The notes below the pieces were generated by a model. That model ran no database searches, was not told where the DNA came from, and saw only the letters and a program-made list of their open reading frames with translations. Shown in pieces: positions 1 through 64,000 of a stretch of 64,000 nt of DNA. Position 1 is the stretch's first letter. Each line of letters opens with the position of its first letter. Origin of the DNA: Asterias rubens (taxonomy: Eukaryota); assembly GCF_902459465.1 (NCBI RefSeq), contig NC_047071.1, positions 4,216,001 through 4,280,000 of the forward strand, in the 5' to 3' direction. The position numbers and the translations under genes were made by a program.

Positions 1-154
1 GGCGATACTTACCTCTATCGGCTAGACTTGTTTAGCAGTCCATCATTAGCTCATGACCTGAAGTAAGCTCTGTGTGAGAGAGAGGGAAAAATTCACAAAC
101 TTCATTAGAGTGCGACTCTGCTATAGGGGTCGAAACGTCAGGTCATTAAAAAAA

Positions 155-906
155 TAAGGCAGTGGACACTATTGGTAACTACTCAAAAATAATTATTAGC
201 ATTAAACCTTACATGGTAATGAGTAATGGGGAGAGGTTGATATTATAAACATTGTAAGAAACGGCTCTCTCTCTCTCTGAAGTGACATAGTTTTCGAGAA
301 AGAAGTAAATTTCCACGAATTTGATTTCGAGACCTCAGGTTTCGAAATCAACCATCTAAACGCACACAACTTCGTGTGACAAGGGTGTTTTTTCTTTCAT
401 TATTATCTCGCAAGTTCGATGACCGATTGAGCTCAAATTTTCACAGGTTTGTTATTTTATGCATATGTTAAGATACACCAACTGTGAAGTCTAGTCTTTG
501 ACAATTACCAATAGTGTCCACTGTCTTTAAGGCAGTGGACACTATTGGTAATTACTCAAAAATAATTATTGGCATAAAACCTTACTTGGTAATGAGAAAT
601 GGGGAGAGGTTGATATCATAAACATTGTAAGAAACGTCTCTCTCTCTGAAATGACATAGTTTTCGACGAGGAAGTAATTTTTCCACGAATTTGATTTCAA
701 GACCTCAGATTTAGAATTTGAGGTCTCGAAATCATCTAAGCACACAGCTTCGTGTGACAAGGGTGTTGTCTTTCATTATTATCTTGCAACTTCGACGACC
801 AATTGAGCTAAAGTTTTCACAGGTTTGTTATTTTATGCATATGTTGAGATAAATCAAGTGAGAACACTGGTCTTTGACAGTTACCAATAGTGTCCAGTGT
901 CTTTAA
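155..906. mobile_element. Two adjacent copies (155-530, 527-906) of the ~380-bp TTAA-flanked Kolobok-like MITE sharing one TTAA
   Basis: TIRs AGGCAGTGGACACTATTGGTAAT...ATTACCAATAGTGTCCACTG(C/T)CT; internal palindrome ttcgagacctcag...tgaggtctcgaa. Confidence 0.85.
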
Positions 907-1556
907 CTAAAGATAAATCACTAATTATCATTTTGTAAATGTTAAATGATTCTCTGGAGATATGCGGAGGAAACTTCAGCTGGTGCGGTTATCCCATTCC
1001 ATTGTAAACATGACATGACGTTTGCAAGTCTCTCTAAAACAAAACTTCACTGGAGGGTATTTGTGTGCGATATAAACAATGTCGAAATGAAAACTGTGAA
1101 ACCATGGAGACGGAACCTCTCTAACACGCAAATCAAAAACATTAACAGATAACAAACAATTACAAATTATGTTGTTCCCTTGTTTATACCCTCCATACAT
1201 GTTTTGGTTTCCTCGAAATGTGAAAAAAATGCGATTCCTATATATAAAAAAAAAATGTTTCCTCGAAATAATGCTTTGTTCCCTCGAAATAGTTCGCTGC
1301 AACAATCCAAATGATGATTCGAGACGAATGAAGTGATTTCGAGGGAGCCACAAATTATTGTGAGGAACGAATTGTTGTTAAAAAAAAAATTGAGGGAATG
1401 ATGTAATCATATGCCCTATGTTCTGGGCTTGCGTGTTTTTTTCTTCGCAGCCCTCCCAATTGTCTGTCCCCTTTTCCCAACCCTGTGACTTCTTCAGCTT
1501 TTTTTCTTCTTCATCTTTCTCTTCTTCTTTACATCTCTTCGTCTCGCCAAACCTAC

Positions 1557-2375
1557 CTTTATTATTCTCCTCACACCTATTGATGATAACTTTTTTGCAG
1601 GGGAATACTTCCTCGATCATGCTAAACAGCTTGGGGTCGTATTCAGACAAAGCCTTTCGGTTGGATATACCATTATGTATGCCATCGACGAAATCCCGAT
1701 GGGTCTGACAGTTGTAGTAGGCCTGAACACCCTCCGCAAAATACTCTCGGTATTGCGAGATGGCGTAGGTGTTCTGCCAAAGACCGGCTGCTTTCGCCTC
1801 GGTCCAGACCTCTTGCAGTCTAGCGTCGAATGTCCGATCCACTTTTCTCATGGCAACAATTTGGATTGAATGCGCGAATTCGTGGACTAAAACGTCCTCC
1901 TCACTCCACCGATCCTTCCAGTAGCTCCAACAGAGGATGTTCTCTTCACCATCCGTAGCGATGGGTCTGGACGCGGTACCTCCAAGACCTCTTGCTCGAT
2001 CGTTCCACCAAGACGGCAAGTAGCTATGCTCAGGGATGTCTAAGGTTTTCTCACGGTAGCCGATCACACCGACTCGCCCGTAAGAATCAAACATGGCGTC
2101 TCGGACATCTTTTCGATCGGCCAGCATGAAACGTACCACGTAACAGGCGCGGGTGAGAGCATCATCATTTGGCTGGTTGGACGACACTATAGGAATGCCG
2201 TAGGCATGGGTGTACTTCTGGTAGAAATTGTCGAGTGGTATCTCGGCCCGTAAGTCGTCTGGAATTGGTGAGACGTTCATGCAGTCACTGGTATCCAATG
2301 CCTGGCCCCTTCCAATTTTACGGGTAGATTCATCCCGGAATTCCCCATCACCCGGAACTACGTCATGGTCAAAAT
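1557..2375 (-). CDS. Catalytic exon of a zinc metalloprotease (zincin; HExxH plus downstream E, lethal-factor/PPEP-like arrangement); partial gene
   Basis: 819-nt phase 1-1 exon: acceptor ctttgaag|at at 2375, donor aaag|gtaggt at 1557. Encodes FDHDVVPG...YGIPIVSS...RARGLGG...GEENILC...VLVHEFAHSIQ...LWQNTYA...EYFAEGVQAYYN...CKKVIINRCEENNK. The ORF-track tail 1378-1556 (RFGETKRCKEEE...) is probably intron read-through. Candidate upstream exon 4806-4759; candidate last exons near 1035-945 or 57-13. Confidence 0.85.
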
Positions 2376-2640
2376 CTTCAAAGTGAAAGAGAAAATGGAA
2401 AAGACTGGTTTGTTTGCTGTTTTGTTTATCAAGCCTGTATATGCTTCAAGGGCACCAAGGCTTGTTCTTCTTTGTTTAAGATGATAAGTGCCTATTTGAA
2501 CTTTAAACCATAAGGGAAACTGGCTAGGTTAAATTTAAATGATTTTCTAAAGAGCGGGATTTGAACCAACGACCTTTCGGGTTAACGTGCCTGTGCTCTA
2601 CCGACTGCTCTATCTTATAGCCCTATATTGGCAGTCTCCC

Positions 2641-3025
2641 TTAAAGGCAGTGGACACTATTGGTAATTGTCAAAGACTAGTCTTCACAGTTGGGGTATCT
2701 CAACATTTGCATAAAATAACAAACCTGTGAAAATTTGAGCTCAATCGGTCTTCGAACTGCGAGATAATAATGAAAGAAAAAAACACCCATGTCACACGAA
2801 GTGGTGTGCGTTTAGATGGTTGATTTCGAGACCTCAAGTTGTAAATCTGAGGTCTCGAAATCAAATTCACGGAAAATTACTTCTTTCTCGAAAAGTACGT
2901 CACTTCAGAGGGAGCCGTTTCTCACAATGTTTTATACCATCAACCTCTCCCCATTACTCGTCACCAAGAAGGTTTTATGCTAAAGATTATTTTGAGTAAT
3001 TACCAATAGTGTCCACTGCCTTTAA
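2641..3025. mobile_element. Kolobok-like MITE (main family), inserted into a tRNA-containing repeat
   Basis: ttaaAGGCAGTGGACAC...GTGTCCACTGCCTttaa; the host repeat is seen at 2545-2640 and resumes at 3026-3095. Confidence 0.85.
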
Positions 3026-4080
3026 AAGGGGTGCCAGTCTGACGCTATAAAACTGTGCTATCACACCCAAGTTTATGATACAACCTTGGCAGTAAAAGGT
3101 TGTATGACTTCTGACGGTTTTACTCACAGACTACATGTGCAGATACAGATGAAGTGACAACCAACATGACCACGAGGGAAACTGCACCCATGGTTTCAAT
3201 CGGGGATGGATGATCGCAGAGAAATCAGAAATGGTTCTGATTTTGAGTTTGAAATTGTTGGGTTTTTATAGACATTATAGACCAAATAATTTTACATGTG
3301 ACTACAAATAACGGATTTTAAATAATCCATATTAATGTGCCGGGCTTTCACAACTGAGTCGTTTCTCGCACAGTGTATTTCTATGTTAGGGGTGTTCGAA
3401 TGTGTGGGGGTGAATTTTTTTGTCTGGTTATGGTTTATTTTACTTGTTTTGATCATTTACTTTCATTTTTAGATTTGGGGACTAATATTTTGATTGATAA
3501 AAATTAATAAGGTTTTTGAGTGTTACTTTGTTTCTTGTTCAGTTTCAACGCGCAATAATGGGCCTATCATGTTTTGTAAAAAGAAAATTCATTTGTATGT
3601 GACAAATGATGGTACCGACTACAAACTGAGCTCTTCATCTGCCCATAATGTCATTAATTGAGCCATGCAGTATGTTCTACTCTTGAACCATATTGCTTGC
3701 TTTAAGGGATTTACATAAATTGTCTTTTAATAGAGGATTACAAAATAATTGGTGGTCTACTTGTACAGGTAGCTCTAGGATGAGGGGATTTCATGCAGAT
3801 GTTTACTTTATTGTCTTTTAATGAGGAATTCAAACTTGATTGATGGTACCGGTGGCTCAAAGGAGATTTCATGCAGATATTTCCTTTGTTTCAAACAGCT
3901 TTTCAGTAGTTTACTTCTTTTGTTTTCCCGATGTTCCCTCTTCCTTCTGTTGATTTGTTTCTGTTTCTGTTTTCTTCTTTTCAGGCGATTTGAGCACCTT
4001 ATTAGGTGGATACATGCGCAATATAAATTTCCTTATTATATTATTATATTAAAACTTTGTGAAATATAGTTTACGTGGTT

Positions 4081-4473
4081 TTAAAGACACTGGACACTAT
4101 GGTAATATTGTCAAAGACCAGTCATCTCACTGGCTGTATCTCAACATGTGCATGAAATAACAAACCTGTACAAATTTGAGCGCAATCAGTCAACGAAGTT
4201 ACGAGATAATAATGAAAGAAAAAACACCCTTCCCCTTGTCACACGAAGTTGTGTGCTTTCTGATGCTTGATTTCGAGACCTCAAATTCTAAATCTGAGGT
4301 CTCGACAACCAATTTCGTGGAAAGTTACTTCTTTCCCGAAAACTACGTTACTTCAGAGGAAGCCGTTTCTCACAATTTGTATACTATCAGCCTCTCCCCA
4401 TTACTCGTAATCAAGTAAGGTTTTATGCCAATAATTATTTTGAGTAATTACCAATAGTGTCCACTGCCTTTAA
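4081..4473. mobile_element. Kolobok-like MITE (main family)
   Basis: Same TIRs and TTAA flanks. Confidence 0.85.
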
Positions 4474-4758
4474 GTTACTTAATTTATAATACTATTCTTT
4501 TGATTATCTTAAAGGACGGTCTTGTCTGCATAAACAACTATTTTCAGAGTTAGTAAGTTGTCAGACCTTTTGAAGAAAGTTTAATAATGACTATTGACTG
4601 GGCCCTATTACATCTATTTTTACAATAACGTATCAACGTGCTTAGTTCTGCTGTCATCACCAGGCCGATCACATTCAATTAATTTTTCTCAGCTCCTTGT
4701 TGAGTATAAAGCCCTGGGCTGCCGGCTATGTTGCTCCTTCTTCAAAATTAGTCTTTAC

Positions 4759-4806
4759 CTCCGCATGATTTCCATGGGTTTTCGTGGGTGAAGAAGAGCA
4801 AAGCAT
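4759..4806 (-). CDS. Candidate 48-nt upstream exon of the zincin gene (ALLFFTHENPWKSCG)
   Basis: Acceptor ttcttgcag|at, donor gag|gtaaag; open in phase 1-1, matching the phase-1 acceptor at 2375. No homology support seen. Confidence 0.35.
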
Positions 4807-5009
4807 CTGCAAGAACACACGTGTCATGACATGTCAGGGATTCGAACCCACCGATAACTTTATTACCAGTGCCAGGGCCAAATTTCTAGAAGGAACAAAT
4901 TGCCTATTAATTTCCTGCTAAGCAAAAACAAGCAGGACGGTGACACATTGTACACGTGCAACCTTGTGGTTTATATTGATAATGTAACAAGTGATAACAT
5001 CGTCAGGCA

Positions 5010-5493
5010 GGCCGGTGTCTAGATGCAATTGTGTCCGCCACGCAATACTGCTCGCTCCGGACACTTTTGCATACAATCGTGTCCGGGGCTGTGCGCGCGT
5101 AAGCGAGTGTGCATGCACTGAACCCGTACGTAATGCAGCATGAATATTCTCGTATTTTTGATGATTGCAGCGAATACCCCACGGCCGATCATTTCCCATG
5201 TCATTCTTGACATGCACTTAGCTAGCTTGTAAAAAAAGGCAATCGTGTTCCGTAGACCAAGGGCGTTCAATTTACTGCAAAGACGCTTTTGCACGAGGGC
5301 GGACACAACTGCATATACAAATGTGTCCGGGCGGGCACAATTGCATTATGTAGCAGCGTCCGGGCGGACACGATTGCATATGCAAAACCGTCCGGCACAC
5401 ATTATTGCATATGCAATCATGCAATTGCACTAATGTCATCCGGATAGTATGGTATTGCATAGTGATAGAGGACATTATTGCATGCGACACCTG
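5010..5493. mobile_element. MITE-like element with imperfect ~25-bp TIRs and internal GTCCGG/ATTGCAT repeats, ending 90 bp before the DCTN3 ATG
   Basis: Left ccggtgtctagatgcaattgtgtcc vs reverse complement of right end caggtgtcgcatgcaataatgtcc. Confidence 0.55.
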
Positions 5494-5582
5494 ACAAGGA
5501 TTTGTTGGTACACAACGTGTTGAAGCAAACAGCGCCCTCTGTTGAGAGGGGGCGGATGATGAATGAACAACAACACTGCAAA

Positions 5583-8500
5583 ATGGCGACCACCTCGGAT
5601 GTCCTGAAAGTGTTGGACACACGAATACAAATCCTTGAAGAGCTAATCTACAGTAAAGACAGCAGTGTTAAAACTGAATCAAGCACACTTAAGGTAAAAT
5701 CAGTGATTAAAATGGAATTTGTGTAGTTTTTTTTAGATCTAATCGTGTTAATTAATGAGGGTTCCATTAATGATATATGAGTTGAAAAAGTCAGAGAGCA
5801 GAGACTCGGAGTCGAGACCGAATGAATGAAGGCAAGGATCAACTTAGCCGTCTAGCTAGTCTCTCAACCGCTCAATCTCAGATCTTTAGGGGAAGGGATG
5901 GGATAACTTTTCGTATGGCGCCACATTTTCACAAATTTTTACAAAAAGGGATATCAGTGATATCTCAATTCTCATTGAGTGTTGAGGTAAACTAGGTACA
6001 TTACATCCCCATTAGTTTACTTAGATGCTATACTATTTCATGTTTCATATCGAATGAAAAAGTGGTGGCGCCATACGGAAACTTTTTCCTAATATATGTG
6101 TTTTGATGAGTGGAATGTGAATAAACAGTTAACTAAGGTTTTAAAAAATAAGTTCTTATATTATTTACAAATTTAAGAGTAGACCCCGACCCGAGAGGGC
6201 GCTGTTCGTGACGTCAATCGAGGCAGACTTTGCCTGTAATGCGTAGAGTAAACACAATTGCAAAGTACATGTACGGACTAAGTCATGAGTTTGTACGTTT
6301 CAAAAAAAGTTTTTTTTTTTTTTTTTCCGGCAATGCCGACCAGGTGTACTGCTGCTGAATGCAGAAAAACACTTTTTGAAACGTACCAACTCATAACTTG
6401 GACGTACATGTACTTTGCACGTGTGTTTACTATACGCATTGCAGGCAAAGTCTGCCACGATTGACGTCACAAAAGGGGTAGGCGGAGTCAGCCCCCCAAA
6501 CAACTATATATATTTTTTAAACATATAAATCGTGACAAACAATTACTAAAAAAATTGTTTTATTGTTCGTAAGCATATACTCTTATGTTTGAAAGGAAAA
6601 CAAAATATATTTCTAGGTGACTTTAAAATTTAATTTAAATTGATTGAGGCTTAATAATAATAAAAATGTGCCACAATTGGGTCAGACACATATTTTCATG
6701 AAAAAAAAATAACCATGCGTAACTAGTAATAGTATCAAATTAAAATTTAATAGTTCTTAATGTTTTTGTCTCTTTATTTTTAGGTTGTGGATTCCCTGAG
6801 TAGTGTAAAGCAATCTCTATCCGGTCTGGCTACGGGGAAGGAACGTATCCAGGCACTGTGGAAAATAAGTATGCACACAACCGAGAAATTAACAGGGGGG
6901 GGGGGGCAGTTTGGGGTACAAGGAAAATATGTATACTGTAGAAAATTTAACTTTGTTTGCTAAGGGGAGGCCTAGAGTTTTATCTTAGAAAGGGCAATGT
7001 TACTTTCGTTTTGAAAAGGGTAGGCCTACACTGGAAAATGTTTGTCTTTGAAAAGCTTCTGAAGAGGTGACTAAAGCCAAGATCAGGGCCGAATTTGAAA
7101 TTTGAAAATATTTATAAATGTATCTGAATTGCATATACATTATCAAATTTAAATAAACTGGGTCAGATTTTGCAAAGTATCATGTTTGGTATTATTCTTT
7201 TATAGATGGAAATTTGCATCCGAGATAAAGAATGTTAGTTTGTAGTATTAAAAAATAGTATGTTCCTTTTGTACTCTTCCTTTTCAGCTGATGAATTGAA
7301 CAGTAACCTTACTCCAGAAGCTGTCAGCAAGTTGGCGCTGACTGAAAATGCTAAAGCAGACATCATTTTAGCTGGTGGGTTGGCCTAATTTTGTTGTGAT
7401 CCAAGTTGACGGAAACCAATGTCAGCAATGTGTATTATGTGAATTAGAGCTAGAGAGCAAGAGAGCCGGGCCCATATTCATAGAGCTGCTTCAGGTCTAG
7501 ATTTTCACAGGGGCAAAGGCCTCTGTTGCCCTAGTATTGGCCTTGGTGCCCCTTGAAAAGCTTCCCGCGTCCTTAAAGATTTTCAAATGGAAGTGTCCTT
7601 TTCAAAATGAAAATGGCATTGCCCTTTTAAAGATGAAATTCCAGGCCTGCTGCTTAAGCACAAAAACAAATTAGCTAATCACAACAAAATTGCTTGACCA
7701 GAGTAAGGTTACCTGCAAACAAAATTGGTATGTCACATGTACAATTTGTTACTGGTACCCTGCTTATTTCTGAATCAGTATTTACTGCTTAAGCAGTTCT
7801 ATTAAATTGGGCCCTGGTGAAGGTGAAGGCATTCGTGAATGGACACCAACCCTCTGATGAATCAGTTTTCAAATTCAAATGTCTTTGGGGGAAGAAAAAT
7901 TATCCAAAAAATGTTTTACTTCAAAAGGGAAATACTTCACAGGGAATCCTTTCACAAAATGGTTTATACTAACAACAGCTGCAGTCCTTCTCTACGAGTA
8001 ATTTCTAACGGCAATTCATTTTTGGAGTATTTACTGATTAATGACCCTACCTTTGAATATGAACCAACATTAATATTTCAAAGTAAAAGAATTCTGTTAT
8101 TTATGTGCAGAAGAGGATCAGCTGAAAAGTCTCACTGTACTACTGGAGAAAATGAAAGGGATGACCGATGTACTAGATAGCCAACATACCAAAGGTAATT
8201 TTATGATTTTATGATTGACAATGTTGAGTTTAAGTTAGTGTGATATGCCACCTACTCCTTGGGCTGAAACAGGGTTACCCCTTTTACAGTCCATACGGAT
8301 GTAGGCTTGGGTATCATCAGTCCGAAGCCTGGCCGGTAGAGCAGAAAGCACTACCTCCCCAATTTTATGTAGCAAGTGTCACGACCGGGATTCGAACCCA
8401 CACTCTGCTGATCCAACACCAAAGCGTGAATCCGGTGCTCTTAACCGCTCGGCCATGACACGTAATTACCTAGCATAATTGCTAGTGACTTCTGACCCTC

Positions 8501-10868
8501 TTCGTACTGACAAAATGACACGTATCGCAGTTGGGCAGTTGGTGCAAGCTGCACAATGGAACAGCAGCCGGGTGCGTTTTCATGCCATCTTTAGTCTGCA
8601 AGCAAAATTGCTCTGAAGTTGTTCAGTTTGTAATTAACTATCCTCCGTAGGCTAGTCCTGAACAAGTGACGTGTTTTTCTCCAGATAAAATAAATCCTGC
8701 TCTTTGATCTACTTCTCTAGCACTGAGGACACTGTTCCCAAAAGCTCCTTGGAATCTATAACTCAAGGGGTTACCAAAAGGTGGAAACGCCAAAATGTCA
8801 ATCCACCTCCTAAGATCTGCATCCCAGTTTCAGACTTTTATCAGGACCGACTCGCACCCTTGTGTGGTCGTAAGAGTAATTTTAATTGATTGTTTTTCTC
8901 TAGGAGCGCCAGCTGTTCAGGAGAAGCTACAACCTCTGACCGTGATACAACTTAGCCAACAGGTAAGTGTGTCTTTAACTCAAACTGCGTCACACAGACC
9001 TCAATTTATAATGGGTGCGTTCGTTTAGCTTCCCTGGGTCGACCCCGGTCTGCTTTGATGGAGCTCACCTGGGTGAACCCCCAGTGCCCTGCCCTGGAGT
9101 GGGTCACTTGGGGGTGAACTGAGATGCATGCCGTCACCACGAGAGGGCGAGTGTTAATAGTTCGATTAGCTCTTGTCAGGGGCTGACAGGGAAGCTAAAC
9201 GAACGCACCCTTTGTCTGCTTGCTGATAAAAAGGAGCTTTTTATGTCTTCTGATTTTCAGGAATATACTTTTGTATATAGCAACATTTTCACCTAACAAG
9301 TAGGCGCTTTATAAGGCTCTACAATTTACAGAACGAAAGCAAAACTAATTTGTAGGCAACTATCATGATGCGGGTTTGAGGGAAGTTTGAGAAAGAGGTG
9401 AGTGAAGGAACAGAGCGCATGTTTTGAAGAAGGCTATTCCAAAGATAAGGGGTATTAATGTGGAAAGATCTACCTCCCCAGGAGCCATTACATTTCAGTT
9501 TTTCAGATCTCATTTTCACGATGGAGCAATTTTCCAAACCTTGTCTCTGCTTGTGATTATCATGTTATCTTGTTATTCTCTAGGAGCGTGCTGACCAGCA
9601 GAGTCAGGAGACCAAGCAACTTCTGGAATCCTATAACAACATTGTATCCTTTCAAAATAATCAGACAAAACATTTGTTTTGAAGCTAGTTCATTATCATG
9701 AAAACTCTTGCTCAACTTGATATCTTGCTTTTTATTGATGTCTAAGTTAAGTTTCAAAGGCACCCCCCCGAACAAAGATATTGAAAAAATTTGGAGACCA
9801 CCCACATAGGGCTAGATAGCTCAGTTGGTAGAGCGCCGGCACGTTAAACCGGAGGTCGTTGGTTCAAATCCCGCTCTAGTCAATTTTTCTTTGCTCAACC
9901 CAAAATCATTTAAAGCCATTATACACTTTCGGTACAGAAAAAAAAAAAAAAATTCACAGATTTACAAATAATTTACAGGGTTTACTGAAGGTAATGGTGA
10001 AAGACTTCTCTTGAAATATTGTTCCATGAAATGCTTTACTTATTGAGAAAACATTAAAACAATATTAATTCTTGTTAGCGAGAATGACGGATTTATTTTA
10101 ACCACATGTCATGACACGGCGAAACGTGCGGAAACAAGAGTGGGTTTTCCCATTATTTTCTCCGGAATCCGATGACCGATTGAGCCTAAATTTTCACAGG
10201 TTTGTTATTTTATATATAAGTTGTGATACACGAATTGGGGACTTGGACAATACTGTTTACCGAAAGTGTATAATGGCTTTAAGTTTCAAAGCTCACATTT
10301 TAGCAAGATTTAGCCAAATCATTTACAGGAAGGCCTCAGTTTTCCCACCAAGAGGTTTTATCTGCAGCGCATCATGGAAAAAGATTAATGTCCTAATACG
10401 ACTAGCTATTTTATCTGCTCTCCTAGCATTGAGGATACTGTTTGCTAAATCTCCTCAAAATGTATATTTCCAGCGATAACCAAAAGGTGTAAAAGTAATT
10501 ATTTTAGTCTACCTCTTAAAGAGCCACTTGGGAGCCAAGTCTTGGACCTTTCTGTTCTTTCACCACTGAATGGGGAATTTTTGGGATGCTACATGTAGGT
10601 GGCAGCAGACTTACCAGGTAAATCCAGTGTACTCGGAAATGTGCGCATGCTCAGAACTGTGTAAACAATTGATACTTGCCTTGTAAATCTGCTAACACCA
10701 AGCGTTCCAAAGTATCCCACTGTCGGGTATTTGGTGACCTCTACGCGCCCTTTGACCTTAACTTGTCTATATCAGGTCTTGTTGCTGTCACAGCAGTTTG
10801 TACAATGGGATGCAGTGATGACACGCTATGAGATAGCTGCTAAAGTACGGGAGCCAAACGAGTACTAG
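5583..10868 (+). CDS. DCTN3: Dynactin subunit 3 (p22/p24), 7 exons, 192 aa
   Basis: Exons 5583-5693, 6784-6868, 7288-7374, 8111-8194, 8904-8962, 9584-9643, 10776-10868, all GT-AG with consistent phases (579 nt). Protein MATTSDVLKVLDTRIQILEELIY...KERIQALWK...AKADIILAEEDQL...LDSQHTK...TKQLLESYNNIVLLLSQQFVQWDAVMTRYE...* matches the DCTN3 family as recalled (human ...[23 protein letters not shown]). Confidence 0.93.
6173..6626. mobile_element. TTAA-flanked non-autonomous element of a different family; related fragment 10279-10518
   Basis: ttaagagtagacc...ctaggtgactttaa; 10300-10518 is a reverse-complement relative ending gtctacctcttaa. Confidence 0.6.
7468..7815. mobile_element. Harbinger-like MITE (GGGCCC termini) with a nested CAGG...CCTG hAT-like element (~7493-7650)
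   Basis: gggcccatattcatagagctgctt[caggtctag...ccaggcctg]ctgcttaagcac...aaattgggccc; ctgctt is duplicated around the insert. Confidence 0.7.
9012..9210. mobile_element. ~200-bp MITE with 25-bp perfect TIRs in DCTN3 intron 5
   Basis: GGGTGCGTTCGTTTAGCTTCCCTG...CAGGGAAGCTAAACGAACGCACCC. Confidence 0.8.
9335..9520 (-). mobile_element. LINE (L2/CR1-like) ORF2 3' fragment
   Basis: Translates GSWGGRSFHINTPYLWNSLLQNMRSVPSLTSF, resembling the LINE ORF2 C-terminal GxRxFxxxxPxLWNxLP motif. Confidence 0.6.
9755..9905 (+). mobile_element. Interspersed repeat carrying a tRNA-Asn(GTT)-like module; copies 2545-2640 plus 3026-3095 (-), 10953-11150 (+), 39625-39710 (+), 40870-41300 (split)
   Basis: A box TAGCTCAGTTGG, B box GGTTCAAATCC, loop acGTTaa; the copies share sequence upstream of the tRNA-like part. 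Confidence 0.75.
9910..10282. mobile_element. TTAA-flanked MITE, related subfamily (AGCCATTATACACTTTCGGTA termini)
   Basis: ttaaAGCCATTATACACTTTCGGTA...TACCGAAAGTGTATAATGGCTttaa; internal segment shared with the main family (gaccgattgagcctaaattttcacagg). Confidence 0.8.
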
Positions 10869-11154
10869 AAGTCTCTCCTTTTACTAGGACTTCAAGAAAA
10901 CTTCCAGCATGTCATCATTATTTTTTTCAGAATCGATGTTTGATGTGGTTAGTTTCCCAGGTTGTATCGTGAACTTGGGTGTGATCCCTGGTTAAATGGC
11001 AAATATAGGTTGAATCGCTTCTAACAGGCACCCTTGAACAAAGAAATTGACAAAATAGGGAGACCACCAACATAAGATAGCTCAGCTGGTAGAGCACTGG
11101 TACGTTGATCTGGAGGTCACACAGCTTCAAACCCTACTTTTGTTCAACCCATGG

Positions 11155-11542
11155 TTAAAGGCAGTGGACACTATTGGTAATTACTCAAAATAATTATTGG
11201 CACAAAACCTTTCTTGGTGACGAGTAATGGGGAGAGGTTGATGGTATAAAACTTTGTGCGAAACGGCTCTCTTCTAAGTGCCCATAGTTTTCGAGAAAGA
11301 AGTAATTTTCCACGAATTTGATTTCGAGACCTCAGATTTAGAACTTGAGGTCTCGAAATCAACCATCTAAACGCACACAACTTCGTGTGACAAGGGCGTT
11401 TTTTTCTTTCATTATTATCTTGCAAGTTCGATGACCGATTGAGCTCAAATTTTCACTGGTTTGTTATTTTATACATATGTTGAGATACACCAACTGTGAA
11501 GGCTAGTCTTTGACAATTACCGATAGTGTCCACTGCCTTTAA
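11155..11542. mobile_element. Kolobok-like MITE (main family)
   Basis: Same TIRs and TTAA flanks. Confidence 0.85.
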
Positions 11543-12661
11543 TTTAAAATGGTACCCAGTCATTTGTCTTTATTGTTTATTCCTTGAAAATTTACTTTCT
11601 GCTAATTTGGGTTTGACTTCAACAAGGCCTCTTTTTCAAAAATCTTTACAAACTTTTAAGAATTTTCTTTTAAGTGGAGGGTCATTTTTTAAATTTTAAA
11701 GTGCAATATTATGATAAATGCCGTTTGGAAGTGAGTAGGTGATAGTTGCATAAACGTAGCTCGAAAGGGTCAATGGACATCGGGGTTAGGTTAAAAACGT
11801 AATTCAATCATTTTACTATAATTTATTTTATTACTTTTTATTGGAGATACAAAATTTGCATAAGTCATTTAGACTCCTTTTGTGTAGCTATTTGGGGGTA
11901 TTTCTTTTTGCTTTATATATTAATTATAGCAGCCAGCAGTTTTATCAAACGGAAGTTAATGCAATGCAGAAGTTTAAAGGAGCAAACAAACTGATTTAAT
12001 ACCCAAAACATTAATATTTATTAATATAAACACTCTTTACGTCAAACCGAAACAATGTGCATGTACCAACTCCTGACAAAATGTTTTGATTGCCAAGAAA
12101 TCAAATAATTTGCATCTTGAATAACAGAGGCCATTGCCTCCCTTGCCCCTGTCTTGGCCTTTTGGTGCCCCTTCAAAAGTTTCAAATATACTTTCAGATT
12201 TTCCAAGTACCCTATTTAAAATGAAAATGACCTTTAGCCCTCTCAAATAAAAAAATCCAGACCTGACATGTATACCATTCATTATGGGTGAAACATGATG
12301 TCGTTGAAATACTTATTAAAATGCATCGGTCAGTTTCTTAACTTATTTTTTTCCGCACCATGTTATTTTTTTTATGCGAAAATTAAAATAAGCATTTACT
12401 GTTGAAGCAGTAATTTGGTGTCCTTTAACATGGATTTCTTTCTGAGTTTATTGTCACTGTGTGTCAAGCCCATCCATCACTATCAGTTTACTGCTTCAAT
12501 CCTTATGACCTTTTTGTAAATGAGTGACCATCAGCCGATTACAGGATTGGACGCACTTTAGAAAAGGCTAATCTTTTATTATACAGTTCACTGCTTTTAT
12601 TCAATGCTCACCTTTGTCCAAAGATCAAATGCAAGAAGAGATTGGTACAAAGTTCACACCT

Positions 12662-12903
12662 GGGCCCAATTTCATAGAGCTGCTAAGCACACAAATTTGC
12701 TTAGCATGAGATTTCTTCCTTGATAAAAACAGGATTACCATCTGAGTTTCCATCCGTTGCATATTGCTTGGTACTGGTATTCAGCTGTTTTTTTTCTAAT
12801 CCTGAAAATCAAGTGGAAATTTGGTAGATAATCCTGTTTTTATCAGAGAAGAAAATTCATGCTAAGCAAATTGTTGTGCTTAGCAGCTCTATGAAATCGG
12901 GCC
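12662..12903. mobile_element. Harbinger-like MITE (GGCCC termini, CTG flanks); relatives at ~19073-19252, ~35976-36158, ~63890-64000
   Basis: ctgGGCCCAATTTCATAGAGCTGCTAAGCAC...GTGCTTAGCAGCTCTATGAAATCGGGCCctg. Confidence 0.8.
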
Positions 12904-13219
12904 CTGTACAGATCATTATTACTCTTGGGCCATAGTAGAGCAAGTTTGTAGTCATTTAGTTGTGACTGCATATCTTGCTTGATTGACCTAATCAAAATGA
13001 CTGAAATTTGCTTGTTCTTAAAATGCTCACACCCCAAGCTTCCGACACCCCTACCCGTTTCTGATATATTTGTTTACCCTCAGAAAAGTTAGGAATTGTT
13101 TTGTTTATGTCAGCCGTTTGAAACAATTTGTCCATGGCATTTTCCCAACTTCCTAACTTGGACCCCCTCGTAAAGTAACACCCGCCCCCTGTGAAGAAAA
13201 TTCTGGCTGGGCGCCGTAT

Positions 13220-13362
13220 AGCCCACCTTGTTGAGCTGTTAGTGGCTCCGCTTTTAACATCGGTCTCATCACTGTCACAACATCGGTCTCATCACTGTCA
13301 CATGTGACAGTGATGAGACCGATGTTAAAAGCGGAGCCATTAACAGCTCAACAAGGTGGGCT
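13220..13362. repeat. Near-perfect palindrome with an internal 23-bp tandem duplication
   Basis: agcccaccttgttgagctg...ctgtcac[AT]gtgacag...cagctcaacaaggtgggct; 14-bp direct repeat ggctgggcgccgta at both ends. Confidence 0.9.
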
Positions 13363-13469
13363 GGGCGCCGTAATGCGTTATTTTGCAGGGGACAGTTTTT
13401 GTAAATGTAATTTGTTACTCCTCCAAGTTGATTGGTTATCTGCAGATGTTTCCAGGAAATACTAATGGA

Positions 13470-13650
13470 ATCACACTAAAATGTAAAATAAACGTATGGT
13501 TTTGTTTCGGTTGTTATGAAAAGTAAACGTAGGGTTTATTTCGTCACCCCCCCCCCCACACACTAAAATGTAAAATAAACGTATGGTTTTGTTTCGGTTG
13601 TTATGAAAAGTAAACGTAGGGTTTATTTCGTCACCCCCCCCCCCCCCCCC
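13470..13650. repeat. Two-copy ~80-bp tandem duplication with poly-C ends upstream of LARP6
   Basis: cacactaaaatgtaaaataaacgtatggttttg...atttcgtcacccccc twice. Confidence 0.9.
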
Positions 13651-14135
13651 CCCACCCACCTCCCCGTACATTCCAAAACAACTCATCATTTTAGCCAGTT
13701 ATTCTTGTGAAATGACCCACGTGGTTTAATCATCAACGCCCGGTGGTTCACCCGGAACTTCCGCTAACTTTCTTGGTAAAGGACACGTGGGTCTTAAAAT
13801 TGAGTAATAATAAAGTAATAAATAAGATATGCGACTGTGGGGGGGGGGGGGGGCGCTTTTTCTCACTTAAAGAATAATCGCTTTCGTTTCTCGATGAAAA
13901 AAATCTGCATCAAGAGATAGCGAGAACCAGTGAGTTTTGTGCGGTGGTTTGTGGCGTATTTACAGTCGGGAACCATTTTTGTTTATGTGCTATTTTGCTA
14001 CCCCCTCGTGCCTCTCGTCAACTACACGGAAGGGTGCGGATTCGGGTGAAATTTCGACATTCCCTCCTCGGTTTCAGTTGCGCGGAGTAGTTCGTCCAGA
14101 GGTTTTGGAGACATCAGTCCAACTCCTGGGACATA

Positions 14136-17100
14136 ATGAGCGAATCTGCGGCATTGGAAACGACTGAGAACGGCTCATGCAGCCCGGTAATGTCGGAGCA
14201 TCTGGTGATCGAAAAGCCGGTATCGGTGTCGGAAATCGGGTCTTTATCGCCTACTGCTAGTTCAGTATCAACCGCACGCAGTAGCCCTCCATCATGTCCA
14301 TTGGTAAATATTGACATCAAAATCACATCAAATATTACATGAAATACTCCTGATTGGCATAGGGAAGTACCAAGTACTAAACTAGTTGTCCAGTTAGTAG
14401 TGAACTTTAATTTATCTGTCAACATCTTCATCTTTTTTATTCATCAAGTGGAAGTGCTGCCTTTTTTATTTGGAAAGTTTCTTATTCTGAATCTGATTCT
14501 GTAATCCCTGTATCCATCATCCTGCTACAGTGCTACCACTTTTTCACTTATTTTTACCATTTTACCAGCAAAAGGAATATCTCCCTTGAGTAAATTCGAT
14601 ACTTAATAATTCATAACATTAACAAATTAAAGCGTGGTGGCTGGTACTGATATTCTTTTGTCATGTTTGTTGTTATGTTAAGGCTGGGAATAAACACGTT
14701 TGCAGTAAGAATAGTTAATATAATAGGATTATGTTTTACCAATATCATATTCAAACTTTCAAAAAGGTGTTGTTGTGATATATAAAAGTTAGATTTGTTT
14801 AATTATTATTATTAAGCATTTAGGTACGCTATTCATGGTAAAACCATATCACAGCGTTTACAAAGAGCAATAAATTAAACATTATACAAACAAACAACAA
14901 TGTTTAATGTACAGAGTCATTGTAGTCGGCCATCGAAAGTTCATTCAGTGAGTGACACTGTGGTGCGGGAAGTAAATACCAAATACACTACTGTATGGAC
15001 AGTAGCCTAGTTATGACGGGAAAAAGTGCTGTATCTGACCTGGGGATAATTGTAACAACCCTCCATCACCCCATGGGTTACATAATTATCGCAACTATAT
15101 ATATTTGACCATAACCTACACGTTCCCAGGAGTACATGTAGGCCTACTTTTGGGTTGTTGTTTTTGTGTAAAATGTAAGGGGAACCATTTGTATGAGTCC
15201 GAATTGGGACTCAAATGTAATACTTGGGACTTGGGAGTATTGCGAAAAACAGGATGTGACACGAGTTCCACTAATCAAAACGCAAGGATCTTTGAGAGGG
15301 CAAGGCCATATTTCTCAAAGTGGCACTTCCAGTGGATGGGCAACTTTTTAGGGGACACCAAGGCCAAGACTATTGCCTCTGTAATTCCAGGCCTGAGTTT
15401 ATTTTTGAGTTACACTCTTCGCTTTTAACTATTAAGAGTTGGAGATGGGTTTTCTAGAGGATGGAAATTGTCTTCATGGTTTGGTCCAAAGTCCATTGGA
15501 AAACCTTCAAAGTTGTTTACTAGCATTAAAATATAATAATGTGTTGCAAACGGTCGCACTAAATAACGACAACTCACGACCCCTCAAGACAACTTACGAC
15601 AACAATTGTTAAATACACTTTACCAGAACATTTGAACATAATTCAACCGTTAAATATGTGCACAAGAGTCATATGCATCTAAAACACTTTCAAACTGTTG
15701 AAAAATTGTATTTGTAACTGTAAAAAAAGTGTTTTTTACCCCGAATTTATTAACGAACGGAAATATTGCTATGTTGTCTTTCAACGTACTTGGACGATTC
15801 TATTACACCGCATGGAGCGAGGTAATTTCTGAGGGCTGATTTTTATTTTTTCGTTTTGGTTTTAGCTGCTGATTTTTTCTTTCTCGTTAGTAACTAAGCC
15901 GCCACTCTTGAATTCGAAGTTAAAAGGGGAAACTTAAATATAGGCCTAATATTGTTTTAAACTCCATGAGATACATAACAAAATGGTAAGTAATCATCTT
16001 GCATATTGTATCACCTAAGCTTGGGCGATATCGATTTATTTTATTCACGATATATCGCAGACAATAAATCGCGATATTCGATATAATCGCGGTTAATTAA
16101 ATTTGTCATCATCAGTCTTCAAACTCCAAGTGAAAGTTGTAGAAGAGACAGTCATAGCATAAGAGAGGTGTTCTAATGACCTGTTTGTCTGGTTTTACTC
16201 CAAACCTATGGGGTGCAAGATGTCTCAGCTAGCAAATACATCGCGATATTTAATCGATATCGCGATTATCGATATTTCGATTAAAACCAAATCCATCCGA
16301 TATCGAAATCGTTTCCAAATTAATATCGTGATATTCGATAATATCGTGATATCTCCCAAGCTTATCACCCCTGCGGTATAATAGAATCGTCCAAGTGCGT
16401 CGAAAGACAACATGGCGGATATAAATGCGGGTAAAAAAAACTTTTTTTTACATTTAAAAACACAATTTTTTCAACAGTTTGAAAATGATTTAGGTGCATA
16501 TGACTCTTGTGCATATATGTAAGGGTTGACTTATGTTCAAATGTTCTGATAAAGTACATTTAAAAATTGTTGTCGTGAGTTGTCGTGAGGGGTCGTGAGT
16601 TGTCGGTATTTAGTGCGACCCGTTACGTAAAACAAAACCTTCACATCAAAATTGTCACCTAAGTTTGTGAAACTCTTATTATTATATGCAGATATTTACA
16701 ACTTGTTGTCATTTTGCTTTACACGAAACTGTAGGTTCAAATTTCCAGACCACCCGAGCAAGAACCTACCGGTGAAGATGCCTATCCTGAGTCAGCTGAC
16801 AATTCCAGCAACAGCTCCCTCAGTGAAGATGCTGACACACCCATCAAGAAGGCAAGTAAATCCGATGACGGAGGAGTGGAGAGTACGGGAGAGAGAGAAT
16901 GGACGCCCCCTGATGAAGCCCTACAGGCCAAGATCATCAAACAGGTAGAGTTTTATTTCTCCGATGCCAATATCACCAAAGATGCATTCTTGTTAAAGCA
17001 CGTCCGGCGAAATAAAGAGGGCTATGTCAGTCTTAAACTTATCACATCGTTTAAGAAGGTCAAGAGCCTGACTAAGGATTGGAGAACTGTGCGGCATAGC

Positions 17101-18159
17101 CTTCAGAGCTCAACAACCTTGGAGGTTAATGATGAGGGAACCAAAGTGAAACGGAAGGCCCCTCTACCAGACTACGATGAGACCACTCCATCAAGAACAG
17201 TCGTGGTGGTTAATCTACCCACAGAAAACCCATCTATTGAAAGCATTGCTGAGCTGTTCAAGCATTGCGGTGACATTTCTTTGGTGAGAATCCTACGCCC
17301 TGGGAAAGCTTTCCCACAGGATGTCCGTAAGCACATAGAGAGGCACAGTGAAGTCCGTAATAAAGTCTGCGCTCTGGTGGAGTTTGAAACTGGACAGGCC
17401 GCCCTGAAGGCTGCCAAGCAAATGAGCGATAAGGACAACTGGCGCACTGGGATGGTCGTGACAGTACTATCAAAGGAGAAGAGAAAAGAGAAAATCAAAG
17501 ATAAAGAGTCTCACCAACAAAGCAATAATCGCAGGAGTACTGAGGGACTCTCTCCGTCACAAGGTGGCGACCTGACAGGCTCTGACGGTGGCGAAGGTGG
17601 AGACTCAGCCAAGAAAAAGAAACGTCAACGGAAAAAGAAGAATGCCAGGATTGATGAACTGGCTGCAGACCGTGTAGAGATCCCAGGTACACCCAGCTCC
17701 TCCGATGTAGAGAATTCCCCTTTACCAAGCCGCAGGCACATCAGCAAGCCCGTCATTGTCCCCCAAGGTAAGAGCCCGGTCCATCTTAGCCCGAGCAACA
17801 CACCAAAAGGAAGTCCCAACCCAAGTCCTCATGGTAGCCCTCGACAACAGAGGAAAGTCGGCCGATCGCCACTCGCTAATTCTCGTAATAGCCCAAGGAA
17901 TAGCCCAAGAGCTAGCCCAGAGTTGGGTCGCAAGATGTATGATAGTTTCTCGGATCACAGTAATACATCGAGTCCTTGGGTGCAGCGTCGTAAACTTCTT
18001 GCGGCATCATCTGAGGCAAGTCCAGTGGGTAGCCCCTTAATGGCTCGAAGGAGCTTAACCCACGCTAATGAGCTAGAGTCGTTAGTGAGATTGCCTGCAG
18101 GTCCAGACGGTACCAAAGGATTCTCTGTAGGTAGAGGGCGTGGTATCCCTAGGAACTGA
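14136..18159 (+). CDS. LARP6: La-related protein 6, 2 coding exons, 530 aa
   Basis: Exon 1 14136-14303 (donor ttg|gtaaat); exon 2 16735-18159 (acceptor ctgtag|gtt), in frame with ORF 16876-18159. La motif (KQVEFYFSDANITKDAFLLKHVRRNKEGYVSLKLITSFKKVK), RRM-like (SRTVVVVNLP...CGDISLVRILRPG...CALVEFE), basic NLS-like KKKKRQRKKK, SPWVQRRK, C-terminal LSA/SUZ-C motif RLPAGPDGTKGF. Confidence 0.93.
15548..16625. mobile_element. Foldback-type element with ~260-bp inverted arms in the LARP6 intron, containing a nested element (~16015-16360)
   Basis: aacggtcgcactaaata... / ...tatttagtgcgacccgtt; arms align over ~260 bp. Nested element taagcttgggcgatatc...gatatctcccaagctta is flanked by tcacc on both sides. 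Confidence 0.8.
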
Positions 18160-18227
18160 TCCCAACAAATAAAATTACCATTCTCTGTTTAGATAATCAG
18201 TGATTTTAGATGGAATGTTTTCAGTAT

Positions 18228-18336
18228 ACAATTGTTGCACGCTGTGACGGGGTCCATGGCGTTTTGTACACCCGATGGGGAAAATGGCACCCGTGTACAA
18301 AACCCATGGACCCCAGTCACAGCGTGCAACAATTGT
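18228..18336 (+). repeat. ~109-nt hairpin (~43-bp stem) 70 nt after the LARP6 stop codon
   Basis: acaattgttgcacgctgtgac-ggggtccatgg-cgttttgtacac ... gtgtacaaaac-ccatggacccc-a-gtcacagcgtgcaacaattgt. Confidence 0.9.
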
Positions 18337-19561
18337 TTTGTTGTACCTTTGTTTAATTGTTATTCCTCTTTTCGAAGTTCTGTTGTCATCTTCAAACATT
18401 ATCACGACGGTCTATTCATTGTTTAATAAGCAGACGAACAAGAAACAATTCCCTCGAACCCGCGGTTGTTTCGTACACAGCACTGGAAATCGACCAACGC
18501 TAGGAACGATCAAGTTGATGTACACCGGTGTACATCACTTTTCATGTTACCCGGCCCGTCAAGCCATGTAACATGCGTTTTTGTTGCGCGTCACATGGTT
18601 CTCGACCAATCAAACCAATCAAACTTCACAGTTTGTTACCGAGGTATAACAATTACAAATGAAACTTATTAACCTCTTTTCATAGGGATGCCGCTTGGCC
18701 CAATTTCGTGACATGTTGAAACCCTTGTTCCAATAAAATGTAGGCTACTTTTTTCCAGAGCTAAATGGTATGCCTGGTACAATTGGATTTTTAACCGTAC
18801 AATCCTGATGCCAGCAGGCATGTTTATCAATACACATTATCACAGACCTATCAACCTTCATGTATTCAATGTAATGGGATTAAACGATAGAAGTGCCCAG
18901 CCTCTGTGAAATGGGCGCAACAAAAACCCTTTGTTCCATCCCGTTATCTCTGGTGCATTTAAAATCCATGGTTTCACTCTCATACAATGATGTACACAAG
19001 CTACAAATCAAAGATTGGATAGCTTAGAAATGACAGGTTTGCAAAGGTTGTACATTTTAGAACATTTAATCCGGGCCCCGATTTCATAAAGCATGTAAGG
19101 AAGCAAGAAAACTTGCTTAACACAGAAAACTCTTGCTCAGCAAAAATAGGGTTACCAGCCAAAGTACTGTACATTTACCATTCCTGTGATTGGTTCCCAA
19201 TGCCATTGCTAAGCAGCAATGGCATTTGTTCACAGCTTTATGAAACTGGGTCGTGACCTTTTCACCGACTTATTAAATGATATTTTGGGTTCAAAGTAGA
19301 TTTTTTTTATAGAATTCTTTCCAATCGAAGAAATCATTTTTTTTCTTTTTTTTTTTTCCGTTATGTAAAATGAATTGCAATGCCCTTTCAGGCAAAGGTT
19401 ATTTGTATATAGTTTATGTTGTTGGATGCAGACTACAGAGGTGATTCTCTAATTTGTGTTTATATTATTTTATAGTGCATTTATATTTATGACTATTTGT
19501 TTTACGTGTAGGATTTCAGGGTAACTGAGCTCATTAGAGAGAACAATTTCATAGAGCTGCT

Positions 19562-19954
19562 TCAAGGCAGTGGACACTATTGGTAATTACTCAAAATAAT
19601 TATAAGCATAAAACCTTACTTGGTAACAAGTAATGGGGAGAGGTTAATAGTATAAATCATTGTGAGAAAAACCGCTCCCTCTGACGTGACGTAGTTTTGG
19701 GAAAGAAGTAATTTTCCGCAATTTTGATTTCGAGACCTCAGATTTAGAATTTGAGGTCTCAAAATCAAGCATCTGAAAGCACACAACTTCGTGTGACCGG
19801 GGGTGTTTTTGTTTTCTTCTATTATTATCTCGCAACTTCGGCGACCAATTGAGCTCAAATTTTCACAGGTTTGTTATTTCATGCATATGTTGAGATACAC
19901 CAAGTGAGAAGACTGGTCTTTGACAATAATACCAATAGTGTCCAGTGTCTTTTA
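19562..19954. mobile_element. Kolobok-like MITE (main family)
   Basis: Same TIRs; flanks mutated. Confidence 0.8.
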
Positions 19955-21094
19955 GCAGCCCAGTGAAATTGGGCTTACATGTAGGTGACATTTCCACATT
20001 TCCATTGACATAATAACAGCTGTACTTACTATACTTGTTGTACATATATAGTTAGTGTTCAAAATGTAAACACAAACAAATCAAGGTTTGGAATTTCATC
20101 TTTAGAAAGGGCAAGACTGGACCATTTTTAATTGAACAAGGGCACTTAACTCTACGGGATACTTTTAAAGGAGGAGTACTTGGGAAAAACCAGGTCAACA
20201 GAGGTCATTGCCTCCATGACCTCTGTGTAATTCCAGGCATAACAAAATAATATATTGTGTACAAATGCTCATACTGTATGTACATCTAGCCGTATTTTTT
20301 TGAGTGACTTTTTGGATTGTAAGAACAGGTTTAGTACTAATTTTTCTTACGCTTTTGAGAGAGACAGTGAAAAATCCCATCTAATTCAATAATCTAAATT
20401 ATTTTTTAAATGCCACACTTGTTTATATGCATTGAATGAAAAATTGTGAAAAAGTGGGGCAACTTTGCCTTACTTATGACAATGCAATTTAAATCGTGCC
20501 CAGAAGATTTTTTTAGTGTCAATCATTCAAATTGGTAAATTAGGAAGTGCATATTATCCTTTAAATGAAGCTTACACAATGCTGAGCGTACATGTACGCG
20601 CAGTGTGGTATTATACAGCTTTTTGTAAGTTATTGAGAACACTCACTCTGGCTTCCATACATCCCTGGAAAGGGAATGGCAATTGGCAAACTGGCTTTCA
20701 TACACCCCTGGGAAGAGAATGGCAATTGGCAAATTGGCTTCCAACCCAACCTCCCCCACCCCTGCCTCATTGATGATGTAGTTCTTTTTGTCTGTATTGG
20801 TACACTATAAACCCAGAGTTTCAATGCAAGGTGTAAATTTATTATTGTTATTATTTTTGTTCAATATGGTAAGCTGGAATCTGCAGCTTGTTCATATGTA
20901 AATATTTCAAAAACTTATTATGTGTATAATTGACTTTTGGTAGCATCGATGGTGTCATTTGGTGCTCGCTATGTGGCATGGTGTACCCCTCCCCTTTTTT
21001 TTATTTTGTCACTTCGATAGTCAGCCAGCCTTTTCGCTGGTCCACATCCTGTACGGGTTTTTTTTTTTTTACGGTTAGGATTCTAACCGACTCT

Positions 21095-21280
21095 AGCTTC
21101 AGAGCAATCTTGGTGGTCAAGTTGGTAAGACACTGCTCTAGAGTTCCAAAGGTCATGGGTTCAAATCCCACCTGGGTAATATGCCTATGGATTTTTTTTC
21201 TTCATAGAATTCGGGAAAGTACGGAGTATACAGTGCTCAAAAACAAAATATGTGTAAGGGTAAAAAAAAAAAAAAAGTAA
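21095..21280 (+). mobile_element. tRNA-derived SINE with poly(A) end; copies at 54715-54905 (-), ~50745-50850 (-), ~50125-50195 (+, partial)
   Basis: ggtggtcaagttggtaagacactgctctaga...ggttcaaatccc...gggaaagtacggagtatacagtgct...gtaagggtaaaaaaaa. Confidence 0.75.
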
Positions 21281-24200
21281 TTTTTCTAGTTCATTAATAC
21301 ATTAATTGTAAACTGTGTTTTCATTTTGATTTTTGTACATGTAGTTTCTTGTATTTTCTCTTGATTCTGCCCTTGCAATCAAATTTGGGGTTTAGCGAAA
21401 ATTTCGCCGAAATGTTTTATCAAAAAGCCTTGCGATCTTGTGGACTTTCCCAAGTTCAAGCCCTGAGTGATAGGCTACAGTGCAGACGGGCTGAAAACTA
21501 GATATGATGAATATGAGTCCTTTGAATAATTCGTCGCTATGAGATTGTTGAAAGTGAAAGTTTATTCAAGGCTGTACTACTGCAAGACAGTTGAAAATTC
21601 TAAGATAAACTCGCTTACATGTATGTACATGTACATGTACACACTATGCACGTGTAGCTTTCTGACACACAAACATGTACATATTGTGTTTACATACATG
21701 TCGTATATAGGAAGTTACAATTGGGGTTTTGATTGCAAAGGTCTAGCAAATAGCAATACAGTTAAGTTATATAATAAGTACTGTAGTGCTATAGAAATAA
21801 GCCAGCTACGTACGACGAGTTGATGAAATAGAGAAATTAGAAGCAGAGCCTAAATGCTTTTCATTTATGTACAGAAAATAGAATTTAAAATATCCTTACA
21901 ACATAATTATTGGGTATCCCTGCCCCCCCCCCCCAAAAAAAGAGAGTATTTTTGGGGGGTACTTTAGGGTTAAGTACGAACACTGAAAAGAGTCTCTGTA
22001 AATTTGTATTTATTTGTTTTAACTACAAATATTGTGTAGCCTAAATGCAAGGGGGAGGTCAAATTTGTTTTCATTTTCAGCAAGGCACAACAGTGTTTAA
22101 TATAACATTCCGACAGTGTAGTTTTTGTGATCTTTGAGTTTTTGGCGGGAATTTACAATGTTCCATTGACTCCAAAAAATGTTGCAAGGCCTGTGAAGCT
22201 TAGCAAATGTTTTTGGACCTTATGCTTTAACTTCATTGCGCTGCAATCTAAGTTGTGAAACGGGGACAAAATAATGAAAACACACACTGTACATACGCGT
22301 GGCGCACATGAACGGCCTATGAACAACCTCCTTATTACCTCTAGCCAATGGGGCCCTGTTAAACGATGTCATGTGTGCATAACTCCTATTGCTTTATTTT
22401 GACCCTTTTTCTTATTAAACCTAGTGCTTTTAAAAACACTTTACTTTTATATGTGTTCATCCAACCCAAATATTTGTACAATTTGTATCTTGTAAATAGT
22501 ATGTAAAATATTATTTGAATGCATCATTTATCTTGAATTCGTTAACAAAAGGTTTGAAACCACTAGTGTATGTTTAGAACCCTTGGAGATACGTCAACAG
22601 TTGCCCTGTCGGCCATTTTGGATTGATAAATATCAACAAGAAAAGGTGAATCAGAACCTCCCCCCCCCCCCCCAAACACACACACAACTCTGTGTTGCAG
22701 CATGGAGGATTTCCTCCATGGTTGCAGTCAGTATGTGGACATTCCTTTTCCTATTCTTCAACACTGTGAATAACACTGTGTTGACGTGTTTAAGTCCACA
22801 TAGTGTTTAAGGTCCCTACATTATGTGGACTTCTTTTATTCTCAGGTCCGCACTTCGTATGTAGCGTAAAACTCACTTAGCAGGAGGCTAGTCATTTTTA
22901 TCATACACTGTTAAAACATCCAGGTGCTGGTCAGAGTTGACACAAATTCTTTGTGAAACTTACCCAAAACTGTGTCAAACTGATGAAGAATTCAAGTCAA
23001 AATCCCAATCAGTTTCCGGGTCAGCCTGACCCTCAAAGGAGTCAGGCCCATTACATAGTGGGTCTGGAATCCGGGTCAATTCCTTGGGGGGGGGGGCTTT
23101 TAGAGTCTAGCCAGTACATTTCCAGTATCCACTGTCTAGTGACAAGAAAGAGAAAGTATTTCTTACTATTAGGGATGGCCCCTGAAAGCTAATATGGGAA
23201 TATTTTCTGTTTATTCTGCCGCCACTTTTTCACTCATTTTTACCAAAAGGCATTTCTCTTTTGAGGAAATTAAATTCTAAATTATTACGTAACAAATGAA
23301 AAAGGGGTGGCAGGATAGGAAAACTTCAGAAAATATTACCTGACTGTATTCAATCGTGCACACTGCAGAGTCTAGTCTAGACTTGATGACAAGTCGTTAG
23401 GCGCTGCCTATTTGTCTGCCTTTCATGCAACAGTCACAGTGCGATGTTACACATGCAACAGTCCTAGGTAGCGCGAGGCAGCTCTAATTGCGACTGACTC
23501 ACACACACATACTGGGATCGAGGGTGTGTGCATCGTTCCCGTAGCTACACCGCGCTGTAACTACACACATTACCTTCTTGACTTCAAGACTAAGTCTAGT
23601 CTGACAGCAAAATTTGTCCCAAGCCAGTGGATGATGATTTGAGGACGTTATTTGCAAGGGTTCTTTACTGCGACCATGGATTCCCAACTACATAAAGGGA
23701 ATCCATGCCTTTATAGTGACAGATTCATTTTCATAAAGTTTTATTTGATATTATGAAGTATTACTTGAATATATTTTATTGTATTGTATCATTGAGTAGA
23801 TATATTTGCATTCAACTTTTTAATACGTTTTAATATACGGTATATTTCAATTGATAAATATATCTTTGTGAAGTTTCAAATGGTCTTCAAAGAATTGAAG
23901 TAGCTTTGAAGTTTCAAAGAAAAGCTTTATTTTCAAAATATTTTTGTTTTGTTGATTGATTTTTGTGATTATTGGGCCGTTGTTACTTTTCTTTGTTTTC
24001 ATTGATTTATTGTAATTTCTTATTGCCCCAATCCCTTATTCCAAAAACATGCCAGGTTTTTTTACTTGCCTTTAGAATTCCTCCTCACTTTGAATACAAC
24101 TATTGAGGTTCCCCGTAATTTAACAAGGTTAAAAAAAAGCTGTCATATTATTTGTTTCCTTTTGACAACAGATTTTGTTCTTACCGTACTTCGTTTCAAA

Positions 24201-25597
24201 GAAATCATGAGATGTATACTTTATATGTAGTTGTACTTTCAGTGGTAGGGAAAGTAGATATTTGATGTGAAAATGTTTGAAGCGGTTCTTTAAGATGTTC
24301 AAAAGAATAGAAAGTACAAATGAAAGCTGCTATTGCAGTAATGTAATTCAATTTCAAACCATTAAGGTTTTTTCCAGTATCAATACAATTTTTTGTAAAA
24401 TCCCTATTACAAATACCTGCCACGTTCACATTTAATTGGATTTGTCCAGATTTTTGTTATTACAAGCCGCAAAAAAATTCCTATTTCTGACAAGATAAGA
24501 GACAGCAATGAACAAGTTCAAAATTTCAATAAGTTCTGGGTTTTTAGATATCGCTAAAAACCTGAGCGAATATGTCCACACAGGAATATCCCTAAAAGGA
24601 ATACACAATCTGATTAACATAACTGATTGTGACGCTTCTCAGATTCAAATTTTTGGAGCAAAAAACTGATATCTTGTGTTCATAACAAGATTACTTTGAA
24701 GTAGAAATTTTCTCAAAATACTTTTAACTATCGAAAGCTCCCTTAGGCTTGTAACCATAAGTGTTTTATTGCCATTTTTTTTAAGAGCAACTACCAAAGG
24801 TGTACCTTTCCTTTAAAGACCTTTATCATGGTGCGGCCATCTTGATTTTGTCCCCAATCCAAATCAATGTAACCAAACCGAGACTGCGAGAAAAAATAGT
24901 CTGGTTACTTTCTTGTGCAATGAGTGTTAGCATTGATTACTACTACTGGATACAGGGAACAATACCAAAATGGTGGCTGTATGGTAAAGGTCTATACCAT
25001 ACCCTATTTAATACATTCCAACTTGAATACATCAGGCACATACAGAGTACATTGTAATATTAAACCTTGTATTCGTCCATAAGACTTTATTTTCTGACAA
25101 AGTACTGTAGTAAAACTGTTTCTTTTGACTGAATGAATAAATAGGCATTTAATAAGTTTGCAATGATACCAAGATTGAGCCGTGTTGTGTTTTTGTTTAA
25201 GTATAAATAAATGTTTGGTTTACTACTAATCACATGCTTACAGTAGTAAGTCATGCATATGTATAGAAACAAAAGTTTTGAATATATTTTATGTTTGCAC
25301 AAAGATTTGAGATTCATATCACAATTGTGAGATGAATTGTCAGTATCACCATTGTGATTTGTGGTGTTACATTACACTTTGCTAAGCAATTCAGATTGAT
25401 TCGCACTTGAGACCACCCTCAGCACTTGAGATTAAGCTCAGGGCTACATTTTCTGGTAACTAATGTCGGACAAACTATGGGTACCCCCCCCCCCCCCCCA
25501 CACCCTGAGATTCTGTGTCGTGTCCCGCCGCCCCCCCCCCCCCCCCCCCCCATAATTTGGCAAATTGCGTACAGAAATTCCGTCTGATAGCGACACA

Positions 25598-26915
25598 TTA
25601 AAGCTTGGATGGATGGTTTTGAGCACCCTTCAGCTCCAAACTGTCCATGTATTTAAACAAAGTCTTGGTGTATTCTTCTGGGTATTTCTGAAGCCCTCCA
25701 GCGTGAGGTGCATCATCCCAAGCCTTAAGATGCGCAAGTTGTCCAGTGCGGTCGGCCCAGCACCTGACGAAGTCTTCCATGGTTTTAGTTTTACACATTG
25801 GATCAACAGCCGAGTAGAACACCAAGAGAGGAGTTTGAAATGGATTCTTATACATCGCTGCTTTGGCCTCGTTCATTACTCTCTGAGTATACTTGTACGT
25901 CAGTAGATAGTACACATGAGCTACGGAGAATATTAACTGCTGCATCAACCAACGACTTGAGAGGATGTGTGCCACGCCCTTCACCCTGTCCCATGGTCCC
26001 TCAATGATCATGCTATCGAAGACGTGCCCAACGATGCGGTCTCGAAGCTCGCCGATTTCCTTACTGTTCTCTGCAAGCATCTGAGATAGTAGGATGGAGT
26101 ACACAACTGAACCTATAGAGAAAGCATGCACGATGATGGGTGATGCTGCCACGTCTGTATGAGTCAGGAGAATATGAATGATTTCCCTGGCGATGACTTT
26201 GGCACTGCTCGGCCAGTAGTAGTAGGAGGACTTTGGGAAGAGGGTCAAGACATTGTAGCCTCTTCTGGCATAGAGTTGCCTGTAGCGTTTAATTGCTTTC
26301 TCGGTGCATGTCATCCATGGCATCAGAAGAACCAGTGGTGTTTCAGCATCTTCAAATGAGAATTGGAAACTGTTGAAGAAACTGTACAGACTCAAGAAAG
26401 GCTCGATCGGACTTAGACGGGAGAAGGGCGACAGGGAGCCAGACCACTTCTGAATCTGAATCTGAATTACATGTACATAGTCAGCAAAGTATCCTATGGA
26501 AACATATAACACCAACTTGTTGAAGAAGCCAATTAAGAAATTTAAGTTTAAGACATGGGAGCAGGTAGGGACTGAAAACCCCAATCCATGTAAGGCTCTG
26601 GTCCAGGCAGGGCATCGAACCAGGGTCCATAGAGGTGAAAGGCAGGGACACAAAACCACTGAATTATCCCGACTGGCTGCCCAGAATCGTGTCAAGGGCC
26701 ACAACAAGGACTCAAATACTGACTTTATTCCTGTTCAATCAGTGCAAGGGAAACAGGTCAGAAATTAATGATTGTTTTTAAACAGAGATATTTAATGATG
26801 TTTACCTAGTCAGTTTCCCTGGTGGTTTATTACTTGATATTTATTGATACTTACTTGATTTGTATTTATGTAATCTTAGAGAAGGAGACACATCAATGAC
26901 TTCAGCAGCTTCCAT
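25598..26915 (-). CDS. TMEM53/DUF829-like alpha/beta-hydrolase-fold protein with C-terminal SKL
   Basis: Main exon from ~26455 (or an internal acceptor near 26370) to the stop at 25598: PLVLLMPW...IIVHAFSIG...GHVFDS...PLLVFYSAVDPM...WDDAPHAG...HPSKL*. Candidate ATG exon 26933-26855 (ATG 26915, MEAAEVIDVSPSLRLHKYKS, donor gtaagt). The junction phase is unresolved. The ORF-track N-terminus (26456-26707) runs through a SINE and is probably not coding. Confidence 0.8.
26520..26700 (-). mobile_element. SINE-like repeat in the TMEM53-like intron
   Basis: Contains a B-box-like gggcatcgaaccagggtcc on the + strand reading; a similar segment occurs at ~34130-34185. Confidence 0.5.
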
Positions 26916-27859
26916 ACTGGTTCATTTAATCTCCTAAAATCAACAACCAATTCAAGATTTACCATAAGTTTGTGTAACAATAGATTTGCAAGATTTTCCT
27001 TTACAGGGATATTCTACTGGAACCCACTGTTAGTTTCAATCCTTTGTTATAGATGTAGATAACATAAAAACTAACCTGTAAAAATTTTCATTTCAAAAGG
27101 TGTTAGTGTTTTTAAGATATCGCTGAATATCTTGAGTGGTTGTGTCCGCGCAGGAAGAATAATCTACAATTTACAATACACAATCTAAGAAGCGTCACTG
27201 TCAGTAATGCTTCTCAGATTCAATTTTGGTGGATAAAATGAGATATCTTTTTCCACAACCAGTACTTTGAAGTGACAAGTTTCTCAAAATGCACTGTACT
27301 CTCCAAAGCTGTGTACTACTTACCAAGTTAAAGAATAACATGTAAAAAATGAAATTGTAGGAGCTAAGAAAATCTGCTACTCTGAAGCACAGTTCCATTC
27401 TTGTTGATACAAGTTTAAATACAATACTAAAGACACATGTTTTTTAGTTTTCATTTTACATAAACATTGTAAAAATTATTGCCAAGTCTACTTACAGAAA
27501 TGATTATGATGACTCTGCTTTTTTTCTTCGCCTTTGTTTGACGGCGATCATTCTGAATAAACCATCTCACAAGGTAAGGTTAAGTTATCATAATATATTC
27601 ATGCTGCAGATTTTATTTGTATTGTTGGAAATGGATTATCATTCGATTCAGGAACACACGACCGGTGTGTTTGCAGAATAGCTCACGCCATCCCTGGTCA
27701 AAGTACGTTTGGGGGGGGGGGGGGGTATGTGACAGAACATTTCAAGGACTAGACCAAATCAGTTTGACTATTAATATCTTTTGTCCACAGTAATTGAAAA
27801 TATAATAGCGTGTGAAGAGATCAATGCCCACTGAGTGGGACCTTTGGAATCTTTTTAAT

Positions 27860-30800
27860 ATGTTTTAAAAAAAACTTCTTTGATGTAATAGGCTCAATTT
27901 GATAAAAATACTGGACTTGACCCCATGTGATTTGTTTGACTTCTGACCCATATTTAATAAAAACGATGGACTTATTCACCCCCTTGTGATTTTTTCTGAT
28001 TTTTGACCATATTTTGCTAAAAATGCAGGACTTACCCATTATGATATTTTTCAATTTTCACCCATATTTTGATAAAAAGGCTGAACTTACCCCTTGTTAT
28101 ATTTTCGTTTTTTACCCATATTTTGATAAAAATACAGGACTTACCCCTTGTGATTTTTAAAATTTTTGACCCATATTTTGATAAAAATGCTGGACTTCTG
28201 GACTTACCCCTTGTGATCTTTTTAAATTTTTGACCCATATTTTGATTAAAATGCTGAACTTACCCCTTGTGATATTTTTCATTTTGGACCCATATTTTGA
28301 TAAAAATGCAGGACTTACCCCTTGTGATTTTTTTGTAATTTTTTCACCCATATTTTGATAAAAAATGCTGGACTTACCCCTTGTGATTTTTTCATTTTTG
28401 ACCCATATTTTGATAAAAATGCTGGACTAAGCCCTTGTGATATTTTTCATTTTTGACCCATATTTTGATAAAAATGCTGGACTTACCCCTTGTGATATTT
28501 TTCATTTTTGACCCATATTTTGATAAACATGCTGGACTTACCCCTTGTGATTTTGTTCATGTTTGACCCATATTTTGATAAAAATGCAGGACTTAACCCT
28601 TGTGATTTTTTTCATTTTTGACTGGACTTACCCCTTGTGATATTTTTCATTTTTGACCCATATTTTGATAAAAATGCTGGACTTACCCCTTGTGATTTTT
28701 TTCATTTTTGACCCATATTTTGATACAAATGCTGTTATTTCATTTTTGACTCATAGTTTGATAAAAATGCTGGACTTACCCCTTGTGTTATTTTTCATTT
28801 TTGACCCGTATTTTGATAAAAATGCAGGACTTTACCCTTGTGATTTTTTTTCATTTTTGACTGGACTTACCCCTTGTGATATGTTTCATATTTGACCCAT
28901 ATTTTGATAAAAATGCTGGACTTACCCCCTTGTGTTTAGTTTTCATTTTTGACCCATATTTTGATAAAAGTGCAGGACTTAACCCTTGTGATTTTTTTCA
29001 TTTTTGACTGGACTTACCCCTTGTGATATGTTTCATTTTGACCCATATTTTGATAAAAGTGCAGGACTTAACCCTTGTGATTTTTTTCATTTTTGACCCA
29101 TATTTTGATTAAAATGCTGGACTTAACCCTTGTGATATTTTTCATTTTGTACCCATATTTTGATAAAAATGCAGGACTTACCCCTTGTGATTTTTTTGTA
29201 ATTTTTTACCCATATTTTGATAAAAAATGCTGGACTTACCCCTTGTTATATTTTTCATTTTGGACCCATATTTTGATAAAAATGCAGGACTTACCCCTTG
29301 TGATATTGTTCATGTTTGACCCATATTTTGATAAAAATGCTGGACTTAACCCTTGTGATATTTTTCATTTTTGACTGGACTTACCCCTTGTGATATTTTT
29401 CATTTTTGACCCATATTTTGATAAAAGTGCAGGACTTAACCCTTGTGATTTTTTTCATTTTTGACCCATATTTTGATTAAAATGCTGGACTTACCCCTTG
29501 TGATATTTTTCATTTTGGACCCATATTTTGATAAAAATGCAGGACTTACCCCTTGTGATTTTTTTGTAATTTTTTACCCATATTTTGATAAAAAATGCTG
29601 GACTTACCCCTTGTGATATTTTTCATTTTGGACCCATATTTTGATAAAAATGCAGGACTTACCCCTTGTGATATTTTTCATTTTTTACCCATGTTTTGAT
29701 AAACATGCTGGACTTACCCCTTGTGATTTTGTTCATGTTTGACCCATATTTTGATAAAAATGCTGGACTTAACCCTTTTGATTTTTTTCATTTTTGACTG
29801 GACTTACCCCTTGTGATATTTTTCATTTTTGACCCATATTTTGATAAAAATGCTGGACTTACCCCTTGTGATTTTGTTCATTTTTGACCCATATTTTGAT
29901 ATAAATGCTGGACTAACCCCTTGTGATATGTTTCATATTTGACCCATATTTTGATAAAAATGCTGGACTAAACCCTTGTTATATTTTTTTTTCATTTTTG
30001 ACCCATATTTTGATAAACATGCTGGACTTACCCCTTGTGATTTTGTTCATGTTTGACCCATATTTTGATAAAAATGCTGGACTAACCCCTTGTGATATTT
30101 TCATTTTTGACCCATATTTTGATAAAAATGCAGGACTTTACCCTTGTGATTTTTTTCATTTTTGACTGGACTTACCCCTTGTGATATTTTTCATTTTTGA
30201 CCCATATTTTGATAAAAGTGCTGGACTTAACCCTTGTGATTTTTTGCATTTTTGACCCATATTTTGATTAAAATGCTGGACTTACCCCTTGTGATATTTT
30301 TCATTTTGGACCCATATTTTGATAAAAATGCAGGACTTACCCCTTGTGATTTTTTTGTAATTTTTTACCCATATTTTGAAAAAAAATGCTGGACTTACCC
30401 CTTGTGATATTTTTCATTTTTTACCCATATTTTGATAAACATGCTGGACTTACCCCTTGTGATTTTGTTCATGTTTGACCCATATTTTGATAAAAATGCT
30501 GGACTAACCCCTTGTGATTTTTTTCATTTTTGACTGGACTTACCCCTTGTGATATTTTTCATTTTTGACCCATATTTTGATAAAAATGCTGGACTTGCCC
30601 CTTGTGATTTTGTTCATTTTTGACCCATATTTTGATATAAATGCTGGACTAACCCCTTGTGATTTTTTTCATTTTTGACTGGACTTACCCCTTGTGATTT
30701 TGTTCATGTTTGACCCATATTTTGATAAAAATGCTGGACTAACCCCTTGTGATATTTTTCATTTTTGACCCATATTTTGATAAAAATGCAGGACTTAACC

Positions 30801-31070
30801 CTTGTGATTTTTTTCATTTTTGACTGGACTTACCCCTCGTGATATTTTTCATTTTTGACCAATATTTTGAAAAAAAATGCAGGACTTTACCCTTGTGATT
30901 TTTTTCATTTTTGACTGGACTTACCCCTTGTGATATTTTCTTATTTGACCCATATTTTGATAAAAATGCTGTGATTTTTTTCATTTTTGACCCATATTTT
31001 GATAAAAATGCTGGACTTACCCCTTGTGATATTTTTCATTTTTGACCCATATTTTGAAAAAAAATGTATT
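27860..31070. repeat. ~3.2-kb tandem satellite, 55-bp unit with ~34-bp truncated variants
   Basis: Unit ctggacttaccccttgtgatatttttcatttttgacccatattttgataaaaatg; the short variant drops the cccatattttgataaaaatg block. Left edge degraded, right edge sharp. Confidence 0.97.
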
Positions 31071-31884
31071 TTGGGGTTATAAATAAAGACAAAATAAGTT
31101 AACAGATCAGAGAAATACACAAAATCATGGCAGATTTAAAATTTACAGAATGTTGCATTGAATTTTAATTGTGATTAAATCATGGTGCTGTTGAACAAAA
31201 CATTCTAGACCAAAGATCTGAGTTTTTTTAATATAAAACTTCTAGTGGAATGTTGAATACATTAACTTCCTGTTAGATATCTGAATTTGGAAATGCAAAA
31301 TGAATTACAAACACAAAATACAACTTTTAAAGATGAAGTACTCTACAGAAAAATGAAAAACTAAAAATACACAATTTCTGTTTAGCTTACCTACAAAAAA
31401 AGGTGGCTCTGTTCCATTAAACAAGCTTAGATTTATCTTAAGCATAAAAATATAAAAAAGGCCTATGTTGTAGTTTAGTACTACCAGCCAATTTATAAAG
31501 TACTGCAGAGTACTATGTAGTCGAGTAATGTAGTACTAAAGCACAAGTACTAAGGCAATAGAGTACTAGTGCAGGTGGCCTAGTACTGAGTATTCTGATA
31601 TCCGAGTACCGACTCCCCTGCCGAGTACCAAGTACTTGGATCTCCATGTATGAGTACCAGTCTAGCTTCCGAGTACCAAATACTCTGATAGTACAACAGC
31701 CGAGTACCAAGTACTTGGATCTCCGAGTGACCCTAAGAGTCACATGTCTGTTACATTACAAGTAGTACATATAAAATGAATTTCCTTTGATTTCATTTAC
31801 AAATAAAGCTAATGTTGTGTATAAAAAATTATATAAAAGTCGCTTTTATGAAATGTTAGCATGGAACATTATTGTGACTGAACT

Positions 31885-32150
31885 CTAGGTGGCAGTTGAC
31901 TTACCAGGTAAATTTCCATAGACCTTTTCGCAAATACTGTGTGTGCGGCATTTAGGTGTGGAATGAGGTGCATGCTGGTCTAGGTAGTGATCAGGATTAA
32001 TTACTAGCTCGACCAGCTTGCACCTCATTCAACAATTTGCGCTAGCGCAACGGGTTATTGCGAAAAGGTCTATTGTTTAGTTCTGAGCTTGTGCATATTT
32101 CCAAAGAACAATGAAATTACCTGATAAGTCTGCTGCCACCTAGCATTCCA
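31885..32150. mobile_element. MITE with TAGGTGGCAGCAGACTTACCAGGTAA TIRs; relatives 10570-10730 and 59983-60235 (the latter with a nested hairpin MITE)
   Basis: ctaggtggcagttgacttaccaggtaaatt...aattacctgataagtctgctgccacctag. Confidence 0.7.
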
Positions 32151-33194
32151 AAGATCTCCTACTGTATGCGATGTTCTTTTGTCATTCCCGATGTGTAGAC
32201 TCAGTTTGAAGAAAGGAATGTTTCTGGTACTCAAAAACAAAAAATAATTTGAATCCCTCACAATTGATTTTGCATGTAAGTCCAAGGATAATTAAGAAAT
32301 ACACTGTGGTGAAGTTTAAAAACATACACCTTTGTAATTGCAAAAATCATTTTGATATTTACAAACACAAAAAAACTGTTTTTCAGTTTTCCATAGTGAT
32401 ATTTATTTTTTTTCAAAGAGGAAATCAGCTGATTCTCTGAAAAGTTTCAAGCATTGGTTCAGGAAAATCTGCTAGAAATGAAAACATATCTTTATATGAA
32501 TTTGTTAAACTGAGGCGTGCATTTTACAACAATTTAATTAGGATATAGATCTCTTTAAAAACAAAAAACATTATACCAGAAGACAGTCAGTGTGAGTAAT
32601 AAACAAACTGATTAAAACATAAAGATTAAAATGCAAATCTTGTTTAAGTAAGTAACATTTGCAAGAACACTATAAAAATCATCAATTACTTTGAACTGAA
32701 TTAAAAAATGATAAAATCTGTTAAAAATAACTTAAAAAAACATGGCACTTTGTTTATTTATTTATTTTGTTTATCTGAATATAAAATATTTTGTATCAAA
32801 ATAATGTGGCAAGGATTGATCAGAAGTACATGTCTATATTAAAAAGTTACTGATATAAAAAATGATATGAAATATTAACATGTAAGAGTTTGAAAACTTT
32901 GAATGTTTTTTAATTTTTACAGATTATAGGATAATATATTTTTTTACACTAAAGTTGAGCTGCTTATTATAGATTTATATCATTTTGTTCAATGTAAAAT
33001 ATTGGCAATTAATCTTTTAAAGAGGCACAAAAGATGTTCGTCAGGAGTGATGGATGTGAGGTTCAGTTTTTGCCTCATTACTTGATTTAAATTGAGATTT
33101 TCTTTAGTCAAGAAAATCTAAATGAACAAAATTCTAGTTTGCTGAAATAGTTATCCAAACTGGGATACAAAAGTACTTTCTGTACCAAAACCTG

Positions 33195-33580
33195 TTAAAG
33201 GCAGTGGACACTATTGGTAATTACTCAAAATAATTATTAGCATAAAGCCTTTCTTGGTGACGAGTAATGGGTAGAGGTTGATGGTGTAAAACATTGTGAG
33301 AAATGGCTCCCTCTGAAGTGCCATAGTTTTCGAGAAAGAAGTAAATTTCCACGAATTTGATTTCGAGACCTCAGATTTAGAACTTGAGGTCTCGAAATCA
33401 ACCATCTAAATGCACACAACTTCATGTGACAAAGGTGTTTTTTCTTTCATTATTATCTCGCAAGTTCCATGACCGATTGAGCTCAAATTTTCAAAGGTTT
33501 GTTATTTTATGCATATGTTGAGATATACCAACTGTGAAAGCTAGTCTTTGACAATTACCAATAATGTCCACTGCCTTTAA
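33195..33580. mobile_element. Kolobok-like MITE (main family)
   Basis: Same TIRs and TTAA flanks; 3' of the PTP-like stop codon. Confidence 0.85.
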
Positions 33581-33902
33581 TCTGACCATAGTTGGGTGAA
33601 ATAACAACTAACTTAGTTAGTAAGGTCAACTAACTAGTCTCTGAAGGGTCAACCATACGACAAAGCAGGGGTAGAGTTTCCCAGGTATTTACCAGGGTTA
33701 AATAATCATGTGTGAATAGGTCAACCAAGTTTTCATGTGCCCAGTGTGAAGGGAGATTAGAATGGCTAGGTTGTACTGTTATCAGTTACTGTTCGATTAA
33801 ATCAACCATAATTAGCAGTCCAACTTACTGTACGGTGACTGTGTAGCTTAGCACTGTAGCTAAACGGTGACTGGGAAGCTTAGCACTCAACGAACGCAAC
33901 CT

Positions 33903-36900
33903 CTAACACAAGCTGATGTCTGCATCAATGTTAGCAGTCAAACCGCGAGTGAGCATGACGGAATACTCGTACAACACCTGTGAATCAACAGAGAAAGAAA
34001 TCAGCAAATGGAAGGTAGTGTCATAGAATTCCAACTACTCCAAAAATTAATGACCGTAAAAAACTTCCAATTTGTTTTTACCCTTACACCAATGTGTATT
34101 CAGTAATTCAGAAAAAAACACAACTCTACTCACATATGGCCCTAGCAAAGAATCGAACCAGGGCACACTGAGGTCAAAGGTTACGGTAAGGCCATCTCCG
34201 AATTAGCGGCTACAGCTAGGGCTACAGCTATATTACCGCACCATCATGCGTTTGGGTACAGCATGTCCTTAGCAACACCCTTAGCAACAGCCGTAGCCAG
34301 AGCTGTAGACGCCAAATCGGATAAAGCCTAAGTCTTCTTGAAGGCAAGTCCTACCTTATAAATGAAAGCATAATGTTCTCTCAGTAGCACTGCGGCCCCT
34401 CTGTCATGTCGGATGCTACAAACAATAGATGGTACATCCACGGTACACAGGTCCTCTAAGCTACGCATACCACTGTCCATGGCGAGTAGGGTACCAGTCC
34501 TACCACAGCCGTCACTGAAGAAAAAGAAGAAGCAAATAAACTGGGTCAATAGCTGGCTACTTTGCTGAGACAGTTTACTCTGTTATTTATTTCAATTCAA
34601 AGGGAAAAAAATTGGAGGGCCAAAGTTTAACAAAAAAAAACATTAGATCTTAACCATCACCAGGCACTAGGTGAGGTTTTGGGGAGCACCATGTGTAAAT
34701 TCTCTTTTGACTGGTACTTCCAACGTCCATGTGTTGGCAGATTCGCCTTCATTTGCTGCCAGTTTTCCTCAATCTTGTTTGTGTGCGACCCAAACTCATT
34801 TACAAACTCCTTGGAATGGTTGACGGTCTCATGTATCTAGCCGTGTTTGTCCAAGTTAATGTAAGCTTTCCAGCAGTCGGAAATTATAGTTGTGCCGAGA
34901 GCAATCCAGTCCCTTATGATGGGTAGAAGTGAATCCTAAGTACGTGTTTCAACAGTCACAATGAAGCATTTCCTAGATTCCTCTTCGATGCCCCCAAACA
35001 CCTATTGCCCCTCCACATAATGTCCCTGGTAGTATTTCCTCTTGCCGATTTTGCTCTCGTCAATCTGGACGCGCTTTCCTTCTCCGACAATTTGCTCCTT
35101 CCCCAGATTGAACATGACTTCCTCATACGTTTCGCGGCAAAACATGTCCCAACCGACCCCCGTGTGCTCTCCCAGCTGTAATTGTTGCCGTCAATGTGTC
35201 TGACAAAGGTCACAGCACCACCAATAAGTGAACTTTAAAACTTCCTCTATTGAAAGATTACTGTTGGGAAAACCAACTCTTGCTCCTGATGGATTTCTCG
35301 CATCAATATTTCTTGCCAGTCTTCCTTCTCCGGCACTCCCATTTCACTTTGTCCAGTCTATCACTGCACTCGACAAACACCATGTCTTCTCCACCTCTCA
35401 TAACTATTGGACAAGAACAACCAACCTACAGAATCAGATCGTAGAGGCGGCGCATTTATGCGAACATACCAACATCAACTTTCTGAAGTCATGAATTTTT
35501 GTACTGACTTGAATCAGCTCCACCAAGCCTATTAAAATGCCAAACAATGGAAACAAAAACTTGACACAGACGTCACCATGATGATGATGCTTACCTACAA
35601 TGGGCTACGATAGGACCGTAGGATTCTTGTACAGTTTGTCTAACTTGTAGTAAGAATGATATCATAACTGCGCTGCTAGCTGGAACATCAGAAGTCGGCC
35701 ATTGTGTAAACCAAAAGTGGGTGATTGGACGACACAGATTCTTCTGTTGAGGGGGCAAACAAATAAATACAGGCTATGATATGATAATTTCAGAAATATT
35801 GTTTATTACCCTCGTATATTTGGTTTGCAAAACGTATCTGTTAACTTTACTAGCACAGAGTGAATTTCTCTTTGGTCTTAACGTTTTGAATAGCTTGCTC
35901 TAGTCATCGTGAGGAGACTGAAGAGTGTGAGACACATTGATCGATTTATAGGGGTTCAGGGGCTTAACTTGACCTCATCTTCTGCTAAGCATAAAATATT
36001 GATTATAAATTTTCTGCTAAGTAACAAGGAGCTGGATACCAGTCATAAATTGTACATGAGACATGGTACTTTGGCTGGCCATCTTATTCTAGTAAGCATA
36101 ATTAATTTTGGCTTAGCTACTTTTTGTGCTAAAGCAGCTCTTTGAAATCGGGGCCAGATTGGTTCGCTGATTTTTAACTTCATCTTCGTATCTTACCTGG
36201 ATATTCTTAACAAGGAGTGTTGACATACAGTAGTTCTCAGTCAAGATACATCCTTGTCTCATCACCAAGATGTCACCGTAGAGCTGAGCTGCTTGGATGC
36301 CTTCCTCCCTCGGCCAGTACCACGGACACACCTGATGATAATCAATTAAGTACTTTAAAATACAGGTGCTTCAAAGCACTGACCAATAACCCTCTAATAT
36401 ACTGGTACCAGAGACTGCCAGAGGAAAGGCCCAGGCACGGCAAAACTATCAACAACAAAAAAACTGAATCTGAATCAACTTTGAGTTAAGCCATATCCGA
36501 ATTAGCAGCGGCTACAGTTTCAACTGTTACGAGGGGGTTGCTATAAGGACATGCTAAACTTCAACACGAGCTGAAGCAGAAATCCACCCAGACACATAGC
36601 TGTAGTCACTGATTTGGACACAGCCTTAGGACGTGTCCGAAACGGTGACTTTTGCTACAGCTACGGCTAGATCGTGCACGTCCCTGCCTATCTTTTAAAA
36701 CTGAAAGACCCGCTGATCTAGCAGTAGCTGTAGCAAAAGTCGCCAAAAAGGCCCCACATTGTGCTCGTCGTTTGACTTACCACTCCCATCTCCTCAGGTG
36801 AACAGAGACAGATCAGGGTTCTAGACTGCTGCTCCCATACCATCTCCCAGAAATCAGCTAGACTGGTACCCCATGGAGCTGCAGTGGCAATGTAACGATA

Positions 36901-39900
36901 GCCACCTTTACCATACCCCTGGCAATACCAAACACGCAAACAAAAGATTGGTATGATGGAAAACTGATGTTATTTGTCTTTGTTCAAACCCAAATAGTTT
37001 AAACTAACTTACAAGAACTTAACAATAGTGGGTTGTAGGGTTCATCAACATTCAGGGCTAGAGCTTCTCCTTTCTCCTAGAGCGAATCCCTTCTCTTTTG
37101 GATAATTGCACAGGGTTCTTTTATTCGAATAACACAACACACAAGACCAATGGCTTAATGTCCCATCCGAAGGATGCAGCAAATGGTTAAAATAGTGGTA
37201 ACTTAAATAGTGGTTCAAGTATCTTGCCTAAAGTGTCCGGTGTTCTCATCCGCTCAGCCACGACATGCCAACTTCAATGACCAAGTACACTTTTGTTTTA
37301 CCTTGACTAAGTTTGCATTAAGGAATCCATTCTGGTTGCTAGGGGAGACTTTCTCCAGAGTGATTCTCGTCTTGGGTGGAGGGTGAAACAGACTGCCTGA
37401 GTTGCCGCCATGACCATGGGCCTGGCTGTGTCCATGACCAGGAAGGCTCAAGAAATGCTTGGGAGAACTTTGAGATTTGTTCAAGGCACTGTTCTGAAAG
37501 TCGACTAGTGTCTGATGGAAAAATAGAAAGATAAGAGGTATAAATCAAAACAGATTTGAGAATATATCTATATACCGGTATACATCATAGGCCTGTTACC
37601 CAAGGAGCTGCAGAGGTTATATTGTTACAGCCGCCTTTACCGATTCCCGGAGAGAAATCGTCATAATATCAACATTAACAAAACAATTTGTGAATACAAC
37701 ATTATATATAAAAGGCCTTTTCACTGTACACATATACACAGTTAGTTCTGTACACAGTTGTGTTGCCATACACAACTCATGCTGTAGGTCAACTGGCTGA
37801 AAAATAGCACCAAGAGTAAGAGGGTTAATTAATTAAAATAGTTTATTTAGTAAGGTTTGCAGTAACACCATGTAATGATTAAACCTACATGTAGGTTGGA
37901 CAATGAGCGTACCGATCAAAACGTCAAATTGAAACCTCTGGTTCTTTTCAAAACCACTCATTTAGAGGTAACATTACATAGTGTTACCACAAACCTTACT
38001 ATATCGTATTTCCTGCATGTAAAGTTTCTAATCCTAACATAGTTAAGTCTAGTTCCTTACCTCGTATTCCTCTACAATAGCCTCAACGTAGCTATAGAAC
38101 TGAGACAAGGCGTGCATACTCAACACATGGGATGGATACATCTGAAATTTAACAAGTCAAAACATTCAGTTCAATGTTGCAAATGATGGAGCTTGTATTT
38201 TATTTGCGTTCAAAATAAATCGTAAGCAATGAATGTCTTACAATTACTCAAAATCGGGAACAGGTGGGGTCAAAATGGGTGCAACTTAAGTTAAGAGGTG
38301 ACATGTGGTGACATGGAGCGCTGAGGAGGGGAAACGGTACTGGTTGGAGTAAAGTATGAACCTGTAAGACTAAAGGGGACATATATATGGGGTAGCTAGT
38401 ATCCTAGACACATGGATGAAGGTGGGGGAACAGGAACAAGCTTAAGTTACAGCTGCAAGTGGGATACAGATGGCACAAAGGTGGCACCCAGAAGAGAACC
38501 CAGTTGGGATAACAAGCCGAGGTGCCCAGTATGTAAAGGTAAGTGGGCGTAAGAGACGAGGACAGACCCTCAAGAAGTGAGGAAACAGGGACAAGCTTAA
38601 CAGCTGCAAGTGTGATAAAGATGGCACAAAGGCGGCACCCAGAAGAGAACCCAGTTGGGATAACAAGCCGAGGTGCCCAGTATGTAAAGGTAAGTGGGCG
38701 TAAGAGACGAGGACAGACCCTCAAGAAGTGAGGAAACAGGGACAAGCTTAACAGCTGCAAGTGGGATACAGATGGTACAAAGGCGGCACCCAGAAGAGAA
38801 CCCAGTTAGGATAACAAGCCGAGGTGCCCAGTATGTAAAGGTAAGTGGGCGTAAGAGACGAGGACAGACCCTCAAGAAGTGAGGAAACAGGGACAAGCTT
38901 AGCAGCTGCAAGTGTGATAAAGATGGCACAAAGGCGGCACCCAGAAGAGAACCCAGTTGGGATAACAAGCCGAGGTGCCCAGTATGTAAAGGTAAGAGGG
39001 CGTAAGAGAAGGGGACAGACCCTTCAATCTTCAATGGTGGAATCCTTATTCAGCTATCTATAGCTAAACTAGGATGGTGCAGAAGTGACGTCACAGGCAA
39101 AGTGCATAAGAAATAAGGTGAGGTTAAGGTCTCAACAAGAAATAAAGACTGATAACAAAAGACGACAACTTAGGGTGCGTTAAAACTGACGGATGATTTA
39201 GAGGAGATGTGAGCCAAGGCTGCTATTGCAGGAGACATTACAGTGGCTGCTGGGAGCTGGTTCCATAGTCGGATAGATCGAGGGTAGAAGGAGTATTCGT
39301 ACGGATCTATGGATGTGACTGGTATGGTGAACTTTAACTGATGGAAGTGAGGAAACAGGGACAAGCTTAACAGCTGCAAGTGGGATAAATATGGCATAAA
39401 GGTAGCACCTAGAAGGAGAACCCAGTGGGTATATCCAGCTAAGGTACCATGTATGTAGAGGCAAGTGGGCGTAACAGAAAGGGAAAGGCCCTTCAGTAGT
39501 GTGGGATCAGGTACATACATGTATGCCACTCACAGAGAGAGCGCATGGGAAAAGTCAAGGTGCAAATAATCTGAAAAAGAATTGAAACGCAACTTCTTAA
39601 AATAAAAAGTATGATTCTAGACACATATAGGGCTAGATAGCTCAGTTGCTACAGCGCTGGGGTCATTGGTTCGAGTCCTACTCTGGTCAGTTTTCTTTGT
39701 TCAACCCCAAAAAATATAAAAGCCCTCACCTCAGAAGCTCCTATCTCCTCATCATCCATGACCAGGCCTTCATTAACGGCGGGCATGAGCTGATGGATAG
39801 TGGCAGGCATAATAGAGATGGTATGAAGAGGACTCAACTGATGAGACTCATTCAACGTGTCATGTAGTACTTTGCCGTCAAAGTAGTACCGGTTATGAAT

Positions 39901-42900
39901 GGCGCGTCGCTTGGCCAGACGAGATCTATAGATCTAAAACAATGAGAAATCTGGATTATAATTAGTGGAACTGTCTGACCATTCATTATCATTCACTAAC
40001 AGATAAACTATGCCAAATCATGTAGTGATATCACAACAACAGTAACCCTCCTACTGTCTGACCATTCGATATCATCCACTTTAGTTTTATGATGCAATAT
40101 GATGCAATATGATATGTGGTGAATGCATTTACTCAGAACACAGTCAACCCTCCTACTGTCTGACTGTTAAATATCATCATCCACTGTGGTCTTGAATGAT
40201 AGATAAACTATACCAGCCGGCAGTACATGTACGTTTTCATGTGGTGAATGAATCTACTCTGTGCACAGTAAGTTAGTGCACAGTCAACCCTCTTACTATC
40301 TGACCATTCAATATCATCCACCTTGGTTTTGAATGACAGAACTATAAACTATACCATTATGCGATACGATATCATGTGGTCAATTAATCTTCACAGTACA
40401 CAGTCAACTTTCTTACCGTTCGACCATTAAGTACCATCCACTGTGGGTTTTAAACAAAGAGTGAATGATTTTTCACGGTACATACACAGTCAACCCTCCT
40501 ACCTATCTTGCCATTATCATCCACTCTGGTTTTGAATGATAGATAAACTATAGCTTCACAGTACACTGACCGTCAGCCCTCCTACTGTCCGACCAATCAG
40601 CATCATCCACATTGGTTTTGATCACATTCTTATTGAATTACTATATAATTAAGATCATGACAATATGTACTTACCCTGTAAGCAAGAACTGTACCAATCA
40701 CGACAGCAAGTAGTGTTGTTATACTCAAACCTGTTGCTACGCCAACTTGTGGTTTGTCGTTTTTATTGGGGTGGGCAGTTGTTTGGGTCGATTTGTAAAC
40801 ATGTACTGATAACACCTAGAGGAAACATTATACACTCAATTTGAATTCTAAAAAAACGGACAGCCGACATTAGGGCTTGATGGCTCAGTGGGTAGAGCGC
40901 CATCATGTTAAAGGGAAGGTACACGATTGGTAATTGTCACAGACCAGTCTTCTCACTTGGTGTATCCCATCATATGCATAAAATAATAAGCCTGTGAAAA
41001 TTTGGGCTCAATCGGTCATCAAAGTTGCGAGAAAATTATGAAAGAAAAAACACCCTTGTGGGACGAATGTGTGTGCTTTCAGATAGGAATAAAAGACTTT
41101 TATAATTTTAGTGAGAAATTACCTCTTTCTCAAAAACTACATTACTTCAGAGGCAGTCGTTTCCCACAATGTTTTATACTATCAACAGCTCTCCAATGCT
41201 CGTTACCAAGTCAGTTTTTAAGTCATTGCCAAACATGTACCTTCCCTTTAAATTAGAGGGCATTGGTTCAAATATTGCTCTAGTCACTTTTCGTTGTTCA
41301 ACCACAAAACATAATAATATAATAATAATTGGGAAGGCTAACCAATCTTAACCTGAATTGCAAAGGACGGGGCTACGTGTTTGAGCTGCAAGGATGCAAA
41401 GCCATTTTAGGCAGCCAGCCACCTCAACTCATAAACACAAAGCACAGACAAAGATTGAAAGAGTTTGGTTTTCAGGAAAAACTTGAGGGCTCAGACGAAA
41501 ATACACCTGTGGAATTCAAGAGAGCCAGTGCACAACTCTACTCAAACATGCCCTTAGCAAGCAATGGAACCAGGGTCACATTGGTGAGAGAGGAGCGCTT
41601 TGCACACTAAGCCACCCATGCCAGCAGAATAATGATCAAACAAGTGATTTTCTAAGAGAGGTTTGCAGCACCCTATGTAGATCTCTTTTGAGTATTGCCT
41701 CCTGAAAACGATCATGGGCATACTGGTCGAAACCTCGAGTCTTTAACCAACAGTTCTTTTCTGAAACAACACTACACAAAAGAGATGTTCACATGGTGTT
41801 ACCAAAAACCTCTCTTAGTTATTTCAAATCCGACTTGTGTCTACGTGACTTTCTATATTGTGTGATATTGATGAAACAACATACCTTTGGTTCTAGATAG
41901 GTCTGTAGTTGAGTAATGTCTCCCTGCATGCTAAGACCCACACTCTCAGTAAGTGGAGAATCACATCTTCCTTTAGACACGATACAAAAATCCACCTGTA
42001 CCACTGTCAAAGGGTTTCCTTTAATTTTAAGACGTTTCTTTAACGGACAATGAAGAGTGTCATTCAGGAGCTCCACATCGGGCGGGCTGGAACGATTTAA
42101 AACCACACCGGCAAACTTTGAGATGGAGGAGCGAAGCTTGGCCACGTCGGGACAAAGTTCAGTCCAGGATATTTGAAGAATTAGTTGAACAGCTGTGTCC
42201 TGTTGAGGACTATGGGTGTTGGGTACCTGTGTGGCTGGAACTGCTGTCAATCTTGGAGTCTTTGGATTTTCAGACGGTACAGGAATTAATTTGGTTGCTG
42301 GATGAGATGACGCTGGGGGGTTTCCAGTTGTGATGGGCTTAGCTTGGGTTGTGATGGGTTGGGATTGGGTTGTGACGGGTTGGGATTGGGTTGTGATGGC
42401 TTGGGATTGGGTTGTAATGGGTTGGGATTGGGTTGTGATGGGTTGGGATTGGGTTGCGATGGGTTGGGATTGGGTTGGGATGGGTTGGGATTGGGTTGTG
42501 ATGGGTTGGGATTGGGTTGTGATGGGTTGGGATTGGGTTGTGATGGGTTGGGATTGGGTTGCGATGGGTTGGGATTGGGTTGTCATGGGTTGGGATTGGG
42601 TTGTCATGGGTTGGGATTGGGTTGTTATGGGTAGGGCTTGGGTTATGGTGGGTTGGGATTGGGTTGTGGTGGGAGGGTGTGGTGTTGGTTTTTGCGATTT
42701 TACTGGTTCTTCAGTGGGAGAGGGTTTCCCAGTGTGATGAGGGTGCTCATCAGTGGGTCTAACCTCAGTAGGGTTAGGGCGAATGTGTCGGGTAGTAGGG
42801 TGACGAATGTGTCGGGTAGTAGGGTGATGCTCCTCTGTAAAATGAGGCAGGGTATCTGATTGGGCAGTCTGTGCCCTGGTCGATCGTCTTTGAGTTTGAG

Positions 42901-43281
42901 GAGCTGGTGTCGACTGCTCTGGGTGAGGAGAGGTAGTGGTTAACTGAGGTAGGCTGCTGGTGGCGTGGACTACTGGTGGTATCGCAGTTACCAGACTAGG
43001 TGTGGTTGGATGGATAGGTTCAGCGGTTAACGAAGACCCAGTGTGTAAATGACTCGTGGTGTGTCGCAGCAGTGTGGTGGTGTCGCCAGTTGTGATATCT
43101 ATTGAGGATGTGGTCTCCGGATAGAAAGGCTTCAAGGTGGATCTTCCTCCCATAACTGGGGTTGTTTGCTTGGGTAAATACCCATGAGGTCGGGTCATAT
43201 GTCGTATCCATGGTGTTGTGAGCCGATATTTGATGGGAGTTGTCGAATAATCATCGTCCATATCTTTACTGGCAGCTAATC
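33903..43281 (-). CDS. Single-pass receptor with mucin stalk and degenerate tyrosine-phosphatase domain (probable pseudophosphatase); 5' end not resolved
   Basis: Exons 43281-41885 (T/S/P-rich mucin plus Cys-containing globular region), 40815-40675 (TM: VGVATGLSITTLLAVVIGTVLAY), 39933-39730, 37511-37302 (..KTRITLE...GFLNANLVK), 36918-36781 (YIATAAP...DFWEMVWEQ), 36331-36197 (CPWYWP), 35743-35595 (ITHFWFTQWPT...GPIVAHC), 34514-34355 (SDGCGRTG...HDRGAAVLLREHYAFIYK), 33977-33903 (VLYEY...*). All GT-AG with matching phases; ~869 aa from the mucin exon on. Confidence 0.9.
34188..34330. mobile_element. Short hairpin MITE (GCTACAGCTA/TAGCTGTAGC family, TAA/TTA flanks); relatives 36488-36630, 36625-36752, 56985-57123, 60025-60152, 62170-62283
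   Basis: Imperfect palindromes with ggcc(g/a)tntccgaa termini; probably Harbinger-like. Confidence 0.7.
34695..35470 (-). pseudogene. Decayed Merlin/ISXO2 (IS1595-like DDE) transposase in an intron of the PTP-like gene
   Basis: Manual translation: ...KWECRR...SNLSIEEVLKFTYWW...GEGKRVQIDESKIGKRKYYQGHYVEGQ*VFGGIEEESRKCFIVTVETRT*DSLLPIIRDWIALGTTIISDCWKAY...HETVNHSKEFV...HTNKIEENWQQMK. Several in-frame stops and at least one frameshift; DDE residues recognisable. Confidence 0.85.
38405..39030. repeat. 151-bp tandem repeat (~4 copies) with a diverged copy at ~39345-39500
   Basis: Matching positions at 38543, 38694 and 38845 (period 151). Confidence 0.95.
39170..39345 (-). mobile_element. LINE ORF2 3' fragment
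   Basis: Translates HQLKFTIPVTSIDPYEYSFYPRSIRLWNQLP, resembling the YxxSFFPRxIRxWNxLP motif. Confidence 0.65.
40020..40625. repeat. Diverged tandem array of ~90-110-bp units
   Basis: Recurrent cagtcaaccctcctactgtctgaccatt...atatcatccac...tgaatgatagataaacta, about 6 times. Confidence 0.85.
40908..41251. mobile_element. Kolobok-like MITE (subfamily with AGGGAAGGTAC termini) splitting a tRNA-like module at a TTAA
   Basis: ttaaAGGGAAGGTAC...GTACCTTCCCTttaa; flanks rejoin to ggctcagtgggtagagcgccatcatgTTAAattagagggcattggttcaaat. Confidence 0.85.
42330..42670 (-). repeat. Coding 21-bp minisatellite, ~17 x (T/A/P)TQSQP(I/M/V), in the mucin exon
   Basis: + strand unit gggttgggattgggttgtgat; open in the frame of the PTP-like gene. 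Confidence 0.95.
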
Positions 43282-43342
43282 CTATAAAGAAAGTTAAAAT
43301 AGTTAGATAGTCATTTGGAAAACAACTACACATGTAGATAGC

Positions 43343-44071
43343 TTAAGATGAAAGTCACACTGTCAGCAAAACAAATGTACTCGATAACGATCAATGGAGA
43401 GCTGTTGATAGTATTAAACATTGTGAGGAACAACTGCCTCTGAAGTATCGTTGTTTTGAAAAAGAGGTAATTTTACACCCAAATTTTAAAAGACTTCAGA
43501 CCTAAAGCCTTTTAATACGATCTGAAAGCACACAAATTTGTGCAAAAAGGGTGGGGTTTTTCTTCATTATTCTCTTGTTACTTCAATAGATCCCATTGAA
43601 CTCAAAATTTTGAGGATTTGTTATTTTAAAACACAAAGTGAGAATACTGGTCTCTTTCACAGTTACAAAAGGTGTCCAGTGCCTTTAAAGCCAGTGGACA
43701 CTATTGGTAATTGTCAAAGACTAGCCTTCACAGTTGGTTTATCTCAACATATGCATAAAATAACAAACCTTTGAAAATTTGAGCTCAATCGGTCATCAAA
43801 CTTGCGAGATAATAATGAAAGAAAGAAACACCCTTGTCACACAAAGTTCTGTGCGTTTAAATGGTTGATTTTGAGACCTCAAGTTCTAAACTTGAGGTCT
43901 CGAAATCAAATTCGTGGAAAATTACTTCTTTCTCGAAAACTATGGCACTTCAGAGGGAGCCGTTTCTCACAATGTTTTGTACCATCAATCTCTCCCCATT
44001 ACTCGTCACCAAGAAAGGTTTTATGCTAATAATTATTTTGAGTAATTACCAATAGTGTCCACTGCCTTTAA
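43343..44071. mobile_element. Two adjacent Kolobok-like MITEs (~43343-43688 degraded; 43685-44071 well preserved) sharing TTAA
   Basis: Junction ggtgtccagtgcctTTAAagccagtggacac. Confidence 0.8.
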
Positions 44072-44524
44072 AGTAAATAATAACTTATACTATCACACAA
44101 CCACACCTTTAATTATCAACGGTTTATTCACTCCAGCAGTTACCTGAGAAGGCACTTAACAAGCAATAATTACATATCCTGCTTCCATGCAAGGCCAACA
44201 GTCAAGTGTGCACAACGTAAACACTGACAACTACCTGTACAATTATGGGGATTTCAGAGATAGCTCCCACCCAGAAATCAACCAGTGTAAACATACTTCA
44301 CAAGCACTTCAAAATATGGAGAGTTTCGGAGGCTGTTGGGTTTGTGAATCATACAAGAACTAAACATGTCATTCTAAAATTACATACATACATGTAGCAA
44401 GATAAAGTAGTGTAGTTGTTGCTACAAGCTCGTTTTTAATGTAAATATAGTTAGTCTTGAAGTGCTAGCACTACCTTCCTTTATATGCCCCCTCTTGCCT
44501 TAATGTATTTTGGGGGGATTTAGG

Positions 44525-44630
44525 AGAAATACGCCTTTTGGCGACAGTTAATTTGTTAACTTTTATGCTCTCCTGGGCACCCCACTGTTGTTCTACATGT
44601 GCTTGTAAATGTGATTGCACGAATAAATAT
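44525..44630. repeat. Dispersed duplicate shared with ~49612-49750
   Basis: gaaatacgccttttggcgacagtt...aacttttatgctctcctgggcaccccactgttg...tacatgtgcttgtaaatgtgattgc. Confidence 0.85.
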
Positions 44631-47600
44631 TATTATTATTATTATTATTATTCCTTGTCTTTCCTCAAAAGACCCCACAGCACCCACAACGATTGCCGTG
44701 GTGCCCTGTGCTTTTGCTGTGTTGCCCTTTGCAAAGTTGCACTACACAAATTAACATTTTCCCCATTAGCCTATAGGAGTGCCTCTTACACCATAGAGGA
44801 AAATTCAGGACGGTATAAATGTATGAAGCTCATGTCATTTGTGCATTGTGTGGTATGTCAATGTACCCATGTGCAACTCAGCAGGGTCTTATCAAATTAG
44901 CATCGGCCAATGACCCCAAAATGAAACAAGTCTGAACCCCTAGCATTTTCCCCAACCATTCCTTTTTATTACTCTTAACTTAAACTTTAAAAAACCAAAC
45001 CTCCCCCAAAAACATTCTGCAAATATAATAAATATTTAATTGCAGGTCATCGTGCGTGTTACAGGTGTGCGTATCTGATGCATTTCCCAAAGTTGTCGCT
45101 ACCTTGTTCCCAGTGTAAAAAAACTGGAATTAGTTTGTGTGTGTACTTTGTACCACCATTCATTATGAAATTGACACGGTGTTACTGCAAACTGAAATAA
45201 ACCTTTCTCGCAAAAAAAACATGGAAGAAATAAAGTACAATTGGTAACAAACAAATACATTATTGTATTATCCTTTTCACTTCAGATTCTAGATTGAACA
45301 TTAAGAGAACCCCAAGTTGATAAACCTGGGTTTAGTGAAAGTTTAATTTTAGTGTGTGTGTGTGTGTGTGTGTTTTTTATTGTCCTCCAGAATGACTGAA
45401 TGTCGCTGTGCAAATTTCAAACATTTACAATTGTACAATTTGAGTTTTCATAAGCCTATTTGGGGACTTTGGATGGACCACAGCCGAGGCCATTCAATCA
45501 ACAAGAACAATTAGTTTGTGAATCTCTATCTTTGTACAAATGTTTTAAAATAAATGTTTTAAAATAAATTATTTCAAAATAAATGTTTTAAAATAATAAA
45601 GTAAAGGGAGGAGAAACACAGCTGTTGCACAATTTGTCATCTCATTTGTGATCTGACATGTGGAAGCAATAATAACAAGATAATATCATTCTCCGGGAAG
45701 TGGATGAACAGTTATATTGTTTTGGGTACAGGAACAAAGCAAATTGTGGGGTGGGGGAAACTTCACGAAGATAATAATTCACTTCCAGGATACACTGCAG
45801 GATTTCTAGACCCAAACACCCAAGTTTGGAGGTTTGAATTGAAATAGAGTCATCGGAATGTTTTTTACTAAAAAAAACATCTTTGCAATCTGGAGTTTCC
45901 TTTCCATTTCTAAAAGGTTAAATTATCTTTATTGATTTTTGTAAACTTAATCTGAAGAGTGAAAATTTAACCATTTGAGCCGGACAACTAATGCATGGTC
46001 TTCTTAAAGTTGTATTTCACTTTGTAGTAAAACAAAAATAGCAGAGTCTTTCTACTTTAGCCGCTATTCGAGCACACATATGTCTGAAAAGCTAGCTAAT
46101 AGTATACTATAGTATTATTAGCACTAGTACATAGTGCATGTTAAGAACCGTTTCTGTTATATGTAAGTTAAAAGACAAGTTCATTAAGTATATTATATTA
46201 TATTTATTGACCAAACCAACAGCGGACGAGCCGCCAATTACAGGAAAGGATACAAAAAAAACAATAAGAAATATTCATATAGCCTATATAAAAACAATCT
46301 GATATGTACAAAGTTAACAATTAAAATAGAATCATCTTAGGAAAGAAAATTAAAGCATACATTGAAGATCAAGTAAAACAAAATAGGGAACAGAAACAGA
46401 CCACCATGAACGACTGTGAAAATATATTTAAAATAAATTTTAAAAGCAAAAGCCTACATTAAATTATAAACAGAATAAACGATAAAAAGACAAGGGAAAA
46501 AAAAAACAAAAAAACAAGTACATTCCTCTTGTAGTAGAGTATAGTCGTACCGTGAAAGGTGCAAAATGCGCGACCAGGAACACGGCATCCTCTACTTACA
46601 AGTGGGAAAAAGTGCAACTCGAGATAAAAACGCCACCCATCTGTGGCGTATCTTTTTTTTTTTAAGTAGACTGGCCCTACTAGTACTATTAAATAGGGCT
46701 ACCTGTCAGATCACAAACACAGCATGTTTCCTTTTAAATGTTTTCTCAGTCAAACTCTTTGGTCTACTCAACCTCAATGACACAACTTACCTTACTCACC
46801 TTACTCATGGTGGAAATGAAGATGTACAGTAGATTGTGTAGAGTACTCGACTCCCACTACCACTACTCACTTGACTAATTATTTATGTTAAAAAGTTTGC
46901 TTTTTTATCACATTCACAACAAAACAAATTCATTGAAATTAAACCAACAAGAGTTTCAATAAATGTTTTAATAATAGAGGCTAAGAAACTTACCAATCAA
47001 GTGGCAAACCGATAAGCTCATCAGAAGGAGTTGAACTGCAGCTTTCGATGACACTGATGGCAGCCTACTGTTGGACCACATCACAGCCACCATTATTGGC
47101 GGTTTAAAGCACAATGCAGACCCCACCAAGCACAACGACCGAACACCTCTTTTTACACAACACACTGAACCCCCAAAAAACTTCAGCAGACAACTGTTTA
47201 CCAAATACACATCTTCCTGTCAGACATTGTTAGTGAGCATGCATGTTCATGTTCCACTAGTAGCTCAAGATGAAGTTCACATTCTCACTGTTTCGTAGAG
47301 GACTTAAATTTGTAGTTCAGTGACGATCTAATAGAAATCGAGGCCAAATGGGTCGTGACCAAGTTTTTATTTACTTTAGAGTGTAGTCTGGTAACATTAT
47401 TCTCCGTATGTAAATGGTGTTCACTTAACAAGGTACCAGACACCAAACTTTGCTTCAATTACACAAGTTGGTGCCGTGTGCATTTTTCGGGGTTAAAATA
47501 ATGAGTTTGGGTTTTGTATTGGGCCATACATGTATTTCAATATGAAACCAAAACAAATGCGTTCAAGTGGAAGTGGAAATAAATACGTAGTCTGACAAAA

Positions 47601-48011
47601 GAAAACAACTTGAATCAGTTGTGTCAGTCACTTTTTTTATAAATTTATTTTATTTAGTTATTTAATAATCAGTGAACCGTACACTGACAATATAAATTTT
47701 CTACGAGAACTTTCAAAATACCTGGGGAAAATTTATGATTTGTGCGTAATTGTAAAGAAATTTAAACAATAAAGCTATAACGATTTCAACATATTCTACA
47801 AACTATTTACATTTTGTCCTTAACAATTAAGCAATCCCTGTAAACTCTGTGTAATTCTGAATTCAAATGTTGAATTTGAGTCTGATAGAATACCTTTCAT
47901 TTCTATTTATTAATGAAGTATTTTAATGAAATCTAACTGTTCTTTACATGTCTAAGAACTTGATCCAATACAAATGCGCGTTAAAATATAGGTTATTCTG
48001 TGTCAGGACTT

Positions 48012-48044
<33 letters not shown>

Positions 48045-49237
48045 TTTGTTTTTTGTCACAGCATTCTCTATCAAGAAAACATTTTAACGATCTTTACCAC
48101 CCAATTAAAGTCTATATATTCTAGAAAACAATTCATGATGGCAAAAATACTGATAAACAAAAATCATTCAATCACTATAATTTTTAATTGACTATAAAAG
48201 AAAGTACTTCTTATACATACGCATTATTTTCTTGAATTAACAGAAACAATTTTCAGAAAAAAATACATTTAAATAACAATTACCTGAAAAACAGCTACTT
48301 TGGTTTTCATCCTGTCACTTTGAAAAAAAATATATATCATTTGTTTACATAATTTGTTTACATATATATATTTACATATGTGCTCTATCAACATTAAACA
48401 TTAACATTTCTTCTGATCGCAGCCACAGCAAAATTTTAGGTAAAGAGCGTTATTAATAACGGGCAAATATTTGTGCTTTGTTATATTAAAACACTACTAG
48501 ACTTGTGAACAAGTCGTTAAAGGTTTGACGAGATTGCTCATCCAGCTCACCTACTGCTCTTGCGACTTCGGCTGCATTTACATTTCAGGCAGAAGTCGGG
48601 AGGCAGCAATATCGCCAGAGCAGTACAGAGAACTGAGAGCATTTACTAAACAAACATTTAAGGACTTGTCCACAAGTTTAATCAAACACAGGCACAATTT
48701 TGTAAACTGTTAAGTACAACAAAATATGACCAGCACAGAAACATTTTGCTCAGGGAAAAAAAAAATTGTTTGTATACTTTTCTGGTACCCTGCAAAATAT
48801 TTTGCTAAACATTTGCCAACTACTATTTTCTGCTTAACAGCTTTAGGAAATTGGACTCTGCTTAAAACATTCTTCACATATGCCGGTTTTTCGCTTGAAC
48901 AAACCCACGTCCACGGGCATAACATTTATCATCCCGCTCATCAAGCAAACCATTTTATCAGTTAATAAAAAAGCCAAAAGTTTACAGGTACGATTTGAAT
49001 CTATGCAGAGTGGGAATACGATCAAGTGAGGTTTGTGGAGACGTCATGTAATTTACAATTTACTCTCTCTATGAGCTGGGGTGGTTCTGAAAAGAACCAA
49101 AGAGTACTTAACGACTGGTTCTTCTCAGAACCAACGGTTCTTCTCAGAACCAACGGTTCTTCCCAGAACCACCACTACTCGTATTCAGAATTATTGTACA
49201 TGGTGTCTCTGTAAAACCCATAGAGTTATATATTAGA

Positions 49238-49492
49238 ACTAGAGGGCGCACTGGCCTATACACGCGCTCCGGCATGCGCGCAAGAGCCATTTTCTAAGTT
49301 GACAAAACTGGCATCTCACAGCGTGTGTTTGTGCAGCCATTTTGTAAGTTGAACAGCATCGCGTGAGCGTTCAATAAAAAAAAACTCAAACGTGTATTTC
49401 ATATTCAACGCGCGTGCAGAATGACGTGCTTGTCATCTTGCGGTCCCGTGGCGTTTGTGCACGAAGCATCACTCGTGCGCCCTCTAGTTCTT
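49238..49492. mobile_element. MITE with 17-bp TIRs AGAACTAGAGGGCGCAC
   Basis: agaactagagggcgcac...gtgcgccctctagttct in TA-rich flanks. Confidence 0.75.
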
Positions 49493-50849
49493 ATATATAA
49501 CTCTATGGTAAAACCTCTCTCGATTTTACAAGCCATTACGCTAATAATATCAATGCAAAAAGAGTCAGTTAGACACTTTGAAATACAACTACATGTACCT
49601 GAGTGGTAGAGAGATACGCCTTTTGGCGACAGTTATTTTTTTAACTTTTATGCTCTCCTGGGCACCCCACTGTTGTTTTACTTTGTTTTCATAAATATTT
49701 TTAATGTATGTACATGTGCTTGTAAATGTGATTGCCCGAATAAATATTATTCAATAGTACACATACCCTTGTCAAATATGTCAAGTAACGCGCAGCTACA
49801 TCTCATATCCAATTGTTCTTCGGTCTTGTTGTATGTGGGATGCCGAATCGCTAATACTTTTCCGTATACCACTAAGGCTTGTGTGGTGACTTAAAGTGTT
49901 ACTGGCCAATCAATACAAGAATTTATATATTGGAACATAAAGATGGAAATAAAGATGGATATGTTTCAAAGGATGAACACAAAAATGTATATACATGTAA
50001 GTGATCAACAGCCCCTCATTATTCGTTTTGTGATCATTATCTATAACTTATTGTTTTGTTCTACTTCTGAAGACAAGCAGAGACACATCAGCTTGACACA
50101 TCAAGACCACCCGAGTAACGTGCCTGTGATATTTTTGCACAGGACTCGGGAAAGTACTGAGTATACAGTGCTAACACACATCGGTGTATGGGTAAAAACC
50201 AACAAATTAATAAAGACCACACTGGCTCTTTCAGGGCCAACACTCCCTCAAAAGAGATTGTACACAAGGTAGTACCTGCGATTTTACTATTTATAGTGAA
50301 TTCTTATGTTTTACTTCTTTACTTGTTAAGTGTAAGTCAACAAGAGATTCTTCAATTAGACTCCTTGCGTTGGCAGCCAAGAGACATGTGCCTAACGTTA
50401 AGTGAGTCAGTGTGGTATTGCTGAGAAACTTCTAATTCTAAAAAAGATGAGGCAATTACTACTCAATAGTTAATGACCTGACTCTATAGCAGAATCTTTC
50501 TTGAATGCTGAATGACAACAAAACTCATATCAACAAGTATACTGGTGAATCAGAAGCAGTATAGCAATATAAATAGAAGATATAGACAACACACTACAAT
50601 AACTGAGTTTCAAATCATATTAATACATTTAATTCCCAAATTAAAAAACTCAATCGCAATCGTTCAATTCAAGCCCTGGGACATTTAGTGACAAGATACT
50701 TTCCAATAGATGTAAAATTTGCATCGGAAATGAAGAATGTTAATTTTGATTTTAACCCTTACACTGATATGTGTTATCACTGTATACTCAGTACTTTCCC
50801 AAGTTCCGTGAAACAAACCAGGCATTGTTTGCAATGCTAGAGCAGTGTC

Positions 50850-51224
50850 TTAAAAGCAGTGGACACTATTGGTAATTGTCAAAGACCAGTCTTCTCACTT
50901 GGTGTATCTAAACATATGCATAAAATAACAAACCTGTGAAAATTTGAGCTCAATCGGTCATCGAACTTGAGAAAGAAAAAACACCCTTGTCACACGAAGT
51001 TGTGTGCGTTTAGATGGTTGATTTCGAGACCTCAAGTTCTAAATCTGAGGTCCCAAAATCGAATTTGTGGAAAAATACTTCTTTCTCGAAAACTATGGCG
51101 CTTCAGAGGGATTTGCTCCCCACAATGTTTTATACCATCAACCTCTCCCCATTACTCATCACCTAGAACAATTTTATGCTAATAATTAATTGGATTAATT
51201 ACCAATAGTGTCCACTGCCTTTAA
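50850..51224. mobile_element. Kolobok-like MITE (main family) ~55 nt past the MFSD12 stop
   Basis: Same TIRs and TTAA flanks. Confidence 0.85.
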
Positions 51225-51279
51225 AAAACGATCATAAGTCCAAGACTAGCGGAGTACATCGCTGTTTAAGTTCACATCT

Positions 51280-54200
51280 TTAGGAAGAGCTGCCTGTGTG
51301 CTTACTTCTTGTACTCCCATAGCCGTTGATTGACGTTTGCTCTTCCTTGTCAATAGGAAACAGTCTTTTGCATTCACCACATTGTTCTGAGCAGTACTCA
51401 CTCTCACTTTCGATACTGTTTGTGGTGAACGAACGGGCTAAAGAAGAAGTAGAAAAATAAAATCACAGACATGGATTGATGTCTTATAAAAAACAAAATT
51501 AATAATAATAGTGGCTTCTAATATAGTACTCAAAGGAGCACTTCGCTGGCACAAGAGACATTCTTCTAGCTGTTACTCACTATCCACAAGAAACTGATAA
51601 GAAACCTCAAATGAGGATGAATTTTTCTTCTTGGAGATTGCCATGAAATGGTTGCCTGTAAAATGCCTCGTGTGACATGACCTATTTGCATTGCAGCAAA
51701 TCAATCCAAATCAACAACAATGAAACCATCATCACAGCTTAAACCCAATCCATGCCAATCCCCCCAAAAAGTTAATAACTTCTGGTGAATTTTTCTTCTC
51801 AACTTTACTACTGGGTCCTCTACTTGATAAAGAATGGAATAATACTTACGTGGATTCTTCCGAACGCCAACCGTTACAGGGATAAGAGTTAGAAGTACTA
51901 TTAGGGAAAGAACGGCAGCCCCACCCGGAACAAAGACCTGGACATCCCGGTAGAACCAAACACACGCTGGACAACAATTCCTAAATGGACAACAACAATG
52001 AATTGAGTCAATTTTTAACACCTATTCTCCCGACACTGTTGTGTTGTTGAGCAAAACACTACAATGTAATTCATTTGTTCTGTGGCTGGGGCACTATGGA
52101 CTCGGGCTATGGAGCTTTTCAAAGGGTCTAGGTACTTTTTGTAGGACAAAAAACACAATGTCCACAGACTTACACTAAACTTACACAGTTTGAAGGTAAT
52201 GGTAGTAGAAAGCTTCCCTAAAAATATTACTTGCTGAGGCGCTGTAGTTTTTGAGAAATGGGTAAAACAATGTCATGAAAATAATTTTCGTCTCAGTGAT
52301 CATGAGATGAAAATTATTTTAGCATGTAAAAATCGTATTTTCATGACACTGTTTTACTAATTTCTCAAAAACTACAGCACCTCAGCAACTAATATTTTAA
52401 GATACGTTTTCTAGTATCCTAGGACTAGTACTAAGTTAGGACTATCTTTGTGACATCGACCCCTGAACTGTAAAACTACCAGATTGGAAAAATACGCAGT
52501 ATTTGACGTCTAAACATGAACTTACACACAAGGATGTAAGTACTGAATAATCATCACAGCGACTCCATTCGACAGCTTGTCAGTGAAGCTCATCGCTCCA
52601 TACACAAATGCTCCAGATTCCTATAAAAAACATTACACAAAATAAAAGTATGTTCTTGTTGTCATTCATATCATATTTAAAGGCACTGGAAACTATTGGT
52701 AACTAGTCAAAATAATTATCAGCATAAAAAATTACGTGGTAAAAAGCAATGGAGAGCTGTTGATAGTATAAAACATTGTAAGAAACGGCTCCTTCTCAAG
52801 TAACTTAGGTTTCGAGAAAGAAGTAATTTTCCAAGAATTTGATTTCGAGACCTCAGATTTAGAATTTGAGCTACCGAAATCAAGCCTCTGAAAGCACAAA
52901 ACTTGTTTTCTTCCATTATTATCTCGCAGCTTCGACGACCTATTGAGCTCAAATTTTCACTGGTTTGTTATTTTGTGCATATGTTAAGACACACCAAGTG
53001 AGAAGATTGATCTTTGACAATTACCAATAGCTTCCAGTGTCTTTAACTCCTCCCTTAAAAAAGAACTATTTCTCAATGCTGAGTTTACACTTTGTGTCAA
53101 ATGATGAGTGTAGTGAGAGACAATCCAACCTGATGCAATCTTTCATTTGAAGTTGGAGATTTTAACAAGTCTTCACTGAAAACAAAATAAGTTTTTTTGG
53201 ACTTCCACAAAAAGGCGGAAGAATCTCATCACTGATGCTTAGAAAGACGTTGAATGAAGTATCGCACTTTGATAGTATTCACTGTGTGAAATCAGCGACA
53301 AGATAAAATAGCAAAAAAATGGTTAGTGGCCTGACATTTTGATCCTACAAGTGTCTTTCTTGAAGGCTAAAGTAAAGACAGGCACGATATTTTGTTCCTA
53401 GAAAAAAGTAGGATTATTGGTAGTTGAGTACAAGGGCCGACTTCCATGTACACATGGTGTAGTCTCTAATTGACTTTTCAGGCTATTTTATCAGAAATTT
53501 TCTGATTTTTCCAAAGGGCAAACAAGAATCGGAAACCAGACTAAAGTAGGAAGAATATCATGCATGTAAAGACTCTACTAGGGTCAAAACTTCAGGCCAT
53601 AAACTATTTTGTTTTTAATCCATACCAAGTCTTTTGGTTGGTGAGCAGTTTGCAACTGCTAATTCTATTTTCTAAGCAACGAAAATTGTAGGAACTACAA
53701 ATTATCATACAAGTCAAATTCGTGGAAGTGTCGTGGCCGAGCGGTTAAGAGCACCGAAATCAAACGCTGGTGTTTCTGATCAGCAGAGTGTGGGTTCGAA
53801 TCCCCAGCCATGACACTGTGTCCTTAAGCAAGACACTTTGCTTTGCCTTCAGATGGGACGTAAAGCCGTTGGTCCCATGTGTTGTGTAGCGCATGTAAAA
53901 GAACCCAGTGCACTTATGAAAAAGAGAAGGGGTTCGCCCCGGTGTTCCTGGTTGTGGCTGCTTAATGCGCCGTAGCACCTTGTAAAACCTTATAAGGTGC
54001 TAAATAATTGGGTCTCAGAATTCATCACTGCAATAACCTATCTTTCTGAAAGTTTGTATATCTCAGCGCCTTGAGTACCTTGTTTGGTAGATACATGCGC
54101 TATATAAGACTTCGATATTATTAAATACTCACGGTGTTATGTGCAATGAGATCTGATGTTAACGCAAGAGATGTTACAAGTAATGTGGAGCCTCCGGCAC

Positions 54201-57200
54201 CTATGAGTACTGCAGCACCGTAGACTTGTGTATCGATGTCTGGAAACCACAGCCAAGTACAGCCTCCAGAGAACACTAAAACGCTCAAGAAATATGTCAA
54301 CTATGGGAAGAAAGAGAGTACGGTTTTCTATCAATTCCTTCTACCTTCTTCAAATTGAAAACGCTCAAAATAGTTGCTGGTTTGTTTGTTTGCTTGTTTT
54401 TATTTGTCAAATAGATTATGTGTAGTCGATTGTATGATGCTTGCAATGGAATCGAACAACAACAAATTAGTAGAAATAAAAGGTGTAGAACAAAATCCCA
54501 AGAACAATTTAACAACATCCTAGCCTTTTTTTGTGAAACAGCCCTTTTAAGATCTCAGAAAATGCTTACCTTTCGTCCGAGCTTTTTATTTACTAAACTG
54601 ACGAGGAACGAAGAGATGAATCCACTGACGTACATCACCAATGGTACAATTGCAATAGATGTCTGCAAAAAATTTACAAGAAATTAGGGATCAGAATAAA
54701 TTTAGTGATGTTTACAATTGTTTTTTTTTGTTTTTTTTACCCATACACCGATGTGTGTTAGCACTGTATACTCAGTACTTTCCCGAGTCCTGTGAAAAAA
54801 TATCACAGGCATACATGTACTACTCGGGTGGGATTCGAACCCACAACCCTTGCAATTCTAGAGCAGTGTCTTACCAACTAGACTACCGAAGTTGCCCGGT
54901 AGCTAGAGGCAGTTCGAATCCTATGTTTAGTGAGGTTTGACAAGCATGTAGTAATATAACAAAATAAAGGCACTGGACACATTTGGTAATTGTAAAAGAC
55001 CATTCTTCTCACTAGGTGTATCACAACATATGCATAAAATAACAAACCTGTAAATAAATCAGGCTCAATTGGTCATCGAAGTTGCAAGAAAATAATGAAA
55101 GAAAAAAAAATACCATTGTTGCACAAATTTGTGTGCTTTCAGATGCCTAAGAAAGGCTTCAGGCCCTGAAGTCTTTCTCAGATTCAATTATTTAAGTGAG
55201 AAATGACCTCTTTCTAAAACAAAAAACATTACTTCAGAGGTAGTTGTTTCTCACAACGTTTTATACTTTCAACAGCTCTCCTTTGCTTGTTGCCAAATAA
55301 GTTGTTATGCTAACATATTTGTTCAGTAATTACCAGCCGTGTCCAGTGCCTTTAAAACCATATCATAATGGTGTAGAATCTCACCTTAGATAGTTTTAAT
55401 GTCTCTGTTATGTACATGGGAATATAAACTTGGGAGATGTTGACCATCAAACGACTGCACATGTATATCAATGCAACCTAGAGGTAAAAACACAACAAAT
55501 CGATGACAAAATGAAAAATGTGAAGACAAAAGAATTGCTAAAAAGAATGAAAAATGACTGCTAGCCTTCAACCATTATCCATCCCGTACTTCCCTAAAAT
55601 CCCATCCCTAAAGACCTTTGGGTTATGTATATTTAAAAAGTAAATAATAAATAATAATAACTAGTTCTTTCTTGTATATCGTATTTTACATAACGTATTA
55701 ACACACTTTTCATAAGTGCCCTGGTCATTGGGCCAATAATTTTCCTGTAAATAAATCAAACTCAGCTCACTGGGGAGTATACAGCACCCCCCCCCCAAAC
55801 TGACATGGCACTCCAAGGTTTTTTTTTCATACACAATATCAACCTCTACCCTCGCAGGTACCCATTTATACCCCTGGGTGAAGAGAAGCAATTATAGTAA
55901 AACATCTTGCTCAAGTCAAGGACAAAAAGGTAAATGAATCCACACTCTGATGACTTAACCACCAGAACTTGAATTTGATGTTCTAAACTGTTCGGCAATG
56001 ACACCTTGTATATTTGGTCACTTCTAGATTTCAACTACTTATAAGAACATCAATTTTGTATTCTTACGTCTTATCGGACGTGAACTGGGATTGGCCAATC
56101 AATGTCCAATGAGCACAAACAGAGATTGAATTTATTAATCAATGGTCATTGAGAATCAAAGAGAATAGGTCAAATGTTGGTAAATAAAAACATTAATTGG
56201 TAAATGAGCACTAAGTTTGTTCGATCAATACCCAATGAAAATGTGAACTTCATCCAATCAATACCAACTGAAACTGTTAACTGTGTTAGATCAATACTTG
56301 ATAAAGCTGTGAGCTACATTCAATCAATAACGAATAAAACTGTGAACTATGGTCGATCGATGAAAAGTAAACCATGAACTGTATTTAAGCATTACCTGAT
56401 AAAACTGTGATTCAAACAGCCAATCTTTCCATGTCATCTTGCATTGTTCGTCAAGATTAAGGTATTTCTTCCTGTTCTTGATGCAACAAGGCAAATCTTG
56501 TGTCCTCGACTTTAAGGGTTCTTTAGTCCCACAGTGGAAGATTAAGGAGAATACAGCGCCAGTTCCAACAACAATAATCGCAAGGTACTAAATCCAGAAG
56601 GAAAAATAACATAAAATAGTTAACAGAAATTTACAAAGTAATCATTTTAAGAAAAACACCCATAATCACAGATATTTACAATGTTAACCAACGTACATGT
56701 ACTATGATGGTATCTTGAAAAGGCAATGTTGATGGTGGAGATACAATCTAGTATGGTTTGCGGTAACACCATGTGCATGAGAAGGATTTAACATTTTGCA
56801 TGGTGGAGATACAATCTAATGGGTTGGGGTGACACCATGTGCACGAGTAGGATTTTAAACTTTGCAATGTGGAGATACAATCTAGTAAGCTTTGCAGTAA
56901 CACCCTTAAGACAGATTACCAACCAAAAGACCTAGTCAAAAGACCTAGTTATTCATATTGCTGCGACTGGTGCCCGACATTTAACCAATTTGGCATCAAA
57001 AGCCACGGCTTTGGCTTTGGCTGTTGTTAAGTCTGTTGCTAAGGACGTCCTATACCTAAACGCATGATGGCGCGGAAATCTTGCCGAAGCCGTAGCTATA
57101 GCCACCAATTTGGACACGGTCTAAGTTTGATGTGTAACCCCTAAAGGCAGTGGACACTATTGGTAATTACTCAAAATAATTGGTAGCATAAAACCTTTCT

Positions 57201-60200
57201 TGGTGACGAGTAATAAGGAGAGTATAAAATATTCTGAGAAACGGCTCCCTCTGAAGTGAAGTAGTTTTTGAGAAAGAAGTAATTTTCCACAAATTTGATT
57301 TCGAGACCTCAGATTTAGAACTTGAGGTCTCAAAGTCAAGCATCGGAAAGCACAAAACTACGTGTGACAAGGGTGTTTTTTCTTTCATTGATATCTCGCA
57401 ACTTCGGCGACCGCTTGAGCTCAAATTTTCACAGGTTGGTTATTTTATGCATATATGCTGAGACACACCAAACAAGAAGACTGGTCTTTGACAATTACCA
57501 ATAGTGTCCAGTGTCTTTAATAATGATAGTTGTTACAAACTAAACCAACATACCCTGAACTGTGGTATATCAGCGGGGGTGAGAGCTGAAGTTCCCGTTG
57601 CATCCAACAGTACCCAGCAGATTGCGAAGACACAGATATTGGAAAGAACTGTAAATGTATACCTACAACAAAATATCATTATGGTTATAAATTATGTAAA
57701 CTTACTAATTTTTTAGAACATCGACATTCAAGCGTTGTTTTCCAAAATCAAAAAAAGTCCAGAGACGAAACCTAAAGCCAGGTTCATACTTCCTGCGAAT
57801 GCGATCACAATTTTGATGTCACAGGGCTATTTTCGCAGTTGAAAGTTTCAAAGGAGTGGAGCACAAGTTAACTGCTGCGAACTATTCGTTCTGACGTCAA
57901 AATCAGTATCGCATTTGCATTTGCATTTGCAGGAAGTATGAGCCGAGTATAAGCCGAGGTTTCGGAAAAACCTCCAAGAACTGTTACCTTATGGCGTTGA
58001 GTGCTACTCGCTCAGCATCCAGAGGGGTAAGCTCGGGTATAAGAGATAAATGAGATATCTGGGTTGACGCCCATCCAAACTGGAAGATGATAATGAACGG
58101 GGCGAAGTAGATAATCTTAGCCCACTGAGAGGCGTCGTCAACACCGATGACTGGACTGAAGATGAACACAAAAGTGCTCATCACACATATCGTACCTAGT
58201 GGTGGATTGACATTTAACAAATTTAGTATCAGTAAATCTGAGATCGTGTATAAAAAAAACCTGCCAAGCAGCACAGCTTTGCAGTTTAGGTTTTTATTTT
58301 ATTAAAGTAGGCAAAGTCATGCCAGTGCTGTAATGGGTTATGTTAACATTAGCGAAACATTTTGACATTACAATCAAGTAGATCGTTGTCTTTTGATTGG
58401 ATGATTGGAGGCCACAAGGTTTCATTTGTCAAACCATCACATGGCCTACGCCATAAACCCTACAAGAGGAAAATTTTGTAAAAAACACATTACAAAGCTC
58501 CCAGTAATACTTTATGACTTCTAGAGGATGTTTACTTAATGCTAACCAACTCACGACTAGCGGGTTTTACTTTCAAATTGGTTCTAAGTTGCAAACTGGC
58601 CAGGGTGCATAAAATACCTTACATATATCTTTTAAACACTTATCTACTGCTAATGAACTTCAAACGACTCAGGTTTACTTTCAAATTGGTTCTAGGTTGC
58701 AAACTGGCCAGGGCACATGACAAACCTTATCTTTTAAACACTTACCTAAAAGGTGCCATGACTTCCGTTTCCCGTATCGACATGCCAGCGATTGATCAGA
58801 CTCGTAGCCAATGAGGGGTGTGCACAAGGCATCACTAACCTGACCAATCAGCATTAAGTATCCAGCGTAAATATTGCTATCAAGATAGGGGGGAGTGGAG
58901 AGTGAGATTAAAAATAAAACACAAATAAAACAGATCCAAAAGCATTTAAAAATGCTCACCGCAAAACATTTGAAATCTGAGAAACAATTTTTGCATGAAT
59001 CTTTTCTCAGATTTCTGAGGTTTGGTGTGGGTTGTGAGTGCTGCGGCCATGAGATGCGGTTGGTACCCTCAGTCACTTTGCTATTGTGGATTGATCCAAC
59101 GTCCCTGTGAAAAAACAGTGACAATTCTGTTTTCTCAACAAGAGGATAAAAAAGGGACTTTTACTGTTAATTTCTTTATAAGTTTGCCAATAAATCAGCG
59201 CGACTTTTACAAAAGATAGTAAAAACCTTTAACCGTTAAGTGCAAGGAATACAAGCATGAAATGACAATCTTACTATTAAGGAAATCAAGGAAGAGTCTA
59301 TGCGTCTATATATAAAGATTGAACAATGAAATATAAGTATTGCCTGTTAGCTACATCCTCGGCAAAATCATTATCATAACATCCTGTTGTAGTACCACAA
59401 GTCTCTGTACTTGGGGTGGGTGAGGGGATTGTTCTCAACTTCAAATCGTAATCTGGCCTTGAAATGACAATAAGAGTCTAGATATAAAGATCAAACAATG
59501 ACAAATAAATATTGTCTGCTAGCTATATCCTCTATCCTCTACACAATCATTGTCATAACATGTTGTTATATATAACACTGTACCTAGCGGTGGGGTGAGG
59601 GGGTTGGTCCTATGGCATTGTAAACTCAACTTCAATTAATAAGCAGACTTCGAAGTAACCAACAGCACCACCAGTGATTGCCACGGTGCCCTGTACTTTT
59701 GCTGTTGTGCCCGTTGTAAAGTTCAAATTTTCCTCATAGGAACAGCCCCTTAGAGGAAAATTGCTGTCTGTGCCCCTCCAAGAAAGATGATCAAGGCCTG
59801 AATAATGCTCAATAGCATGGCTAATATTTTGTTACTTAAAATACGCACATGTTATCATTTATAATTTAGGGGTGTTTATGAAAATCATACTAGATTTAAT
59901 CAGGTTTGTTGTTGTTGCTGATTTAAGTAATTCACAAATTGTTGTATAATACTAAACAATGGAGACTTTGGAACGCCTCTTGTAGGTGGCAGCAGACTTA
60001 CCAGTGAGGTAAATTCCATTGTTTAGGCCAATTTTGAAGCGGCGACTTCCGTTACAGCTACAGCTAGATGCATCTGCCAATGTTGAAGAATAGGCAGACG
60101 CGCACGATCCAGCCAGAGCTGTAGCTGAAGTTGCCGTTTTGGACACGGCCTTACATAGTTTTGGGGATGCGAACATTAAGAACAATAAATTTACCTGGTA

Positions 60201-60429
60201 AGCTGGAACGACTGCTGCCACCTAGCATCCTAAAAGTCCCAAATAACACTTACTTAAAAAGAAGAACTTTGTGATAGAAAATGAGCAAGTAGCTGAACCA
60301 CATTGAAGCACATAGATCGTTGAGAACGTGGCCGACACCGTATGCATACCGTCGAGGTAGACTTAAGACATACTCTATTTGTGGTTCGGTTCGGACTGCC
60401 TCCCGTTGTTCTTCATCACTATCTGACAT
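51280..60429 (-). CDS. MFSD12: MFS transporter MFSD12 (lysosomal/melanosomal cysteine importer family), 11 exons, 517 aa
   Basis: Exons 60429-60254, 58876-58746, 58195-57988, 57662-57554, 56587-56396, 55477-55385, 54662-54570, 54300-54133, 52620-52526, 51980-51850, 51437-51280 (1554 nt, phases consistent). Motifs [70 protein letters not shown] match MFSD12 as recalled. The last exon could instead splice at 51306 (a|gtaagc). Confidence 0.93.
52677..53046. mobile_element. Kolobok-like MITE (main family)
   Basis: Same TIRs and TTAA flanks. Confidence 0.8.
53722..54125 (+). mobile_element. Apparently full-length tRNA-derived SINE; related minus-strand heads at 8240-8462 and ~55700-56005
   Basis: Head gtcgtggccgagcggttaagagcacc...ggttcgaatcc; central gtgtccttaagcaagacactt and gatgggacgtaaagccgttggtccc...gtaaaagaacccagtgcac (CORE/Deu/Nin-like by recollection); tail gcgctatataag...attatta ending ~8 nt from the MFSD12 exon 8 donor. 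Confidence 0.8.
54965..55355. mobile_element. Kolobok-like MITE (main family, diverged)
   Basis: AGGCACTGGACAC...GTGTCCAGTGCCTttaa. Confidence 0.8.
56735..56905. repeat. ~70-bp tandem repeat, ~2.5 copies
   Basis: Recurrent gtggagatacaatcta...aacaccatgtgca...aggattt. Confidence 0.85.
57142..57520. mobile_element. Kolobok-like MITE (main family)
   Basis: Same TIRs. Confidence 0.85.
58540..58750. repeat. ~115-bp tandem duplication abutting the MFSD12 exon 2 donor
   Basis: tttactttcaaattggttcta(a/g)gttgcaaactggccaggg...tatcttttaaacactta(t/c)cta twice. Confidence 0.85.
59305..59610. repeat. Diverged ~170-bp tandem duplication in MFSD12 intron 1
   Basis: gagtcta...atataaagat...ttagcta(c/t)atcctc...atcatt(a/g)tcataacat...ggggtgagggg twice. 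Confidence 0.7.
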
Positions 60430-61164
60430 CTTGGATGTTTATTTATTGTTCAAAAATTTTTTTAACTTTTTTTTTGTACCTAGTGACAAATGAAACAGTT
60501 AATTACAATAAGGATTTAGAACTTCATTTTTTATGAGATATCATTGGTTAATAAGCCATTGCGAGTTAGATTTGATAACAACGACTTGCTTAGTCACACT
60601 CACAAGTCATCGCTTGCATTTGAATTCCTCAGAACATGGAGGAACTATAAGGCCACTACAGATGAATGGAGGAGGGTCCAAGGAACACATCCATGGTCAG
60701 TTTGATCCGGCCATTGGGGGTCCTTCTTGTCTTTATTTATTTTATTATATACAACAATTTGTCATATGTTTAGTTATACATTTTGAAATTCACATGTAGG
60801 ATGTCTCAAGTGAAATAGGTAACATTTCAATTCACATTTTTTTACTACACATCATCTGAATAGTTTGTTCACAAATGGTGTGCATAACCACACAAATCTA
60901 AAGGGAGCTGATCCCATCGCTCAGAATAAAAATCTACGCCATTCCACGCACTACTTGTTCTGCTCGCACATTACTTAGTTCTTGCCAGCTACATTATATA
61001 ACGAGCGAGTTATACTAACCCTGAAAACCAGCCAAAGAGTAGACCTAGGTACAGTATCAGACACTTTAATATTATATAATAAGTATGTCACTCTCTATCA
61101 TTGAGTAAACCAACTGATGGCAAGCTATTAATTCTTTATAATCAAATATTATATAATAGATAAC

Positions 61165-61520
61165 AAATAGAAGGACCCAAATGGCCGGGTCAAAATTACA
61201 ATACAATGGATATGCTCCTATGACCCTCCTCTATAGACTATACATCTGTACCAAACTAGTAGTGCCCGGCCAAAAGGGTCTGACCACTAGCATGACTAGA
61301 ATTAGAAATAGAATTAGAAACCAACCGTTACGTTACATTTTGACTGTAAAAGGTGTATTAAACATTTTGATGACAAAATAGTTAAACATAATAAAATAGA
61401 TTTAAAAATAGATAGAAAATAGAAGGACCCCAATGGCCGGGTCAAAATTACAATGGATGTGTTCCTTGGACCCTCCTCTACACATCTGTACCAAGTAGTG
61501 CCCGGCCAAAAGGGTGATTA
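61165..61520. repeat. Two direct copies of a ~110-bp motif plus an inverted partial copy at ~60665-60730
   Basis: aaatagaaggaccc(a/c)aatggccgggtcaaaattacaat...gaccctcctcta...catctgtacca...agtagtgcccggccaaaagggt. Confidence 0.8.
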
Positions 61521-64000
61521 CCCTAGGAAATGAATGATTTAGATTTCCGTATAGAACATGCACTTAATTAAGACGAATGTCACACCGGTAACTCTGTTGT
61601 TACTCGTTTGATATTGAACGTCAAACATCAAATAAGTAACCAACTTTACGCCGGTTATATTATAATACTCAATAATAAAGAAGAAGAAGCAAGTCAGTCC
61701 GGGCGTACCATACGGAAAGCAAAGGGGGTGGGGTCGAGGTACTTCTAAAAACTGAGCGGGGGGGGAGCCAATCAATAGTTTCTAGATAGAAGTAGGGCCG
61801 AGGTTTGTGCGCCAAACCAAACATAACTTAAAACATCATTAACCTGGCCATTGCAAAGACCACTGGTCCTCTCTATTTATTAGGCCTATGCCAAAACAAA
61901 CCCAGAAATTCCAGAAATATAAAACTTACCAAATGTTACTTCTCGATGACCATCTTTACACGGTTCACACTACAGACAGCAACAAAATCTCAGTGTTCGA
62001 ACTTTATACCAGTTTCAAACCACCACAAAATCAACGTCGAACTATTTTGACGCTGCCACACACGGTTCGTCACGTGCTGCTGTTTTTCTGTCTAATCATT
62101 TCAACGCAAAACATGTGAGGACCTTGAATGAACTAGTGCAGGAAAAAGTGTCGCTGCAGTGAGTCATACGACGACTTCGGCTACAGCTACGTCTAGATCA
62201 GCGCGTCTACCAGTGTTGAAGAATAGGCAGACGCACGCGATCTAGCCGTAGCTGTAGCCGAAGTCGCCGTTTCGGACACGGCCATAATCTCCGTCGTCTA
62301 AAAAAGGTCATTTCTGCGCGTCAAAACTTCCCGTGTGATTACACTAGAGGGTGATTGTTTTTTTTTCAGCTCAGTCACAGGATTGATAAAAAAAAAACAA
62401 TGGGGTCACGAGATATTTACTGGGAAATAGAGCCCAATGATAACTTATGATTGATCCAAAAACTTTGGTTATGTCACAGTGCCAGATGTCCCAAGGTTCC
62501 AATGAACGGCTGAAGGCACATGGGATATGGGTTCAGCCCCGCCCCCCGGCCAGTGCAGCCCCCGTGATGTTCGAAATCCCCCCCCCCAACCCACTTAAAA
62601 AAGCACTGTTGGGATTAACATTAACTAGAGTAATTAAATGGCATATAATACTGAAGAAGATAATACAAACAGAAACACTGCTGTCCCTTGTGCCCAATGT
62701 TTCCCCAAGACAATTGCTCCCCACTTAGGTTTCCCCATGAAATGTAAATACCCCCGAAAAACCCAAACAATTGTTTTGCTCCATTCAAAAAAATGAAGGA
62801 AATGATGTCCGCCATGGTCAGAACAGTCAAAGAGCACCACTTGAACCAGGATTAATTTTATGTCAGCTATACACTGTAACAACAACAGGAATGTCTTGAA
62901 TGAAGACTACGCCTTTAAGAAAGGAAACTCTTCTTTGATACAAATTGATTACCCATATACCAAGAATAGTTTATTCGAACAATATAGCTGACAATACTTT
63001 TAAAAAAAAATTATTTTAAGGCATTGCACTAATTGTGTATTGGACTTTTGAGTTATCATGGACAACTTGAGCTGATAACAACTTTCCTTTGTCGCAGTTG
63101 TATGACAAAATCAATGTATCAAGTTGTTGAATTTTTTCCCTCAAATTCGTTTTTTAGTTACTTCTTTTGAACCATCATTCTGAGTTTTATTCTGAGTTTT
63201 ATTAACATTAATAAGTCTGTATGGCCCCTTGTATTTAACGTATGTCTAAGATATGTCATTACTCATTTTTTTAAGATATGTCGATTACTAACAAATGTGA
63301 TTAACACCAAAATTTGAATTGTAATGGTCAAATGGTTTGCACTTTAACTAAATATTAATTTATTTCAGAATCCACCAGGAATTTGTTAACTGAATAATAT
63401 TAACTACATACTCCTCACATTTACCACTTACTACAATCAAGTTAAGATTAGGGCGTGAATTCTTTTGTAAGTTTTAGAATTATAAAGGAATAAGTCTTAA
63501 GGATAAGGATTTGCGGAATTAAATTGTACCAGTATACCTTTACTCCCCTTAATCAAATTTGCTTAAACTATAACTTTAATTATACTTGCGTTCAAACATT
63601 ATTAATGACAATAATAACAACAACAATAATAGGTTCTTATTTATTATTTCTTTATTAATATTACCAAGGTAGGTTCTTGTTTATTATTTCTTTATTAATA
63701 TTACCAAGGAATATTTGTTTGTTAAATGTTGAATAATTTAGACGGGACTGTGCAGTACTGGAACCAGGAATTTTGTTCCGTTGAACGAAGGATCGGTATT
63801 CTATAATTAAATGCAGGGGCAAAATCTACACTTTAAATAATTTTAATTCTATGCAAATCAGTTACAGATTATGAGCTTAATTAACAACAGGGCCAAACTT
63901 CATAAAACTGCTTATTATCATAAAAAAGCTTGAACATTTTTTGCAAAGCAGAAATGAGCAAAGTACCAGTCAAAGTTTGTACATGTGACGTGATAGTTTG

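What the first reader, a model, noticed from the sequence alone, without database searches (positions are those of the whole stretch)
33903..43281. Mucin-stalked receptor pseudophosphatase with four degenerate catalytic motifs
Seen: (a) the KNRY pTyr-recognition loop is absent, replaced by a His/Gly-rich segment (PGHGHSQAHGHGGNSGSLFHPPPKTR); (b) WPD is WPT, losing the general acid; (c) the P-loop is HCSDGCGRTG, with Cys and Arg kept but Ala changed to Asp; (d) the Q-loop has no Gln (HDRGAAVLLREHY); ATQGP is ATAAP. Known: Ala-to-Asp in the P-loop plus loss of the WPD Asp marks inactive IA-2/PTPRN, but the rest is not recognisably IA-2 and there is only one PTP domain. The ectodomain is ~350 aa of T/S/P-rich mucin then a ~115-aa Cys-containing globular domain, a CD34/podocalyxin- or SEA-like layout (inference). 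Inference: a lineage-specific adhesion or signalling receptor using a dead PTP fold as scaffold, redox sensor or non-pTyr phosphatase. Strongest candidate for undescribed biology in the window.
Basis: partly seen in the sequence, partly recalled or inferred. Interest (0 to 1): 0.72.

Follow-up and report, generated by a model that had tools for sequence, protein, structure and literature searches.

The report
Starfish mucin-stalked receptor pseudophosphatase gene
This is a real, expressed and strongly conserved starfish gene for a cell-surface receptor whose tyrosine-phosphatase domain has lost nearly all its catalytic residues. It is the echinoderm branch of an old, unnamed invertebrate receptor-phosphatase family, not a one-off oddity and not a copy of the known dead phosphatase IA-2.

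Summary
The window is Asterias rubens. The gene is LOC117295556 (XP_033634143.1, "uncharacterized protein", 929 aa), on the minus strand, with 11 coding exons at 47093-33903.

- **Expression:** spliced RNA contigs from 4 runs confirm every junction from the juxtamembrane exon to the last exon.
- **Architecture:** signal peptide, T/S/P/Q mucin stalk (16.5 copies of a 7-aa repeat), a SEA-like βαββαβ domain with two invariant Cys, a TM helix, and one classical PTP domain.
- **Catalytic motifs:** GNSG replaces KNRY, ATAAP replaces ATQGP, WPTSDVP replaces WPD, the P-loop is HCSDGCGRTG, and the Q-loop has no Gln.
- **Not IA-2 or R7:** A. rubens has a separate true IA-2 gene (C16) and a separate PTPRR-like gene (C23).
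- **Family:** it forms a well-supported clade (100/99) spanning echinoderms, hemichordates, amphioxus, arthropods, molluscs, annelids and a nemertean. Every member examined lacks the canonical WPD Asp.
- **Echinoderm changes:** all echinoderms have the P-loop Asp and have lost the Q-loop Gln. Starfish and urchins have also lost KNRY.
- **Selection:** dN/dS is 0.06-0.10 in the PTP core, 0.08-0.23 in the SEA-like domain and about 1 in the mucin stalk.

The most likely function is non-catalytic. The scan's earlier notes hold only this same stretch.

The parts
46994..47093 (-). Coding exon 1: Met plus signal peptide (MVAVMWSNSRLPSVSSKAAVQLLLMSLSVCHLI, then 1 nt), GT donor.
   Evidence: Exact match to the N-terminus of XP_033634143.1 (P0255). 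The exon is 96% identical in A. amurensis, and Patiria and Acanthaster also have a separate short first exon. Not checked with reads here.
41885..43281 (-). Coding exon 2: N-terminal region, mucin stalk and most of the SEA-like domain.
   Evidence: Open frame, AG acceptor and GT donor. Identical to P0255.
42327..42673 (-). Tandem repeat of 21 nt x 16.5 copies, encoding TTQSQPI heptads in the core of the mucin stalk.
   Evidence: Tandem Repeats Finder. Copy number differs in A. amurensis, and dN/dS there is about 1.3.
41885..42199 (-). SEA-like membrane-adjacent domain, first part (P0255 residues 395-499). Includes the two family-invariant Cys and a KKR basic site in the beta2-beta3 loop.
   Evidence: Alignment A1. 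AF2 pLDDT 82.6, topology βαββαβ. Structural matches to PCDH15 MAD12, Nup54, CDH23 MAD28, the IA-2 ectodomain, dystroglycan, MUC16 SEA and Notch HD.
40675..40815 (-). Coding exon 3: last strand of the SEA-like domain (40815-40783) and the transmembrane helix (40740-40678).
39730..39933 (-). Coding exon 4: juxtamembrane region with the conserved RLAKRRxxxNRYYFDG and acidic MDDEE motifs.
   Evidence: Junction 39730 to 38141 seen in RNA contigs. Conserved across asteroids. Disordered in the AF2 model.
38061..38141 (-). Coding exon 5: N-terminal helices of the PTP domain (PSHVLS...EAIVEEYE).
   Evidence: Junctions seen in RNA contigs. 100% identical in A. amurensis.
37302..37511 (-). Coding exon 6: the loop that replaces the pTyr-recognition (KNRY) motif. 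GNSG sits at 37406-37395 inside a His/Gly-rich insert.
   Evidence: No PDB match for this exon on its own. pLDDT below 50. Junctions in RNA contigs.
36781..36918 (-). Coding exon 7: YIATAAP (36888-36874) and DFWEMVWEQQ.
   Evidence: Pfam PF00102, 42 bits. PDB matches. Junctions.
36197..36331 (-). Coding exon 8: central beta-sheet of the PTP domain.
   Evidence: Junctions. Too divergent for a PDB hit on its own.
35595..35743 (-). Coding exon 9: WPTSDVP loop (35701-35681) and the His-Cys of the P-loop (35602-35597). Ends in phase 2.
   Evidence: Pfam PF00102. PDB alignment places WPT over WPD. Junctions.
34355..34514 (-). Coding exon 10: SDGCGRTG of the P-loop (34514-34493) and the Gln-less Q-loop IRHDRGAAVLLREHY (34411-34370).
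   Evidence: Pfam PF00102. PDB alignment. Junctions.
33903..33977 (-). Coding exon 11: C-terminal 24 codons and the TAG stop. The 3' UTR continues for at least about 350 nt below 33903.
   Evidence: Junction 34355 to 33977, and record 2 of run X1 runs past the left end of the stretch laid.

Best explanation
The region holds exons 2-11 of Asterias rubens LOC117295556. This is an expressed, selectively maintained type-I membrane glycoprotein.

Its parts, from the N-terminus, are a signal peptide, a fast-evolving O-glycosylation-type mucin stalk, a disulfide-stabilised SEA-like membrane-adjacent domain, one TM helix, a conserved juxtamembrane segment, and a single classical PTP-fold domain.

The gene is the echinoderm ortholog of an old bilaterian receptor-PTP family that is unnamed in the literature searched here. 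That family is absent from the vertebrate R1-R8 scheme. No member examined has the canonical general-acid Asp of the WPD loop.

On the echinoderm stem the P-loop gained an Asp (HCSDG), the same substitution that helps silence IA-2, and the Q-loop glutamine was lost. In starfish and urchins the KNRY pTyr-recognition loop was lost as well.

Cys-X5-Arg survives, but the domain lacks the general acid, the water-activating glutamines and the pTyr-recognition loop that turnover needs. It most likely does not dephosphorylate pTyr.

- **Shown:** gene structure, expression, orthology, motif states, fold and purifying selection.
- **Inferred:** catalytic inactivity, a non-catalytic role in which the conserved PTP surface and juxtamembrane motif bind partners, and possible proteolytic processing in the SEA-like loop.
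For: **Gene model and expression**
- 11 GT-AG exons translate exactly to XP_033634143.1.
- One 2185-nt RNA contig spans the 3' UTR to exon 2. All 7 junctions in the laid stretch appear in one to four runs from 4 studies.

**Fold**
- PF00102 scores 181 bits. The AF2 core has pLDDT 85-95.

**Orthologs**
- Found in A. amurensis, Patiria, Acanthaster, two named sea urchins (Strongylocentrotus purpuratus, Lytechinus pictus), the crinoid Antedon, two hemichordates, amphioxus, crustaceans, insects, molluscs, an annelid and a nemertean.
- The family clade has 100/99 support and its internal topology follows the species tree.
- The SEA-like domain, TM and juxtamembrane motifs are shared by the members examined except amphioxus and Diptera.

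**Motifs**
- No member examined has a canonical WPD. Urchins read WLD. Protostome, amphioxus and one hemichordate member examined have HCSPGTGRTG; Saccoglossus has HCSAGTGRTG. Most keep KNRY (a few representatives vary its last residue), and most keep the Q-loop Gln. All echinoderms have HCSDG and have lost the Q-loop Gln. Starfish and urchins have also lost KNRY.

**Not IA-2 or R7**
- A true IA-2 exon lies on C16 (73 bits to 2i1y, next non-IA-2 hit 40) and a PTPRR-like gene lies on C23.
- The gene is single-copy in this genome.

**Selection (dN/dS)**
- A. rubens vs A. amurensis: PTP core 0.10, SEA-like 0.08, mucin about 1.3.
- Patiria vs Acanthaster: PTP core 0.058 over 236 codons, with dS 0.78.

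**Inactivity by analogy**
- PTPRN and PTPRN2 lack PTP activity because of two residue changes in the catalytic domain (PMC11802530).
Against: - No enzymatic, binding or localisation data exist.
- Cys and Arg of the P-loop are invariant across the family. That fits a retained phosphate-binding or residual catalytic role, for example towards phosphoinositides, as reported for IA-2beta (reference).
- Asterias has an Asp two residues after the WPD position (WPTSD), but Patiria and Acanthaster do not.
- The tree has no vertebrate R7 or R8 sequences, so a deep sister relationship to either is unresolved.
- The family may already carry a fly gene name that I could not identify.
Confidence: 0.8

Rival explanations
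1. It is the starfish ortholog, or a recent paralog, of IA-2/PTPRN (R8), the known dense-core-vesicle receptor pseudophosphatase.
For: - It shares the P-loop Asp (HCSDG) and the loss of the WPD Asp.
- It has a single PTP domain.
- The membrane-adjacent ectodomain has the same fold class as the IA-2 mature ectodomain (2qt7: Z 7.1, rmsd 3.4, 85 residues aligned).
- NCBI auto-named one bee member PTPRN2.
Against: - A. rubens has a separate gene on C16 whose P-loop exon matches human IA-2 and IA-2beta at 73 and 70 bits, with the next non-IA-2 hit at 40.
- The equivalent exon of this gene does not list IA-2 among its 60 best PDB hits.
- The whole domain scores 112 bits to IA-2 against 143 to PTPRR.
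- There is no PF11548 or RESP18 match.
- The P-loop Asp is absent from every non-echinoderm family member examined, so it is convergent.
Confidence: 0.03
2. It is a divergent member or sister of the R7 group (PTPRR/STEP/HePTP), and its juxtamembrane RLAKRRxxxNRYYFDG works like a kinase-interaction motif that docks MAP kinases. The dead domain would then act as a MAPK anchor.
For: - R7 proteins are the best-scoring single-domain human PTPs for both the starfish domain (143, 134, 128 bits) and the annelid domain (194 bits).
- The Q-loop 'DRG/DRAG' resembles PTPRR 'DRGG'.
- NCBI auto-names fly and lobster members 'PTPN7-like'.
- The juxtamembrane motif fits the basic-x-hydrophobic-x-hydrophobic pattern and is conserved in asteroids.
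Against: - A separate PTPRR-like gene with canonical KNRY, ATQGP and SAGLGRTG exists on C23.
- The margin over other subfamilies is small for the annelid member (194 against 188).
- The one R7-like sequence in the tree does not group with the family.
- The motif sits directly after the TM helix, where a basic cluster is expected anyway. No binding test was done.
Confidence: 0.12
3. It retains catalysis of a non-canonical kind, for example towards phosphoinositides or another phospho-substrate, using the intact Cys-X5-Arg.
For: - Cys, Arg and the P-loop glycines are invariant in all 19 aligned family members.
- The core is under very strong constraint.
- There is a precedent: weak phosphoinositide activity is reported for IA-2beta.
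Against: - An Asp in the P-loop, no conserved general acid and no Q-loop Gln each impair the canonical two-step mechanism (established PTP enzymology; PTPRN precedent).
- Constraint on a pseudoenzyme surface would explain the conservation equally well.
Confidence: 0.12
4. It is a decaying pseudogene or an annotation artefact.
For: Four catalytic motifs are degenerate, and two PTP exons are too divergent to hit PDB on their own.
Against: - The 929-codon frame is intact over 11 exons, and correctly spliced RNA appears in 4 runs.
- The same 11-exon structure holds in three other asteroid genomes.
- dN/dS is 0.06-0.10 in the PTP core.
Confidence: 0.01

Closest known systems
IA-2 / PTPRN and IA-2beta / PTPRN2 (R8 receptor pseudophosphatases)
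   Same: - Type-I receptor with a SEA-like membrane-adjacent ectodomain and a single PTP domain.
- Asp in the P-loop (HCSDG) and no WPD Asp.
- Cys and Arg are retained.
   Different: - Not orthologous, because a true IA-2 gene lies elsewhere in the genome.
- No RESP18 or PF11548 sequence match.
- Has a mucin stalk.
- KNRY and the Q-loop Gln are also lost.
- The P-loop Asp arose independently within echinoderms.
PTPRR / PTPN5 / PTPN7 (R7, KIM-containing PTPs)
   Same: - Best HMMER scores among human single-domain PTPs.
- Asp in place of the first Q-loop Gln (DRG).
- Single PTP domain after a TM helix, as in PTPRR.
   Different: - R7 enzymes are active, with canonical KNRY, WPD, HCSAG and QTxxQY motifs.
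- A separate R7-like gene exists in A. rubens.
- A KIM has not been demonstrated here.
Orphan invertebrate mucin/SEA-like single-domain receptor PTPs (e.g. Patiria LOC119741166, S. purpuratus LOC100893225, Saccoglossus LOC100369011, Tribolium 'mucin-3A', Homarus 'mucin-17-like')
   Same: - A true ortholog group: monophyletic, with topology following the species tree.
- Shared juxtamembrane motifs and shared lack of a canonical WPD Asp. The SEA-like domain with two invariant Cys is shared by the members examined except amphioxus and Diptera.
   Different: Most non-echinoderm members keep KNRY (a few representatives vary its last residue) and have A(T/C)QAP. Most have HCSPGTGRTG (HCSAGTGRTG in Saccoglossus) and most keep the Q-loop glutamines. 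The echinoderm branch is the fully degenerate one.
SEA / SEA-like membrane-adjacent domains (PCDH15 MAD12, CDH23 MAD28, Notch HD, dystroglycan, MUC16 SEA, Nup54)
   Same: - The same βαββαβ fold, placed directly before the TM helix and after an extended stalk.
- This domain class is often cleaved (PMC11527881).
   Different: - No GSVVV autoproteolysis motif.
- Sequence identity is only 6-15%.
- Carries its own pair of invariant Cys.
PTPRU D1 and the D2 domains of tandem receptor PTPs (pseudophosphatase domains)
   Same: PTP folds that keep the Cys but lack other catalytic residues and act by binding rather than by catalysis (titles and abstracts). HCSDG also occurs in some D2 domains.
   Different: Those are D1/D2 domains of tandem receptors with Ig/FN3/MAM ectodomains. 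Here the pseudophosphatase is the only domain.

Membership tests
Classical (Cys-based, class I) PTP domain, Pfam PF00102 | Sequence and fold match to the PTP domain | tested here: met
   PF00102 E=2.8e-53, 181 bits. AF2 core pLDDT 85-95. Aligns to PTPsigma and PTPRR over about 230 residues.
Classical (Cys-based, class I) PTP domain, Pfam PF00102 | HC(X5)R(S/T)G signature with nucleophilic Cys and Arg | tested here: met
   HCSDGCGRTG. H, C, S, G, G, R, T and G are invariant in 19 family members.
Catalytically competent classical PTP | KNRY pTyr-recognition loop | tested here: not met
   GNSG aligns with KNRY. The loop is disordered in the model.
Catalytically competent classical PTP | WPD loop general-acid Asp | tested here: not met
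   WPTSDVP. HMMER aligns the T with the D of WPD. The downstream Asp is not conserved in other asteroids.
Catalytically competent classical PTP | Q-loop glutamines (QTxxQY) and Ala in the P-loop | tested here: not met
   HDRGAAVLLREHY has no Gln. The P-loop has Asp.
IA-2 / PTPRN (R8) | Orthology: it is the genome's best match to IA-2 | tested here: not met
   A different locus (G000:C16, about 1.30 Mb, L013) matches 2i1y and 2qep at 73 and 70 bits. This gene's own exon does not list IA-2 among its top 60 hits.
IA-2 / PTPRN (R8) | RESP18-homology domain and IA-2 ectodomain (PF11548) by sequence | tested here: not met
   No Pfam hit at E<=1 outside the phosphatase domain apart from one chance-level hit (E 0.19). 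No PF11548 hit genome-wide, though that search is exon-wise and weak.
IA-2 / PTPRN (R8) | P-loop Asp plus loss of the WPD Asp | tested here: met
   Shown to be convergent, because non-echinoderm relatives have Pro or Ala.
R7 (PTPRR/PTPN5/PTPN7) | Kinase-interaction motif N-terminal to the PTP domain | tested here: inconclusive
   RLAKRRAIHNRYYFDG fits a loose docking pattern, but it abuts the TM helix. No binding test was done.
R7 (PTPRR/PTPN5/PTPN7) | Orthology and phylogenetic placement | tested here: not met
   A separate PTPRR-like gene lies on C23. The R7-like sequence falls outside the family clade. No vertebrate R7 sequences were in the tree.
SEA-like (divergent SEA / MAD) domain | βαββαβ ferredoxin-like fold next to the membrane | tested here: met
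   AF2 pLDDT 82.6. VIA Z scores: PCDH15 MAD12 9.9, CDH23 MAD28 7.8, IA-2 ectodomain 7.1, dystroglycan 6.7, MUC16 SEA 6.0, Notch2 HD 5.9. Foldseek E-values are only about 1e-2.
SEA-like (divergent SEA / MAD) domain | G/SVVV autoproteolysis motif | tested here: not met
   The beta2-beta3 loop reads ...KKRLKIKGNPLTVVQV, with no GSVVV.
Orphan bilaterian mucin/SEA-like single-domain receptor PTP family (unnamed) | Monophyly of PTP domains, shared architecture and juxtamembrane motifs | tested here: met
   Clade support 100/99, present in 100% of bootstrap trees. Shared SEA-like domain with two invariant Cys. Shared PSHxL...EAIxEEF and NxxL/F-acidic motifs.
Processed or decaying pseudogene | Broken frame, no expression, dN/dS near 1 | tested here: not met

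The most novel reading that the evidence does not exclude
The gene represents a ninth, so far unclassified receptor-PTP subtype. It dates to the bilaterian ancestor, survives in amphioxus and most invertebrate phyla, and is lost in vertebrates.

The subtype has never had a canonical WPD general acid, which would make it an ancient non-canonical or pseudo-phosphatase lineage. In echinoderms it became completely dead, acquiring IA-2's P-loop Asp by convergence.

It may signal through cleavage or force-sensing at its SEA-like domain, combined with phospho-independent docking on the fossil active site.
Probability: 0.4. Interest if true: 0.62.

Novelty: new variant of a known kind. Interest (0 to 1): 0.5.

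Why it matters
Receptor pseudophosphatases such as IA-2 and PTPRU are few, and each has taught something about non-catalytic signalling. This gene adds three things:

- **A natural series.** The family runs from members that lack only the general acid (insects, molluscs, annelids, hemichordates, amphioxus), through the crinoid (plus P-loop Asp, minus Q-loop Gln), to starfish and urchins (also without KNRY). Purifying selection remains intense throughout the asteroids examined. This could show which PTP surfaces matter once catalysis is gone.
- **A family outside the vertebrate scheme.** The R1-R8 receptor-PTP classification misses a widespread invertebrate family that databases currently label "mucin-x", "uncharacterized" or, inconsistently, PTPRZ/PTPRC/PTPN7/PTPRN2-like.
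- **A convergence case.** The HCSDG substitution arose independently here and in IA-2.

It is a solid lead rather than a surprise that overturns anything.

Tried and rejected
- **Homolog search with the exon-2 open frame:** no hit. The length filter excludes the 929-aa protein, and the orthologs of allowed length did not score. Solved by searching all representatives with the P-loop exon.
- **PF11548 (IA-2 ectodomain) in the own genome and a DNA pattern for DGAGR(S/T)GT:** both blank. The true IA-2 gene has DGVGRTG and was found by reading all P-loop exons.
- **PDB search with exons 6 and 8 alone:** no PTP hits, because these exons are too divergent on their own.
- **Foldseek of the ectodomain model against PDB:** nothing at E<=1e-3. 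VIA-align gave clearer Z-scores.
- **Literature:** no paper on this family, on HCSPGTGRTG, or linking it to Drosophila Ptp36E or CG7180. Pei and Grishin 2017 on divergent SEA domains is not held.
- **Earlier scan findings:** only this same stretch.
- **Steps not done:**
  - The spliced protein was never typed in. The database copy P0255 was used instead.
  - No complex-prediction job was sent, because no specific binding claim is made.
  - The PTP model was not fold-searched, because sequence evidence already fixes the fold.

Full report
**What is there.** Reading the sequence and translating a model gave ten GT-AG exons in frame from 43333 to 33903.

A search of all protein representatives with the P-loop exon, followed by cluster look-ups, identified the database protein. 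It is Asterias rubens LOC117295556, XP_033634143.1, 'uncharacterized protein', 929 aa (P0255). It is identical to my model from GLAASKD onward.

The true first coding exon is 33 codons plus 1 nt and encodes the signal peptide. It lies at 47093-46994 and splices to the acceptor at 43282/43281. The genome is 417.6 Mb and the window is C11:4216001-4280000.

**Expression and gene model.** I laid Logan contigs of four runs, from four studies and two species labels, on 33903-39902. All seven predicted junctions were recovered: 39730/38141, 38061/37511, 37302/36918, 36781/36331, 36197/35743, 35595/34514 and 34355/33977. Each has CT..AC ends on the plus strand. One 2185-nt contig in run X1 joins all of them and extends into the 3' UTR and into exon 2.

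Contigs cannot give expression level or strand. They do show that the spliced form exists. The same 11-exon structure maps exactly in the A. amurensis, Patiria miniata and Acanthaster planci genomes.

- GNSG aligns with KNRY inside a His/Gly-rich loop.
- YIATAAP replaces the ATQGP motif.
- WPTSDVP replaces the WPD loop. HMMER aligns the T with the general-acid D.
- The P-loop is HCSDGCGRTG.
- The Q-loop IRHDRGAAVLLREHY has no Gln.

Pfam finds one PTP domain at 181 bits and no ectodomain family. The mucin stalk contains 16.5 copies of a 21-nt unit that encodes TTQSQPI.

**Ectodomain.** The roughly 115 residues before the TM helix align across the family, with two invariant Cys and one invariant Thr. 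AlphaFold2 on that alignment gives pLDDT 82.6 and pTM 0.77, with a βαββαβ topology.

Foldseek against PDB gives only weak E-values of about 1e-2, but the hit list is coherent. An exhaustive VIA-align search gives these Z-scores:

| Structure | Z |
|---|---|
| PCDH15 MAD12 | 9.9 (other PCDH15 entries 9.4, 9.1) |
| Nup54 ferredoxin-like domain | 9.5 |
| CDH23 MAD28 | 7.8 |
| CELSR1 | 7.2 |
| IA-2 mature ectodomain | 7.1 |
| Dystroglycan | 6.7 |
| MUC16 SEA | 6.0 |
| Notch2 HD | 5.9 |

These structures are the set usually grouped as divergent SEA or membrane-adjacent domains. PMC11527881 describes that class as often cleaved. There is no GSVVV autoproteolysis motif.

The disordered beta2-beta3 loop carries basic sites in several lineages: KKR in Asterias, RLKR, RMRR and RFKK in three urchins, and RPKR in a nemertean. 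Patiria and Acanthaster have none. Convertase cleavage there is an untested idea.

**Which PTP is it?** The gene is single-copy. Against all solved human PTP domains, the best single-domain scores for the starfish domain are as follows:

| Human PTP | Bits |
|---|---|
| PTPRR | 143 |
| PTPN5 | 134 |
| PTPN7 | 128 |
| VE-PTP | 127 |
| PTPRJ | 124 |
| IA-2 | 112 |

The less derived annelid member gives the same order with a small margin: PTPRR 194, PTPRT 188.

I then read 40 P-loop exons, covering most of the P-loop exon hits of the A. rubens PTPome search. One exon on C16 reads [44 protein letters not shown]. It hits human IA-2 and IA-2beta at 73 and 70 bits, with the next non-IA-2 hit at 40. 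That is the real IA-2 ortholog.

A gene on C23 has canonical KNRY, ATQGP, SAGLGRTG and MRQDR, and matches PTPRR best. The window gene is therefore the ortholog of neither.

**The family.** Homolog searches returned proteins with the same layout from many phyla:

- Asterias amurensis, Patiria and Acanthaster.
- Strongylocentrotus, Lytechinus and a third sequence that groups with the urchins.
- The crinoid Antedon.
- The hemichordates Saccoglossus and Glandiceps.
- Branchiostoma.
- Decapod crustaceans.
- Many insects (Hymenoptera, Coleoptera, Diptera, a mayfly, a cockroach and stick insects).
- The limpet Patella, the annelid Owenia and the nemertean Tubulanus.

No vertebrate member appeared, but this absence was not tested exhaustively. 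Source names are inconsistent: mucin-2/3A/5AC/17, 'serine-rich adhesin', PTPRZ-, PTPRC-, PTPRG-, PTPN7- or PTPRN2-like, and 'uncharacterized'.

An IQ-TREE analysis used 40 PTP domains: 20 family members plus PTPRA, PTPRC, PTPRZ, PTPRJ, PTP69D, PTPN9-like and R7-like outgroups. It recovers the family as one clade with 100/99 support, present in 100% of bootstrap trees. The internal topology follows the species tree: Ambulacraria (hemichordate, then crinoid, then urchins plus asteroids) against protostomes. The tree contains no vertebrate R7 or R8 sequence, because I could not obtain them as references. The family's sister group is therefore unresolved.

**Order of motif loss.**

- No member examined has a canonical WPD. 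The Asp position holds A, V, T, S, I, H, Y, N, P or E, and urchins read WLD.
- Most protostomes and both hemichordates keep KNRY, though a few representatives vary its last residue (KNRD/T/L/S/F) and amphioxus has RNRY. These members have A(T/C)QAP. The P-loop is HCSPGTGRTG (with small variants) or, in Saccoglossus, HCSAGTGRTG. Most keep the Q-loop Gln (DRAGAVQTKEQY).
- All echinoderms have HCSDG and have lost the VQT Gln. The crinoid still has KNRI and ATQAP.
- Starfish and urchins have lost KNRY altogether.

The P-loop Asp is thus an echinoderm innovation and is convergent with IA-2. Branch lengths are long on the echinoderm stem and short within asteroids.

**Selection.** Codon comparisons used exactly mapped CDS.

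| Comparison | Region | dN/dS |
|---|---|---|
| A. rubens vs A. amurensis (dS about 0.06) | PTP core | 0.10 |
| | N-terminal PTP helices plus loop | 0.06 |
| | SEA-like domain | 0.08 |
| | Juxtamembrane | 0.47 |
| | N-terminal region | 0.76 |
| | Mucin repeat | 1.27 |
| Patiria vs Acanthaster | PTP core (236 codons, 91.5% aa identity, dS 0.78) | 0.058 |
| | SEA-like domain | 0.23 |
| | Mucin and N-terminus | 0.38 |

Counts in the close pair are small: 8 synonymous against 3 non-synonymous changes in the core. A first rough count from the RNA-contig differences gave a ratio of about 0.11. Patiria vs Asterias shows 82% identity in the PTP core with saturated dS. The dead domain is one of the most constrained parts of the protein. 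The stalk is constrained only in composition.

**How it most likely works.** Shown: a secreted-pathway type-I receptor with a mucin stalk, a SEA-like domain, a TM helix and a structurally intact PTP fold. In the AF2 model the core has pLDDT 85-95, while the KNRY-replacement loop and the juxtamembrane region are disordered.

Inferred from established PTP enzymology and the PTPRN precedent (PMC11802530): the domain has no general acid, no water-activating Gln and no pTyr-recognition loop, and it has an acidic residue in the phosphate-binding loop. It should therefore not turn over pTyr and probably binds it poorly.

The strong constraint then points to a binding or scaffolding role for the PTP surface and the conserved juxtamembrane motifs. 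The ectodomain would act as a glycocalyx, adhesion or cleavage module. Residual non-pTyr activity through the invariant Cys-X5-Arg cannot be excluded.

**Novelty.** The gene is annotated but uncharacterised. I found no paper on it or on the family. Diptera have members, so a named Drosophila gene may belong here. I could not check that.

I rate the finding as a new variant of a known kind, the receptor pseudophosphatase. I put the chance at about 40% that the family is a previously unclassified receptor-PTP subtype.

Noticed in passing
G000 contig C13 (e.g. 1.05-1.58 Mb, 3.24 Mb, 4.46 Mb, 12.27-12.76 Mb, 13.62-13.71 Mb, 15.67-15.68 Mb): Well over half of the 150 scored PTP-domain exon hits in the A. 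rubens genome sit in clusters on one contig. Many have canonical SAGVGRTG P-loops and some have degenerate ones (RNGVGRSG, RDGLGRSG, SDGVTRSG, SDGLGRTG). This looks like a large tandem expansion of receptor PTP genes in starfish.
   Followed up: partly
G000:C16:1301430-1301800 (L013) and C16:1316251-1316454: The true IA-2/PTPRN ortholog of A. rubens. Its P-loop exon is [44 protein letters not shown], scoring 73 bits to human IA-2.
   Followed up: partly
G000:C23:7786500-7793500 (L001): A PTPRR/R7-like gene with canonical KNRY, ATQGP and SAGLGRTG motifs. It is the closest paralog of the window gene's P-loop exon in the genome (50% identity over 40 aa).
   Followed up: partly
window 41885-42199 (beta2-beta3 loop of the SEA-like domain, around KKRLKIK): Basic or dibasic sites recur in this disordered loop in several lineages: KKR in Asterias, RLKR, RMRR and RFKK in urchins, RPKR in a nemertean and MKRK in Saccoglossus. 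Patiria and Acanthaster have none. This may be a proprotein-convertase site, like Notch S1.
   Followed up: partly
window 38449-39023: A 151-bp tandem repeat of 3.8 copies at 96% identity lies inside intron 4. It creates long spurious ORFs on both strands.
   Followed up: no
window 33211-33405 (-) and 43861-44055 (+); also 34211-34310, 35700-36300, 36500-36700, 37700-38100, 39500-39700: Interspersed repeat copies flank the gene and sit in its introns. The two flanking copies give near-identical 64-aa ORF translations in opposite orientation. The intronic stretches have very high summed depth in RNA contigs from many divergent copies, and some look tRNA-derived and SINE-like (around 39630-39700).
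   Followed up: no
window 1378-2298 (-): A 306-aa open frame has a marginal Pfam hit to PF07737 (anthrax lethal factor N/C-terminal domain family): 28.4 bits against a cut-off of 27.4.
   Followed up: no
window 16876-18159 (+) and 25598-26707 (-): Two long single-exon open frames. One has a La domain plus a SUZ-C motif (LARP-like, 427 aa). The other is DUF829 (369 aa, 96.6 bits).
   Followed up: no
P0269, P0061 (Diptera), P0107 (Branchiostoma): Some family members have lost the SEA-like domain, or nearly the whole ectodomain. Drosophila tropicalis has about 30 extracellular residues. Amphioxus has only a P/T/E-rich stalk. Diptera also carry a long insert before the P-loop.
   Followed up: no
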